Shown here one piece after another: positions 1 to 64,000 of a stretch of DNA of 64,000 bases. The number at the start of each line of letters is the position of its first letter. Positions within the stretch are counted from its first letter, which is position 1. The stretch comes from Anolis carolinensis (lineage: Eukaryota): positions 247,400,689 to 247,464,688 of the forward strand of contig NC_085841.1 of NCBI RefSeq assembly GCF_035594765.1, written 5' to 3'. The notes beneath the pieces are model-generated. The model saw nothing but the letters and a program-made list of their open reading frames with translations. It did no database searches and was not told where the DNA came from. Both the position numbers and the translations under genes were made by a program.

Positions 1-578
1 GCCAAAAATACAAGTCATGCAGTCTTATTGTACACCTGGTATATTATGTGAAATTCTTTTTCAGCTAGTTGCTTCATTATTATTGTATATACAGAGGGGA
101 TGTTCTTCATAAATAGCTCGTCCAGCAGGCCAAAGCATACAAGATGTCATGAAAGAAATCTGGAATGCATGAAGGAAACAAAATAATGGTTGAGAAGCCA
201 ACCTGTGCCACATAAAAGGAAGTTACAGACCACATCTCAAGGGCAGGGACAGACTTGCTGAGTATTCTTAAGACTACAAGTTTTCATTGTAATATAGTAG
301 AAGCAGAGAAACCATTTGAATGTGCAGTATATAGTAACATTCAGTTATATCTTGTAAGTGCATAAAAGGTTAAAGGAAGCATGTTAGAAGGTTGCATACT
401 TTTTGTCTGTTTTTAACTAATGGTTCACAATAAAACTGAAAGAGAATTCTCTTGGGAATCTGTTTCTCTAAACTCAGGGTCATTAAGAGACTCAATATGA
501 TGCTTCCCTTTAGCACTGCAGTCCTTCCGACTCCCAAATTTTCTTAGAAAATGTATTATACTTTTGGTTACTCTTGAC

Positions 579-863
579 CAGTGGTCCCCAAACTTTTTAA
601 ACAGGGGGCCAGTTCATGGTCCCTCAGACCGTTTGAGGGCTGAACTATAGTTTTTTTTAAAAAAGTATGAACAAATTGACCTTGAAGGAACTGGGGGTGG
701 TGACGGCCGACAGGGAGCTCTGGCGTCGACTGGTCCATGAGGTCACGAAGAGTCTGAGACGACTAAACGACTGAGCAGCAGCAGGATGAACAAATTCCCA
801 TATGCACTGCACATATCGTATTTTGAAGTAAAAAAACAAAATGGGAACAAATAAAGCCTCAAT

Positions 864-902
<39 letters not shown>

Positions 903-1504
903 TAAAAAAAAAAGAGGGTTGGAAGAGACCCCTTGGATCATTTAGTCCAACCCCCTTCTACCTTTGTGCATCAAAAGCACAAGCAAAGCACCATTGACAG
1001 ATGGCCTCCCAGTCTCAATGTTGTTAATAATACTAATAATACTAATACTACTAATACTACTAATAATAATATATCACACAGTCCTAATTGCTTGGGAAGT
1101 GTTCAACTTGTGATTTTGTGATATGAAATCCAGCATATATATCTCATTTGCTGTGTTATACTGTGTCCTTCTGTCGATGATGATGATGAAGAGGAGGAGG
1201 AGGAGGGTTGGAGGAGACCCCTTGGATCATTTAGTCCAATCCCCTTCTGCCTTTGTGCACCAAAAGCACTAGAAAAGCACCCCTTAATAATTGATAATTA
1301 ATTAAAATACCATTATAAACAAGCAAAGCTTGGAAAGGCGCGCGCTAGGCGAGGAGGAGGTGGGAAAGGTACGCACCTTTCCCTCCTCCCTTGCTCCACA
1401 AGCACCTTCCTCGGTGGAGGAGGAGGGAGCCGCCACCGTGGGGGCCGGATAAATGGCTTCCATGGGCCGCATGTAGCCCCCGGGCCTTAGTTTGGGGACC
1501 CCTG
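579..1504. mobile_element. Non-autonomous hAT element (MITE) with nested LINE fragments
   Basis: TIRs CAGTGGTCCCCAAACT / AGTTTGGGGACCCCTG; perfect 8-bp TSD CTCTTGAC (571-578, 1505-1512). Confidence 0.9.
678..785 (+). mobile_element. 5'-truncated RTE-clade (BovB-related) LINE 3' end nested in the hAT MITE
   Basis: ...GACAGGGAGCTCTGGCG..GTCCATGAGGTCACGAAGAGTC..ACGACT + (GCA)n tail; 11-bp TSD ATGAACAAATT (667-677, 786-796). Confidence 0.8.
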
Positions 1505-2060
1505 CTCTTGACTGTCTTAGGCCTTGATCCCTTTCTCCATTGAATTTTGGACCACATTACAAACAGAAATAGAGAAGGTAGTTTTGTTCAGAAACAAAGA
1601 TTTGAAAATTGTACCCTAGTTTAAATATCCAAATCTATTGTATATTACATCATTTTATGTGATTGATTTTAGATTTCAAAATGGATTTTTCTAAACTTGA
1701 GTTCCAAAATGCAAGCAATGTTTTTCAGGTCCAAAATGAATACCTGCAGCATTTGAAAGAACAAGTTAATTTAATAGAGCTTTCCACTCCAAAGGATTTA
1801 AATTTAGTATAAATAGAATATTTCTAGTAATATTTAAAGTGGGAACACATTAAGACTAAAAGAGCTGACCGTTAGATATGAAGTAAATAATCGTTCATTT
1901 TTAATATGTGAATGTTTTCTCAGAAGTTTCAGGTTTCTACCCCAAGTATCAACATTACTTTGAGCTTAGTGAAAATGACAAGAAACAGTGTCCTAATTTA
2001 ATGGTGACTGAAATTTTGCTCTCATTTGCAAATATTTTTGTCCTTTTTTTTTTTTTACAG

Positions 2061-2168
2061 AAACATGATCAGGGTCAAGTTCTATTAGATGTAGTTTTCA
2101 GGCATCTTGATCTGACTGAGAGAGACTATTTTGGTTTACAATTGGCTGATGATTCTACTGATAACCCG
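2061..2168 (+). CDS. PTPN4: PTPN4 exon A (FERM N-lobe) [36 protein letters not shown]
   Basis: T-tract + ACAG acceptor, GTAAGT donor at 2169; 108 nt, phase 0/0. Confidence 0.96.
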
Positions 2169-4505
2169 GTAAGTTATAGGAATATTCTAAGCAAATTCTT
2201 CATCTTTGCTGTGTTTTTTTTTTAAAAAGTTTGAGGCCAGATTTTGCTGAACAGGTAACCCATTTGATCTGTATTCCTAGGTTTGTTCATTCTGGTTTGC
2301 TTTTCATTTAATTATATCAATGCTAGAAGGCAAAACAAATGTATTGTAAAACTGTTATAAGGTTGGCCTACTGAGACTTCTTATACTTTGTGTTCTTTTT
2401 TTGTCTCTTTTTTATGAGTCCTTAGGCACATAAGAATTGGAAGTACATGTACATCAGTATTCTTGGTGATGGGTGCTATATAATAATTGAAGTGCTTATT
2501 CAAATTATCATTTATGCCGAGCTTGTCTTTGGAGTTATGGAATCCTGTGTATTTGCTAGCATTCACTAGTGATGCAATCCTAAACATGTTTACAACCTCA
2601 CTGTAATTTTAAACCCTAGAATTTTAAAGGCCTAACTTTATATTGTCATTTATGAATTGTCGATGAATATGACTGGAATTTTGTTGTGTATATGTTTTTC
2701 TGTACGGTTTTATCAGATGTGCTGTGTTTAATTGTTTTTATGTTTTCATGAAAGACAGGATGTAAAGGGATTAATACTTAGTCAACAGTATTTCTCATTA
2801 ACTTCAATGGAGTTTATGCAAGGAAAGGACATAATCAGTGGGACATATCATTTTTTCTGAACTGTGCAGCTTTCTTGGTGTCTTTTGAAAAGTGAATAAT
2901 AGAATGAAAGGGAGAGAGATGTGTCATTAGCAAAACAGCGAAATCTAGCACCAAATCCTGGCTGACTGTTCCCAGTGGCTTTGTGTGGGTCTAGATACCG
3001 TACTTTCTCCACTTGCCCTTCTGGAGGAATTAGAACATAATCCCCTTTAAGAGATGCTTTTTTCAGTACCCATCACTCAATTCGACAGTCCTCATTTGGT
3101 AATTCTTTTATACCGTGCTCAACAAGCATCCAGCAAATAAGTGATTGTTCTTGGTTTGGTTCCAATGAATGAGATAATAATTTAACATTTTCCTACCTAT
3201 TTTAACTTCTTCTATATATGTTGTATATATTTAGTTTTCCTGTTGCCATGCTGAAAGTGTTCGGCAGACTCTTAGTAAACAAGAGGCATTTCACAGATCA
3301 TTGAACTATGCATATATTACAGATTGCAAAATGGAGTAGAAATAAAACAGTTTCTAAGTCTATTCAAGCCTCTTCCTCTCTTCTCCATTCCCATGGCCTT
3401 TCATTTTATATAAGAATGGAGTAAACTAAGAATGTTGAGGAAGTTGAAGAAACAAGAAAACAGAAGATCCCTTAGTGTTAATTTAGCCTGCTGTTCCTAG
3501 TGGGTGAATCTGAGGGGCTTCAGAATAAGCAAAGTAATGTGGCAGGTATTAGTTTGAGACTGTAAAACTTAGCACAAACTTCGGTAGATGTTTGCTTCAT
3601 GAACAGTCATATCATCCAAAATCCTGGAACTTGATACACAAATCATATAATTCCTATGTTTTTTTTGTAACACTGAGCATCAAATCTATGAGGTTGCTTT
3701 GTTCTGGTCTTCTTTGTGACATTTTACAATCTTTTTGGCTTTTTAGTGTTTGAAGTCATGCTTCTACAGCTATGCTTCTCAGTACTTACAACAGAGATAA
3801 CTTTTTATTTCTCTAGATCTTTGTATATTCTGGAAGTAATAAAATGTCTTTCTTCTACAAAGTCCCTTTTCATGAGTTCTCTGATAGGGAAACAGGAATA
3901 GGATGGAAGGATCAATAGCAACTTGAGACAATTTCTGAGATAAATATTTGGACTCCCTTTGAATTTCAAAATAAGCTTGTGCTTCTGATGATACCATGAT
4001 CCTTAGTTTAATTAAAAGGGAACCAAGATCAGTGTCACTACATATCATTATCCAAAATGAAAAGATCTTATTTTAAATTGTCAGCATAAACCTGTAATTG
4101 AAACAGGTTGGGGCTGTTTGAGTTTTATTTTCACAGTGATTGTATTTGTGTATATATCTGGCAAAATTGATGTGTCAGTAAAATGTTTTAGGCACTTGTC
4201 CATCTCATGTACCCTGGCAGTGTAAAATACATGGGAGGGGGGGGGGGGTAAGGGGGCAGGAGTGGCCTAAATATCATCACCATCACCACCATCATCATTT
4301 TTTACTCACCTCTTCCCCAGAATCAGGACAGGGAACAATAAGATATTAAAATACAATAAAATACAGCATATTAACATACAATATCTACTACACATACCAC
4401 ATGAACTGGTCAAACCATCAGTTTAAAAGAACATATACAGCCAATACTTATTTAAAAAGAAGTACATAATTTAAAATTCGGCCAGAAGATATTGGTCTTT
4501 AGTCT

Positions 4506-5986
4506 TCTATATATATAAAAATGTTCTGATAGTTTTCCCCTTAACTTAAACAACAAAAGTACACAATCAAAACACACCAAATTTGGCCACAAAAGACATG
4601 GTCATCCGCACTGTGTTTTTACATTAAAAAAACAAGAAAAATAAAGTCCTAATTAGAGGGCAAGGAATAACTGTTTCTTTCCCATTGTTGCCAGTTAGAA
4701 GGCTAAGCTCCACCCACTTTGTCTCCTAGCAACCCACTCAGCCATTTAATGGCACCCAGGGCCTCTGCAATCAGGCCTCTTCCACACTGCCTATAAAATA
4801 CAGATTATCTGATTTGAAATGGATTATATGGCAGTGTAGACTCAAGGCCCTTCCACACAGCTATATTACCCATTTATAATCTTATATTATCTGTTTTGAA
4901 CTGGATTATCTTGAGTCCACACTGCCATATAATCCACTTCAGTGTGCATTTTATACAACTGTGTCGAAGGAGCCTCATATAATCCAGTTCTAAGCAGATA
5001 ATATAAGATTATAAATATACAGTAGAGTCTCACTTATCCAACATAAACACCCCAGCAGAACGTTGGATAAGCAAATATGTTGGATAATAAGAAGGGATTA
5101 AGGAAAAGTCTATTGAACGTCAAATTATGTTATGATTTTACAAATTAAGCACCAAAACATCATGTTATACAACAAATTTGACAGAAAAAGTAGTTCAATG
5201 CGCGGTAATGCTATGTAGTAATTACTGTATTTACGAGTTTAGCACCAAAATATCACAATGTATTGAAAACATTGTCTACAAAAACATTGACTACTAAAAG
5301 GCCCACTACGTTGGATAGTCAAGAATGTTGGATAAGTGAGACTCTACTGTAATATGAAATAATTACTGTGGTATAATAATACAGAACAATATGATCTCTA
5401 AAACCAGGACAGTAAATAAAGAGCAACACTCTGAAAGCAGGGAAATTGGGAATTCCAGTAAGGAAACAATCAGGGCCAGCTAACACTTCCCAACAAAGGA
5501 TTCTCCCAGGCAGGAAGCAAACAGACTTTGAAGCTACAAGGCCATTAAATGCTAATCAAGGTGCCTAATTGCAGCATTTATACCTGCCACACTGAGACTA
5601 TTAATTACTATTCAAACTGGCCAACCAAGGATTCCGCGAGGTAGAAAGCGGCCAGGCTTGCAAGCAGCAAGGCTATTCAGTGCTATTCAACCTGGCCAAA
5701 CAAGATTTCCCCTAGATAGAACGCCCCCCCCCCAAAAAAAACAAAACAAAACTCTGAAGCCATGAGGCTACTCCGTCCCATACAACCAGGCCTAGAAAGG
5801 ATGCCCTATGTAGAAAGCGGTCAGGCTTTTAAGCTGCAAGACTATTCAGTGCAGTTCAAGATGGCCAAACAATAATTCTACTAAGGAAGTAGCCAGGCTT
5901 CAAACTGCAAGGCTATTCACTGCTATTCCACTTGGCCAACAAATGATTCCCATAAGCCACAGCAACGCGTGGCTGGGCAAAGCTAG
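4506..5986 (+). mobile_element. Non-autonomous Helitron (copy 1)
   Basis: 5' TCTATATATATAAAA; 3' GC-rich hairpin GCCACAGCAACGCGTGGC followed by CTAG|T; no TSD; internally homologous to 33531-35538. Confidence 0.8.
5020..5349. mobile_element. Tc1/mariner (pogo/Tigger-like) MITE inside Helitron copy 1
   Basis: TIR CAGTAGAGTCTCACTTATCCAAC at both ends, flanked by TA. Confidence 0.9.
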
Positions 5987-8900
5987 TGATATTTTAAATT
6001 CAGTGATGGGTAGATTACAATGCATACTATATGTTGTAGGGTCTATTTCAGAGGAAGGAAATGGCAAAACCATCTCCTTGCCTATGAAAACTGATGAAAT
6101 CCCAAGTTGTCATTGGTTGATAAGTAACTTGCCATAAGGGAGGAGTGTTCATCATTGATGTTGAACTGAATGCCCTGGATGAGTAGTCAGCCTATCAGAA
6201 AGTCAAATACCATGTTTCAGATTTTACTTGGTAATTGGTGCTTTTTATAAGGGACAGAAACAAAACTAAGACTATGAGTACCTTCTGTAAACATCTATTT
6301 TTACCCTATAACTACCTTTTAATTAATTTGCTAAGAGAGACAGTATATCATATGATCAATACAGTCATAGTAACTATACCTGTATTGGTTTTGTTTATTT
6401 CACCTCGTATTGTTGACTAGTGCATGAAATGAGAAGCAGTGATATTTACGGATATTATTTTATGAATTGCTGTTTTGATCTGAATCTAAAAGCATACATT
6501 CAAGCCTGGTTCTATTTCAAATATTCTACAGACTCTATGATCATTTGATTATTACTTAAAGTTCAGTATTGGAGAAATTCTATTTCTCATTTGTCAGCCA
6601 GGTCAAAGTGAGTCTTAGTCTTCACTTTTCCTGCAGTGTTTATTTCTGTAGCTTATTTCATAACAGCCACTATTTGTAGTAATCAACTAAGCATTTACTA
6701 AGTTAATGTATACTTCTGAAATAGTGGTTGTAATGGGCAACAATGGTTATTTCTGCAAAAATTTAGTAAATATTTTAATCTTATTTAATTACTTGAAAAG
6801 CACTTAGTGATGACCTGTATAATATGGCATATGGACAAAATATCATGCAATACTACAGAGACAGACACATGTTAGATACATGTTTAAAGATCAAAACTGA
6901 TGAAGACCTCTTAAAACAAGTAATGTCCACCTTGCAATAATTTAATCTTAATAGAATTGTTGTACCAGAAAAATTAGTTAGTATATCAGTTGTATACAAA
7001 CGTTAAATTTGAATTGTTTCCCTGGTAGCTCTCTAAATCAGCTAAAGTTAGGAGAATATATCTTGTGAAATGTTGAATGTTTTAAAAAAACATTGCATTG
7101 TTTGCAACAGTGACAAAATTAATATAAAATTATAAACATCTTATTTCTCTTAGAAGAAAAAAAAATGCAGTTTTGTTTCCGTTGTTTATTTTGTTTGTAA
7201 AAATGTCAAACTGGGTCTCAGTGGAGCTCAAATTACACATTGCACTTAAATGAAAAGGTAAAGATCAATATGTGTGCATCTAGTAAACTGCAGGTCTTGG
7301 ATGTAGGCCATCATATTCTGACAGTATTGCTGACACTGTACTTGATGCTTTAAAGTGAATGAACAGCTGTGTAATGTTCATGTTAGGTTGATGTTGGGTC
7401 AAGTGAATAAGGGTTAAGCCAGAAGACTAGGGCAGGGGAAGGTAGCAGAAGCAGACCTGATTTGCCATATTTGGTAGTTTTTCTCATTTCTGGAACCTTG
7501 CTGAATTTACCTACAAATGCTGACAGTTCTTGTTTAAACTTGGTCTTGTTTACATTTTTTTTTGCAGTATTCTATAATGCCACATTTTAGAACTGCCCGA
7601 GAAATTAAAAGGGAGCTGAATTTCAAACTGGATGGTTGGCCCAATGGACTGAGAAAATATTCACTAGAACAATTATAGAAGCCAGGTTAAGATACCAGCC
7701 TGCAGGGAAAGTCACATTTTGTAGGCCAAGGGGGTTTTGGGTTATTTGAAGATATTTCTCAAGATGGTGGGCAGCTCTTATACATTCACCTTATTTACAG
7801 GTAAAAACTGCAGTTTTTTAATTTATTAAACCATTTCTATTCTACCCTTTACCATAGGATTTCAAAATATTTTGCACCTCTTTTAGTGTTCAAAAGCTCT
7901 TCATGTTGACCTGCTTTACAAAATTAAATAGTGAACATCCATCTGTTCTTGCATCCATAATCTCTTCTAACCTAAATATCATTTTACTCTGTGCAATAAT
8001 TTGATTCATTTTAAAGTATCCCCTGTTGCTGATTAAACAGATTATTTTCACTATGATGCACATATTTTAAAACGTTCTGCTTTATATTTTAAGAAACCAA
8101 TTTTAATGTATAAACTACAGACTTAAGTTTGGTTCACACATCCATTCTTCTAATCCTGTAATTTCACAAATAAAAAGGAAAACCATTGATAACTTGTAGA
8201 ACATCATCAAATACCTCAGATCACATCATTAAATAGCATGTTAGAATAACATACTTTTTATTATTACTGAGTTGTTGCTAAAGGGTAGGTTGTTCTTTGT
8301 AGATTTTGTTTGGTTTTGCTTTATTGGGATTTTTTTACGCACATATTTATATTGAGTGTACCAGCTTAGATGACAGATCCTTTGTTATGATAAAGCTTCT
8401 ACCCGCCAGTCTGTAAAGTCTAAGGCCTGGAAATCAGTGGCCTAGAAAGTAATCCTTGAATGTTCCACATATGGTCAGTGATATATCCCTTGGCTCACAG
8501 TTTGAGACAGAGACAGAATTGGACAAGTGTTATTTCCTGAAGAAATTACATCTATTTTAAACAGGATGTGTGTGGCCTTTTGATTGTCTAATCATCATTG
8601 TGCACATCTGATGTCCAGCAACAGAGCCCAATGTTTCTTTCCTCCTGCTATCATTGCTCATCATCTGTGTCCCTATACCCTCACTTATTAACATCAAAAA
8701 TGTTTGCAAAACCTACATGTTTAGTAGTAGAGTGCTTTAGATGCAGCAAAATCCAAAACCAAATAAAATTGATTTGGAAAGATTCAGAGCACAGTCTAAC
8801 TGCAGAAAGCTCCTTCAAAAACAGTCTATATTTGAACCTTACCAAGCATGTTAAGAGTTTTTATAGCATTTTTGGAATTAGAGATGGGATAGCATTCAAT

Positions 8901-9640
8901 GCTGATTGGAAAATGATGGGTATTCAAGTGCTTTTTGTCACTGTGTGTTCCACATCCAATGACTATCCCTATTTCATTGTACGTCCTGGTACCACTGGAA
9001 TTTTTCAAGTAATTTATCATAAATTGATATGTACCCAGATTCTGCACTAGTCCTTCTAAAAATAAATCTTATCTTGGATATCTCTTTGGCATGTATATTG
9101 TTTTAATACAAATTACTCAAAAATGAGGTTTACATAATATAAAAGCTGCTGGGGGGGGTTCAATGCTTCTTTTCTGTATCTTGCTTTTATAACAATTGTC
9201 TGCAAAAATCTAGGAGGATAATAATTGTTTTGAAAGACCCCCAAATTGGCTAAAGCTTCTTTTACTTGTTTACCTACAGTGGAGCATATGTGATCCCATC
9301 AGGAGAAATTTCTGGCTTTCATCCAATTCTGCCAATTAATATAAATTTGGCAAAGATGTGTAAAAATATGTATAATAAAAAATACAGGTAGATACTGCAG
9401 ATACCCTGCATGTATTAGGCACAATCTGACAGGGAGAAAATTATAGCTGTTAATTTCTAATTCTATTCATTGGGAGGTACAATGATTGAGTCATATGGAT
9501 GAAGACTTGTACATAGACTTAAGTCAAATTAAATGTCTTCTAAATTACTCTAAATTAAATCAACTGACAAATGATACAAACAGAATCATATGTTTTTGGA
9601 ATGAATGTTGACTTTTTATATTACATATAACAATTGACAT

Positions 9641-10122
9641 AACTGCAGCCAGATTGTTAACTGGGGTTAGCTACAGGAGTTGCACAGCTCCCTCCTTGCA
9701 ACAGCTCAAGCGTATCTCACTGCACAAACCTGGCTGGGCTCTGAGATCGTCAGATGCTCTTCTCTCAGTCGCACCACCATCACAAGAGAAGGTCTTCTCC
9801 GTGGGCGCCCCAAAGATCTGGAACTCTTTTTCCAGGAAGACCAGAATGGCCCCCTCGTTGTCCTTCCAGTGGCAGACTAAAACCAATTTATTCTGGCATG
9901 GTTTTAAAACACAAGTTTTTAAGAGGTGCTGCATGATATTAGCTAATTGTTTTTAACCACTTTTATGTATTTATTTTAATATTTTAACTGAATTGTTTTA
10001 ATACTTATGACATGTGTAATTTTGTTTTAATGTGTTATATGTTTTTAATTGTATAGTTTTAAAGTTATGAGTGACTTTGGGTCTCAGTCCTGATGAAAAA
10101 AGCCGAGTACAAGTAATAATAA
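9641..10122 (+). mobile_element. Degraded L2 LINE 3' fragment
   Basis: Translates to AARLLTG...LRSSDALLSV...FSVGAPKIWNS, the L2 ORF2 C-terminal signature, followed by an AT-rich 3'UTR; boundaries approximate. Confidence 0.7.
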
Positions 10123-10914
10123 CATCAACAGCACAGTACAGATTGAATATCAAAAACGTTTCAGAAAATGTTGCTCAGTTTTTCTTTGTTACATTATGTG
10201 TATCTCTAATGGAAGCTGTTCCGGAATAAAAGTGTATTTGACTTACTGTCCAATCAAAGTTTGTCCTGAAAAACAGATCTTTTGATATGGGGAAAATAAA
10301 CTGTACCTGGAGTATAAAGTACTTGTTTGATTAATATGACTCCACATTCAAAGTAGTGTGCTTAGTTTCAGTAGCTAGAATGGTCTTATCTTATAGACTT
10401 CTCCATTGTGCTCCCTCTAGTGTTAAGTTTAACTGCTGTTTTATATGGCAGTGCTTCTTGGGCTCTCTGATATGAGGAACTGGTAATATGTTTTCCTCAG
10501 TGGACCAGAAACTGATACCGTATTTGTGCCAATTGACCCCAGTTCTTTCTTTTGTTCCTGGGAATTCGCTGCAAACTAGTAACCAATGGTTCGGGGATTG
10601 GCCCTAGTTCAAGGACAACCACTGTGGGGAGCACTAATGTAACAGACTGATTTCAAGCAGAAATCAGGGAAGATCTGTGTATACCAGTCAAATTTCATTT
10701 ATTTTGCACATTCTTGGAAACAAGATAGAAATAATTACAAAACCAAATGTGAAATGATGCTCATGATAGTTCTTCAGCAGGTGGTTTTATCTTTTTGTCT
10801 TTTTATGGAGTTTGAAAAAGTACAATTGGAAAATAACCAAGAAATATAGGCATTAAAATAGTATTGGCTTTCTCGGGGTGCCATTAAATTTTTTTTATAA
10901 GAATAAGTACTAGA

Positions 10915-11267
10915 CTTATATACTCAAGTATAAGCCGAGTTTTTTGGCTCCTTTTTAGAGCTGAAAAAGCCCCCCTTGGCTTATAATCGAATGAGAGTTA
11001 TATTCAGGTTGGCTTCTACTCGAGTATATAATCAGTGTTGGATAGTTTTAACTTAAATTACAGTTTTATGTAAATATTCGAAAACATTTAACTTACTGAT
11101 GCCTCAATTAATGTAATTTTATTGGTATCTATTTTTATTTTTTATTTTTGTAATTTACCAGTATCTGCTACACCCTCGTCTTATACTCGACTCAATAAGT
11201 TTTCCCAGTTTTTTGTGGTAGGTGCTGCAGCTTATATTCAGATTGGCTTATACTCGAGCATATACGG
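10915..11267. mobile_element. Tc1/mariner (Tc2-like) MITE
   Basis: Degenerate TIRs TATATACTCAAGTATAAGCCGA ... TGGCTTATACTCGAGCATATACGG|TA. Confidence 0.65.
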
Positions 11268-11497
11268 TAATAACAATTCCAGTAACAGTATTGTTAGGTT
11301 GATAAGGATTTTCTAATTGCCACATTACAGTTTGAGCTCAGTGGCAGGGAAACTAAACTAGTTAAGTAATCTATAGTTAGTTTGGAGTTGTCTCAAGTTA
11401 TGTTTATCCTGTATAGTCAGTTGCTATATGAGCTATATACAACAGCAGGTAGTGAGTTTTTACAAAGCAGTCACTTAGCACTCTGTATGACATCTAT

Positions 11498-11713
11498 GGA
11501 TGCATTTACACTGCAGAATTAATGCAGTTTGACACTACTTTAACTTCTATGGATCAATGCTGTGGAATGATCAGAATTGTAGTTTTGTTAAAGCTTTTTG
11601 CCTTCTTTGCCAAAGAGTGCTGGTGGCTCACGAAACTACAACTTGCATGATCCACAGCATTATGGCAGTTGAAGTGATGTCAAATTGCATGAATTGTGCA
11701 GTGTAGATGTGCT
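11498..11713. mobile_element. Palindromic (fold-back) MITE, GGTGCATCTACACTG-type
   Basis: Long self-complementary arms (TACACTGCAGAATTAATGCAGTTTGACAC... / ...GTCAAATTGCATGAATTGTGCAGTGTAGA); sister copies at 12908 and 56602. Confidence 0.75.
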
Positions 11714-11904
11714 TCCAGAGCAAAGACAAATGATTATCTTGGTCTAGCTGTCAAAGAAGAATGTGTTATATATGTAGTACGTGATTTGGTCCTATAAATC
11801 CTGCAAAACACGTATGTATGCTCATCTTGTCTTGAGAAGTACTGCAATAATCATGTTTGCTGTTTTGGAGAATACACATAATGATTTTTTCCCTTTCTTT
11901 CCAG

Positions 11905-11947
11905 AGGTGGCTGGATCCAAACAAGCCTATCAGGAAACAATTGAAGA
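11905..11947 (+). CDS. PTPN4: PTPN4 exon B RWLDPNKPIRKQLK
   Basis: TTTCCAG acceptor, GTAAGA donor; 43 nt; FERM WL motif. Confidence 0.95.
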
Positions 11948-12043
11948 GTAAGAAAAATATTTTTATTTACAATGAATAGAAATACCTACATATTTTTATT
12001 TTTCTTATATACTGTACTAATGAAGTGTTTTGGTTGATTTTAG

Positions 12044-12122
12044 GAGGATCGCCTCACAGTTTGAACTTCAGAGTCAAATTTTTTGTAAGCGATCCTAATA
12101 AACTTCAAGAAGAATACACACG
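12044..12122 (+). CDS. PTPN4: PTPN4 exon C (R)GSPHSLNFRVKFFVSDPNKLQEEYT(R)
   Basis: TTTTAG acceptor after a 96-nt intron, GTATCA donor; 79 nt. Confidence 0.95.
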
Positions 12123-12907
12123 GTATCAGTTTCTCTCTTATTTTAATATGTCAGCTTGATGTTTTTATTATGTTGTTATATAGTATAGATATACCTTAAT
12201 TAGCAAGTGTGGTGTGTTTCTGGGCTTTACTTTTTTTGCAGAAAATTCAGTTTTAGAACCAGAAATTACTTGAAAAGAATAGAGATAGTATGTACACCAT
12301 GTAAAAAAGAGCAATTTATTCAAAACTTGAAAAAATATGTACGTAAAAGGTAAAAGCCTAACATTCTGAACCTTCTAGAGAACATATGAAAGGCTTAAAT
12401 ATACATCCGGGGACAAGTTTTTTAATTTCACTTACTGATACTGCTGGTTTCCTTATAATTTTCATTTTGATTATGAGCTTTATATATTTATGTTTTTTAA
12501 TTCTTCTTTTAACTGGATATAGCTGGTAAGGCAAGCTTACCTCTGTCTCTTTTGGACTGTTTTATAGTCATGGTTTTATATTCATGGTTTCAGCTGAATA
12601 TAACCTGGTCTTTACTTATCTATCATCCAACTGTTGATGCTACCTTGATTACGGAGGACTAGTTGCTTGAAGACCAGTTCAGATGTTTTCTCAGCCATAG
12701 ATCAGGAGTGCAACAGTTACTTTCTTGTACTATATTGTCAGAGAAAAGAAACCCACTGCCAACCTATTTTATTCTATGCTGTAAGCCATTTTTGCTTAGC
12801 CCTGGTTTGATAGCAGTAAACAAGGCAGCAGGAGGGAAACAAGTTTAACCGGGGAGTATAATGGAATTATACAGCTGGATTTCAGTACTTCTGCCCAAGC
12901 ATCTCAC

Positions 12908-13125
12908 GGTTCTTCTACACTGTGGAATTAATTTAGTTTAACACCACTTTAGCCACCATGGCTCAGTGCTATGGAATCATGGGACTTGTGGTTCACAAGG
13001 TCTATAGCCTTCTTTACCAAAGAGTGATGGCATCTCACCATACTGCAAATCCCAGGATTCCACATCATTGAGGCATGGCAGTTAAAGTGGTGTCAAACTG
13101 CATTAATTCAACAGTATAGATAATC
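12908..13125. mobile_element. Palindromic MITE, same family as 11498-11713
   Basis: Self-complementary arms ACACCACTTTAGCCACCATGGCTCAGTG / CATTGAGGCATGGCAGTTAAAGTGGTGT. Confidence 0.75.
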
Positions 13126-15069
13126 ACTCCGATAGAAAAGGAAGTTCTTTTCTATCGTTCTTTGCAATCAAATGTACAAGTCTGTGTGTAATAAACATGC
13201 AAGCCTCTGACTTGCCTTCAAAATGCAAGTTAATTAATCTAGTGTAAATTAACATGCCAAAAGATCTGCTTCCCTTCTTATACCCAAATGCCTTGCTAAC
13301 TAAAATTTTATTCTTTGCTTAGAGTTATGTTTTAAATCTTAGTAAAGATGTGTAGATGAAAGGTTGTTCTTAGTAAATATTTTCTTTTCTTTCCTTTTTG
13401 GAAAAAGAGTATTGGTGTTTGTAAATCTGTTTTGCTAAAACTGCTTTAACTTCAATTGATTTCCCAGTGCAAGAGTTGTTTGCAACGTATGTTGCAAGCG
13501 GAATGTAGACAAGATCTAATTAATCTTCCTGTGTAGTTGAACACCCGCAGTGTTGCATTCATATCATCTTTTTCTATGCCCCAGAAAAATCTCTCTCAGT
13601 CAGAAATATCTTTCTGATCCATAAATACAAGTAGAAGGGTTTATATTCAGGACAGTTCTTAAATAAATCTGTGCAAATAGCACAATACTATACTTATCAT
13701 TATTATTTTTGGAAGTTATAAATCATTTATAAGAAATAAGAGTTATAATTATTGAGGTATATGATTTGGCTTTTTCTTAAGTGTGTAGTATAGGATTTAA
13801 ACTACACATCAATGCTGATAAGTTTGATCAAGTAGGTGCAGTGGTTCTGGTATTCTAAGTCCAAGTTCCACAAAATATGTTGTATACATGTAAAATAATT
13901 CAGGATAATGCTGATGTTGGGCAACTGATTAATATAGTGGCTTGATCTTTCTATATATTTTGATATCATACTACTTACATAGTGCCTGTTAAGCGGAAAT
14001 ATGTGGACTGGGCCTCACTCCATTCATAGGGAAGGTGCTCTTGCACTCTTTTGATAAGGAACGATTTGACCTTTTTATCATTATGTAACAAAGCTGGGAA
14101 TACAAAGGCCAATCGCTTGCAAGTCACCTCTCTTGGCAAAGAATGGTAAACTGTCATTTCAAACTTCCCTTTGTATAGTAAAGATAACATTCCTTGTCTC
14201 GAGAACAATTTAAATCCCATTCATTCATAATTTTACAGTTCTCACCTTCCATTACATCCCCCTCCAAATAGCTATGCATGCAAAATAATAATGTTTCATT
14301 GATCATAAGGTGGGTTCTTTTTCAACAATATCAACAATATTAGTAACATTAGTTTTAATCTGTCAATGTGAATATAGCTTTCCTATGATGAAAAACTACC
14401 AGCTTTTTCAGGAATGATAATCAAAATCTGATTCCCAAACTACAATTTCTTTAAATTAAAATTTCAGATTTTGCCCCTAACCTGCCCAGTGCCGTATACA
14501 TATTTTTCCTGCTCTTTATTTTATCAACAGTTACAGCCAACTGTCTTTCGTAGGATGCATCCTTCAGTAGAGCTGGCATTCCTCTAATTCTTAGGTGAAA
14601 ATTTCAAACCATTTGAAAATCTTAGGTGAACTTCTGTATGACTGTTTCAGTAAATATTTGGCAAGAGTTTTTAGAAATGCCTTTTAAATTCAAATGTACT
14701 TACCTGACAGTGTTACCATGAATTTTGAAGAGGATATTTTATCACATTATTCTTTACATTAGTATATCTCAGTTGTCAATGCTAATTTTGCATGCAGAAA
14801 TATTAATGATAATTATAAACCTTTGGCCGTAGGATATCCCAATCAGTGTTCATTTGAGAAATGCATACTATTAGTGTGAGGTGGTAGAAAATGACTTATA
14901 AACATACTTCTGAATAGCATCCTCAAATGAGGATTTAAAAATTAAGAGTTTTTAATATGGGTTACTGAAAGTTCCAAAGTAGATTTTCCAGATTCCTATC
15001 TCAAAGTATTTTTGTCAAAAAGTAATACCTAGGTGAGTACCCAGCAGGACCCATCAAGAATACTGATAT

Positions 15070-15246
15070 AGGCAGTCCCCAGGTTATAAACAAAATAAGT
15101 TCTGTAGGTTTGTTCTTCAGTTGAATTTGTATGTAAGATGGAACACATTTTTAAGTGTAACTTCATCTAAACAAACATATATATCACCCCCATTCTTAAC
15201 TATGAATTGTTTGTAATTCGGATGTCTGTAATTCAGGGACTATCAG
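15070..15246. mobile_element. Tigger-like MITE remnant (AGGCAGTCCCC..GTTA ends)
   Basis: Related copies at ~31914-32180 and ~52655-52960; degenerate TIRs. Confidence 0.55.
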
Positions 15247-16356
15247 TACTGTATTCCTTTATAACCAGAGACTTTTAACTCACTATACTCTTTCCTAAAA
15301 GAATTAGTAAACAAGATGACATTAACTTGGTATATTAAGTTAGAGATTTTGGTTTGGATTTACAGAACTACATGTACAACAAGGCTACAGTAATTACTAA
15401 AAATTGATGTAAGAAATATATTAGATTAAATAGTCATAACTAGTATATAAATATAAAAGCCAAAAGTGCACCATTTACTAGTAAAATAGAAGAAAAACAG
15501 CTTTGCTTGTGGATAATTATAGTTAAGCATGTCACCCACTCATCTTTAATTTAGAGTTTAATTAGAGACTTAATTTGTCTTAGAGTAGAAGCAAATATAG
15601 TATGTGTAAAAACACTGCAAAGTGGTACAAAGATTTCACTCCATGAGGTTAAGGCATTTCATATTTCATTGGGGACTTCAGATCGCTTCAGGGAGCCAGT
15701 TAAGGATCTAAACATTCTTGAGTTTGTTTGGAAATTTAACACCTCTTAGTTCCTTCATGCATACAGTACCTAAGATACCTGAGAACATGAAAGCTCTAGA
15801 TTTAATTAACCTACCACTGAAAAGCTTATCTGATTGGAGCCAAATCTGTATAGGTTATTACTACTGAGATTAATATCATTGGGAAAAGGCCACTCGGTAT
15901 ATTTGTAACTTTCTAAAACATAATAAAAAATGCAGTGATGAACTCAAAACAGATGTTACTATAGGCACAGCCAAGGGTTTGCAATTGAAAAATAGATTTT
16001 CTTAGAGAATTCATGATTCCTCCAGTCACATCAGTCTATATTTCAAAATATGCAGAAACCATTGACATTCCCCTTGATTTAGTGTATTAATTTGCTGCAA
16101 GTAAAACCAGTAGCCATACGCATAGATATTGCATTACCTACATTAATAGCAAAGACAACCTGTATGTTTAAAAAAAGTAACAAAATATTGATTGCTTATG
16201 TTACAAGAACTTCAGACTCAGTTTAATTGCTGTGTCTTGCCTATCTGAAATAATGATACATGATGAAATACAACTACTATTAAGTCAAAAGGTTATCTTT
16301 TTGTTAATAAAATTATAATGGTAATTTTGTGAACCCATTCTTTCTCTTTCTTTAAG

Positions 16357-16401
16357 GTACCAATATTTTTTGCAAATTAAACAAGACATTCTAACTGGAA
16401 G
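16357..16401 (+). CDS. PTPN4: PTPN4 exon D YQYFLQIKQDILTG(R)
   Basis: Pyrimidine tract + AAG acceptor, GTAAGA donor; 45 nt. Confidence 0.95.
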
Positions 16402-17444
16402 GTAAGAATTGTTTCCTGTGTAGATAATTGTACAGATATTAAATGATTCAGAATCTTATGTGAACAGCGAGGTGGAAAGCTCTAGTTTGACATTGTGATA
16501 GCAAAATGTATGTGAAAGCTGACTTCGTAAACTGGAAAACTTAAAAGTTTGCTATTGTTACATTTGCAGACCTGGAGTCTCACATTCAATACTTGAGGTT
16601 CTTTGTGCAATCCTGATTGTAGATCAGGAAACTTGTCTCCTCACCAAAGAGGTCTGATCAATCAGCCTGTATGTGAATATATTTGAATTTAGTATGTGGA
16701 TATATTTCAGTTCTTTCATCTTCTTCTCCATTAGGAGAAAGCCAACTTGATTTTGAACACCCATCAATTTTGACAAGAGGTCATTGAAATCAAAATAAAA
16801 TGTGGCCATCATGAGCCTATACCTCATTCTGTGCAATGTAAATCCTCCCTGTTAACATGTCTATAAAACAAACCAGGAAGGATTTGTTTAATGTGTCATC
16901 CAAAGTGTGGGGTACCAGCTTTTCCCAAAAGGACAAGCTGAATGAATGACATGGTAAAACAAATCCTTCTTCACATATTCTATTTTTTGTTTATTAGTTA
17001 ATGTATTTATATACAGTCCCGTACCTTACAATCCAAGGACAACATAAACTAGTTTATGCCAGTTTTGCCAGTTTGAAGAGAATTAAACACTGTGAATTTA
17101 AACAAGCTAAAAACATATTAAACATTTTGACTGGTTAAAACAAGGCTAGTAAAATGAGTCCTTTTCTAAGCCATGAAGCATATGCAGATGTGGATAACAT
17201 CATTTGGGTGCCAGAAGCTTTTGTAAAGAATCATACTTTTACATGGCACTGGAGTGACACCAGGGTAGGATCCAGTCTTGGGTCATTACAGCTGTGAAGG
17301 CCCACTACCATTTATTCCAAGTGGTGAGATATAGAGGAGACCCCCCCACTGAAGAGCTCTGTCTTCAGGCAAGCGTATGTTTTCAAGTCATGTTATCTGG
17401 AAGGAGCAATACAGTCATGAACAATATACATGAATTAGCATGTA

Positions 17445-17897
17445 CAGTAGAATCTCACTTATCCAACATAAATGGGCCGGCAGAATGTTGGATAAACAAA
17501 AATGTTGGATAATAAGGAGAGATTAAGGGAAAGCCTATTAAACGTCAAATTACATTATGATTTTACAAATTAAGCACCAAAACATCATGTTTTACAACAA
17601 ATCAACAGAAAAAGCAGTTCAATACATGGTAATGTTATGTAGTAATTACTGTATTTATGAATTTAGCACCAAAACATCGCAATGTATTGAAAACATTGGC
17701 TACTAACAAATTGACTACAAATAAAGCTACAATTTCATAAAATGAATTTATAGTAACAACACTGTCAGAAGTTAAATCCATAAAATGTTTAGTCCTTACT
17801 ACCTAGAGAAACAGCTGTGGGTCTGGGCGGGAGGCAGACTGTGTTGAATAATCCAGAATGTTGGATAAGTGAAGGTTGGATAAGTGAGATTCTACTG
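17445..17897. mobile_element. Tc1/mariner MITE (long variant)
   Basis: TIR CAGTAGAATCTCACTTATCCAAC at both ends, TA TSD. Confidence 0.9.
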
Positions 17898-18211
17898 TAG
17901 TTTGTTAAAGAAAGACCAGGATATTCTGTAAGTCTTTGTTTTATTGTTCTGTGCAAATACTGTTGGTTGATGTCAAAATATGTGTATTTAAACATTCAGA
18001 AAGCAATTAAAAGTTGTGGTTGTTGTTTTGTTACGACAGGCCTATATGTAAAAATGCAAACATTTCTAAAGGTTAACACTTTTACATATTTGGCTGCCTT
18101 AAAATGACAATTCAGTGTTTTTAATTGTTCATTCAGAATTCTAAGAAATTTGAAAACTATGTGTTGTTAAACATTACTGTGCAAATAATATGTGTATTTT
18201 TGTGTTCATAG

Positions 18212-18264
18212 GTTGTCCTGCCCTTATAATACTGCTGCACTCTTGGCTTCTTATGCTGCTCAGT
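18212..18264 (+). CDS. PTPN4: PTPN4 exon E LSCPYNTAALLASYAAQ(S)
   Basis: CATAG acceptor, GTAAGT donor; 53 nt. Confidence 0.95.
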
Positions 18265-18910
18265 GTAAGTAAATTATTTTATTAGTTCAGTTCTTTTAAA
18301 AAAATATTTTTAGTGTCTGTTATCATTTTTGCCTGCTCCTATGGTTTTCCCAATTTTGTGTTATTTAGTCAACTATATTATGTTATGTAGAACAGATAAG
18401 TTTATAAAAAGCGTTTAAATCACTTAATCTTGCATTTTTGTATGTTTCTCTTTGCTTACACAAGGCCCCTCAAAAAAGCAGGTGTTTCAGAAACTTTCCA
18501 GGCTGTCAGCATACTTTCTATCTTTTTAGAAATACGTAGTAGCTAGGAAAGAAGGAGGAAATTCCCCCCTCCATTTTTGTATATTCTCTCTGGGTTAGAT
18601 ACAGGTGACGCCCAATGGAGGATTGTTCTGCACTTGCCCTTGTGGCTTGTTTCCAGGGCACCCACCCTGCCACTAATGGGTACCTTTGTCAGACACTAGA
18701 CATATGACTAGCCCCATCTCCCAAAAAGCAGAAACAGGCAGCTTGTGGCAAAACATTGGGTTCTGAAGTACTTCAGATATCATATTTCCAGATAAGGGAG
18801 AATCAACCTGCATTGTGCAGAGGAGCATGAAGGGATTTGAAATGTCTAAGCTAGGATAATAGCAGTTGAGAACTCTGATAATACCCAAGTTACCTTTTTT
18901 TAAAACTGCA

Positions 18911-18981
18911 ACAGGGAGCTCTGGCGTGGCCTGGTCTATGAGGTCACAAAGAGTTGAAAGCGACTGAACGAATAAACAGCA
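18911..18981 (+). mobile_element. RTE-clade LINE 3' tip
   Basis: Homologous to 710-780 (ACAGGGAGCTCTGGCGTG..GAGGTCAC..AAGAGT..CGACTGAACGAA). Confidence 0.7.
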
Positions 18982-20200
18982 AAAACCCACCTACCCCTTC
19001 TCTACCAATGTAAATGTCTTTACAATGTCTCACTTTTACAAAACATTTTTGCTTTCCTTCTTTTTTTTCTCCCCCTGATTTTGTTTTTCCTTGGTCAAGG
19101 AAGCAGTCACAATTTTAGAGACTTTTTGGGGTCCCTTAGCCTACTTTCCTTTCATTGATTCTGAGGCAAAATCCTGTACTTTATCGTTAACTATGCCAAT
19201 TGGAATTGAAATAATCATATATTTCCCCATCCAAATACTAACCAGGACTGACTTTCTTAACTTCAAAGATGAAATTTGGTGTTCTTAGGGTATGTAGGCT
19301 ATACTTAGCATGGTATTCAACACAACTTATTTGCTGTGAAGAATATGTTTCCTCTCATTTAAAGAGTTGTCAGTATCAAGCAAATAGGATATTTAATTAG
19401 AGATAAATCACTTGCATTTCAGTCTAAAAATTAATTTAAAAATTGATGCAGAAGCACTATTTTCACTGCTCAAGATTTCTATGACATGTTCTGTAGAGCA
19501 AATGGCTTTGTAAATCCGACTGCAGATTATCCCTTTGCTGCACTTCAGAGAAAGCTCCATTTATACACATGGTGTATTTGCATGTAAATAACTGCTATGG
19601 ATTGCAGACCTGCAAAAACATCTGACACTGTTTTGTTTATGTGACTTTGAAACCTTAATGTGAGAGAACACCCAAGGTCCAAAATAAGACAATATAGTTG
19701 AAGTCACTAAAATATAGAAATTGATGTTATAATTCTATAAAAACCTTTTGTAGTGACTGAAATCAGTAGGGAGGTGATTTCAACTAACTTAAAATGACTC
19801 TTGCATTAAGTACTCTTGTACTCTTTGATGGTACTGTATTCATCAATAGACTTCCATCAGCAAGACTTCAGAATCCAAAAGAACAGGGAGTTGATCTCTG
19901 CTCCACTCTTGTGTATACCTCTAAAAGTGTTTGTTAAAGACTGAGAAACCCTTTCAAGATCATTTTTCTGGCCTTTCAAAGGGATGGAAAGGAAAGGAGA
20001 AGGAGAAGTAAATTCCTAAAATCTGCCTGTGGGATGATGAATTTAGATTTGCATTTCTAGAAACAGTTCAAACCGTTATTAGGTAATTCTGTACAGTTGT
20101 AAAAATATTTGAGGGAATAAATGTTTTGATACTTTGATTCTTATACTTGCAAAGGGTTGAAATGTGGCTGTTAAATACTGTAGCTTCTTTTAACTTTTAG

Positions 20201-20321
20201 CTGAACTGGGAGACTACAACTTTTCAGAGAACTTCCCAGGCTACCTCTCAGACTACACTTTCATCCCTGGCCAACCTCAAGACTTTGAAAAAGAAGTGTC
20301 CAAACTACATCAGCAGCATAT
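20201..20321 (+). CDS. PTPN4: PTPN4 exon F ELGDYNFSENFPGYLSDYTFIPGQPQDFEKEVSKLHQQH(I)
   Basis: TTTTAG acceptor, GTAAGT donor; 121 nt; FERM ELGDY motif. Confidence 0.96.
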
Positions 20322-20796
20322 GTAAGTATTGCATTAGAAAGAACTGCATGGCTAATTCCATGTTACTAGGTGTACACAAATCAAAAGTTGCTAGCCAAAC
20401 AACTTACTGCAAATATGGCTTACGAAGAAATAACCCACTTAGAGTTTATAGATATTTGACTCAGGGGGCCGGTGGGTGGAAAAACACTAACTTTGGTTAG
20501 GTATTAATTCACTCACATATAACTCTTGCTGTTAATGAAATATATGAAAGTACAGTGCAGTTTAGTAATCACATTGGTGTTTAAAATATTGAAATTACTT
20601 GCAGTGGACCTTGAGTTTTCAGATCTACCTAGAACAAGTCTTTTTAATGAAAAGGTTTATTGGATAACTGAGATAAAACTTTAATCAATTGTTCCAATTT
20701 CCCAATTCCATGAATTTGTGTGGAAAGCATAAAGATATAGACTATCTTCTATGTATTTTGAATGATTTTATGTTCTGCCCATTTTTATCTTTTTAG

Positions 20797-20884
20797 AGGT
20801 TTGTCTCCAGCTGAATCAGAATTTAGTTATCTCAGCACAGCTCGAACCTTAGAACTCTACGGAGTTGAATTGCACTATGCACGG
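20797..20884 (+). CDS. PTPN4: PTPN4 exon G GLSPAESEFSYLSTARTLELYGVELHYAR
   Basis: TTTTAG acceptor, GTAAGC donor; 88 nt; LExYGV motif. Confidence 0.96.
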
Positions 20885-21305
20885 GTAAGCATGAATGGAT
20901 CATTCCTAGCTTGCAAAATATTTGTAGTGTTGTCTTAATAGTGGCCTTCTATGAACTTTGTATTATCCAGGAATTTTTCATGTCTTAGCTAAATGACTGA
21001 ATTTTAGTTAGCAATTCATTAAAAAATATGCTGCACTGTACTAATGAGTGAAATGAAAACAAAATTTCAAGCTACCTGTTTCCCATAAATAATGTCACTG
21101 AAAAACAGTGTTCAGTCTTTTTTTTATAGAATGACATAATGAGACCTATAAAGCTGAAAGCTTCTTTTAAAGGTATTAAAAAGGTTTTAAAATCCAGTTC
21201 AGTTTAGTCGAATATACCTATAAATCAAATAGAATGGACTCATTGAATCAGTCACTGAATTGAACATTGCCTATGCAAATCCAGTTATTTTAATATGTCT
21301 TTTCT

Positions 21306-21537
21306 TTTTTCCCCTTTTTTTCATGTCAGGAGCGACTTGAGAAACTGCAAGTCACTTCTGGTATGAGAGAATTGGCCGTTTGCAAGGACGTTGCCCAGGA
21401 GACACCCAATTGTTTGATGTTTTACCATCCTTGTGGAACGCTTCTCCCAAAGGGAGTTCACCTGCTCTCCCCGGATTCGAACCGCCGACCTGTTGGTCAG
21501 CAGTCCTGCTGGCATCCATTGCTCCACCAGGGGCTCC
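21306..21537 (-). mobile_element. tRNA-derived SINE (AnolisSINE2-like)
   Basis: Minus-strand head GGAGCCCCTGGTGG, B-box GGTTCGAATCC, 3' CTCCTGACATGAAAAAA; TSD ATATGTCT(T/A)TTCT at 21293-21305 and 21538-21550. Confidence 0.85.
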
Positions 21538-22294
21538 ATATGTCTATTCTAATTTAAATGCATAACTGGATTTAAGCCTTAATAGACTGATGTCCTCTAA
21601 TCACTTCCTATGAGTGACTTGCTGTGACTTAGTTTTTATATAGATATTTTGTAGAATTTCATTTCAGTCAAGTTTATGAAATATCAAACTATATTGGTAT
21701 TTGAGATAAATGCACCACACAGCTGGAATAAAAAGATGAGGTTTTTGCATACTCAGTAGATCTGTGCACTATAAAAGGCAGACTTGATATTCTCTGTTCT
21801 TTATACATGTTGAGTATCCCTTGAATGAATATTTTATTCTTTCACATTTTATTTTTTGTTGATAAATACTTTTATGTAAACAAGGCTTCAGTTTTTAAGT
21901 AGCTGGGGGAAAGGTGTGTAATAGGTGTACTGTTTTAAATATTGATATGTTTTTATCTTTGTAAAGTGCTTTATTTGGATTGTGTAATGCATTTGTAATG
22001 TTTTGTGTTATAGATTATTTTAACAATTTTACTTTAACCTATGGTATAAACAGTGTTGGGTCCTGTAATAGGAGAAAAGTGGGATACGAATCAGCCAATC
22101 AATTAATAAATGTATGTAAACTGTTGTATATTTTGGTGCATGGTGGGATGTGTTGCAATCATCAGATTTTCCAGTGGGGTTGTAATTCAGTAAAGGTTTA
22201 AGAACTACTAGTCTAGGGAGATAACTTTGCAAGTTCAACATTCATAGGAAATCAGAGGATGCAGAAACATTTATCTTTTCCCCTCTTTTTGCAG

Positions 22295-22383
22295 GATCAA
22301 AGTAACAATGAAATTATGATTGGAGTAATGTCTGGAGGCATATTAATTTATAAGAATAGGGTACGAATTAACACCTTCCCATG
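22295..22383 (+). CDS. PTPN4: PTPN4 exon H DQSNNEIMIGVMSGGILIYKNRVRINTFP(W)
   Basis: TTTGCAG acceptor, GTAAGG donor; 89 nt. Confidence 0.96.
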
Positions 22384-22527
22384 GTAAGGATATTTATAAG
22401 AAAATGGTTTGCATGCTGTATACTTATTTAGTACTGAATTGCATAATAAAAAAGTAAAAAATCAGCTTTAATCAGATACTTTAAAAGTATATTTTTCCAT
22501 TATTGGAAATGGCATATACAATTTGCT

Positions 22528-23297
22528 ATACACACAAACGATTGTCTATGTACAAAGAAAATGTGTCCAAATGACATATATTGTTACAGTTCCCCGTACA
22601 AAGCTCAATTTGGCCGTACCCGACAAAATGAAAAGGAGCAACAGCTCTAACACAAAAGTTATTCAAGTCTGGTATTGGTTCCAAAATAATGATGGAGCAC
22701 CGCTCTCAAAAAAGTCTTCAAAAGTAAAGTCCAAATAAAGTCCCAAGTCTACAGGGGTCCCGGGTATTTTTGACCCTGTTTCAGGGAAAAACCCCTTCTT
22801 CAGGAGTTGTTAAACCCAGCAACAATGAATTTCTATCTAAAACAAAACATAGAGTAACAAGTATTTTACCAGCAGTATTAACAGAAGTAAAGGTAACCCA
22901 TATAACAGTATTATACTTACATAGTGCTAAATGTTTTCACTGAGTGACTCTGCTTGTGGTGATTTCAACTGCGACAATTACTGAGAATTTTTGAGAGCGG
23001 TGCTCCACCATTATTTTCTTCAATCCAGTATACAGCAACACGACCAACCATCTGTTTGGAAGATATTTTCATTGACTGTATCCCTGAAGCCTATATGTAT
23101 TGGAACCAATACCAGACTTGAATAACTTTTGTGTTAGAGCTGTTGCTCCTTTTCATTTTGTCGGGTACGGCCAAATTGAGCTTTGTATGGGGAACTGTAA
23201 CAATATATTTCATTTGGACACATTTTCTTTGTACATAGACAATCGTTTGTGTGTATAGATACTTTACAAGTATTCTGGGACTTTGTATAGTAGTAGT
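22528..23297. mobile_element. Penelope-like (PLE) non-coding remnant with inverted terminal segments
   Basis: 14-bp TSD ATATACAATTTGCT (22514-22527, 23298-23311); 159-bp inverted arms; (TAG)n end; internal hammerhead fold and GT-AG intron on the minus strand. PLE assignment is inferred from this architecture. Confidence 0.7.
22744..22809 (-). ncRNA. Type I hammerhead ribozyme motif
   Basis: Minus strand: CAACUC-CUGAAGA-AGGG GUUUUU CCCU-GAAA-CAGGGUC AAAAAUACCCGG GACCCCUG-UA^GACUUG; complete core with three stems and a GUA cleavage triplet. Confidence 0.75.
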
Positions 23298-24399
23298 ATA
23301 TACAATTTGCTGTCAAACTGAACAAATATACAACATGGCTCCAATAGTATTATTATTCAGAATTTTCAAAGCTTAATTTTTTATGAAATTAGATTAATGC
23401 TGTCCCCTCTGTATATTTATTTATTAAATGTATATGTCAGCTAGGTGTGTGATTATAATGTTGTTGGAATAACAATGAATAGATATAGATATAGATAGAT
23501 TCAAATAATGATGTGCAGAAATCTGCAAATGCAGCAGATCTTTCCCTGCACCATTTCCTGTGGCAGCCCTCAAAACTACTTCTGAATATTGTTGGCTTTT
23601 TCTGAGCCATAGCTGGGTATGAAGGTCATTCAGAAAGCGAAATCAGCAGCCCTCCTTCAAAAAAGACCAGACTTTATGGATCTATCCATTGAATTGATAA
23701 AAGTTCCAACAAAGTAAACACTATGTATTTTAGATAAAACTTCAAAATGGGACCAAGTTTGGAAGCAAGACTAGTCTGTGGCTTCATTGGTTAGGAAATC
23801 AGCTAGGTCTTGGGAACACTGGCCAAGATTCTGTGTATTTTAGCATCATTTAAATATACTCAAGTGTAATTGCACTGGATCCCACAGTTGTGCAACTGAT
23901 TGTATAACAGGCATTATAGTTTTGAGATCTTCCATTGTGCAATTGTCAATTAGCTTCCCACCCACCAGGTTGGAAATGAGAGAGAGGATTCTGTGTGCAC
24001 TGGTGGAATAATTGACTGCAATAGAACAACACCAGGGAAAGTGCAACTGCTTATGCCGTGATTTTATGCTAGAGCGGTGCCGCAACAGGATTCCCAGCAT
24101 TGCAAGTGTTGTTCCCATCACATGGTTCCAAAGGGCCATGTGAAAATATACTGTATACATAGAACAATTTCAGCCTTGTTGTCTTGGTGGCAATGCAAAT
24201 CCCTATCTATCCAGATATTCAAAATGGAGGGAGATTGCTTCAGCAAAGCTTCATGCAGTGTAAGTATCTGCCACAGTAAGAATAAACTCATTGAATCAAT
24301 TGCTGAATTCCCTATCTATTTGCATTTAGGGTTGTGCTAATCATTCAAAGATGGATTGATTACTTATTTTCCAAAATAAAAAACCCTCCAAAATTATCC

Positions 24400-24685
24400 A
24401 TATACAGTAGATGGCTGAGAATGTGGCACCTTTACTTTCTTATAGTTTTGTGAATACACACATGGCTTTATGTACAAAAGTATAAAAATGTTATAAATAA
24501 AATTATTTTCAGACTACGTGTGTAAGGTGTATATGAAACATCAATGCATTTCGTGTTTAGGCCTGAGTCCCATCGCCAAGATATCTCATTATGTATAAGC
24601 ATGTATTACAAAATACCAGAACAATTCAGATATTTGGAATATTCCTGGTCCCAAGCATTTCAGATAAGGGATGCTCAACCGATAT
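24400..24685. mobile_element. Tigger4/MER46-like MITE remnant
   Basis: End CTGGTCCCAAGCATTTCAGATAAGGGATGCTCAACC; sister copy at 42342-42658. Confidence 0.6.
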
Positions 24686-24846
24686 ACTATAGAGATGATG
24701 TTATAATAAATGATTAAACACACCAGAAAGAAATTAATACATTGAAATAAACACCTGAAGTGTCAGAAAGATCCTTTCTACATTATTTGAAAGCCAAGGC
24801 ACAACTGAATTTCTCTCTCTGGAAGCTTCCCCTTTACATCTTAGAG

Positions 24847-25738
24847 CAGGGGTCCCCAAACTAAGGCCCGGGGGCCAGATGTGGCCCTCCAAGGTCATTT
24901 GCCTGGCCCCTGTCCTAAATTTTAGACTTAGGGTTGACCTAAGTCTTCCTGGTCTTTGGAGGTCTCTTTGGTTACTTATGGTCTTATGAGATCGTCTAGA
25001 TCAGGGGTCCCCAAACAAAGGCCCGGGGGCCAGATGCGGCCCTCCAAGGTCATTTGCCTGGCCCCTGCCCTCAGTTTTATAATATAATATTTTTATATCA
25101 GCTTTAATAATATAATATTGTACATACATATAATATTGATAGAACTATTATAATGTAATACAATGTAATACTAATAATAATACCATATAATAATATTAAT
25201 TATATATTATATATTACATGTAATATTACTAATAATATTACAATATAGTGGTATAATTCAATATAGTAATATATAATGCTAATATTGTTCTATGTTAATA
25301 ATATAATATATTGTATATAGATATAAATTGTAAGCCGCTCTGAGTCCCCTTCAGGGTGAGAAGGACAGGATATAAATGTAGTAAATAAATAATAAATAAA
25401 TAAATAAATAAATTTTTGACTTAGGCTCACCCAAAATCTGAAATGACTTGAAGGCACACAACAACAATAATTCTAATTAACTTGACTATCTTGTTGGCCA
25501 GAAGCAAGTCCACACTTCCCATTGAAATCCTGATCGGTTTGAGTTGGTTAAAATTGTATTTATTTTTAAATATTGTATTTTTCTTTCATTGTTGTTGTTG
25601 TTTTTGCACTCCAAATAGGACATATGCAGTGTGCATAGGAATTTGTTCATTTTTTTCTTCTTCAAATGATCATTCGGCCCCTCCACAGTCTGAAGGATTG
25701 TGGACCGGCCCTCTGCTTTAAAAGTTTGAGGACCCCAG
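24847..25738. mobile_element. Non-autonomous hAT element with a duplicated left end
   Basis: TIR CAGGGGTCCCCAAACT ... AGTTTGAGGACCCCAG; perfect TSD TCTTAGAG (24839-24846, 25739-25746); second left end at 25002; internal AT-rich tract and L2-type tail. Confidence 0.85.
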
Positions 25739-28700
25739 TCTTAGAGGATGAGCAGCCATGAGTAGGAGTATTAGGATTACAAAAAAAGTTAGGCACATAT
25801 GGAGATATAGATGATACTTCTGAATGAACTTGTTGTCATGGACTTTATATGCACAACTCTCTTCAGATCTTAACTATATATGTTAGAATGATGTAGGTTG
25901 GTTGAGGAAATGATGACACTTTGCCAGTTCTGGATCTTAATTGGGTTCAGAGTGTTGGAGATAGATTTAGATTGTAAGTTATGTGTTTGTTTAGTCTAGG
26001 TTGACATTATGTGTTTTAGGGTTAGAAAAAGAAATTTTATTTAGTACTTTTCAAGTGTTCTTTGGTTGTAGGAGATAGAAGTATAATTCTGAGATATCTG
26101 AAGAAGAGTAGGCAATCTAAACTATGGTTATAAGTAGCATTCTCCCAGAATTTTGATTCAAATAATGAATGCTGCAAGATGGTTTAGATAGAGAATGTTT
26201 ATTTGTGATTTGGAAGTAAAGAATGGTGTGTAGGACTGTATAAGGAAATGAAAGGAAAAACAAAAGTTTCCATCTTGGATTCTTCCAGCTACATGGTTAC
26301 TTTGATATTCCTGTTTTAGTATCCTGTATTAAATATTTGCAATTATTACTGCTGTTGAAGTGATACTGCGTTCACACTACTTTTCTTTTTATATACATCA
26401 GTGTCAGATTTCCAGTTTTATTTGTAGGCCATAATTACTTTTATTATGCTTTATAAACAGCTTTTATATAGAATAATTCAGTTTGGAAGAGCTTGTTCCT
26501 TGTAACATTCAGGCATTTTAATTGGTGTTGCAAATAATACTAAATGTTTTTTCATGTTGCTATTATGCACAGAACAGTGTGGTAATACAGTTTCTCCTTG
26601 GGAGGTTGTAAAATTATTTTAGATTAGATTGGTTTGGCCTACTTTTTAATCTAATGTTTATGGAGAGTGAATCAAGGATTCCATTTTATTACATGTATGA
26701 TGTGGTTTAATCCATTTCTCTGGCTACACATAAAGACTGAAACAACTCCTGTTATGACCAGGCATTTAACTCCTTGCTGATTGTTAAATATCTGCACTCC
26801 TGTTAAAAGTCCTAGCAAACTTTGTTGAATTAAGCTTTATTGTCTGCAAGCTTGCTTATGTTGATATAGGAAACTAGCTATGTTTACAGATCAGGCTTGG
26901 CATCTTTCCTGCCAAGTAACCCTGAATTGATTGCTCCTTTAGAATTCTTGGTAGAGAGCAAAAGAGAAGACTTAATCTCTTACGCTCCTCAGACAAGTTT
27001 AGAGGTCCGCTTCCGTATTGCCATTAACATTGTGAAAAACAATACAGTTGAGGCCCCCCCTCCCATATCCAGGAATTCTGCACCCATGAATTCAACCAAC
27101 CACAGCTTGGAAATATTAATTGTTTTTATTATAATAATAATGAATAATAACGTTATTCTTATATCCCGCCCCATCTCACCAAAGGGACTCACATGGGGAC
27201 CAAGCCCAGAATACAATATAAAATACAACAGCAAAATGCATTTAGAACATATAAACATATAAAATCAAAAGGCATATAAAATACAATTAAAAACATACTC
27301 ACAGCTGACGAATAGCCAGGCACAGTGATTCCGAACAACAAAACTTGATGTTGCCACAGACAGTGACTATGCGTCCTGCAGCCATTTCTGGTACTTGTTT
27401 GAATTATTCACAATTTTATGTAAGGGATGAAATTTTACTATGTCATTATATATAATGGGACATATAGTGGATACTGAGGGCAATTCAGCAGCAGGGGCAA
27501 ATTGGCTGATTTACAGACCTTACAGGGGATCTGTAGATTGTACTCCTCAGAAATAAGTACTTCATGACATTTACATGTTTATTTACCTGAAGCATGGACA
27601 CACTGAGACTGTGGTGGTGCCTATAGCTTCATCACTTTTAGTATAAGCTGTACTAGTAGGAATCTCATCCTTGCTTATTAGCCTAGGAGCACAATAAATA
27701 CATAAAAAGAAATGTGACAGAGTGACAACCGCCACTAATCATCCTGTTGCCTGGAGACAATTGCATATGAAAAGCACCAGTTGCAGTGCATCATCATCAC
27801 AATTTCAGAGCTTTCATCACTTAGCTCATTCCTTGTTTCGTATTCTAGTGATAGTGGCAAGGATAGAGGATAACAATCCTCACTGCTGAGCTACTGTCAG
27901 TTTAATGTAGTCTTTCTTAGGCTTGTGTCACCCAGATGTGTTGACTCACAGCGGTTATTTTTTTTTTGTCAGGAACATAGCCATTGCTTGTAGTGATCCA
28001 ATTGGAAAAGTCTGTTCTAATAAGTAGCAGTTTCACATATGGAACTGAGAATTTTGCTTCTGACATCCGCTCCATACTTAGTCATAGTCAGTGTGTTTCC
28101 AGTATAACTAATTATAGATATTTGGTCATTCACAGAACTAAAATATTATGTTTTATTACACAAATTTCTAAAAAGAACAAAAACATTGTGGTCTGACATC
28201 TGACTAAACTTATATAGTCTGGGTGTCATAGGTGTGAATAAAGATGTGGGAGATACTTGTTTCAACCCTGTGTTCATTGATACTACGGCTTTTGCTCTCC
28301 AGAGTTTTCAGAGAGATGGGGCCTCAAGCTATGAATTAGTGTGTAAGCAGCACATGATTGACACTATGTCATAGAAGCTAGCATAGCCAGCAAGTTACCT
28401 TCTTGGTTGGCATAGTGCATCCCCAACTAGTTATGTTGCTAGCCAGAATTTGTATTGTGTTATTCGGGGATTCTCATTCTGACAATATTCTGCTCCTGTG
28501 GAGTGCCAGAGAAAGCAGACTATTCATACATCTGAAACCATTCTTTGACACTTTTGGAGTTGATCAGGTACCTATCTTATAGCCTTCTCTTCTAATTTTT
28601 ACCAAGAAAGCATAACAAATGGGTGGGTGTACTTTTCATTAAAAAAAGAGGGGGGAAATAATTTCCTCATTGGTATTTGTTAATGTGCAACCATGTGAGT

Positions 28701-29452
28701 GTCTATTAGCTGTTAGCAGTTTACTAACTCACATTCAAGCCATGGTTGTGAATTTAGACATCTCTTTCCTTTAAACATTTTTTTAAAGTAGTTGCAGTTA
28801 TAAAATTAATCTAAATGGAGTATAATTTTGCTTTTTTTGGTTACTACTATTGGTAAATTCTCCTGATTAGATCATCTCTTTCTACCCCCCCCCCCCCCTC
28901 TTTTTGGCCTTGGTTAAATGTGGCTCTTTGTTTAAGACACAAGTGAGCTCTTGCAAGAAAGTCTTTGCCATTATTCAAAATATTTCTTGTGTTCAAGGTA
29001 GACTTTATACTGGTCATTAGAATATCTGTAGCTGTAGACTGTGATGCCTGCCTCTTTGAGCCACATATGGGATGTGCATGCATCACACAGAATAAAATTG
29101 AAACATGGAACTACACTATAGTTTCACACTTTTCCAATACAGAAGTGTGTGATATGCAGTAGTTGTGCTAGAAGCATCTTCAGTGTGACTCAGATTCAGT
29201 CACATGTTAATTTTTAAAGATGCGGCACCAACGGGATGCTCATGGCTCTTCTATATTTTATGTTTTGTTCCTCATCTTGGGTCAACGTCTCCTTGCTCAC
29301 TTATGTAGCTGCTGAGTTGGAGGAATGGACGTGAGCTTGAATAATTGTTGCTGAAGGAAAGATTGCTAGGAGCTAGCTTTCTTCCCTCCAAGGGCTGATG
29401 AATATATGTGCTTCCAGTAATTCCTTTAAATAGTTTAAACAAACGTCTACAT

Positions 29453-30262
29453 CAGGGGTCCCCAAACTAAGGCCCGGGGGCCACATGCGGCCCATCAAAG
29501 CCATTTATCCGGCCCCCATGGTGCGCCTTCCAAAGCTCTGCTTGTTTATAATGGTATTTTAATTATTATTTAATTAATAATTAATTATTAAAGGTTGCTT
29601 TGGCAGTGCTTTTGGTGCACAAAGGCAAAAGGGGGTTGGACAAAATGGCCCAAGGGTTCTTTTCCAATCCTTATTATTATTTTTATTATATTATTATTAT
29701 TATTATTATTATTGACACAAAGANNNNNNNNNNNNNNNNNNNNNNNNNNNNNNNNNNNNNNNNNNNNNNNNNNNNNNNNNNNNNNNNNNNNNNNNNNNNN
29801 NNNNNNNNNNNNNNNNNNNNNNNNNNNNNNNNNNNNNNNNNNNNNNNNNNNNNNNNNNNNNNNNNNNNNNNNNTCACAACATCACAAGTTGAACACTTTC
29901 CCAGTGTTTAGGACTGTGCGATGTGGATGATGATGATGATGATGATTATTATTATTATTAACATTGAGGCTAGGTGACCATCTGTCAGGGGTGCTTTGCT
30001 TGTGCTTTTGGTGGACAAAGGTAGAAGGGGGTTGGACTCAATGGCCCAAGGGGTCTCTTCCAACCCTTATTATTATTATTATTATCATTGAGGCTGTATT
30101 TGTTCCCATTTGTTTTTTGTTTTTTTTTACTTCACAATAAAAGATGTGCAGTCTGCATTGGAATTTGTTTATAGGGTTGTTTTTTTTCAACTATAGTCCG
30201 GCCCTCCGATGGTCTGAGAGACCATGAACTGGCCCCCTGTTTAAAAAGTTTGGGAACCCCTG
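29453..30262. mobile_element. hAT MITE, inverted sister of 579-1504
   Basis: TIRs CAGGGGTCCCCAAACT / AGTTTGGGAACCCCTG; TSD GTCTACAT / GTCTATAT; same internal modules in reverse order. Confidence 0.88.
29724..29873. other. Assembly gap (150 N)
   Basis: Run of N inside the hAT MITE. Confidence 0.99.
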
Positions 30263-31494
30263 GTCTATATAATCAAGTGGAGTAGATTGTTGGATTTAAC
30301 AGCCTCTGAATCTGTAGAATGAAAATGCAATCAAATAGCATGCATATTAAGGGTTAATTGAAAACACATAATTGAGAACAAACTGGATATGTAAGAAAAA
30401 ATATAATTGATAATGGTGGGCAAGACGTCTTTCTTTTTTCTTTTTCAAATATTTCTTTCAAATATCAGTGTTAAAAGAGCTCAAGGCAGCATGTGGTGAT
30501 CTTATTAGGACTTACAGAAACATGCCACTGTTACAACAGTTTCATTAGCTACATGGGCACAGTTTAGGCATTTTATGTCATTTAAAGCCCTATGTGTTTT
30601 GATCTGCTGTTTCAGAAATACTGTACCATAACTCACTATAGGAGCGTGCCTAAGTTTTGAGATCACTGGTGGATTATTTTCTCCCCATCTTTCTACACTC
30701 GATTCACTCACCCCCTTACCTGATTCCCTCTATTATTCAATACATAGGGGGAAAGGGTGGGATATAAAATAACTAAATAAATATCAGAACATGGAAAGTT
30801 GTAGGAAAAAAAGGAAGACCACAGTACTTGTGGATTGATTCAAGAAAGGAAGTCACAGCCCTGAGTTTGCAAGACCTGAGCAGCGCCTTTGATGAAACGA
30901 TATCTTGGGTTTTGCTTATTCATAAGATCACCATAAATCGAAGCTGACTTTACAGCACATAAAAATGAACATTTTTAATATAAAAGTTTATTTTATAGGG
31001 TTTTTAACTATTATAGTTGATTTTAGCCACATTATGTTGCAATTTATTTTGTGGACCATCCATCATCCTATAATGGAAGAAATATAATTAGAGAATACTA
31101 AAATTACTAAGTGATATATGTATTGTGAAGCCACAAATTTATTATTGTTCTGTCTTCTAAAAATTCACTCAAGTAGAAAGTACTTCATTTTTGAAGAGGT
31201 TGCTGATTTCTTCCCTTATCCCCTCCAGTTGTCCCATCATATTGCCACATCTCAGTGATCCTTCAAAACACAGTAGAGTTGTTTGAGTGAATGCAAAAGC
31301 ATGTAGTAAGGATGAGAGCTGGAAAAGCTCCTGCACAAGGATGAAATCCATATGACCAGGAATTAAATTCTGCTGGAATTAGCTTTAATTAACCTGCAGT
31401 TAGAATAACGTTTTTGTGCACATAAAATTGGACACTAAAACATATTTATACACAGATTAAACATTACAGCATTCTGATTTTTTGTTCTGTTTAG

Positions 31495-31558
31495 GTTGAA
31501 GATTATCAAAATTTCTTTTAAGTGCAAGCAGTTTTTTATTCAGCTTAGAAAAGAATTG
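31495..31558 (+). CDS. PTPN4: PTPN4 exon I LKIIKISFKCKQFFIQLRKEL
   Basis: TTTAG acceptor, GTGAGT donor; 64 nt. Confidence 0.95.
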
Positions 31559-32006
31559 GTGAGTACTGACCTTAACCTTTGTTTCCTGATGTCCCAAAGT
31601 ATTTTTTCCTGCAAGATTATTGCCTTGCTTCTTATAGTTTAAGAGCTTTACACCTGCTTAAAAACATTTTATTTCACTAATGTTTCCATTCTTTACTTAT
31701 ATGAGGACAGGTGCTGTATTTTAATTTCAATAACCTCTGTGTTATGAAATTGTCCTTCTCGTGAAATATTTTTAGTTTAGAGATGAAGTTTGACTGAAAT
31801 AGTTGCTTGCTTCTCCAGGGACAAAGAAAGGAGGGGAGGGAGAGTGGGTGAAAAGCTAACACTTGACTGAGTTAAAAACAGGAAAAATGTTATTAATTGT
31901 GGCTTCTGAATAAAGGCAATCCTCAAGTTACAGACAAGATAGGTTCTGTAGGTTTGTTATTAAGTTGCATTTGTATGTAAGTCGAATCAGGTACATTTTT
32001 AAAGTG

Positions 32007-32155
32007 NNNNNNNNNNNNNNNNNNNNNNNNNNNNNNNNNNNNNNNNNNNNNNNNNNNNNNNNNNNNNNNNNNNNNNNNNNNNNNNNNNNNNNNNNNNNNN
32101 NNNNNNNNNNNNNNNNNNNNNNNNNNNNNNNNNNNNNNNNNNNNNNNNNNNNNNN
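32007..32155. other. Assembly gap (149 N)
   Basis: Run of N inside a Tigger-like MITE remnant. Confidence 0.99.
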
Positions 32156-34044
32156 GGTTAACACCCCTGTGATGTTTCTTTAAGGATGTTCACAACCTTC
32201 ACATTTAAGATGGAATATGGTATGGTCCATCTTATTCGGCCCAAGGATGTGGACAAGATCTTGGGAGGAATGAGATCAAACACTTGCTTTCTGCATCCTT
32301 GCCTATCCTGGCAAGGGGGACCACTGGCAAAGTGGGTGAAGGTGCTGGTTAATGCCTCCCTGACCTCCAGGGCATAATCTGAATGGGTTGTGCTGGGCCC
32401 CAGGGTATAATGCCAATCAGTTTCAGGGAGGCAGTAGTAAGACCCTTATTTAAAATACAGGTATTGAATCCTTCTCATCTGAGTAACTATCGGCCAGTTA
32501 CAAACCTCCCCTTCCTGGGCAAGGTTCTAGAGAAGGTGGTGGCCTCACAACTCCAAATCTTCTTGGATGAAACCGATTACCTGGATCCATCTCAATCTGG
32601 TTTCAGGCCTGGCCATGGGACAAGACAGCATTGATCGCCTTAGTGGATGATCTACGAAGAGAACTAGACAGAGGGAGTGTGTCCCTGCTAGTTCTCCTGG
32701 ACCTCTCAGCAGCTCTCGATACCATTAATCATGGTATCCTTCTGGGTTGTCCCTCTGGAATGGGACTGGGTGGCACTGTTTTGCAGTGGCTTTGGTCCTT
32801 CCTGGAGGGTCAGACCCAGATGGTGGAGCTGGGGGACTCCTGTTCGACTCCCTGGCTGCTGGCCTGCAGTGTCCCTCAGAGTTCAGTTCTGTCCCCCATG
32901 CTGTTTAACATTTACATGAAACTGCTGGAAGAGATCATCTGGAGTTTTGGAGTTCAGTGTCAAATTTACGTCAATGATACCCAACTCTATTACTCCTTTC
33001 CATCTAAAGCCAAGGATGCTGTCCTGCCCCTTAACCGATGCCTGTCATCAGTGATGGACTGAAGGGTTAATAAGTTGAAGGTAAATCCAGACAAAACAGA
33101 GGTAGTCCTGGTCAGTCATAAGGTGGATCAGGGTGTAGAATTACAACCTGTGCTGGATGAGGTCACACTCCCCCTGAATATGCAGGTTCGCAGTCTGGGG
33201 GTACTTCTAGATTCATTGTTGACCCTGGAACTTCGTGGTGGCCGCCTTTGCACAAATAAAACTTGTGCACCAGCTGCACCCATACCTTGAAACTCCAGAT
33301 CTAGCCATGGTAGTCCATGCCTTGGTTACATCCCATCTGGACTACTGCAATGCTTTCTATGTGGGGCTGCCTTTAAAGGTAGTTCAGAAGCTGTAGTTGG
33401 TTCAGAGATTGGCAGACAGGTTACTTACTAACTGGACTGCTGTACAGGGAGCAGACAACTCCCATGTTATGGCAGTTCCACTGGCTGCCAGTCTGCTTCC
33501 GGGCTAAATACAAAATGCTGGTCAAACTTATCTATATATATAAAAGAGTGATGGCATCACAGCAATTCACAAAACAACAAAAGTACAGGCCCCCCAACCT
33601 CAAAATTTGACAACACAACCCATCATCCACGCCTCACGGTTGATACAACAAAAAGAAAAGAAAAATAAAGTCCTAATTAGAGGGAGAGCAATAATTGTTT
33701 TTATCCAATTGCTGCCAGTTTAGAGGGCTAATCTCTGCCCACTTGGTTGCCTAGCAACCAGCCAAGGGACAGCCAGGTTTCAGTTAGGGGACAGGCAGAT
33801 TTAGGCCTCACTGAGTCTTCTTCCACAGATTATCTAATTTGCACTGGATTATATGGCAGTGTAGACTCAAGGCCCTTCCACACAGCTATATAACCCATTT
33901 ATAATCTTATATTATCTGCTTTGCACTGGATTATCTTGACTCCACACTACCATATAATCCACTTCAGTGTGCACTTTATACAGCTGTGAAGAAGGGGCCT
34001 CAGATAATCCAGTTCTGAGCAGATAATATAAGATTAGAAATATA

Positions 34045-34706
34045 CAGTAGAGTCTCACTTATCCAACGTAAACAGGCCGGCAGGATAAGTGAATATGTTG
34101 GATAATAAGAAGGGATTCAGGAAAAGCCAATTAAACATCAAATTAGGTAATCGTTATACAAATTAAGCACCAAAACATCATATTATACAACAAATTTGAC
34201 AGAAAAAGTACTTCCATGCGCAGTAATGCTATGTAGTATTTACAGTAGAGTCTCACTTATCCAACACTCGCTTATCCAACGTTCTGGATTATCCAAAGCA
34301 TTTTTGTAGTCATTGTTTCAATATATCGTGATATTTTGGTGCTAAATTCATAAATCCAGTAATTTTTACATAGAATTACTGTGTATTGAACGACTTTTTC
34401 TTCCAAATTTGTTGTCTAACATGATGTTTTGGTCCTTAATTTGTGAAATCATAACTTAATTTGATGTTTAATAGGCTTATCCTTAATCCCTCCTTATTAT
34501 CCAACATATTCGCTTATCCAACATTCTGCCGGCCCGTTTATGTTGGATAAGTGAGACTCTACTGTACTGTATTTACAAATTTACCGCTAAAATATCACAA
34601 TGAATTTAAAACACTGACTACAAAAACATTGATTATGAAAAGGCAGACTGCGTTGGATAATCCAGAACATTGTATAAGCGAATGTTGGATAAATGAGATT
34701 CTTCTT
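34045..34706. mobile_element. Tc1/mariner MITE (outer) in Helitron copy 2
   Basis: Left TIR CAGTAGAGTCTCACTTATCCAAC, decayed right TIR; same position as the MITE in Helitron copy 1. Confidence 0.8.
34243..34564. mobile_element. Tc1/mariner MITE (inner), inverted, inserted into a same-family MITE
   Basis: Both TIRs intact; TA duplicated; the outer element resumes at CTGTATTTAC (compare uninterrupted 5221-5235). Confidence 0.88.
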
Positions 34707-35132
34707 TAATATGAAATAATTACTGGGATAGAATAATGCAGAACAATATAATCTCTAAAACCAAGACAGTAAATAAACAGGGGAATTCCACACAGGAAAC
34801 AATCAGGGCCAGCTAACACCTCCCAACAAAGTATTCCCATCCTCAAAGTCTGGCAAATCCTCTGTTTTCTCAGGGCCACAGACAGTAGAAGCACATAAAA
34901 TATTGCAAACAACACCACTCTGAAAACAAGGGAATTCCAGACAGGAAACAATCAGGGCCAGCTAACACCTCCCAACAAAAAATTCACTCAGGGAGGAAAC
35001 AGCCAGGCTTTAAAGCTACAAGGCCATTACATCCTAATCATTTTTCCTAATTGCAGCATTCATACTTGCCTCCAACAAACAAAAAAAACCAATCAGAAAT
35101 ATTGTATATTCACAGCCTTTAGGAAATAATAT

Positions 35133-35459
35133 CCCCTGATGGCACAGCGTGTTAAAGCGCTGAGCTACTGAACTTCTGGACTGAAAGGCCGCAGGTTTGA
35201 ATTGGGGGAGCGGAGAGAGCCCCCACTGTTAGCTCCAGCTTCTGCCAACCCAGAAGTTCGAAAACATGCAAATGTGAGTGCATCAATAGGTACTGTTCCG
35301 GCGGGAAGGTAACGCCGCTCCATGTAGTCATCCCACATGACCTTGGAGGAGTCTACGGACAACGCCGGCTCTTCGGCTTAGAAATGGAGATGAGCACCAA
35401 CCTCCAGAGTCAGACACGACTGGACTTAATGTCTGGGGAAAACCTTTACCCTTGACCTT
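35133..35459 (+). mobile_element. Sauria SINE
   Basis: tRNA-like head CCCCTGATGGCACAGCGTGTTAAAGCGCTGAGC, body GTTCGAAAACATGCAAATGTGAG...GGCTTAGAAATGGAGATGAGCACC, tail GACACGACTGGACTTAATGTC..ACCTTTACC. Confidence 0.88.
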
Positions 35460-36105
35460 AACTACCACCAATTCCTCAATACTTTATTTCCCATACCACC
35501 AGACTTCGCCACAGCAACGCGTGGCCGGGCACAGCTAGTTACCTATAAAGCCCTAAACAATTCAGGTCCAGGCTATTTGAAAAATCAAATCTCTTTGCAT
35601 AAACCAGCCCAAGCACTTGGGTCTGTGGAGGAGGTCCTGCTCTCGGTCCCACGCCCGTCTCAAGCACGATTGGTGTGAACGAGAGAGGGGGCCTTCTCCA
35701 TGGCTGCTCCTTGCCTCTGGAACTCCCTCACTAAAGAACTAAAAATGGCCCCCTTTCTCCTCGCCTTTAAAAAGCACTTAAAGACCCATTCGTGTAATCT
35801 AGTTTATGGAGAGGAGGATTAGCATATCTGATACACACTCCTGCCCTGACAATGGATGTTTACCTCAGCTTGCTGATGTTATATTATGCTTTTAATGTAT
35901 TGTGTATTAAATGGTATGATTCTTTGCGTCTGTTATATTTATTTAGTTTAACCCATGGTTTCGGTTGTTTATAAGTCATATTGAGTTTATTTTATGTTTT
36001 GCCTTAATTGTTTATTTGTTTTGGGGCACTGAATGTTTGCCATTTTTTATATTTTTTGTAAACCGCCCTGAGTCCCTTCGGGGAGAGAGGGAGGGTTGTA
36101 AATAA

Positions 36106-36161
<56 letters not shown>

Positions 36162-36351
36162 GGTCTGCTTATCTTGCTCAATATCACCAATCAAATTACA
36201 CCCAGTATGCAGTCCCCCAAGATGGGTTGGTCATCAGTGACCTCTGTAGTATGATACAAGTGTGTTATAGCACCTCTGTGCTGTGATACAAGGGCTTTGC
36301 TCACTTTTGGTCTCTGTTTGGTGTCAAACATCCATGTCAATTGTAACATAA

Positions 36352-36353
<2 letters not shown>

Positions 36354-36434
<81 letters not shown>
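36354..36434. repeat. Compound microsatellite (CT)n(TA)n
   Basis: Directly visible. Confidence 0.98.
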
Positions 36435-36439
<5 letters not shown>

Positions 36440-36946
36440 AATTTGGAATAATTTGCTATTATTAGGAAAGCAAAAGCCCTCCTTCCTAGCTTCCTATCTA
36501 GTACGACAGCTTTCAAGACCCTATAAAGTAGCAAACTGCATGGAAATTTGTCTAGATCCATGTCTGTCTTGCACCCCTAAGCAAGGTCCCCATGCCTAGG
36601 TATTTAATTGTTTGAAAGTAGTGTATAGATACCTAAATGCCCTGCATTTCTCCTCCTCAAGAACAACGTGGAAACACTTTAAGGGGTTTTTTTTTGCGTC
36701 AGAAGGCAGCAAGGGTTGAGTGTTACAACACTTTTATCTTGCATGAAGTACACACTTGTGGATCCTGTTGAACAGCAAATAAAGAGTATTGGAAAACTAT
36801 TTGACACTCACAGGCTTGATTGGTCTTTTAGAAAATAAAATATGTATTTGTATTGATAGGTCAAAAATGTGTTGGTAGGTCAAAGATCACACAATATTTA
36901 CTGACCTGTACTAATTATTTGCACTTGCCTGATTGCAGGTATGCAG

Positions 36947-37052
36947 TTTGTCATCCCTTTAAGGATATGATTTTCTTTCTTATAAATGCTTCCAGAACAT
37001 GATTTTGTCATATAAACAGTACCAAAAACAATGCATACAGTCATCAAAGTTT
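36947..37052 (+). repeat. 106-bp exact direct repeat, copy 1
   Basis: Identical to 38194-38299. Confidence 0.95.
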
Positions 37053-37454
37053 TTTATTATTGTTTTTACTTCTGGAAGCATCCAATCATCCAGTCTAAAT
37101 CAAGTCTTATTGACATGAATGGAGGAACTGCTAATCTGATTTTAATGGTGCATAAAATGACAGCACATAAAAAGCATGCAAAACTTAGCTGCCATCCATA
37201 GAAGTATTGCTGTCGGTCTTCTGTAAAGGAAAGATTGGAATGTGTTTTAATAGAGCATATACTCAATTCATGCAGGAAGGTCATGGACAAAAATAAATAG
37301 ATTACTTATTATTGTCCTGTAGAAATTCATAAATGGTTTTCCTTTAGTCTTCATAGAAAATCCTTTGTACTTGTTGCAAAAAAGTGTTTAATAAGAACTA
37401 TGATCTACCATGAGAAATATAAATTATACTAACTTCCTCAAACGTTTCTCCCAG

Positions 37455-37627
37455 CATGAATCTAGAGAAACCTTGCTTGGATTCAACATGGTGAATTATC
37501 GAGCCTGTAAGAATTTATGGAAAGCTTGCGTAGAACATCATACCTTTTTCCGGTTAGACCGACCACTGCCACCCCAGAAGAACTTCTTTGCACATTATTT
37601 TACTTTGGGTTCAAAGTTCCGGTACTG
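37455..37627 (+). CDS. PTPN4: PTPN4 exon J HESRETLLGFNMVNYRACKNLWKACVEHHTFFRLDRPLPPQKNFFAHYFTLGSKFRY(C)
   Basis: CCCAG acceptor, GTAAGA donor; 173 nt; LWKxCVEHHxFFR FERM-C motif. Confidence 0.97.
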
Positions 37628-38115
37628 GTAAGATCTCCCTATTACATCTCTTATTGCTAGAAAGATACTTGGCCTTTTATTTGTCAAACCTTTTAAAAAG
37701 TAGAATAGAAGTAGGTGGAAGGTGTTGGGAACTTTATGGAAATTACCTTCTCTAATATTGTGTACAAGCTGTCAGAACTATCTTTTTAATTTAAAAAGAA
37801 AAGAATCCTGAACGGCCTATTAATATGACCTGTAGGAGCTAACCTGAACCATATTTTGATACAAGGCAGATCATTTCTTTCTTTCTTCCTCTTTTCAGTG
37901 CAGACAAGATTTGCTTGTAAGTTAATATAATAATCTTTTTAAACAACTACAGCCTATAGACCGAAACTCATTCACTACTGGAACAAAAATAATTGTAAAT
38001 TTCACTTCTAAACCTTGATGTTTCAGTTTTTTAAAAAAAATCCTAGGCCAATACAAAGAAATATTCTTCCTCATTCCATTTTCGTTATGACCTCAGTGTT
38101 ATATTTGATTTTCAG

Positions 38116-38184
38116 TGGGAGAACAGAGGTCCAGTCTGTACAGTATGGAAAAGAAAAGGCAAATAAGGATAGAGTATTTGCCAG
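38116..38184 (+). CDS. PTPN4: PTPN4 exon K GRTEVQSVQYGKEKANKDRVFA(R)
   Basis: TTTCAG acceptor, GTAAGA donor; 69 nt; FERM-adjacent region. Confidence 0.95.
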
Positions 38185-38193
38185 GTAAGACAT

Positions 38194-38299
38194 TTTGTCA
38201 TCCCTTTAAGGATATGATTTTCTTTCTTATAAATGCTTCCAGAACATGATTTTGTCATATAAACAGTACCAAAAACAATGCATACAGTCATCAAAGTTT
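38194..38299 (+). repeat. 106-bp exact direct repeat, copy 2
   Basis: Identical to 36947-37052; starts 9 nt after exon K ends. Confidence 0.95.
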
Positions 38300-38794
38300 G
38301 TGTAATGAGTACTCTAGCTTATTATAATAGCTTTTCTTCTTTGTTTACAGTAAATAGAGGTAATTTTGCACATATCTGTCATACATGTAGAGAAGGAAGC
38401 AGGAACATGTTTGCTGCCATAACCCCCAATGCACAATTAAAAATCTGAAATACATGATTCAGTGTTCATTTTTTGTAATAATACCATCTATGGTGTTTGA
38501 AAAATCTCTGTTCATCATGTTGACTGGGATGGGTGGGAAGGAAAGAAAAAAGATTTGAAGGATTTGTAGTCCAACAGTCTTGAAAGTGGTAGCCTGAAGA
38601 AGTCAACTACAAAATGATCACTTTCCAAGAAGCCAAAAACAGAATGTACTACTAGGTGACAAGTAAACATGCCATCAGTAAAAAATCATTGTTCCTATAA
38701 AACTATATGATTTAATTAGTAAATTTATTTAACAATATCACAGCAAGTTAAATGCGATCTTACCTTTAGCAACAAGCTAATATTCCAATTTCTA

Positions 38795-38796
38795 AT

Positions 38797-38835
<39 letters not shown>

Positions 38836-39502
38836 CATTACTTTTACCCCGCCTTTCTCTCCTAGGAGACTCAAAGCAGCTTACAGTAAATAGGCAAAAA
38901 TTCAATGCCTAAAAACAATGTAAAAACAACAGTTCATATAAAACAGATACCATTACAAAATAAAAACACATTATATAAAAATTTTAAGAATGTCCAAGAT
39001 TAAAATCCATTCATCCAGAATCCTCAAGTCTTTGTACAGATCATGTAAAGTCCATGTTCTCATTCATTAAAAGCTTGTGTATACAACCATGTCTTTAAGG
39101 CTTTCCTGAAGCCTAGGAGAGTTGGTATCTGCCGTATGTTGCTGGGGAGGGTGTTCCACAGCTGAGGAGCCACCACCGAGAAGGCCCTGTCCCTCGTTCC
39201 CACCAGCCTTACCTGCGAGGCTGGTGGGACCGAGAGCAGGGCCTCCCCCGATGATCTAAGAGTTCTAGAAGGCTCATAGGGGGAGATACGTTCGGACAGG
39301 TAAGATGGGCCAGAACCATTTAGGGCTTTGTAGGTCAAAACCAGCACTTTGAATTGGGCTCGGTAGCATATCGGCAGCCAGTGGAGCTGACTCAACATGG
39401 GAGTAGTACGCTCCCTGTAAGCCACTCCTGTTATTAGTCTGGCTGCCGCCCGTTGTACTAGTTGGAGCTTCCGGGCCGTCTTCAAAGGCAGCCCCACGTA
39501 GA
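38795..39502 (-). mobile_element. 5'-truncated L2 LINE, relatively young
   Basis: Uninterrupted ORF2 C-terminus YVGLPLKTARKLQLVQRAAARL...LHWLPI...DRAFSVVAPQLWNTLP...FRKALKTWLY; (TAAA)n tail at the left end. Confidence 0.9.
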
Positions 39503-42341
39503 TCAACAACAATGAATAAATGTTTAAACTTAACATTCCAAGCCATAGCCTGTATATGTTCAGCTGAGTTGTCTCTCTGGAAAAACAGAGAAATAAAGAT
39601 TTTGTTTTTGTTTTAGGGAGTACCTCTTTTTCTATCATCCTTGGTTATGTTCCTTCTGAAGAACAAACTGTCAGTCCAGTTGCATTGACCCAGAAACTAG
39701 CATGATTTCCAAATTAATAGCAGCACGGTGTGGATAACTTTTTGGTCTTTGGCCTAAATAGTGAAGCATCCTTGTAGGGCAATCAGAAGGGAGAACATTT
39801 AAGTCCTCAGGGCATAACCCAGAAAAGAGTTTTATTAAAAGGCAATGATACACAAAATCAGAGTTAGGTCACTAAAGGCTATGCCACAGCGGAAGGAGAA
39901 AAAGAAGAGCGGCAGTGAGTGATAGTATCCGGAGAGGGAGAGATTGGAGGAAGAGCAGGAGAAAGCAAGGCAGAGGGTATGTGTGTAAGCAAGAGTATTT
40001 GCTCTTGGGTCTGTTAATATGCATGGAGGAAAGAAGGGGAAACAGCTCAGATGCAAGGTAAATCCAAGAGACGGAGGGCAAGATTTCCCTAGCCATAGTA
40101 GACATGTCCCTTAGCAGGATCGCAGAATGATCAAGCACCAGTCCAGAAGCTGTTAAGAATGACTTGTGTGGAATGCAGAGAAATGGTCCCAACATAGAAA
40201 TGATTATGTTCCTACTGAAATGGGTTTCCAAAGGACTACTAAAGACCTATTTCTAGAACCTGGGGAGAACAAGAGCCATTGAATGTTTGTTTTTTGATTG
40301 TATATATAAGCTCACAAAAGATCAAGGATCATTCGTTGCATTTGAATGTAGCTGAAATTGGTTTCTGCTCAAAGGTTCCTTTGCCCAAGATGCTGAAGCA
40401 TTAAGATATATTTTTCCTTTTTGGTTGAGGATAGTTGATCAGGCCTGACATCTTTGATCGCCAGGCCTTGACAGCATAGCAGTTATAAATGCATAAAATG
40501 TCATCTTAAAGACATAATGAAGGCATGGAGCCAAAATGGAGGGGATGTGGCAACAGGGCTCCTTTCACGCAATTATTGGTGTTCCTCCAAAACACTAAAG
40601 CCTATCTTTCCATTCATCATCAGACTCTTGTATGTGCAGTGGAATGCTGAACATGTTTACTTAGAAAAAGTCAGTCTCAAGGAGTTAGATGGGATTTGCT
40701 TTTTAAAAAGTATTTAGCCTTGCAAGTTCGATGATTTACGGTTAAGAGTAATGTTCTCAAACTCGAAGAATAGTGTTTCTTTCATTCTGCTAGTTTGTTC
40801 ATTCTCAAGGGAGCATCTTTTCTATCAAGCTATAATCTGAAAAAGCAAAATGTCCATCAGATGTAGGTTGGTAGTAAAATTTCATGATTTGGGTCAAATA
40901 TTTCGTGTATGAAGTCTTTCTATTATTCTGTGAGTCAGAGTATAACTTCTTTTGGTTAAAACTAATTTATAATTTACTATACTTCTTCCTACAATTTGTT
41001 AATCTAGAATAATTTTTCTCCCTGAAAATTTCTTGAACAGAAATTTCGCTGAAACTTTGAAGCCAATTACATCAGGCAGAGCTTTGTGTTGCCCATTTTT
41101 TGTAATTTTTATGCATAATCTAATCAATTTGAGTGATAATAGCATTTAAATCTTTATAACATGAAGCTAGGCAAAATAATATCAAAGAAATCAAACATTT
41201 TTATTAGTAATTTTCACATGGAAACTTATTTAAAGAGGAAACTCTCGAGTTGTATACTGGAAGAAATATTGCTGCAGTTTGGTAACAGTTTCTTTGAAAT
41301 TTCCACAAAGAACAGGAAGTTTCGGTAACAAGTGTGATGTGGGTGGGACTGTGAGGTTACAACTGTTCATAATCAAATGCTCAAAATATAGTTTGACAGT
41401 TAAATACTTCTACTTTGCTTTGTTAACTGCTGAGAACAATATTTACAAATACAGTTTTCTTGTTGCCAATTAAGGTGAGTGCTTCTAAGAGTTGCATTAT
41501 TTCTAACAGAAAATACAAGTCATTAAATATACAAAAAAGTGGCATAGGCATAGTTAAGCCATACTAGCTTTGATGTATCTGTTTATATGATCAATCATAT
41601 AGACAACTTTTTTTAAAATAAAAGGACAGATCTTTGTCTGCTTGTTGATGTTACCTTCCTAATTTCATAGAATTTAAGAATTAAGGCTTGGAATAAGGTT
41701 ACAAATAAAAATCAGTAGCCAAATTTCAGTATCACCTTTTAAACCAGTTCTCATGATTTTTATATGTGTACTTAGTAGATTTGTGAGTTAGTTTAGTAAC
41801 TGTAATCTTTTAAATCATTCAGATGAATCAGTGAATTGTAATTGTAATCTTGAAATCATTCAGATAAGTCAATTAAAAGTCTTCCATTTTTACATTTCCC
41901 TTTATATGTGCTTCTATTTTTAATGCCATAGCAATGTCTCTAGTTATAAGTAAATTTCTCTGGAGAGTCCTTGGGTATATTAATTCCAATATATGCATCT
42001 GCTCATAATAATAATGGATTATGTGTTATAGCTGTTCAGCAAGGGAAGGAGTATATGTAATCCTTTCTTCTGCTTGCCTGTTTTGAACTGCAGTGCCTTT
42101 GAAGAAGCAGTTTTCCGCCTCATGCAAAGTTGCAGGCATATATTCAATCTGAATCAGCTTTTAGTGATACAGAATCTTAGTAGAAATGGCTGGTATACAT
42201 CATCTGGGGGCCTTGCCATAATATAGGCTGTGGTTGGGTTGCTGTTTTTTGTGAATCTAATGTTGTGCATAAATTGCATTTAGATTTGCTTTCTTGTGAA
42301 TAAGAGATAATTCAGATGCTCTGAAAAACCATTTCACTTAA

Positions 42342-42658
42342 GTTGGAACATCCCTTATCTGGAATTCCAAAATACATCAGAATTATCGATACGTTTGGTT
42401 GAAATGGTAACACTTTTGCTTTCCAATGCTTCTATGTACACAAAGTTTATTTCATGTACAGCATTGTTATATTGAGTATAAAATTACTCTCAGGTAATGA
42501 GTGCAAGGTGTACCTGAAATATAAGTGAATGCTGTGTTTAGACTTGGGTTCCGTCTCCATGTCATTATGTTCACATATGATAATACATATTCCAGAATCC
42601 ACGAAAATCCAATACACTACTGGTCCCAAGCATTTTGGGTAAGGGATAATCAGCCTGT
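42342..42658. mobile_element. Tigger4/MER46-like MITE
   Basis: Ends ..CATCCCTTATCTGGAATTCC and CTGGTCCCAAGCATTTTGGGTAAGGGATAATCAGCCTG|TA. Confidence 0.65.
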
Positions 42659-42810
42659 ACTTCTAGATAATATGTGTTGTGCATTATTTTTCTATGTGTG
42701 TTAAAGATAGCTAATCCCATTTTCTTTCAATGTTAATTCCCACTTGCTGTTTCTGTGAGCTTCCAGATGCATCTCACTGTTAGTTATATTTAAATATTCA
42801 TTTGTTTTAG

Positions 42811-42945
42811 ATCCCCAAGTAAACCTCTGGCTCGCAAGTTAATAAGTGGAATGGATTGGGAGGTTGTCAGCAGAAATTCGTTGTCTGATGATCGGTTAGA
42901 AACTCAGAGCTTGCCATCACGTTCTCCACCTGGAACCCCTAATCA
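42811..42945 (+). CDS. PTPN4: PTPN4 exon L SPSKPLARKLISGMDWEVVSRNSLSDDRLETQSLPSRSPPGTPN(H)
   Basis: TTTTAG acceptor, GTAAGT donor; 135 nt. Confidence 0.95.
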
Positions 42946-43155
42946 GTAAGTAAAACTGAATAATTGCTCTTTAGTGCCTTAGTTAGGGTAAGCCAATTTC
43001 TGATCCTCTGTTTTGGAGAAAAAGCAATTCGAAGAGCACTGATTCAGAACAGGTTCTTCACTGGATCAGAAACCTAAGCTAGTTTCTTCCTTCCCACCAC
43101 TAACGTGTTGGGGTTTGTGAATGGGAGAAGCCCAGTAGTTCCTTTTTCTTTTGTA

Positions 43156-43597
43156 CAGTAGAATTTCATTTATCCAATATAAATGGGCCGGCAGAACATC
43201 AGATAAGCAAATACGTTGGATAATAAGGAAGGATTAAGGAAAAGCCTATTAAACGTCAAATTATGTTATGATTTTACAAATTAAGCACCTAAACATATTT
43301 TACAACAAATCAACAGAAAAAGCAGTTCACTATATGGTAATGTTATGTAGTAATTACTGTGTTTATGAATTTAGCACCAAAACATCGCAATGTATTGAAA
43401 ACATTGACTACTAAAAAATTGATAAGATAGAATTTCATAAAATGAACTTACAGTAACAACATTGTCGGAAGTTAAATCCGTAAAAACTTCAGTCCACGCT
43501 GCCTAGAGAAACAGCTGTGGATCCAGGCGGGAGGCAGACTGTGTTGGATAATCCAGAATGTTGGATAAGCGAATGTTGGATAAGTGAGACTCTACTG
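43156..43597. mobile_element. Tc1/mariner MITE (long variant, sister of 17445-17897)
   Basis: TIRs and TA TSD; colinear with the 17445 copy. Confidence 0.9.
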
Positions 43598-44089
43598 TAG
43601 TTTGCTTTCTTTGCTGAATTTTAAGCATACCTTTTTAAAAAATCACTTATGATTGTGCGGTGAAGTTTTGGAGAAGACAGCTGAAATAAATTGTATTGGT
43701 GATAGGTGCAATACGATTTCTAAATAGCAATAATTCAGATTTATCATAGCAGCGTTTTAGCTATATTTTCCAAAATACTCATTTATGAACATCTAGTCCA
43801 GGAGTGGAATGTGTGGTCCATAAATATCATGTTTCCTCAAAATATTAAAAATTGATAGGATTTTCATCTGAAAATTGTCCAAAGATCTAGGAGGTGAAGA
43901 GAAATTGGTTTCATATTGTACAGAAAAAGCAGCTAATGATGTGTGTTTCTTGTGACAGTATGAATTATTGTTTCTGAACAAGTCATAGAATTACTCTAAT
44001 GGAATTATTTATTAGTTCAGTTATTGGAATTTTTGAGGAAATTCTCAGGTGGGCTGAAGAAGCAATGCACAATCCCTCACTCGATGTTT

Positions 44090-44151
44090 TTTGGTTGTTG
44101 GAATCCGCCCTGAGTACCCTTGGGGAGATAGGGTGGAATACAAATAAAGTT

Positions 44152-44191
<40 letters not shown>
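44090..44191 (+). repeat. L2-type 3' tail with (ATC)n microsatellite
   Basis: CCGCCCTGAGTACCCTTGGGGAGATAGGGTGGAATACAAATAAAG followed by (ATC)n. Confidence 0.75.
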
Positions 44192-44192
<1 letters not shown>

Positions 44193-46560
44193 GAAGTAAA
44201 TTACAGTAATGCTAAATCTCAATAATTAATAAAAGAATCAAACAAAACTATGATGTGGTTTGAGGAGTAACTAAAGAAATTGTCAGTAGTTTTTCTGAAA
44301 ATGACACTAAACTTGACAGCAGATTTTAAAAGCAAGAATGAACTGTCTCTGGGAGAATGGAGTTTAAACAGTTGGGTGCCTGATTTGTTGCAGACAAAAT
44401 ACAGAGATTCCTGATAGATCAATTTGCCTCTGATGAGGGATTCAAAATAAAAAGTGTTTTTTTCTGTAGATGGAAGTTTAAGTGCTGAGAATTATGATGC
44501 TTTGGCAGTAGCAAGGCTGAAGGTTTATATACATTTCTGTCATTGCCAATAGTAGAAGAGTTCTAACCAAGATCAAGTTGGAGAGGGCTCAGGTAGCCAT
44601 AATCATCCGCATTGGCCTTGCAGACCATGGTTTCATTGCTGGTGAGCATGTTAGTGGGCAACCCATGTTGTCTTCCACAGATGGGAGACGTGTTGTATCC
44701 GTGTCTGGTTTTCCATCCAAACCCAGATTAGTTGGAGTTACCTGCCTGGTGATTTAGTGAAGCAGTTAAATACTGCAAGGATATTCAGACTGCTGTTGAA
44801 TATTTTGACTAAGTCACTATCTGAATGGCTGAAAGAAGACTCATTGCAATTTCTCTTTCAAAGTGATATTTTAGTAGCAGGGCTAGAGGGGTTTCCATGT
44901 TGGTGTTGTCCATCAATCCAAATTTCTGTAAATTTGGAAAACTGCAATTGATTATAGATCCACTGTTCATCCCTATCTCAAAATCACCACAGAATGATTT
45001 TAAGGCCACTATATTTTGTTCTTGACTAAAATATGACTTCTGAATTGGATTTCATGGTTATGTTGTAGCCTGCTTTAGAGGTGAGAGACTCATTGCTTTT
45101 GTGTTTCAAATCTCACTACAAATGCCTATTGTCCGCATTACAAACTACTTTTCTTCCTTTTTAAGCTAAATCACAATAAAGGAGGGGGTATCTCTTCTCT
45201 GACTCAGTGGGCCTTTTTACAGCCAACTTCCCTTTTTTTGTGGTGAGCTAAGTAAAAAAAAGGATCATATTCTCTGGGGGGAAAACTTTATTGTCTCTTG
45301 CTACTTTTGAGAAATTGTAATACCCAGCCTGAAAGTCCTATATATTTGCTTACTATTTTGTAATATTTTGATGATTTATAAAGAATTATGCTGTCCTCTT
45401 GATTTTCCTTTATTTTTCTATCTCTTTTCATTGAAAAATCACAAATCGGCTCTGATGTCAGTTTTTCTCACAAGTTCAAAATCAGTCGAGATAGATACAA
45501 TGGTTTGGTGATTTAACCAGTCTTGCCCCATTGTACATTATCTGCAATTATTATTGACTCATGTAACATGCTAAAAAATATTTTCATGTCTGCCACAATC
45601 TTTATCACTATGAAAAAAACTATGTGTACTGCAATTTTATTGCTTTTTTGTAAATCTCATTTAATAATATGTTAGGCCCTTACTCATGGACCTGCACATC
45701 CTAGCAGAAAAAGAAGTAATACTTATTCCCACTTCCTGTGATATTTTGCTTTCCCCTCATCACCAGATGTCCACTTCTTCTTGCTTATGTGCAAGGAACT
45801 TTGGCATTTGTGGTTCCTGGTATAAGAATGGCTTTTCTATCTATCAGTGTTATTTGGCCCTAATTTAACTGCACAAGTACACTATGTATTCTAGAGAAGG
45901 GCCTTCGGTACTGTTCTAGTCATGTTTCTAATTGGCTCCAGCAAACCTTACAAGATTTGAACAACAGATGCAAGGAAAGGAAATTTCTATAAATATCCCC
46001 ATGCATGATCTGTTGTTTATTGCGATTATTATTTTCCTCATTATGTGTGTTGTGCCCTAAGCCAGGGCACTTTGGACTTATGAGCCTTAGTAGAATTTTC
46101 CTTTCCTCCCCATGTGGGGGCTCTGTCAGTTTGTATCTTAGTTCACAGAAATTTTCCATTAGGGGCAAATGATGATTATCTCTTTCTGCTTTTATTGTGT
46201 TGTTTGTGAAATACTTTCTAACACAGCATTGCTCTACCTATCATATGTCAAATGCTATTACATTAACTCGGGGGCAATACAGCTATCAGAAACTGCTATG
46301 TTCTTGGATGTATTTCAAATATAGTGATTTCCTTCTGTGTTTAAAGTATTATTTGATTTCAAAATGTTTTTGAAATTATGGCAAATTCCTGATTATTATT
46401 TTTTGGCTAGTACATATTGGAGTTCTCTTAACTGGTGTTGAGATAAAAATTATAAGAATGTACTAGAGCTTTTACATTTTTAAACATTAGAGTGAAAATT
46501 GTATATCTTCACTAGCATAATATCCTTCCATTACTGAACTTCTATTGATTCCCTTCTTAG

Positions 46561-46719
46561 CCGCAACTCTACTTTTACTCAAGAAGGAAACCGTTTACGG
46601 CCATCTTCCGTTGGACATCTAGTGGACCATGTTGTCCATACTTCACCAAGTGAAGTTTTTGCAAATCATCGATCTCCTTCTTCCACACAGGCCAACAGTA
46701 TCATACTAGAATCATCACC
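46561..46719 (+). CDS. PTPN4: PTPN4 exon M RNSTFTQEGNRLRPSSVGHLVDHVVHTSPSEVFANHRSPSSTQANSIILESS(P)
   Basis: CTTAG acceptor, GTAAGT donor; 159 nt. Confidence 0.95.
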
Positions 46720-47939
46720 GTAAGTTTTGGTTTTTGTGGCTTTTATTTTATAGGTGTTTCAAGGTTTCTCCTTGCAATAATGTAATTTTCCCTGGAGTAA
46801 TCAAGAGTCTGAATCCCCTTGGTTGGTCACAGCTAGAATTAGACCCATCAAATTATTTCTCAGGTAGTAAGTTGATAACTAGATTTGGTAGGTCTAGTTT
46901 TCATTGTGAGTAACAATAGCATTGTAGCTATTGGATAATTCAAGGGAAGGCTTTGGGGCTAACATGGATTTATGTAGTTGAGGGTCCTTCCACCGAGAAG
47001 GGGGAGTGCCAGTGCCACCTGGGAGGCTAGCTGCTCCTGACTACCATTGCTATTTTCCCACCCAGGTATTCACCATTCTAATCAAGAAAAGAGTATGGTT
47101 GCATTTTTATAACAGTTACACTATAATATTAACTCTTATTTTTAAAATAAGCCATCCTTTTCCTGAGTGGCAAAAGGCAACAGCCCAGAAGAACCTAAAA
47201 AAAATTAAAACCTTTTAAAAGAACTTAAAACCTAAATACCTCAGAGAACCTAAGCACTAAATCCCCTCTGCCTTGACATTCCTTTTCTTTCCTGGGACTG
47301 TGGTAGAAAGTGAAATCAGTGCTTCTTTTAGGTTTTAGTGATAAAAGGCTCTCGCTTTTTGTCACTTGAGTCAAAAGAACACGTTTTTGATAAAAGATAA
47401 GATACAGTACTTACATTGACCTGTGGAAAAGTCAGCTCAGGTGCTTTGTCAATTTTTTAATTAAACTTTCTTGACTTACTTCCAAGTGTATACAGTAATA
47501 TGTATGTTATATTTAGTGACTATTGTGTATGTGAAAACTGCCATAGTATGAGGTTCACTTTTAGAAAGAGCAAAGTATAAATTAATGATTTATTAGGTAA
47601 TCAGAAGTTGTGCATTTCAGAACTCCTGTGTGCCATATATTCATTGAGTGGTCTTAAACAGCTCTTTCATAACCCATAGCAGTATGAGATTAACTTTTAT
47701 GAATCACCACCTTATTTGAAAAATGTGGATAATATTAATCTGCATTGCAAGGCCAAGGTTTTTATAATATTTCTGAAACACTGTAGAAAGCAAGATGTAT
47801 TTGGGAAATACGTGTTCAGTTGGTTCTTTTTTCAAGAAATGGTTGCTGATAGTGATCTTGGAGGATAACGGGTTGGAGCCTAGTTTGAAAATCACAAAAA
47901 AACAGTCTCTGGCATCTCTAACTAAAATACCTTACTATT

Positions 47940-49640
47940 GTTTTTATTTATTTATTTGTATGTTTGTTTATGTGCAGCATTTCTGAATGGGACCCAAGGT
48001 AGCTCACTTTAAAAATCAGTTAAAAACCTAACAAACATTTAAAAAATAATTTAAAATCATCACATTGACAGAAATTTAAAAAGGAAATTAAGTACACACA
48101 CTGCTTACACATTAAAAGTGTCTTAAATAAAAAGGTTTTGTGTGCCAGTGAAAATGAGAGCTTGGGGGCGGGGGGGAGCCTAGATTGTATAGATGGTGAG
48201 AAAAGCCACTGAGAAGGCTCTCTCTAATTCCCTCACCAAGTGACTCTGTGATGATGGTGGGACCAAGAGAAAGCCGCCTTCTTGCCATGACCAGTGGCAC
48301 TGAAAGCTTCTGAGAGATCTGGTGGAATCACCAGGGACATACTCATACAGTTTCCTGTGTAGATCATTCTGATTGGGGCAATTATTTGGGCTTCCAAGAA
48401 TATTACATTCCATGGCCAGGGTGCCACAACAGAGAATGCTTATACAGTATATTGTCCCTACACAGAAAGGTCTCCAGTCAATCTCCATAATAGAGAGGAA
48501 TGTTCTTTCACTGGTGAAGTCCTAAGCCATTTGGGGATTTATGTAAATGCCATCATGAGTATTTATTTATTATTTATTTACAGTATTTATATTTCCGCCC
48601 TTCTCACCCCGAAGGGGACTCAGGGCGGATTACAATGAACATATATATGGCAAACATTCAATGCCATCAGACAAACAACATACAGTATAGATACACACAG
48701 GGGCAATTTGAACATTTCCAGCTTCATGAGGGTATGCTCAATTCCGGCAACAGGGGGAGCTGTTGCTTCATCATCCACAAGTGACACCGAGTGCTGTACT
48801 TCCTCATTCCTTTCCATGTGCTGCTGGCAGTTTTATGGTGTTGTAAATTAGTTAAATTAACCTCCCACATAAAGCATACCTAAATTTCCTAGTTGACAGA
48901 TGCAACTGTCTTTTGGGCTGCTTAGGTAAACAGCAAGCCGGGCTATTTAATGTTTGGGGGCTTAACCTGACCCAGGCTTCGAACTCATGACCTCTTGGTC
49001 AGTAGTGATTTATTGCAGCCGGTTATTAGCCAGCTGCGCCACAGTCCGGCCCCTTGAATTCAGACTAGAAGCAAATTGGCGGCAAGTACAATTCTTTTAA
49101 TCCAGTGTCTTAAAGTTTCTGATTGGTGTGTCCATCAGAAATCTAGCGGCAAACTCTATATTATCTTTAAGGACAGACCCATGTGGAGAGCAATTCCAAA
49201 TAAGAAGTTATTACTGTATGAATTATTGTGGTCAGATTAGTACGTGTTCAACAAAGGACATAATTGGAGGGCCTCATATTTTGAGCCACTGAATCCACCT
49301 GGCCCTACAGCAACAAAAGTGGATTCAGGAATACTCCCAAGCTGTGCATCTACTCTTTCAGAAAGAATTATTCCATCGAGACAGTTTGCTTTTCCAGGTT
49401 CCAGACTTAGGACTCACCAATCCACAAAGTCTCTAACTTGTCAGGATTCATCCAGCCCTTTAGAACATCAGGCACTAAGCCAGCAATTTCAAATTCCTGG
49501 CAGACTCCAGCAACAATGAAAAGTAGAACTGACTATCATCAGCATACTGATGGCACCCAACCCTGAAGCCCCCAGTGACATCTTTCAGTAGCTTCATATC
49601 GATACTGGAATGGAGAATAGAATGTTACCTTGTTGTAGCC
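47940..49640 (-). mobile_element. Old degraded L2 remnant interrupted by a SINE
   Basis: Motifs GCCACTGAGAAGGC, AAGCCATTTGGG..TTTATG, CCTTGAATT resemble the reverse L2 3' region seen at 39170-39360; boundaries approximate. Confidence 0.5.
48561..49052 (-). mobile_element. tRNA-headed SINE with an L2-derived tail
   Basis: Minus-strand head GGGCCGGACTGTGGCGCAGCTGG, B-box GAGTTCGAAGC; tail CCGCCCTGAGTCCCCTTCGGGGTGAGAAGGGCGG..(TAAA)n. Confidence 0.8.
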
Positions 49641-49802
49641 AAACAACTTAATATCCTAGAAGGCCTACAGTGACATTAATAGAATCTTCAAATCTTAGTG
49701 TTGGAAGAGGTACCATTCCACCCTCTGCCATGCAGGAATACATAACTATAGCACTCTTGAAAGATGTCTCTCCAACTTAACATTGACAATGACAACAATG
49801 AC

Positions 49803-49853
<51 letters not shown>
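49803..49853. repeat. (AAT)n microsatellite at the end of an L2-type tail
   Basis: Directly visible; similar tracts at 867-902, 29671-29713 and 36106-36159. Confidence 0.95.
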
Positions 49854-49857
<4 letters not shown>

Positions 49858-50023
49858 TATTTGCATTCCGCCCTATCTCCCCGAGGGGACTTCAACGCTG
49901 TTTGATTTATAATCACCGACAGTAGTTTTCTAATCTTAACTTTCTGTAATTATTTTGTGATCTCATTAGTATGTACCTCAAATGTTTTCAAGATCTCCAT
50001 TTGTTTTCTCATTTTGTATGTAG

Positions 50024-50189
50024 ATCTCAAGAGACCTCTGTAGATGGGAAACCACCTGCACTGCCACCTAAACAATCTAAAAAGAACAGTTGGAACCAAA
50101 TTCATTATTCACATTCACAATTAGAATTGGATAACCATATAAATGAAACATATGATGATGACTCTTCCTCATCTCCTGAAAAATCTACA
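50024..50189 (+). CDS. PTPN4: PTPN4 exon N SQETSVDGKPPALPPKQSKKNSWNQIHYSHSQLELDNHINETYDDDSSSSPEKST
   Basis: GTAG acceptor, GTAAGA donor; 166 nt; PPALPPK SH3-ligand-type motif. Confidence 0.95.
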
Positions 50190-51011
50190 GTAAGATGTTA
50201 TGTTAACCCTGTTTGTCTGAACTGAATCAAGACTCTCTTGTAAAGGAAGGTGGAATACAGTGTCTTTGCTTTCTTCATCTTCTGTCCAGGCTTCAATGTA
50301 CTTCACAAACAATGTATACTTGCAGGTTTTTAGTGTTCTACAGAAATCCTCTCTATAACCTGTAGGAGTTTTATTGATGAAAAAGATTAATCAAAAAGGT
50401 TCTTCATATTATATTTAAAGTCATGTTATATTTCGTTTTAAAGATATTGGTATAAAAAGAAGATGCTTGTTACTTTATTTGGTTTTGCATGTGATCGTGC
50501 TTACAAAATTTATTATGATATATGAGAAATATGTTTAGTGTATCCCTTATTTTATAAACAATGTATCTAGCAGTTTATTGACAGCTTAATGTTACTCTTA
50601 TGTTACCACTTTAACCACGTAGTTGTTGTTGCATTTATTAATTAGAAATAATAGTTGCATGCAACACAGTTTTCTAAAAGACTGGCATATTTCTGAACAT
50701 CAATGTTATTTCCATAGTACACAATTGTTTGTACATACCAGGGATCCTTTATGTGAGATTTACAACTTTCAGTATGTTTTGGCAAGTTGTTCGTTATAGT
50801 GCCTTTGGGAGGCATGTAGCAGTTATTCCTCTAGTACTTTTGCTATTTGATAGTTCAGTGCTGAAACAGACATGCTGATTGTTACTGTGGTGCATTAATA
50901 ACTCTATCATAATTGTATCTGTAATTATAGACTATACTTTGAAATGTAAAATGTATTTCTAAAGACATTCAGGAAAGAGAGAAAATAACAATACATTATT
51001 TTCATGTTTAG

Positions 51012-51095
51012 CCCAATGGTGGAATTCCGCATGACAATCTCGTTCTAATCAGAATGAGACCCGATGAAAATGGAAGATTTGGTTTCAATGTAAAG
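51012..51095 (+). CDS. PTPN4: PTPN4 exon O (PDZ start) PNGGIPHDNLVLIRMRPDENGRFGFNVK
   Basis: TTTAG acceptor, GTAATA donor; 84 nt; GRFGF carboxylate-binding loop. Confidence 0.96.
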
Positions 51096-51180
51096 GTAAT
51101 AAGAAAACCTCTTCCCTCATATCTTTGGATAAAGAATATAAATACTTCAAATTTATTCATTATTTACCTTTTTTTTAAAG

Positions 51181-51237
51181 GGTGGGTATGACCAGAAGAT
51201 GCCAGTCATAGTATCCAGGGTGGCTCCAGGAACACCT
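51181..51237 (+). CDS. PTPN4: PTPN4 exon P GGYDQKMPVIVSRVAPGTP
   Basis: T-tract + AAG acceptor after an 85-nt intron, GTAAGT donor; 57 nt. Confidence 0.96.
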
Positions 51238-51623
51238 GTAAGTTAACAAAATTTACTGTGGTGTGTGATTTGATATATGTATTCAAGTTGCCTTCATTCT
51301 CCTGTGTTCACCAAGGGCTGTGTATAGCTGTGCTATCTTTAAGATATGCTGTTATCATATATATGCAGCTGGAATATACATTTTTTCAGTGCATTGATGC
51401 GTAAGAATGTATATTTAATGTTAGTAGATAGTACGATAATTCTTATTGTTCCGTTTTTTAGTTTTACAAAGTAAAATATTGTGCTAAAATAATTGTGTGT
51501 GTGTGTAAGTATGAGCATCTATGCTTGCAGAAATGTGTATATTGCCATCTTGGTTTTATCCTGAAAATATGAAATGTTCTTGCGCAGACATTATAATTCA
51601 TTATGCAGCAACAAATTAAAATA

Positions 51624-51945
51624 CAATAGAGTCTCACTTATCCAAGCCTCGCTTATCCAAGCTTCTGGATTATCCAAGCCATTTTTGTAGTCAATGTTTT
51701 CAATATATCATGATATTTTGGTGCTAAATTCCTAAATACAGTAATTACAACATAACATTACTGCGCATTGAACTACTTTTTCTATCAAATTTGTTGTATA
51801 ACATGATGTTTTGGTGCTTAATTTTAAAATCATAACCTAATTTGATGTTTAATAGTCTTTTCCTTAATCCTTCCTTATTATCCAAGATATTTGCTTATCC
51901 AAGCTTCTGCCGGCCCGTTTAGCTTGGATAAGTGAGACTCTACTG
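51624..51945. mobile_element. Tc1/mariner MITE (short variant, TTATCCAAG type), opposite orientation to the 43156 copy
   Basis: TIR CA(A/G)TAGAGTCTCACTTATCCAAG, TA TSD. Confidence 0.9.
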
Positions 51946-52365
51946 TAAGAACTTTAAATTTAAAGAGTCCAGTAACAAAGCATTTCTCTGTTGACCGAAT
52001 TTGGGGTAAGTCTTTAGTTTTTCAAACATACAGACACTATTGATGAAATCTTCAAAGCAATTTTTGTCTATTGTTGTATTTTGCCCTCGTTATTTAAGCT
52101 CTTTTTGTATTATATTTGTGTTTAATGCAATAAAATTGGTGCTATCTGAATAAAAGATAACATTTTATTAGGGGAAAATTGTGAATGATTTTGATATTTA
52201 AAATGCATCCGAAATTGCATATTGATAACCCAAAGCTGGTTGTGTCTGAACCAGCTTTATATCTTTATACTGAATTGTTTAGAGGGTACAGCCTTCTCTG
52301 TAATTACTGTTATGTGCTGTCCTGTTACCTTGGGCACTACATAAAACATTTGTTTCCTTTTTCAG

Positions 52366-52522
52366 GCAGATATTTGTGTTCCTCGTTTGAATGAAGGAGA
52401 CCAGGTTGTACTGATCAATGGCAGAGATATATCAGAACATACCCATGATCAGGTTGTCATGTTTATTAAAGCTAGCTGTGAACGGCACTCCGGTGAACTT
52501 GTACTCCTAGTTCGGCCCAATG
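52366..52522 (+). CDS. PTPN4: PTPN4 exon [53 protein letters not shown](A)
   Basis: TTTCAG acceptor, GTGAGT donor; 157 nt; PDZ C-terminal half. Confidence 0.96.
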
Positions 52523-55500
52523 GTGAGTAATCTTATCTGTGTAAACCATCTCTTCTTCCCTCAACCTCAAATGTTACAGTATGTTTCCGTCTGAATCACT
52601 CTTCTTTTCTCATTATCCTAGACATAGGGTGTTTTACATAATTGCAGTTTAAAATACAGTCAGTCTGCAAGTTACAAACATCCATTTTCAAGCAACTCAT
52701 AGTTAAGAACGGGGGTGGGACAACAGAAAGTGAGAGAAATTACTCTGGGAAGGTAATTCCAGTCCTGGAAGAGTTATCGTTGGGAAAAGGAGTCTCCACT
52801 GAAGTTTTCTCACCAATCCTTGTTTCCCAATAAGACATATTTTCAAAATCCAATTTTCACAGGGACAGAAAGTGAGGTGAAATCTTCTGAACAGGGGCAC
52901 AGACAGCAAAACAAACACTACTGGGGTGTTAACCCTTCCTTATGTTCCACTATCCAAAGCTAATATATATAAATTTGCATATATGTATAATATATGTGTA
53001 TTTTTTTTGTCCAAGCTAGACGGTAACATTTATCTTGTTTGTTTTAAAAACCCCACACAACACTCTAGTAATATTGTAGCAAAATTGGTTTGTTTTTAGT
53101 GTACCACAAAATTGTTTAGTTAACTCCTGCTCTGGAAATAGTTACTTTTGTAATGTTCTTGATTTTTGCTGAGATGGGTGTCTGAAACACAGTCTGGAAC
53201 TTTGTCTGCACACAATAGCTAACTAATATTATTTAGCTTGTTACAGTAGTGATCTTCCATAGTGATCTTTTGTTGGATTCGGTTTTACAAATGCTCAGAG
53301 CAACCCAAGGAATTCAGTGAGATTGACACATCTGCTGGGCAGACATAGCAATACAGAAGAATAGTAACCTAATTAGCAATTAATTATCTAAAAGAACTTT
53401 CTCCAGACAAGTAAGAGAGCATATGGCGGATTGCTTAGAAGTGCTCAAGATCACTGCTCCTCATGAGGAAGCTACTAATTATTGGCAAGTGTGAGCAGCA
53501 TGGAGTTGGCAGGAGAAACATCAAAACACTTAGAATGAGTGAGGCCTTTGAAGGGGTGCAGAACAAAATTGGGAGGGCTGTTTATGGTCTGGTTTCCTCC
53601 ATCTTGGTGTAATCTCACAGATTATTTCCTAGTCAGGCACTTTCCCGGTCAGTGTTCATTAGTGTAGTATTCACTGTCTCATATACTCTCCTTTCTTATT
53701 GTGTTGCCTATTTTTGCAGTAAAAAGAACATTTCTCAAATTTCTTGAACTCATTTCCAGAATCATTCACCACAGGGGGCTTAGTCTTAATTCCAGATCAT
53801 TATTGAAGAAGTTAAGTGGAATCAGTCCCAATATTTCCCCACTGTTTATTTCCCTCCACTGTGTATTTTCTGTTGCTTTATTCAGCTTGGTTGTTCAATC
53901 AATTATCAGTTCGCAAAAGTAATTTTCTTCTTATGCAGTGATTTACAGTTTTATCACAGAGACATTGGGTCAGTGAATTCATTAAAAAATCTGAAAAAGT
54001 CTGTAACAATCCTTTTACAAAATTATTTAATATAATTTCTGTCACATCAAACAATTATAAAAGCTTATTAACACAAGACTTTCTTTTTCAGAAGTACATA
54101 TTCTTGTCACCAGAATTTGTTCTTCTACATTACTAATAATTCTTCTGTTAATATATTATTCATCTAGTTTATCTGAGACAGAGTAGATTAATCTAGCCAT
54201 ATCTTCCAGTGCTCTGGTATGGATGCCGGCTTCTTTTCTTACTTGAATTCCATAAAAGCTCTTGTGCCTCTCATACTCAGAGACTTGCTTCTGTTTTATT
54301 TTTTCAGTTACCACTGTAGGTTGCCACCTTTTGTTTGACATTGTTCTCTAGGTGTTCCCTCCCCCCATGATGTCAGTGTGTCCACACTGAAGGCCAGTAT
54401 TCATAGAATCATAGTTGAAAAAGAATACCTTCTCTTCCAAATTTCCCAAGTCTTACATATTTGATACTTTTGTTTTCATGTGTTTTAAGGTAGAGACAGT
54501 ATAGTTCAGTGAACTTAATTGAACTTGCTTCATTGTACTTACATACATACAGAGCAAATATCTATTTTTCTCTTTCTTGTTGGTGCATCAGTTTATGTTT
54601 CTCATTAGAATAGGTGTACTGTATATGTTACCTTTTACCTGACAAGTTGGTATGTAACAGTTGCATTGTTTTGACATGTTGTTAGTAAACTGAGATATTT
54701 AATTTTGGTTCACTGTCCAAGAATAACATCAGAAACCATCCAGCAGGAAGGTATAACATGAAATAAAAGGACAAAAATTGACTGCTGAAATTGTTTTACC
54801 TCATTCAAAAGGCAAGAGATGTTATCCAGATGTTTAGAAATATGTGTGTTTTAACTTCACCACTTCTATTGTATTGCAGTCATAGAAAATAAATTGGGTA
54901 GGTGTTCTGATTTAACTTCCCAAACTGTGTTGATTGCAGTATTAATTTCCACCCCCATACTTATTGCAGTTTCATTTTAGTTCCAAGCATTGGTAATAAA
55001 ACGTGTTTGTGTTCCACAAACACTGTCTGGCACTTATGTGTATAACACATGTTGTTTCCAGGCAGGAAGTGTACGTGGGGTAATGGTTAAGAGATACCAG
55101 CACGCATTCTAGTAAAAATTAGGCCTCTTGTGTCCTTGATTAACCTGCTCAGTTCCAAGTAATAAAACTGCACGAAGGGGAGAGAGATAGGTTTTTTTTT
55201 GCTTTGCTCTTTTATAAATTGAATTTAGGTTGATATGTAGAATCCAACTGTGATTGTCTACCAGCAGAATAGATGCTGCTGGAGAAAAAGATTCCCCAAA
55301 TACAGAGATATTCAATCTTTAGTCCTCCAGATGTTTTGATCTATTATAAAAGATTGGCAGACATTGTTCGGCTGATTTTGGAAGCAAGGTGAAGTGAAGG
55401 GTCAGGAGAAGAAAAAGAAGCATAACACTGAATAGCAATCAACTTTTGCCATCAGCAGGCCATACTACCTTAAAAACAAATGAGTTTTTATACAGTATAC

Positions 55501-56378
55501 AATTCCAGTTTAGGATTTCAGATACTTCATACTATCCCTCCCCCTGCACCCTCCTTCAGATGGTTTTCTGCTTCTGTCAGTTCTGGATTATTTTGTGAAG
55601 TGTCACCTCCTTAGGATTTACCCAAACTTTTTTTTCTATTTCTGTATATTTGGGGATTTCTCTGGAGATGCTGATACTACCTTTTGTTTGTAGGTAGCAT
55701 CATTTTGCCTTCTTAATGCCCAGCAGTCAAAACTCATATCTCTGCTATTGTATGTAATGATTTGTTCACTATATGTAATTTTATCAACATTTTTGTGACT
55801 GATGTATTGATTTTGGAAAGTTTCTCAGTGTTCTGGTTGTTCTTAATGAAAATACTTTTGTCATGATGCACTATCACATCAGTGAGAAGGAAAATCAAAA
55901 AATTGTTTTGCAGAAATGCTTCCAACATGGTCTTTCGGATGTTTGGAGAGCACTTCCACCATGTTTGGAGGCCGCCTGGACCTTCCAGGGATTTAAAAAT
56001 CCCAAGTCTTTTCACAACAATGTTTTTGGCTCAAAATGGATTTGTAAGGGGTTTTCATCACATGAGGAGGGGGGTACTGACTAAAGGAGAGACATTATTT
56101 GAAAGTGAAGAGGAAGTAGCTCCATCTCATGTCCTCCTTTGGGCCTGAAATGGTTTAGGAAAGCCCCAAAACATGGTAAAATCACACCCAATATTCCCTA
56201 GAGAACATTTGGGGGGGAAATGCTGATTCTTTTTTCTTTTTTTTAACCAGAGCAAATGCTGCCCTCATAGATCTCCTGGAGGCTAATACAGTTCCTTTGC
56301 CTTCTGCAATTGCCAAACTCTACTTCATGTGTTGTTTAAGGGGTATGATTCTACATAGTTGGAGAAATAACTGATATA

Positions 56379-56927
56379 CCCATATTTACTCGAGTCTAAT
56401 GCGCCATCAAATCTAGCACATACCTCAATGTTCAGAACCCCAAAACCAAAAAAAAATTGCTGTCGAATGTAACACTCTGCGGCAAAAAAAGTGTAATTTG
56501 TAATTTGGCCAAAAAATATGCATTACTGTGCTTAGAATTCCTTCATTATAAACAATTGTGTTAGAACACCAGTGCTTCCAGCAACAGAAAATAAAACTTT
56601 AGGGTGCATCTATGCTGTAGAATGAATCTACTTGAATTGCCTTGGTTCAATGCTATGGGCTGTATGTTGACAAGGTCTTGAGCCTTCTCTGCCAAAGAAT
56701 GTTGAGGCCTCACCAGACTACTAATCCCAGGATTGTATAGCATTGAGCTGTGGCCATTTAATTAGAGATGACGTCCCTCAAAGAGGAGCTCCGGGAACTG
56801 AAGTAGTTCCCCCTTTTGCTTTGGCTCAACACTAAGATTACTGTATTACACAAATCTAACATGCACCCTAATTTTGGCAAGATCATTTAAATAAAAAAAG
56901 ATGAGCATTAGATTTGAGTAAATATGG
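56379..56927. mobile_element. Tc2-like MITE containing a partial palindromic MITE (56602-56760)
   Basis: TIRs CCATATTTACTCGAGTCTAATGC / GCATTAGATTTGAGTAAATATGG with TA flanks. Confidence 0.7.
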
Positions 56928-57371
56928 TATATGAAACTGACCTTAGTTCTGTATATTTTAATTGGCTCACTGGATTATTAGTCTTACTAAATACATTTTA
57001 CAATATCCTCTTAAAGATAATATTAATTTAGTGATGCAAATATCCGTGCTTTGAACTATTTGGAAGCCTGTAGTCCTGCAAAGGTACCATCAGCACTGAT
57101 CTCCTATTTATGCAGAATTATGCCCATTAAATTCTAGTTGAAAATCCCTTAGATACTTTCAGCCTTAATCTTGCCTGCAATAATTGCAGTGTTGATCTAT
57201 TATGCTATTCTATAATCATCTGTGTTTAAAAGAAAATATAAAGGCTTTTGTTTACAAAGAACATAATATATATTTTTGGTATAATATGGATGAATTTTCA
57301 CTACAGCAGCTCATTACGATTGTGCAGTTTCCCCCCTTTTTACTAATCGTACTACTTCTTGTTTATTGTAG

Positions 57372-57538
57372 CTGTTTATGATGTGGTGGAAGAGAAGCTG
57401 GAGAGTGAGCCAGACTTTCAGTATATCCCTGAAAAGTTGCCACATGATGGAGTCCACCAAGATGACAATGCTCTGAGGGAATCAATGTTTCAGCTGGCGC
57501 AGGGGCTTATTACTGGGACTGTCCTGGCTCAGTTCGAT
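57372..57538 (+). CDS. PTPN4: PTPN4 exon R VYDVVEEKLESEPDFQYIPEKLPHDGVHQDDNALRESMFQLAQGLITGTVLAQFD
   Basis: TGTAG acceptor, GTAAGT donor; 167 nt; PDZ-PTP linker. Confidence 0.96.
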
Positions 57539-58097
57539 GTAAGTGAGGAATTTCCTGAAGACCATGTCCATCTCTGTATGCTTTTTAGATGAGAATTCTA
57601 TACATAGAGTTGTAAAATAGTCTGTGACAAGATCAGTTATTTTATTTGGAGCAGGAAAGTAGTTTGCATTTTCCTCACTCTCTGTGTGCTCTTGTTAGAT
57701 CACTTTAAAACCAGTGCTTTTTATCAAATATTTTTAAAATATTCATCTTAAATTATCAACAGTAAACCTGCTCTTAGATGTCTTGTGCCTAGATATTACA
57801 GGTGTCTTAATTGACTGAGTAACCGAGCCTCAGTATCGGTACCTTCAGCCAATAATGGGAACACCAACAGTAAAGTAGAACATGTCCAGGCTTCTTACCT
57901 GGAGTAGAGTCATGCATGAAGATACTGCTGAATGTATGTTTAGAACTGATGCCCCATATGATATCACACATTAATGAGCTGCCCTCACCCAGTTAATATG
58001 CTGCTGCTGTTCTGCTTGTATAGGGCACTTTCAGATTATTTCTCATCTTTTGCTTGTTACTATGTGACATGTTCCCCCCCCCCCCCCCCCGTTTTAG

Positions 58098-58188
58098 CAA
58101 CTTTATAGGAAGAAGCCTGGGATGACAATGTCTTGTGCCAAATTACCTCAAAATCTTTCCAAAAATAGATACAGAGACATTTCGCCTT
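58098..58188 (+). CDS. PTPN4: PTPN4 exon [31 protein letters not shown](Y)
   Basis: Poly-C tract + TTTTAG acceptor, GTAAGT donor; 91 nt; KNRY pTyr-recognition loop. Confidence 0.97.
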
Positions 58189-58279
58189 GTAAGTATTTTA
58201 TGTCTTTAAGTTAATACAATTCATTCAATGTTCCCATTTTAAAAATTAACAGGTGTTTTAATCATTTTTTTATTTTTAG

Positions 58280-58341
58280 ATGATGCTACACGGGTCATTT
58301 TAAAGAGTAATGATGATTACATCAATGCAAATTATATAAAT
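58280..58341 (+). CDS. PTPN4: PTPN4 exon T DATRVILKSNDDYINANYIN
   Basis: TTTTAG acceptor after a 91-nt intron, GTGAGT donor; 62 nt; DYINA motif. Confidence 0.97.
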
Positions 58342-58855
58342 GTGAGTTGGTGATTACCGTTTTCTTTCATGTTAATTTTGTGTTGTGTAGTTGGGGATAA
58401 AATAGCATGGCCTTATAGATTTAAAAGGAAACATAAATGTATTCAGTGTCCTGTAGTTTATTAGCAAGTTGCTCTAGATATAATACAGAGTGAAAAAGTT
58501 TGCAAATGCAGCTTTATACATTTGTCTTGGACAGAGAAAGGAGCAGTGACAATCTATTCGCCAGTAAAAATGTTTGGGTGCTTCTCTGTTAAAAATAGTG
58601 AGAGGGTCAAATTACTTACAAGTGACTCCAAACACAGAAGATTTAAAATTACAAGTTATAAAGATTACTTTTTTCTGGAGTTATAAGAAGAAATTATCTT
58701 GACGTTTTACTGTAACCTTGGGCAGTTAGTTGTTCATTTTTCAAAGTTAACAGTAGACTATCAAAGAATCACAGTTAAAGGTAAACTACCTATTCTTCCC
58801 CAAAATTACCGTATATTATGAAATTGCTAAATACATCCTATTTATTTATTTTTAG

Positions 58856-59002
58856 ATGGAAATCCCTTCTTCCAGTATAATAAATAAATACATTGCTTGC
58901 CAAGGTCCTTTACCCAATACGTGTCCCGATTTTTGGCAGATGACTTGGGAGCAAGGTTCATCCATGGTGGTTATGTTAACCACACAAGTGGAACGAGGCA
59001 GA
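58856..59002 (+). CDS. PTPN4: PTPN4 exon [50 protein letters not shown]
   Basis: TTTTAG acceptor, GTAAGT donor; 147 nt; YIAxQGP and DFWxM motifs. Confidence 0.97.
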
Positions 59003-60173
59003 GTAAGTTAATGTACAGTTTTAACTATTAAAACAAATAGCAAATCCAATGCAAATGGTTTCATTATACCAGTCTGTTTGTATTCCTGTATTCTGAAAAT
59101 GTTTATTAAAATGAATATGTTTATACACAGCTTTTCTACTAAGACAAGTTAGAAACTTGGGAACACTGAAAATAACAAACAAAAAAGTTACAAATTGTAG
59201 TTCTTTCATGTTGGTGGTCTCTTCAGCATCTGATGCCGTAAATTCCCATGCATCCATACACCTGTCATTTCTCAGGTCACGCAATCTTAAATAAAATAAT
59301 TGATAATAATGGAAGGCAGTGCTGATCTGTGTTTTCTCGGTCCAAATGATTTTTCTTTTGGAATTTAGTAGCACAAGCAACCCTATAACACCTGCCCCTG
59401 AGCATTTTCATCGGTTTTCTCCAAATGCATCCTTTTAAGCCTACCCACACACTGTTTTAGAAGGCCTTCCGTCCTCTGAAACATATTTTTGTTAGGAGCA
59501 TACTGCAAATGGATTCAAAGACACACAAAAGGTCCATTGAGCAACAGTGAGGTGCTTGACAGATATCGGTTCCTGCTCCTCTTTCTCCACATATCCTCCA
59601 TCTCAAGGCTGTTGCCGCCAGTTCCATGGCAAACATGCCCTGCCCCTTGGTATCTCTCAGCCTCCTTCGGGGGGAGAGAGTACCGCCCGTGGGTTAGCTC
59701 CTCTGGCTGCAAGCGCGCGGTAAATACAGATTTAATGAATCACACTTACGACCCACAAATAATTTTTTGCAAAGCCCTACTAGATATATCATAATTCAAA
59801 ATCAATGTAAAATCTAATCTTCGGAAAACAAAAGCAGATTCATATATCAATGCAACACTGAAAACCCTAAATAAGTTTTATCAGTTTTTAAAATCTGGTT
59901 TGATTACTTCTGCCAAAGTAATGTACCTTTAGTCCTTTCTCTGCTAAAACAGTCTAAAACACAGAGGAGGCCTGGGTTGTTCTCATACATAAAGTCTACT
60001 TTTTATGTAGAAATACTTTGTGATTAAATATATTAATGTATTTGATTTTTTAAAATATTTATGTGTTTATGTATTCATTTATTTTATATTCCATTATGTG
60101 ATCAAAAGCAGATAATAATGTCACTTCAGAGAACATACCGATATTTCTTCCAAAAGGATCTGAGGATTTAGAG

Positions 60174-60309
60174 TGGTGGTTCTCAACCTATGGACCCCCA
60201 GATGTTTTATCCTTTAACTCCCAAAAATCCTAACAGTTGGTAAACTGACTGGGATTTCTGGGAGTTGTTAGCCAAAACACCTGGGGACTCTACAGATTGA
60301 GAACCACTG
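60174..60309. mobile_element. 136-bp palindromic hAT MITE
   Basis: TIRs (T)GGTGGTTCTCAAC / TTGAGAACCACTG; perfect TSD ATTTAGAG (60166-60173, 60310-60317). Confidence 0.85.
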
Positions 60310-60699
60310 ATTTAGAGGAAAGATTCAGTTGTGCAGTGTTTATATCATACTCTGCAAAAGATGCGATCTGAATAATAAACATGAAGAAAAAAGGAAGAAA
60401 AGGTAGGAAAAATACATATAACTAAAACACAGTAGGGCTCTGCCCTCTCATCCTGACTGTAACAAAAAATAAAAAGAGGTGATTTTACTATTACAGATCC
60501 TGCTAAATAATGCTACTGAAATTACTAGTTAACTATAACCACAGATCATTGCATCATTAGACTTATGCTCAAATGATTGCAGTCTTTCAAATAATCTTCA
60601 GTTGGTTTATAATTTGGGGGTGGGGGGGAACGGACAGATATTTTTGTAACCCAAATACAAAAGTCACCCGAGGGAATTGTGGCTTTCTTTGTTCTATAT

Positions 60700-61062
60700 C
60701 GGGGTCCTCAAACTTTTTTAAACTGAGGGCTGGTTTACGGTTTTTCAGACTGTTGGAAGGCCGGACTATAGATTGAAAAAACAAGAACAAATACGCTGCA
60801 CATATCTTATTTGTAGTGCAAAAGAAATGGAAAGAAAAATACAAGATTTAAAATGAAGAACAATTTTAACCAACATAAACTTACCAGTATTTCAATGTGA
60901 AGTGTGTGCCTGTTTTTAGCTGATGAAATATTTAGGTTAACTGGGACAGTTGTTGTTGTGTGTCTTCAAGTAATTTCAGACTGAAAGTGACCCTGAGTCT
61001 AAAGTTTAAGGCAGAAGCTGAGTAAACGACCTTGGAAAACCACATTAGTTTTGGGGGCCCTG
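60700..61062. mobile_element. Older hAT MITE related to 24847-25738
   Basis: CGGGGTCCTCAAACTTTTT ... AGTTTTGGGGGCCCTG; degenerate TSD TTCTATAT / TTCTAGAA. Confidence 0.7.
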
Positions 61063-61491
61063 TTCTAGAAAGTTTTGTACATGATGCAAACAAACCTTTG
61101 CTATGTAATTTTGATTGTGTTTATTGAGCTGTCACTCTGAAGCCGACTGAAAGAGCAATCCACTAGACAGGCGTAATCCCTTGTGTAAGGAGGCAGTGGT
61201 TAGGACAGTTTAGAAATCTAATAATTCCTGCCTTGATCAGATTGGCTTGAGGTGTTAACTCACATGTGGGGAAATTTTCCTTCACCTTTCCTAGAATGAC
61301 TGTTGCCAATGAATTTCAACCTTTCAATTAGTCATTTAGCTCCTCTTTAATATGGTTGTGCAATAAGTGATTTGTCTTGGTTTATAAAATGAATTCATGC
61401 TTTTTGCAGGAGTTTGAAGTCATTCTCAAGAAAATTAAAACAATAAATCAGTATGAAAACAGATAATTTTTTAAAATCCTATTGAATTTAG

Positions 61492-61620
61492 GTAAAATGC
61501 CATCAGTACTGGCCAGAGCCCAGTGGAAGCTCCTCATATGGAAATTTCCAGATCACTTGCCACTCAGAAGAAGGAAATCCAGCTTATGTCTTCAGAGAGA
61601 TGACGTTGTGTAACCTGGAG
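61492..61620 (+). CDS. PTPN4: PTPN4 exon V VKCHQYWPEPSGSSSYGNFQITCHSEEGNPAYVFREMTLCNLE
   Basis: TTTAG acceptor, GTGAGC donor; 129 nt; KCxxYWP motif. Confidence 0.96.
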
Positions 61621-61957
61621 GTGAGCTTATTTTGAAACTTGAACATTAAAAATGTTTTTCAGCAAAATTCTATTGCAGCAGTATTCATTTGCTATGCTTC
61701 CCAATAGAAATTGTCCATTGCATCATTATATCGTATTTTTATTCCAAAAAAAATGTTCAAAGTTTAGTCATCTTTCTAGGGTGAAAAAAAAACCTTTCTA
61801 GGGATGCTTGAAAACATCATCCAATATTGGATGATGAGGCCTGATGAATTAATCAGTGCTTCTTCAATGTTGTATGTTATTGTTTTATTTTAATTCCTGT
61901 TGTTAGCACCCTTTTATTCCATTTTGGAAGAAAAGCAAGATATCGAATAAATAAATA

Positions 61958-62901
61958 CTGTGAATACTAGTTTATAAGTCTAGAAAGCACAGTCAAAAAA
62001 GTGACCCAAAAAATCTGGGTGGACTTATCCACAGGCCAATGTAAGTACTATTTGTTAGTACTCGTCTCTGGAGTTGTGTGTCCAGCGCTCAAATCATCAC
62101 ACTATTCTGGTTCCTGCAAATCCTGTACCTTAACTCTTTATTTAAATAATTATTTCTCTAAGTAGAATCTGTCCTAGCAGAACCTAAAAGATGCACTGGT
62201 CCCTTCTACTCTCTCCACTGTGGCACCACTTTGGCCTTTTGAATGTCTGGGTGGGAAAATGGCAATGATGCCTTTTTGATGCTTCCCCTCAAATGAGTGC
62301 CAAAATAATATTGCTGGTCAGTGCTTATTTTAAGCTCTCCTGGGACAAAGTAAGCTAAAAGGATGGGCTCCTTTTTCTTTCAAATAATATTGTGCCTCAA
62401 CTTTTATAAAAAAAGAAACTATCCCCTTCTTTGAGTAAAATCGTGAAATACCTGGGTGGGAAAAAATGGCAGAGATCGAGGCTAGGGGCACCTGATTCCC
62501 TTGAGATATGGAGCCCCCGGTGGCACAGTGGGTTAAACCCTTGTGCCGGCAGGACTGATGACTTGAAGGTTGGGTTGCTGACCTGAAGGTTGCCGGTTCG
62601 AATCCAATCCGGGGAGAGCGCGGATGAGCTCCCTCTATCAGCTCCAGCTCAATGAGAGAAGCCTCCCACAAGGATGGTAAAAACATCAAACATCCGAGCA
62701 TCCCCTGGGCAACATCCTTGCCAATTCTCTCCCACTAGAAGTGACTTGTTTCTCAAGTTGCTCCTGACATGAAAGCAAAACCCCTGAGATGGTGCTAGTA
62801 CTTTCTTTGGTCCGTAAAATGACACTTGACTTACTCACAGGCCATATTAAAATCCACACACTCAACATATGTGAGGGTGAGTTTTGCAAGTGTATATATG
62901 G
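61958..62901. mobile_element. Degenerate Tc2-like element hosting a SINE
   Basis: Decayed TIRs TA|CTGTGAATACTAGTTTATAAGTC ... AGTGTATATATGG|TA; internal GACTTATCCACAGG repeat. Confidence 0.45.
62510..62780 (+). mobile_element. tRNA-derived SINE (AnolisSINE2-like)
   Basis: GGAGCCCCCGGTGGCACAGTGG A-box, GGTTCGAATCC B-box, CTCCTGACATGAAA end; homologous to 21306-21537. Confidence 0.85.
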
Positions 62902-63269
62902 TACTTTATTATATTCCACCACTTTCCCAACGCTGGTACTCGAAGTAGATTATATATGTATAATCAAACCAGTAGCAGTTTTTGGAATGAAGGTGAATAT
63001 AAGAAAAATGCAAGTTCTCTGCTGTTTTTATGCAGCAGTTGATTCTTAGCTAACTTGTTTGTGTCAACATATAAATGGAATACACTAAAATTGTGTATCA
63101 GTGCTCTTCATAGAGAGAAAAAAGCCTTTTACCTGATACAATAAAATTCTAAATCTTACCATATACAAATAACACACACACACATACTGATTTATCTCTT
63201 ACGTCTTTAGAATATACTTTTCTCAGGCTGTCTTAAATTTAGCCCTACTTTATGCATATCTATCTATCT

Positions 63270-63675
63270 ATTTATTTATTTATTTATTATTTGCTTCATT
63301 TGTATACTGCTTTTCTCTCCCCAACGAGAATTTAAAGCAGTTTCCAACATCATTATGGCAAAATTAAATGCCTTTAATACAGAGACCTAACACAATAATA
63401 GTAAAATACAATAATAAATTAAATATAAAAACAATGACATCATTTAACATTAAAACACAGAATTAAAAACATATCAATATAGCATTAAAATCACACAATC
63501 CAGCAATCATGGTCCAGGCCGTTCCAACTGTCATAGGTTGGAATCCTTGATCATTCATTGTATTGCTTACTGCACAAAAGCTTGGTCCCATAACCAGGTT
63601 TTTACTTTTTTCTAAAGGCCAGGAGGGAGGGGGCTGATCTAATTTCGTTGGGAGGGAGTTCCATAGCCGAGGAGC
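63270..63675 (-). mobile_element. Short 5'-truncated L2 LINE
   Basis: (TAAA)n tail at the left end; GGGAGGGAGTTCCATAGCCGAGGAGC matches the reverse L2 segment at 39143-39170. Confidence 0.75.
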
Positions 63676-63928
63676 CCATGGAATTGATCTTATAGCCCGA
63701 GGAGCATATAGCCCATGGAATTGATCTTATAAATTCATAGTGCATGCATCCATTTAATTCCCTGTTGCACTCCTCTTTGATAATTTAAAGCATCTTAACA
63801 CTGATTTTGTGAAAAGTAAACAGATATTTCAAGGAAAAAACTGATTTGGGTTTCATTTTGAGATTTAAACAGGTTATACCAATATATTGAAATATTCAGT
63901 TGTATATAATCACATTTTGTTTCACTAG

Positions 63929-64000
63929 CAAAATGAAGACCGTCAGCTCACTCAAATCCAGTATATCGCATGGCCTGATCATGGGGTCCCTGATGATTCC
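63929..64000 (+). CDS. PTPN4: PTPN4 exon W (partial) QNEDRQLTQIQYIAWPDHGVPDDS
   Basis: CACTAG acceptor; WPD loop; runs off the window end. Confidence 0.96.

What the first reader, a model, noticed from the sequence alone, without database searches (positions are those of the whole stretch)
22744..22809. Complete type I hammerhead ribozyme fold antisense within a PTPN4 intron
Seen: the minus strand reads stem I 5' CAACUC (22809-22804), core CUGAAGA (22803-22797), stem II AGGG/CCCU with loop GUUUUU, core GAAA (22782-22779), stem III ACAGGGUC/GAC(C)CCUGU with a 12-nt loop, cleavage triplet GUA (22752-22750), then stem I 3' GACUUG (5 of 6 pairs, one C-C mismatch). Predicted cut is between 22750 and 22749. 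A CCCGGG palindrome (22759-22764) overlaps loop III. Known: Penelope-like elements and animal retrozymes carry type I hammerheads, often with palindromic loop III and acting as dimers. Inference: this is the self-processing signal of a possibly uncharacterised lizard PLE/retrozyme family. Its long stem III differs from the minimal PLE form. The stem II base pair is A-U rather than the usual G-C (CCCTG may be a decayed CCCCG), so this copy may be weakened. Being antisense, it would not cut PTPN4 pre-mRNA.
Basis: partly seen in the sequence, partly recalled or inferred. Interest (0 to 1): 0.8.

Follow-up and report, generated by a model that had tools for sequence, protein, structure and literature searches.

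The report
Penelope-type hammerhead motif in lizard retroelement
The hammerhead-ribozyme-shaped sequence is really there and most likely belongs to a high-copy Penelope-like jumping element that landed in an intron of a FERM-domain phosphatase gene, but this copy looks weak, is unproven as a cutter, and is ordinary for a lizard genome full of such elements.

Summary
**Observation: confirmed.** The minus strand 22809-22744 carries CUGAAGA, GAAA, GUA and three helices, exactly as described.

**Chance.**
- A loose type I descriptor hits dinucleotide shuffles 0.0062 times per 64-kb window. That is rare per window.
- By my multiplication it still gives about 190 hits per 2-Gb genome.

**Against an active ribozyme.**
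- No Rfam hammerhead model scores, even at E<=10 on 106 nt.
- The hammerhead fold is 4-12 kcal/mol worse than a competing hairpin.
- Stem I has a C-C mismatch.
- 10.1-11.1 is not G-C.

- The motif lies in a 770-bp insertion (22528-23297) with a 14-bp target duplication.
- The insertion is two 5'-truncated copies joined head to head, with a 39-nt tail at one end only. This is the published insertion signature of Penelope-like elements.
- The motif is on the sense strand of the inverted copy.
- Read with a bulged A after A9, a hallmark of Penelope hammerheads, helix II closes with a G-U wobble. Rare, more diverged copies have G-C there.
- The family is high-copy.

**Not supported:** retrozyme, and any effect on the host pre-mRNA.

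**Verdict:** probably a genuine Penelope-type hammerhead motif with an unusually long helix III (about 0.6). Activity is unshown.

The scan had already noted this insertion (s1-528502) and many Penelope hammerheads elsewhere in this genome.

The parts
22744..22809 (-). Hammerhead-like motif (type I topology). Stem I: 22809-22804 with 22749-22744. Core CUGAAGA: 22803-22797. Helix II: 22796-22783. GAAA: 22782-22779. Helix III: 22779-22751. A17: 22750. Predicted cut between 22750 and 22749.
   Evidence: Chance rate 0.0062 per window. No Rfam hit.
22783..22796 (-). Helix II, with two possible registers. One is A10.1-U11.1 (4-5 bp). The other is the Penelope register: bulged A22796, then G10.1(22795)-U11.1(22783) wobble plus 3 G-C pairs and a U5 loop.
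   Evidence: Rare, more diverged copies have 22783 A>G, which is C11.1 (table 3 and loose end at 22786).
22528..22987 (-). Left copy of the retroelement, inverted and 5'-truncated. Its sense strand is the minus strand and its 3' end lies at 22528, with no tail. It contains the motif 31 nt upstream of the arm 22712-22526. It lacks an 82-nt block that the right copy has.
   Evidence: Inverted repeats I1/I2. Contigs join 22683-22836 in other copies (table 8).
22988..23258 (+). Right copy, more deeply 5'-truncated. The arm is 99% identical to the left arm over 159 nt. It has an extra 82 nt at 23018-23099.
23259..23297 (+). 39-nt tail, present only at the right end and ending in TAGTAGTAGT. Many family copies share it.
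   Evidence: highest word depth in bin 23250-23289; high-depth contigs span 23212-23281; the unique flank contig starts at 23265.
22514..22527 (.). Target-site duplication, left copy (ATATACAATTTGCT).
   Evidence: D6: 14 of 14 identical to 23298-23311.
23298..23311 (.). Target-site duplication, right copy.
   Evidence: D6.
22474..22490 (+). 17-mer in the target DNA, 16 of 17 identical to the junction of right arm and tail (23257-23273). It lies 24 nt upstream of the duplicated target.
   Evidence: D3.
22295..22384 (+). Host-gene exon (FERM C-terminal domain). This makes the host gene + strand and the motif antisense to it. The insertion starts about 130-140 nt downstream of its end.
   Evidence: Pfam FERM_C, E 1.7e-6.

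Best explanation
The 66-nt motif is the hammerhead motif of a high-copy, non-coding Penelope-like (PLE-mobilised) retroelement family.

**How the insertion arose (inferred).** The 770-bp insertion was made by target-primed reverse transcription from both DNA strands. That gives two 5'-truncated copies whose 3' ends point outward. One copy started at the inner RT start site and has no tail. The other started 39 nt further on and has the tail.

**Where the motif sits.** It is on the sense strand of the longer, inverted copy, upstream of the shared 3' arm. PLE hammerheads normally sit in the pseudo-LTR.

**Architecture.** It is a PLE minimal hammerhead: CUGANGA, one extra nucleotide, a helix II that starts with G, then GAAAC...GUH. 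A 31-nt hairpin is inserted between C15.2 and G16.2, which gives a stable 8-bp helix III.

**State of this copy.** A CpG-type C-to-U change has turned G10.1-C11.1 into G-U. Stem I carries a C-C mismatch. A competing hairpin sequesters stem I and helix II. It is therefore probably a weak or inactive cutter on its own.

**If it did work.** If transcribed on the minus strand and active, it would cut after A22750.

**Shown:** the motif, the insertion anatomy, high copy number, the variants among copies, and the antisense orientation to the host gene.

**Inferred:** PLE mobilisation, homology to PLE hammerheads, and any cleavage.
For: **Insertion anatomy**
- 14-bp TSD. Arms 99% identical over 159 nt plus a further 30-nt block. 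A 39-nt one-sided tail.
- It also matches the biochemistry of the green anole element PAc (PMC11167929): two adjacent RT start sites define the tail, both target strands are cleaved and extended, and targets are AT-rich.
- Other copies have head-to-head joints at different points (22591/23229, 22602/22974, 22657/22742, 22692/23009, table 5). This is expected if each insertion makes its own junction.

**Family**
- It is high-copy.

**Motif features that match PLE hammerheads** (PMC4209133)
- Helix II starts with G.
- C15.2-G16.2 is retained.
- There is a palindrome in loop III.
- Rare, more diverged copies have C11.1 (22783 A>G).
- The stem I and core segment resembles the Poseidon_Ac junction by eye: ACAACCU-CUGAGGA-U-G there, ACAACUC-CUGAAGA-A-G here.

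**Variation among copies**
- All eight variant sites listed inside the motif fall in loop II, loop III, or the bulge and distal end of helix III, or else change U11.1 to C. None hits the 13 core nucleotides or the proximal helices (tables 3-4).

**Chance and priors**
- By multiplication, a chance motif on the sense strand of a given 770-nt element has probability about 4e-5.
- All PLEs examined are reported to carry hammerheads (PMC6155905).
Against: - No Rfam hammerhead family matches at the gathering threshold, nor at E<=10 in 601 nt or 106 nt.
- The hammerhead fold scores -11.5 to -13.1 kcal/mol against an MFE of -17.0. With 10-nt flanks it is -13.9 against -26.2. In the ensemble, stem I pairs have about 1% probability and helix II about 7%. 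The folding z-score is -0.34.
- G10.1-C11.1, called highly conserved in PLE hammerheads, is absent from about 99% of the family's word depth.
- Stem I carries a C-C mismatch that no listed variant (5% or more) removes.
- There are no recognisable loop-loop contacts.
- Metazoan PLE hammerheads are described as minimal, without a long helix III.
- No RT or GIY-YIG ORF was found for this family. The sequence upstream of 22974 in other copies has stops in all frames in the 30 letters visible (table 7).
- No compensatory pair changes were seen. The variant list is truncated (14+1 rows not shown), not independent, and biased by a homopolymer in loop II.
- Some copies lack the motif or helix II (joint 22711/22817; loose end at 22772).
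Confidence: 0.6

Rival explanations
1. Chance look-alike. The ancestral sequence of this repeat family happened to contain CUGAAGA, GAAA and UA at the right spacings inside an imperfect hairpin. It was then copied hundreds of times, and it has never acted as a ribozyme.
For: - The loose descriptor hits random sequence 0.0062 times per window. By multiplication that is about 190 per 2-Gb genome and about 2.7 across the windows of this genome already read.
- There is no Rfam hit.
- The region prefers a different hairpin by 4-12 kcal/mol, and the z-score is -0.34.
- 10.1-11.1 is non-canonical and stem I is mismatched.
- The family is young, so the conserved core among copies may only reflect recent copying.
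- No covariation was seen.
Against: - The motif sits on the sense strand of an element that independently shows the PLE insertion signature.
- Its details fit the PLE hammerhead architecture beyond what my descriptor demanded: the extra nucleotide after A9, G at 10.1, GAAAC...GU, and C11.1 in more diverged copies.
- Only 2 of 21 chance hits had a helix III this long.
- The listed variants avoid the core and the proximal helices.
Confidence: 0.3
2. A MITE-like DNA transposon with long terminal inverted repeats. The motif is an irrelevant internal sequence.
For: - The inverted arms are 159 nt at 99% identity, plus a further 30-nt block.
- There is no ORF.
- Many copies differ in their internal breakpoints, as deletion derivatives do.
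Against: - The ends are asymmetric. A 39-nt family-shared tail lies outside the right arm only.
- From general knowledge, the 14-bp perfect TSD is longer than in any cut-and-paste superfamily.
- Other copies have variable head-to-head joints (table 5).
Confidence: 0.06
3. An animal retrozyme: a non-autonomous element whose paired hammerheads release a circular RNA.
For: - The motif has type I topology and sits in a non-coding repeat.
- The genome carries many hammerhead-bearing repeats, according to unchecked scan notes.
Against: - The element has only one motif, and the window has no second one.
- The repeats are inverted, not direct.
- There is no tandem array and no circular-junction evidence.
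Confidence: 0.03

Closest known systems
Minimal hammerheads of metazoan Penelope-like elements (Cervera and de la Pena 2014, PMC4209133), including the Poseidon_Ac/PAc hammerhead of the green anole (PMC11167929)
   Same: - Type I topology and the CUGANGA core.
- One extra nucleotide between A9 and 10.1, and a helix II that starts with G.
- GAAAC...GUH, with a weak stem I.
- Sense-strand location in the repeated 3'/pLTR part of an element that inserts with tails and inverted copies.
- The stem I and core segment resembles the Poseidon_Ac junction.
   Different: - Helix III is an 8-bp hairpin with a 12-nt loop, not absent or 1-2 bp.
- Helix II is 4 bp, not about 6.
- 11.1 is U in nearly all copies.
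- The motif lies about 220-300 nt from the copy's 3' end, against about 90 nt in PAc.
- No ORF starts inside it.
- The arms show no sequence similarity to Poseidon_Ac by eye.
Type I hammerheads with a large helix III in fungal and protist PLEs (e.g. Serpula lacrymans; PMC4209133)
   Same: A PLE-borne type I hammerhead with a long, stable helix III and no recognisable helix I/II tertiary contacts. It can in principle work as a monomer.
   Different: Those come from endonuclease-deficient, telomere-associated PLEs of fungi and protists, and were shown to cleave. This one is in a vertebrate, is untested, and has a non-canonical 10.1-11.1 pair.
Sm-alpha SINE-like retroposon hammerhead of Schistosoma (Rfam Hammerhead_1, RF00163)
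   Same: A type I hammerhead carried by a short, non-coding, high-copy retroposon.
   Different: Sm-alpha has G10.1-C11.1 and conserved loop contacts. Here RF00163 gives no match.
Conserved intronic hammerheads of amniotes (HH9 and HH10, in RECK, CTCL and DTNB introns)
   Same: Located in an intron of a vertebrate gene.
   Different: Those are ancient, conserved at the orthologous locus, and described as candidates for a role in host mRNA biogenesis (PMC6155905). This one is a young insertion with a perfect TSD, is antisense to the host gene, and matches neither RF02275 nor RF02277.

Membership tests
Hammerhead ribozyme, canonical type I (Rfam RF00163) | Conserved core C3-U4-G5-A6-N7-G8-A9, G12-A13-A14, the A15.1-U16.1 pair, and H17 | tested here: met
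   CUGAAGA at 22803-22797, GAAA at 22782-22779, U22751, A22750.
Hammerhead ribozyme, canonical type I (Rfam RF00163) | Three helices around the core, with helix I open (type I) | tested here: met
   Helix I pairs at 5 of 6 positions, helix II has 4-5 bp, helix III has 6+2 bp with a bulge. However, stem I pair probability in the ensemble is only about 1%.
Hammerhead ribozyme, canonical type I (Rfam RF00163) | G10.1-C11.1 closing pair of helix II | tested here: not met
   The pair is A-U, or G-U with a bulged A. C11.1 occurs only in rare, more diverged copies.
Hammerhead ribozyme, canonical type I (Rfam RF00163) | Covariance-model score at or above the family threshold | tested here: not met
   No hammerhead family is listed at the gathering threshold, or at E<=10 in 601 nt or 106 nt.
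Hammerhead ribozyme, canonical type I (Rfam RF00163) | Mg2+-dependent self-cleavage 3' of position 17 | not testable with these tools
   All laid runs are contigs, which cannot show RNA ends (table 6: none).
Penelope-like element minimal hammerhead (Cervera and de la Pena 2014) | [quoted passage not shown] | tested here: met
   A22796 can be bulged, leaving GGGG/CCCU. The feature is listed in PMC4209133.
Penelope-like element minimal hammerhead (Cervera and de la Pena 2014) | Helix III absent or 1-2 bp, with palindromic 15.2-16.2 or loop 3 (dimeric action) | tested here: not met
   Helix III is 8 bp with a 12-nt loop. C15.2-G16.2 is kept, and a CCCGGG palindrome lies at the edge of the loop.
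Penelope-like element minimal hammerhead (Cervera and de la Pena 2014) | Consensus families full of covariation and compensatory changes | tested here: inconclusive
   Only summary variant tables were available. The listed variants avoid the core and helices, but none is compensatory.
Penelope-like retroelement insertion | An inverted or tandem 5'-truncated partner copy forming pseudo-LTR-like repeats | tested here: met
   Head-to-head copies 22528-22987 and 22988-23297. Other copies have variable joints. The criterion comes from PMC8557442.
Penelope-like retroelement insertion | A 30-40-bp tail, often at one end only | tested here: met
   The 39-nt extension 23259-23297 is at the right end only and is shared by many copies.
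Penelope-like retroelement insertion | An ORF with PLE reverse transcriptase and GIY-YIG endonuclease (in the element or an autonomous partner) | tested here: not met
   There is no ORF of 70 aa or more across the insertion apart from a 71-aa frame in the left arm. Longer family members exist beyond 22974, but their sequence could not be fetched. The partner is unknown.
Retrozyme | Direct terminal repeats, each with a hammerhead, or tandem units that release a circular RNA | tested here: not met
   There is a single motif, the repeats are inverted, and there is no tandem array.

The most novel reading that the evidence does not exclude
A vertebrate Penelope-like family has turned the usual dimer-dependent minimal hammerhead into a self-contained monomeric ribozyme. 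It did so by inserting a stable 8-bp helix III hairpin between C15.2 and G16.2. So far, that form has been described only for fungal and protist PLEs. Comparing subfamilies with G-C and with G-U at 10.1-11.1 would give a natural series for testing what the ribozyme does in the PLE life cycle.
Probability: 0.2. Interest if true: 0.5.

Novelty: new member of a known kind. Interest (0 to 1): 0.3.

Why it matters
Hammerheads in Penelope-like elements are known, including in the green anole, but their role is unclear. The PAc study found cleavage to be protein-assisted and dispensable for insertion in vitro.

A lizard family with a long helix III would be a handy natural variant. It could show whether monomeric cleavage matters for these elements.

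For the host gene it matters little. The motif is antisense and cannot cut the pre-mRNA. The more relevant host effect is the 160-190-bp inverted repeat about 130-140 nt from a splice donor, which is a separate note of the scan.

Tried and rejected
- **Rfam:** searched at the gathering threshold on the whole window, and at E<=10 on 601 nt and 106 nt. No hammerhead family appeared. The low-scoring hits to other families are noise.
- **My first reading, a MITE with long TIRs:** abandoned after the asymmetric tail, the 14-bp TSD and the variable head-to-head joints came to light.
- **Other family copies in the window:** none found.
- **Earlier scan notes by sequence:** blank.
- **Metagenome scans:**
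  - A pattern for the motif gave 0 hits.
  - A 21-mer next to the motif gave one contig, L001. It shares only that 22-mer and a microsatellite with the window, so it is unrelated. I did not pursue it.
- **Kinetic data for A-U or G-U at 10.1-11.1:** not found in the papers I opened. One of them does report compensatory changes at 10.1-11.1 in cricket satellite hammerheads.
- **Comparison with Poseidon_Ac:** No script or alignment was run on it.
- The zero depth at 22330-22489 in all four runs may be its silent human-like filter acting on the contig that holds the conserved exon.
- **N stretches:** the 299 N in the window were left alone.

Full report
**1. Is it there?**

Yes. In order it has:
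- CAACUC;
- CUGAAGA;
- AGGG, a loop, CCCU;
- GAAA;
- a helix III of 6 bp, a bulged C, then 2 more bp, closed by a 12-nt loop;
- U-A;
- GACUUG.

A descriptor scan that I wrote finds exactly this one hit on both strands of the window. The descriptor asks for a 6-bp stem I with at most one mismatch, CUGANGA, a helix II of at least 4 bp, GAAA, a helix III of at least 4 bp closed by A15.1-U16.1, and H17. A looser scan for core plus helix II plus GAAA also finds only this site.

**2. Is it more than chance?**

- For one window, yes. There were 0 hits in 400 dinucleotide shuffles and 21 in 3379, or 0.0062 per window.
- For a genome scan, not by itself. Simple multiplication gives about 2.7 chance hits over the 428 windows of this genome already read (count), and about 190 over a 2-Gb genome.
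- Among the 21 chance hits, 2 had a helix III as long as this one, 1 had a perfect stem I, and none had G10.1-C11.1.

**3. Direct tests of the ribozyme reading are negative or neutral.**

- No Rfam hammerhead family (types I, II, III, HH9, HH10) appears at the gathering threshold. None appears at E<=10 when only 601 nt or 106 nt are searched.
- The isolated 66-mer prefers a hairpin that pairs AACUCCU with AGGGGUU. That hairpin scores -17.0 kcal/mol, against -11.5 to -13.1 for the hammerhead in any register.
- With 10-nt flanks the gap widens to -26.2 against -13.9.
- In the ensemble, stem I pairs have about 1% probability and helix II about 7%.
- The folding z-score is -0.34.
- Rfam's models are built on canonical hammerheads. 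From general knowledge, I expect them to miss the minimal Penelope forms. I therefore weigh the Rfam result as moderate evidence, not decisive.

**4. What surrounds the motif changes the picture.**

The motif lies inside a 770-bp insertion, 22528-23297.
- It is flanked by a perfect 14-bp duplication, ATATACAATTTGCT, at 22514-22527 and 23298-23311.
- The insertion is two copies of one sequence, joined head to head.
- The arms 22526-22684 and 23100-23258 are 99% complementary. A further 30-nt block (22683-22712 / 22988-23017) is 97% complementary. An 82-nt block is present only on the right.
- The right end carries 39 more nucleotides (23259-23297, ending TAGTAGTAGT) that the left end lacks.

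I first took this for a MITE.

**5. Reads show a large family.**

I laid Logan contigs of four runs on 22330-23529 at 80% likeness.
- About 500 contigs per DNA run lie on the element.
- Summed word depth is 3,000-20,000, against 8-17 in the right flank. The tool warns that this is not a copy number, so I read it only as high-copy.
- The tail is family sequence. Its bin has the highest depth, high-depth contigs span 23212-23281, and the single-copy flank contig begins at 23265.
- Other copies have head-to-head joints at other points (22591/23229, 22602/22974, 22657/22742, 22692/23009).
- Many copies continue past 22974 into sequence that this copy lacks. Both copies here are therefore 5'-truncated versions of a longer unit whose 3' ends face outward.

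**6. This anatomy is the published signature of Penelope-like elements.**

- Craig et al. 2021 (PMC8557442) describe heavy 5' truncation, an inverted 5'-truncated copy adjacent to the main one, and a 30-40-bp tail often at one end only. They say these features are not seen in TPRT of non-LTR elements.
- The green anole PAc study (PMC11167929) shows that the PLE protein cleaves and extends both target strands. It also shows that reverse transcription starts at two adjacent sites whose spacing is the tail, and that targets are AT-rich.
- Here one copy would have started at the inner site (no tail) and the other at the outer site (39-nt tail), at an AT-rich target.
- A further detail fits. The target DNA holds a 17-mer (22474-22490) that is 16 of 17 identical to the arm-tail junction (23257-23273), 24 nt before the duplicated target. 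The PAc paper recalls that the Drosophila Penelope endonuclease needs the tail sequence for recognition. I treat this as suggestive only.

**7. Orientation.**

The 3' ends face outward, so the left copy's sense strand is the minus strand. The motif is therefore sense to its element, 31 nt upstream of the shared arm. It is antisense only to the host gene.

The host gene is on the + strand. The ORF ending at about 22384 matches Pfam FERM_C (E 1.7e-6). That fits a FERM-domain tyrosine phosphatase. I did not test the name PTPN4.

**8. The motif compared with Penelope hammerheads.**

Cervera and de la Pena (PMC4209133) list four hallmarks that make chance unlikely:
- a highly conserved G10.1-C11.1 pair;
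- palindromic 15.2-16.2 or loop 3;
- families rich in covariation.

Here the fit is partial.
- A22796 can be the extra nucleotide. Helix II then reads GGGG/CCCU, with a G10.1-U11.1 wobble and a U5 loop.
- The U sits where a CpG would be. A minority of more diverged copies do have G at 22783 on the + strand, which is C11.1 and a G-C pair (table 3, and the loose end at 22786). The change must have happened in a master copy, because about 99% of the depth carries the U.
- After GAAA the motif reads C ... G-U-A. That is the minimal GAAAC-GUH with a 31-nt hairpin inserted.
- The Poseidon_Ac junction, read from the paper's supplement, has ACAACCU-CUGAGGA-U-G. This element has ACAACUC-CUGAAGA-A-G. 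This is a comparison by eye of short stretches and nothing more.
- The clear difference is the long helix III. Metazoan PLE hammerheads are described as minimal. Long helix III forms are reported for fungal and protist PLEs.

**9. Variation among copies.**

The listed variants inside 22744-22809 are:

| Site | Change | Position in the motif |
|---|---|---|
| 22787 | A>G | loop II |
| 22791 | A>T | loop II |
| after 22785 | GA inserted | lengthens loop II; leaves CCCU before GAAA |
| 22761 | C>T | loop III |
| after 22772 | T inserted | distal end of helix III |
| after 22757 | T inserted | bulge of helix III |
| 22783, with GG after 22782 | A>G | gives C11.1 |

- None hits the 13 core nucleotides or the proximal helices.
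- If sites were uniform and independent, at least 7 of 8 falling in the roughly 24 free positions of 66 would have p of about 0.004 (my arithmetic).
- They are not independent, however. Several sit together on one diverged contig. Loop II is an A5 homopolymer. The tables omit 15 weaker rows.
- No change is compensatory.
- Some copies lack the motif altogether (joint 22711/22817), or lack helix II (loose end at 22772).
- I count this as weak support.

**10. Weighing the evidence.**

- If the element is PLE-mobilised (I put this at about 0.75-0.8), a hammerhead on its sense strand is expected, since all PLEs examined have one (PMC6155905). A chance motif on a given 770-nt strand then has probability about 4e-5.
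- If it is not PLE-mobilised, chance is the better reading.
- Overall I put about 0.6 on a genuine PLE-type hammerhead motif.
- About 0.3 goes to a chance look-alike carried by a repeat. Small shares go to the DNA-transposon and retrozyme readings.
- Whether this copy cuts is a separate matter. Given the G-U or A-U closing pair, the stem I mismatch and the strong competing fold, I would expect weak or no activity without help. Even the PAc hammerhead needed protein in vitro, and no RNA ends were seen at its site.

**11. Novelty and interest.**

Hammerheads in lizard Penelope-like elements are published and abundant. The scan has many notes of them in this genome. This would be one more family, notable only for the extended helix III. 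It cannot affect the host pre-mRNA. Interest is low to moderate.

**12. Limits.**

- Only contig summaries of other copies were available, so no alignment, tree or covariation test could be made.
- The RNA status of runs X17 and X20 is a guess.
- No autonomous partner was identified.
- Activity is untested.

Noticed in passing
window 22474-22490 versus 23257-23273: The target DNA just upstream of the insertion holds a 17-mer that is 16 of 17 identical to the junction of the right arm and the element's tail. It lies at the same distance (40-41 nt) from the duplicated target on both sides. It could be a recognition site for a tail-binding endonuclease, or the remnant of an older tail. It remains unexplained.
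   Followed up: partly
window 22923, 22929, 22943 (+ strand), run X17: A>G differences are seen only in X17, a run guessed to be RNA. Three to four contigs show them at each place, at about 15-17% of depth. X17 has 15 A>G places overall, against 4-6 in the DNA runs. This looks like A-to-I editing of transcripts that contain this inverted-repeat family.
   Followed up: no
window 22526-22712 and 22988-23258: The inverted arms would form a 160-190-bp double-stranded hairpin in the host pre-mRNA, about 130-140 nt downstream of the FERM exon's end. This might affect splicing or editing. The scan already holds a separate note on it (s1-528502).
   Followed up: no
window 36944-37052 and 38191-38299: Two 109-nt direct repeats, 99% identical, lie 1247 nt apart. 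They may be a young element with direct terminal repeats or a local duplication.
   Followed up: no
window 5015-5423, 17440-17904, 34040-34780, 43151-43671, 51682-51947: Five copies, in both orientations, of another interspersed repeat of a few hundred nt, at 63-92% identity. It was not identified.
   Followed up: no
window 24842-24924, 24997-25079, 29448-29530: Three copies of an 83-nt GC-rich repeat unit that begins CAGGGGTCCCCAAAC. Two of them sit 155 nt apart.
   Followed up: no
L001:115-136: A metagenome contig shares an exact 22-mer with 22723-22744 and nothing else apart from a microsatellite. I take this for a chance match in a very large collection.
   Followed up: yes
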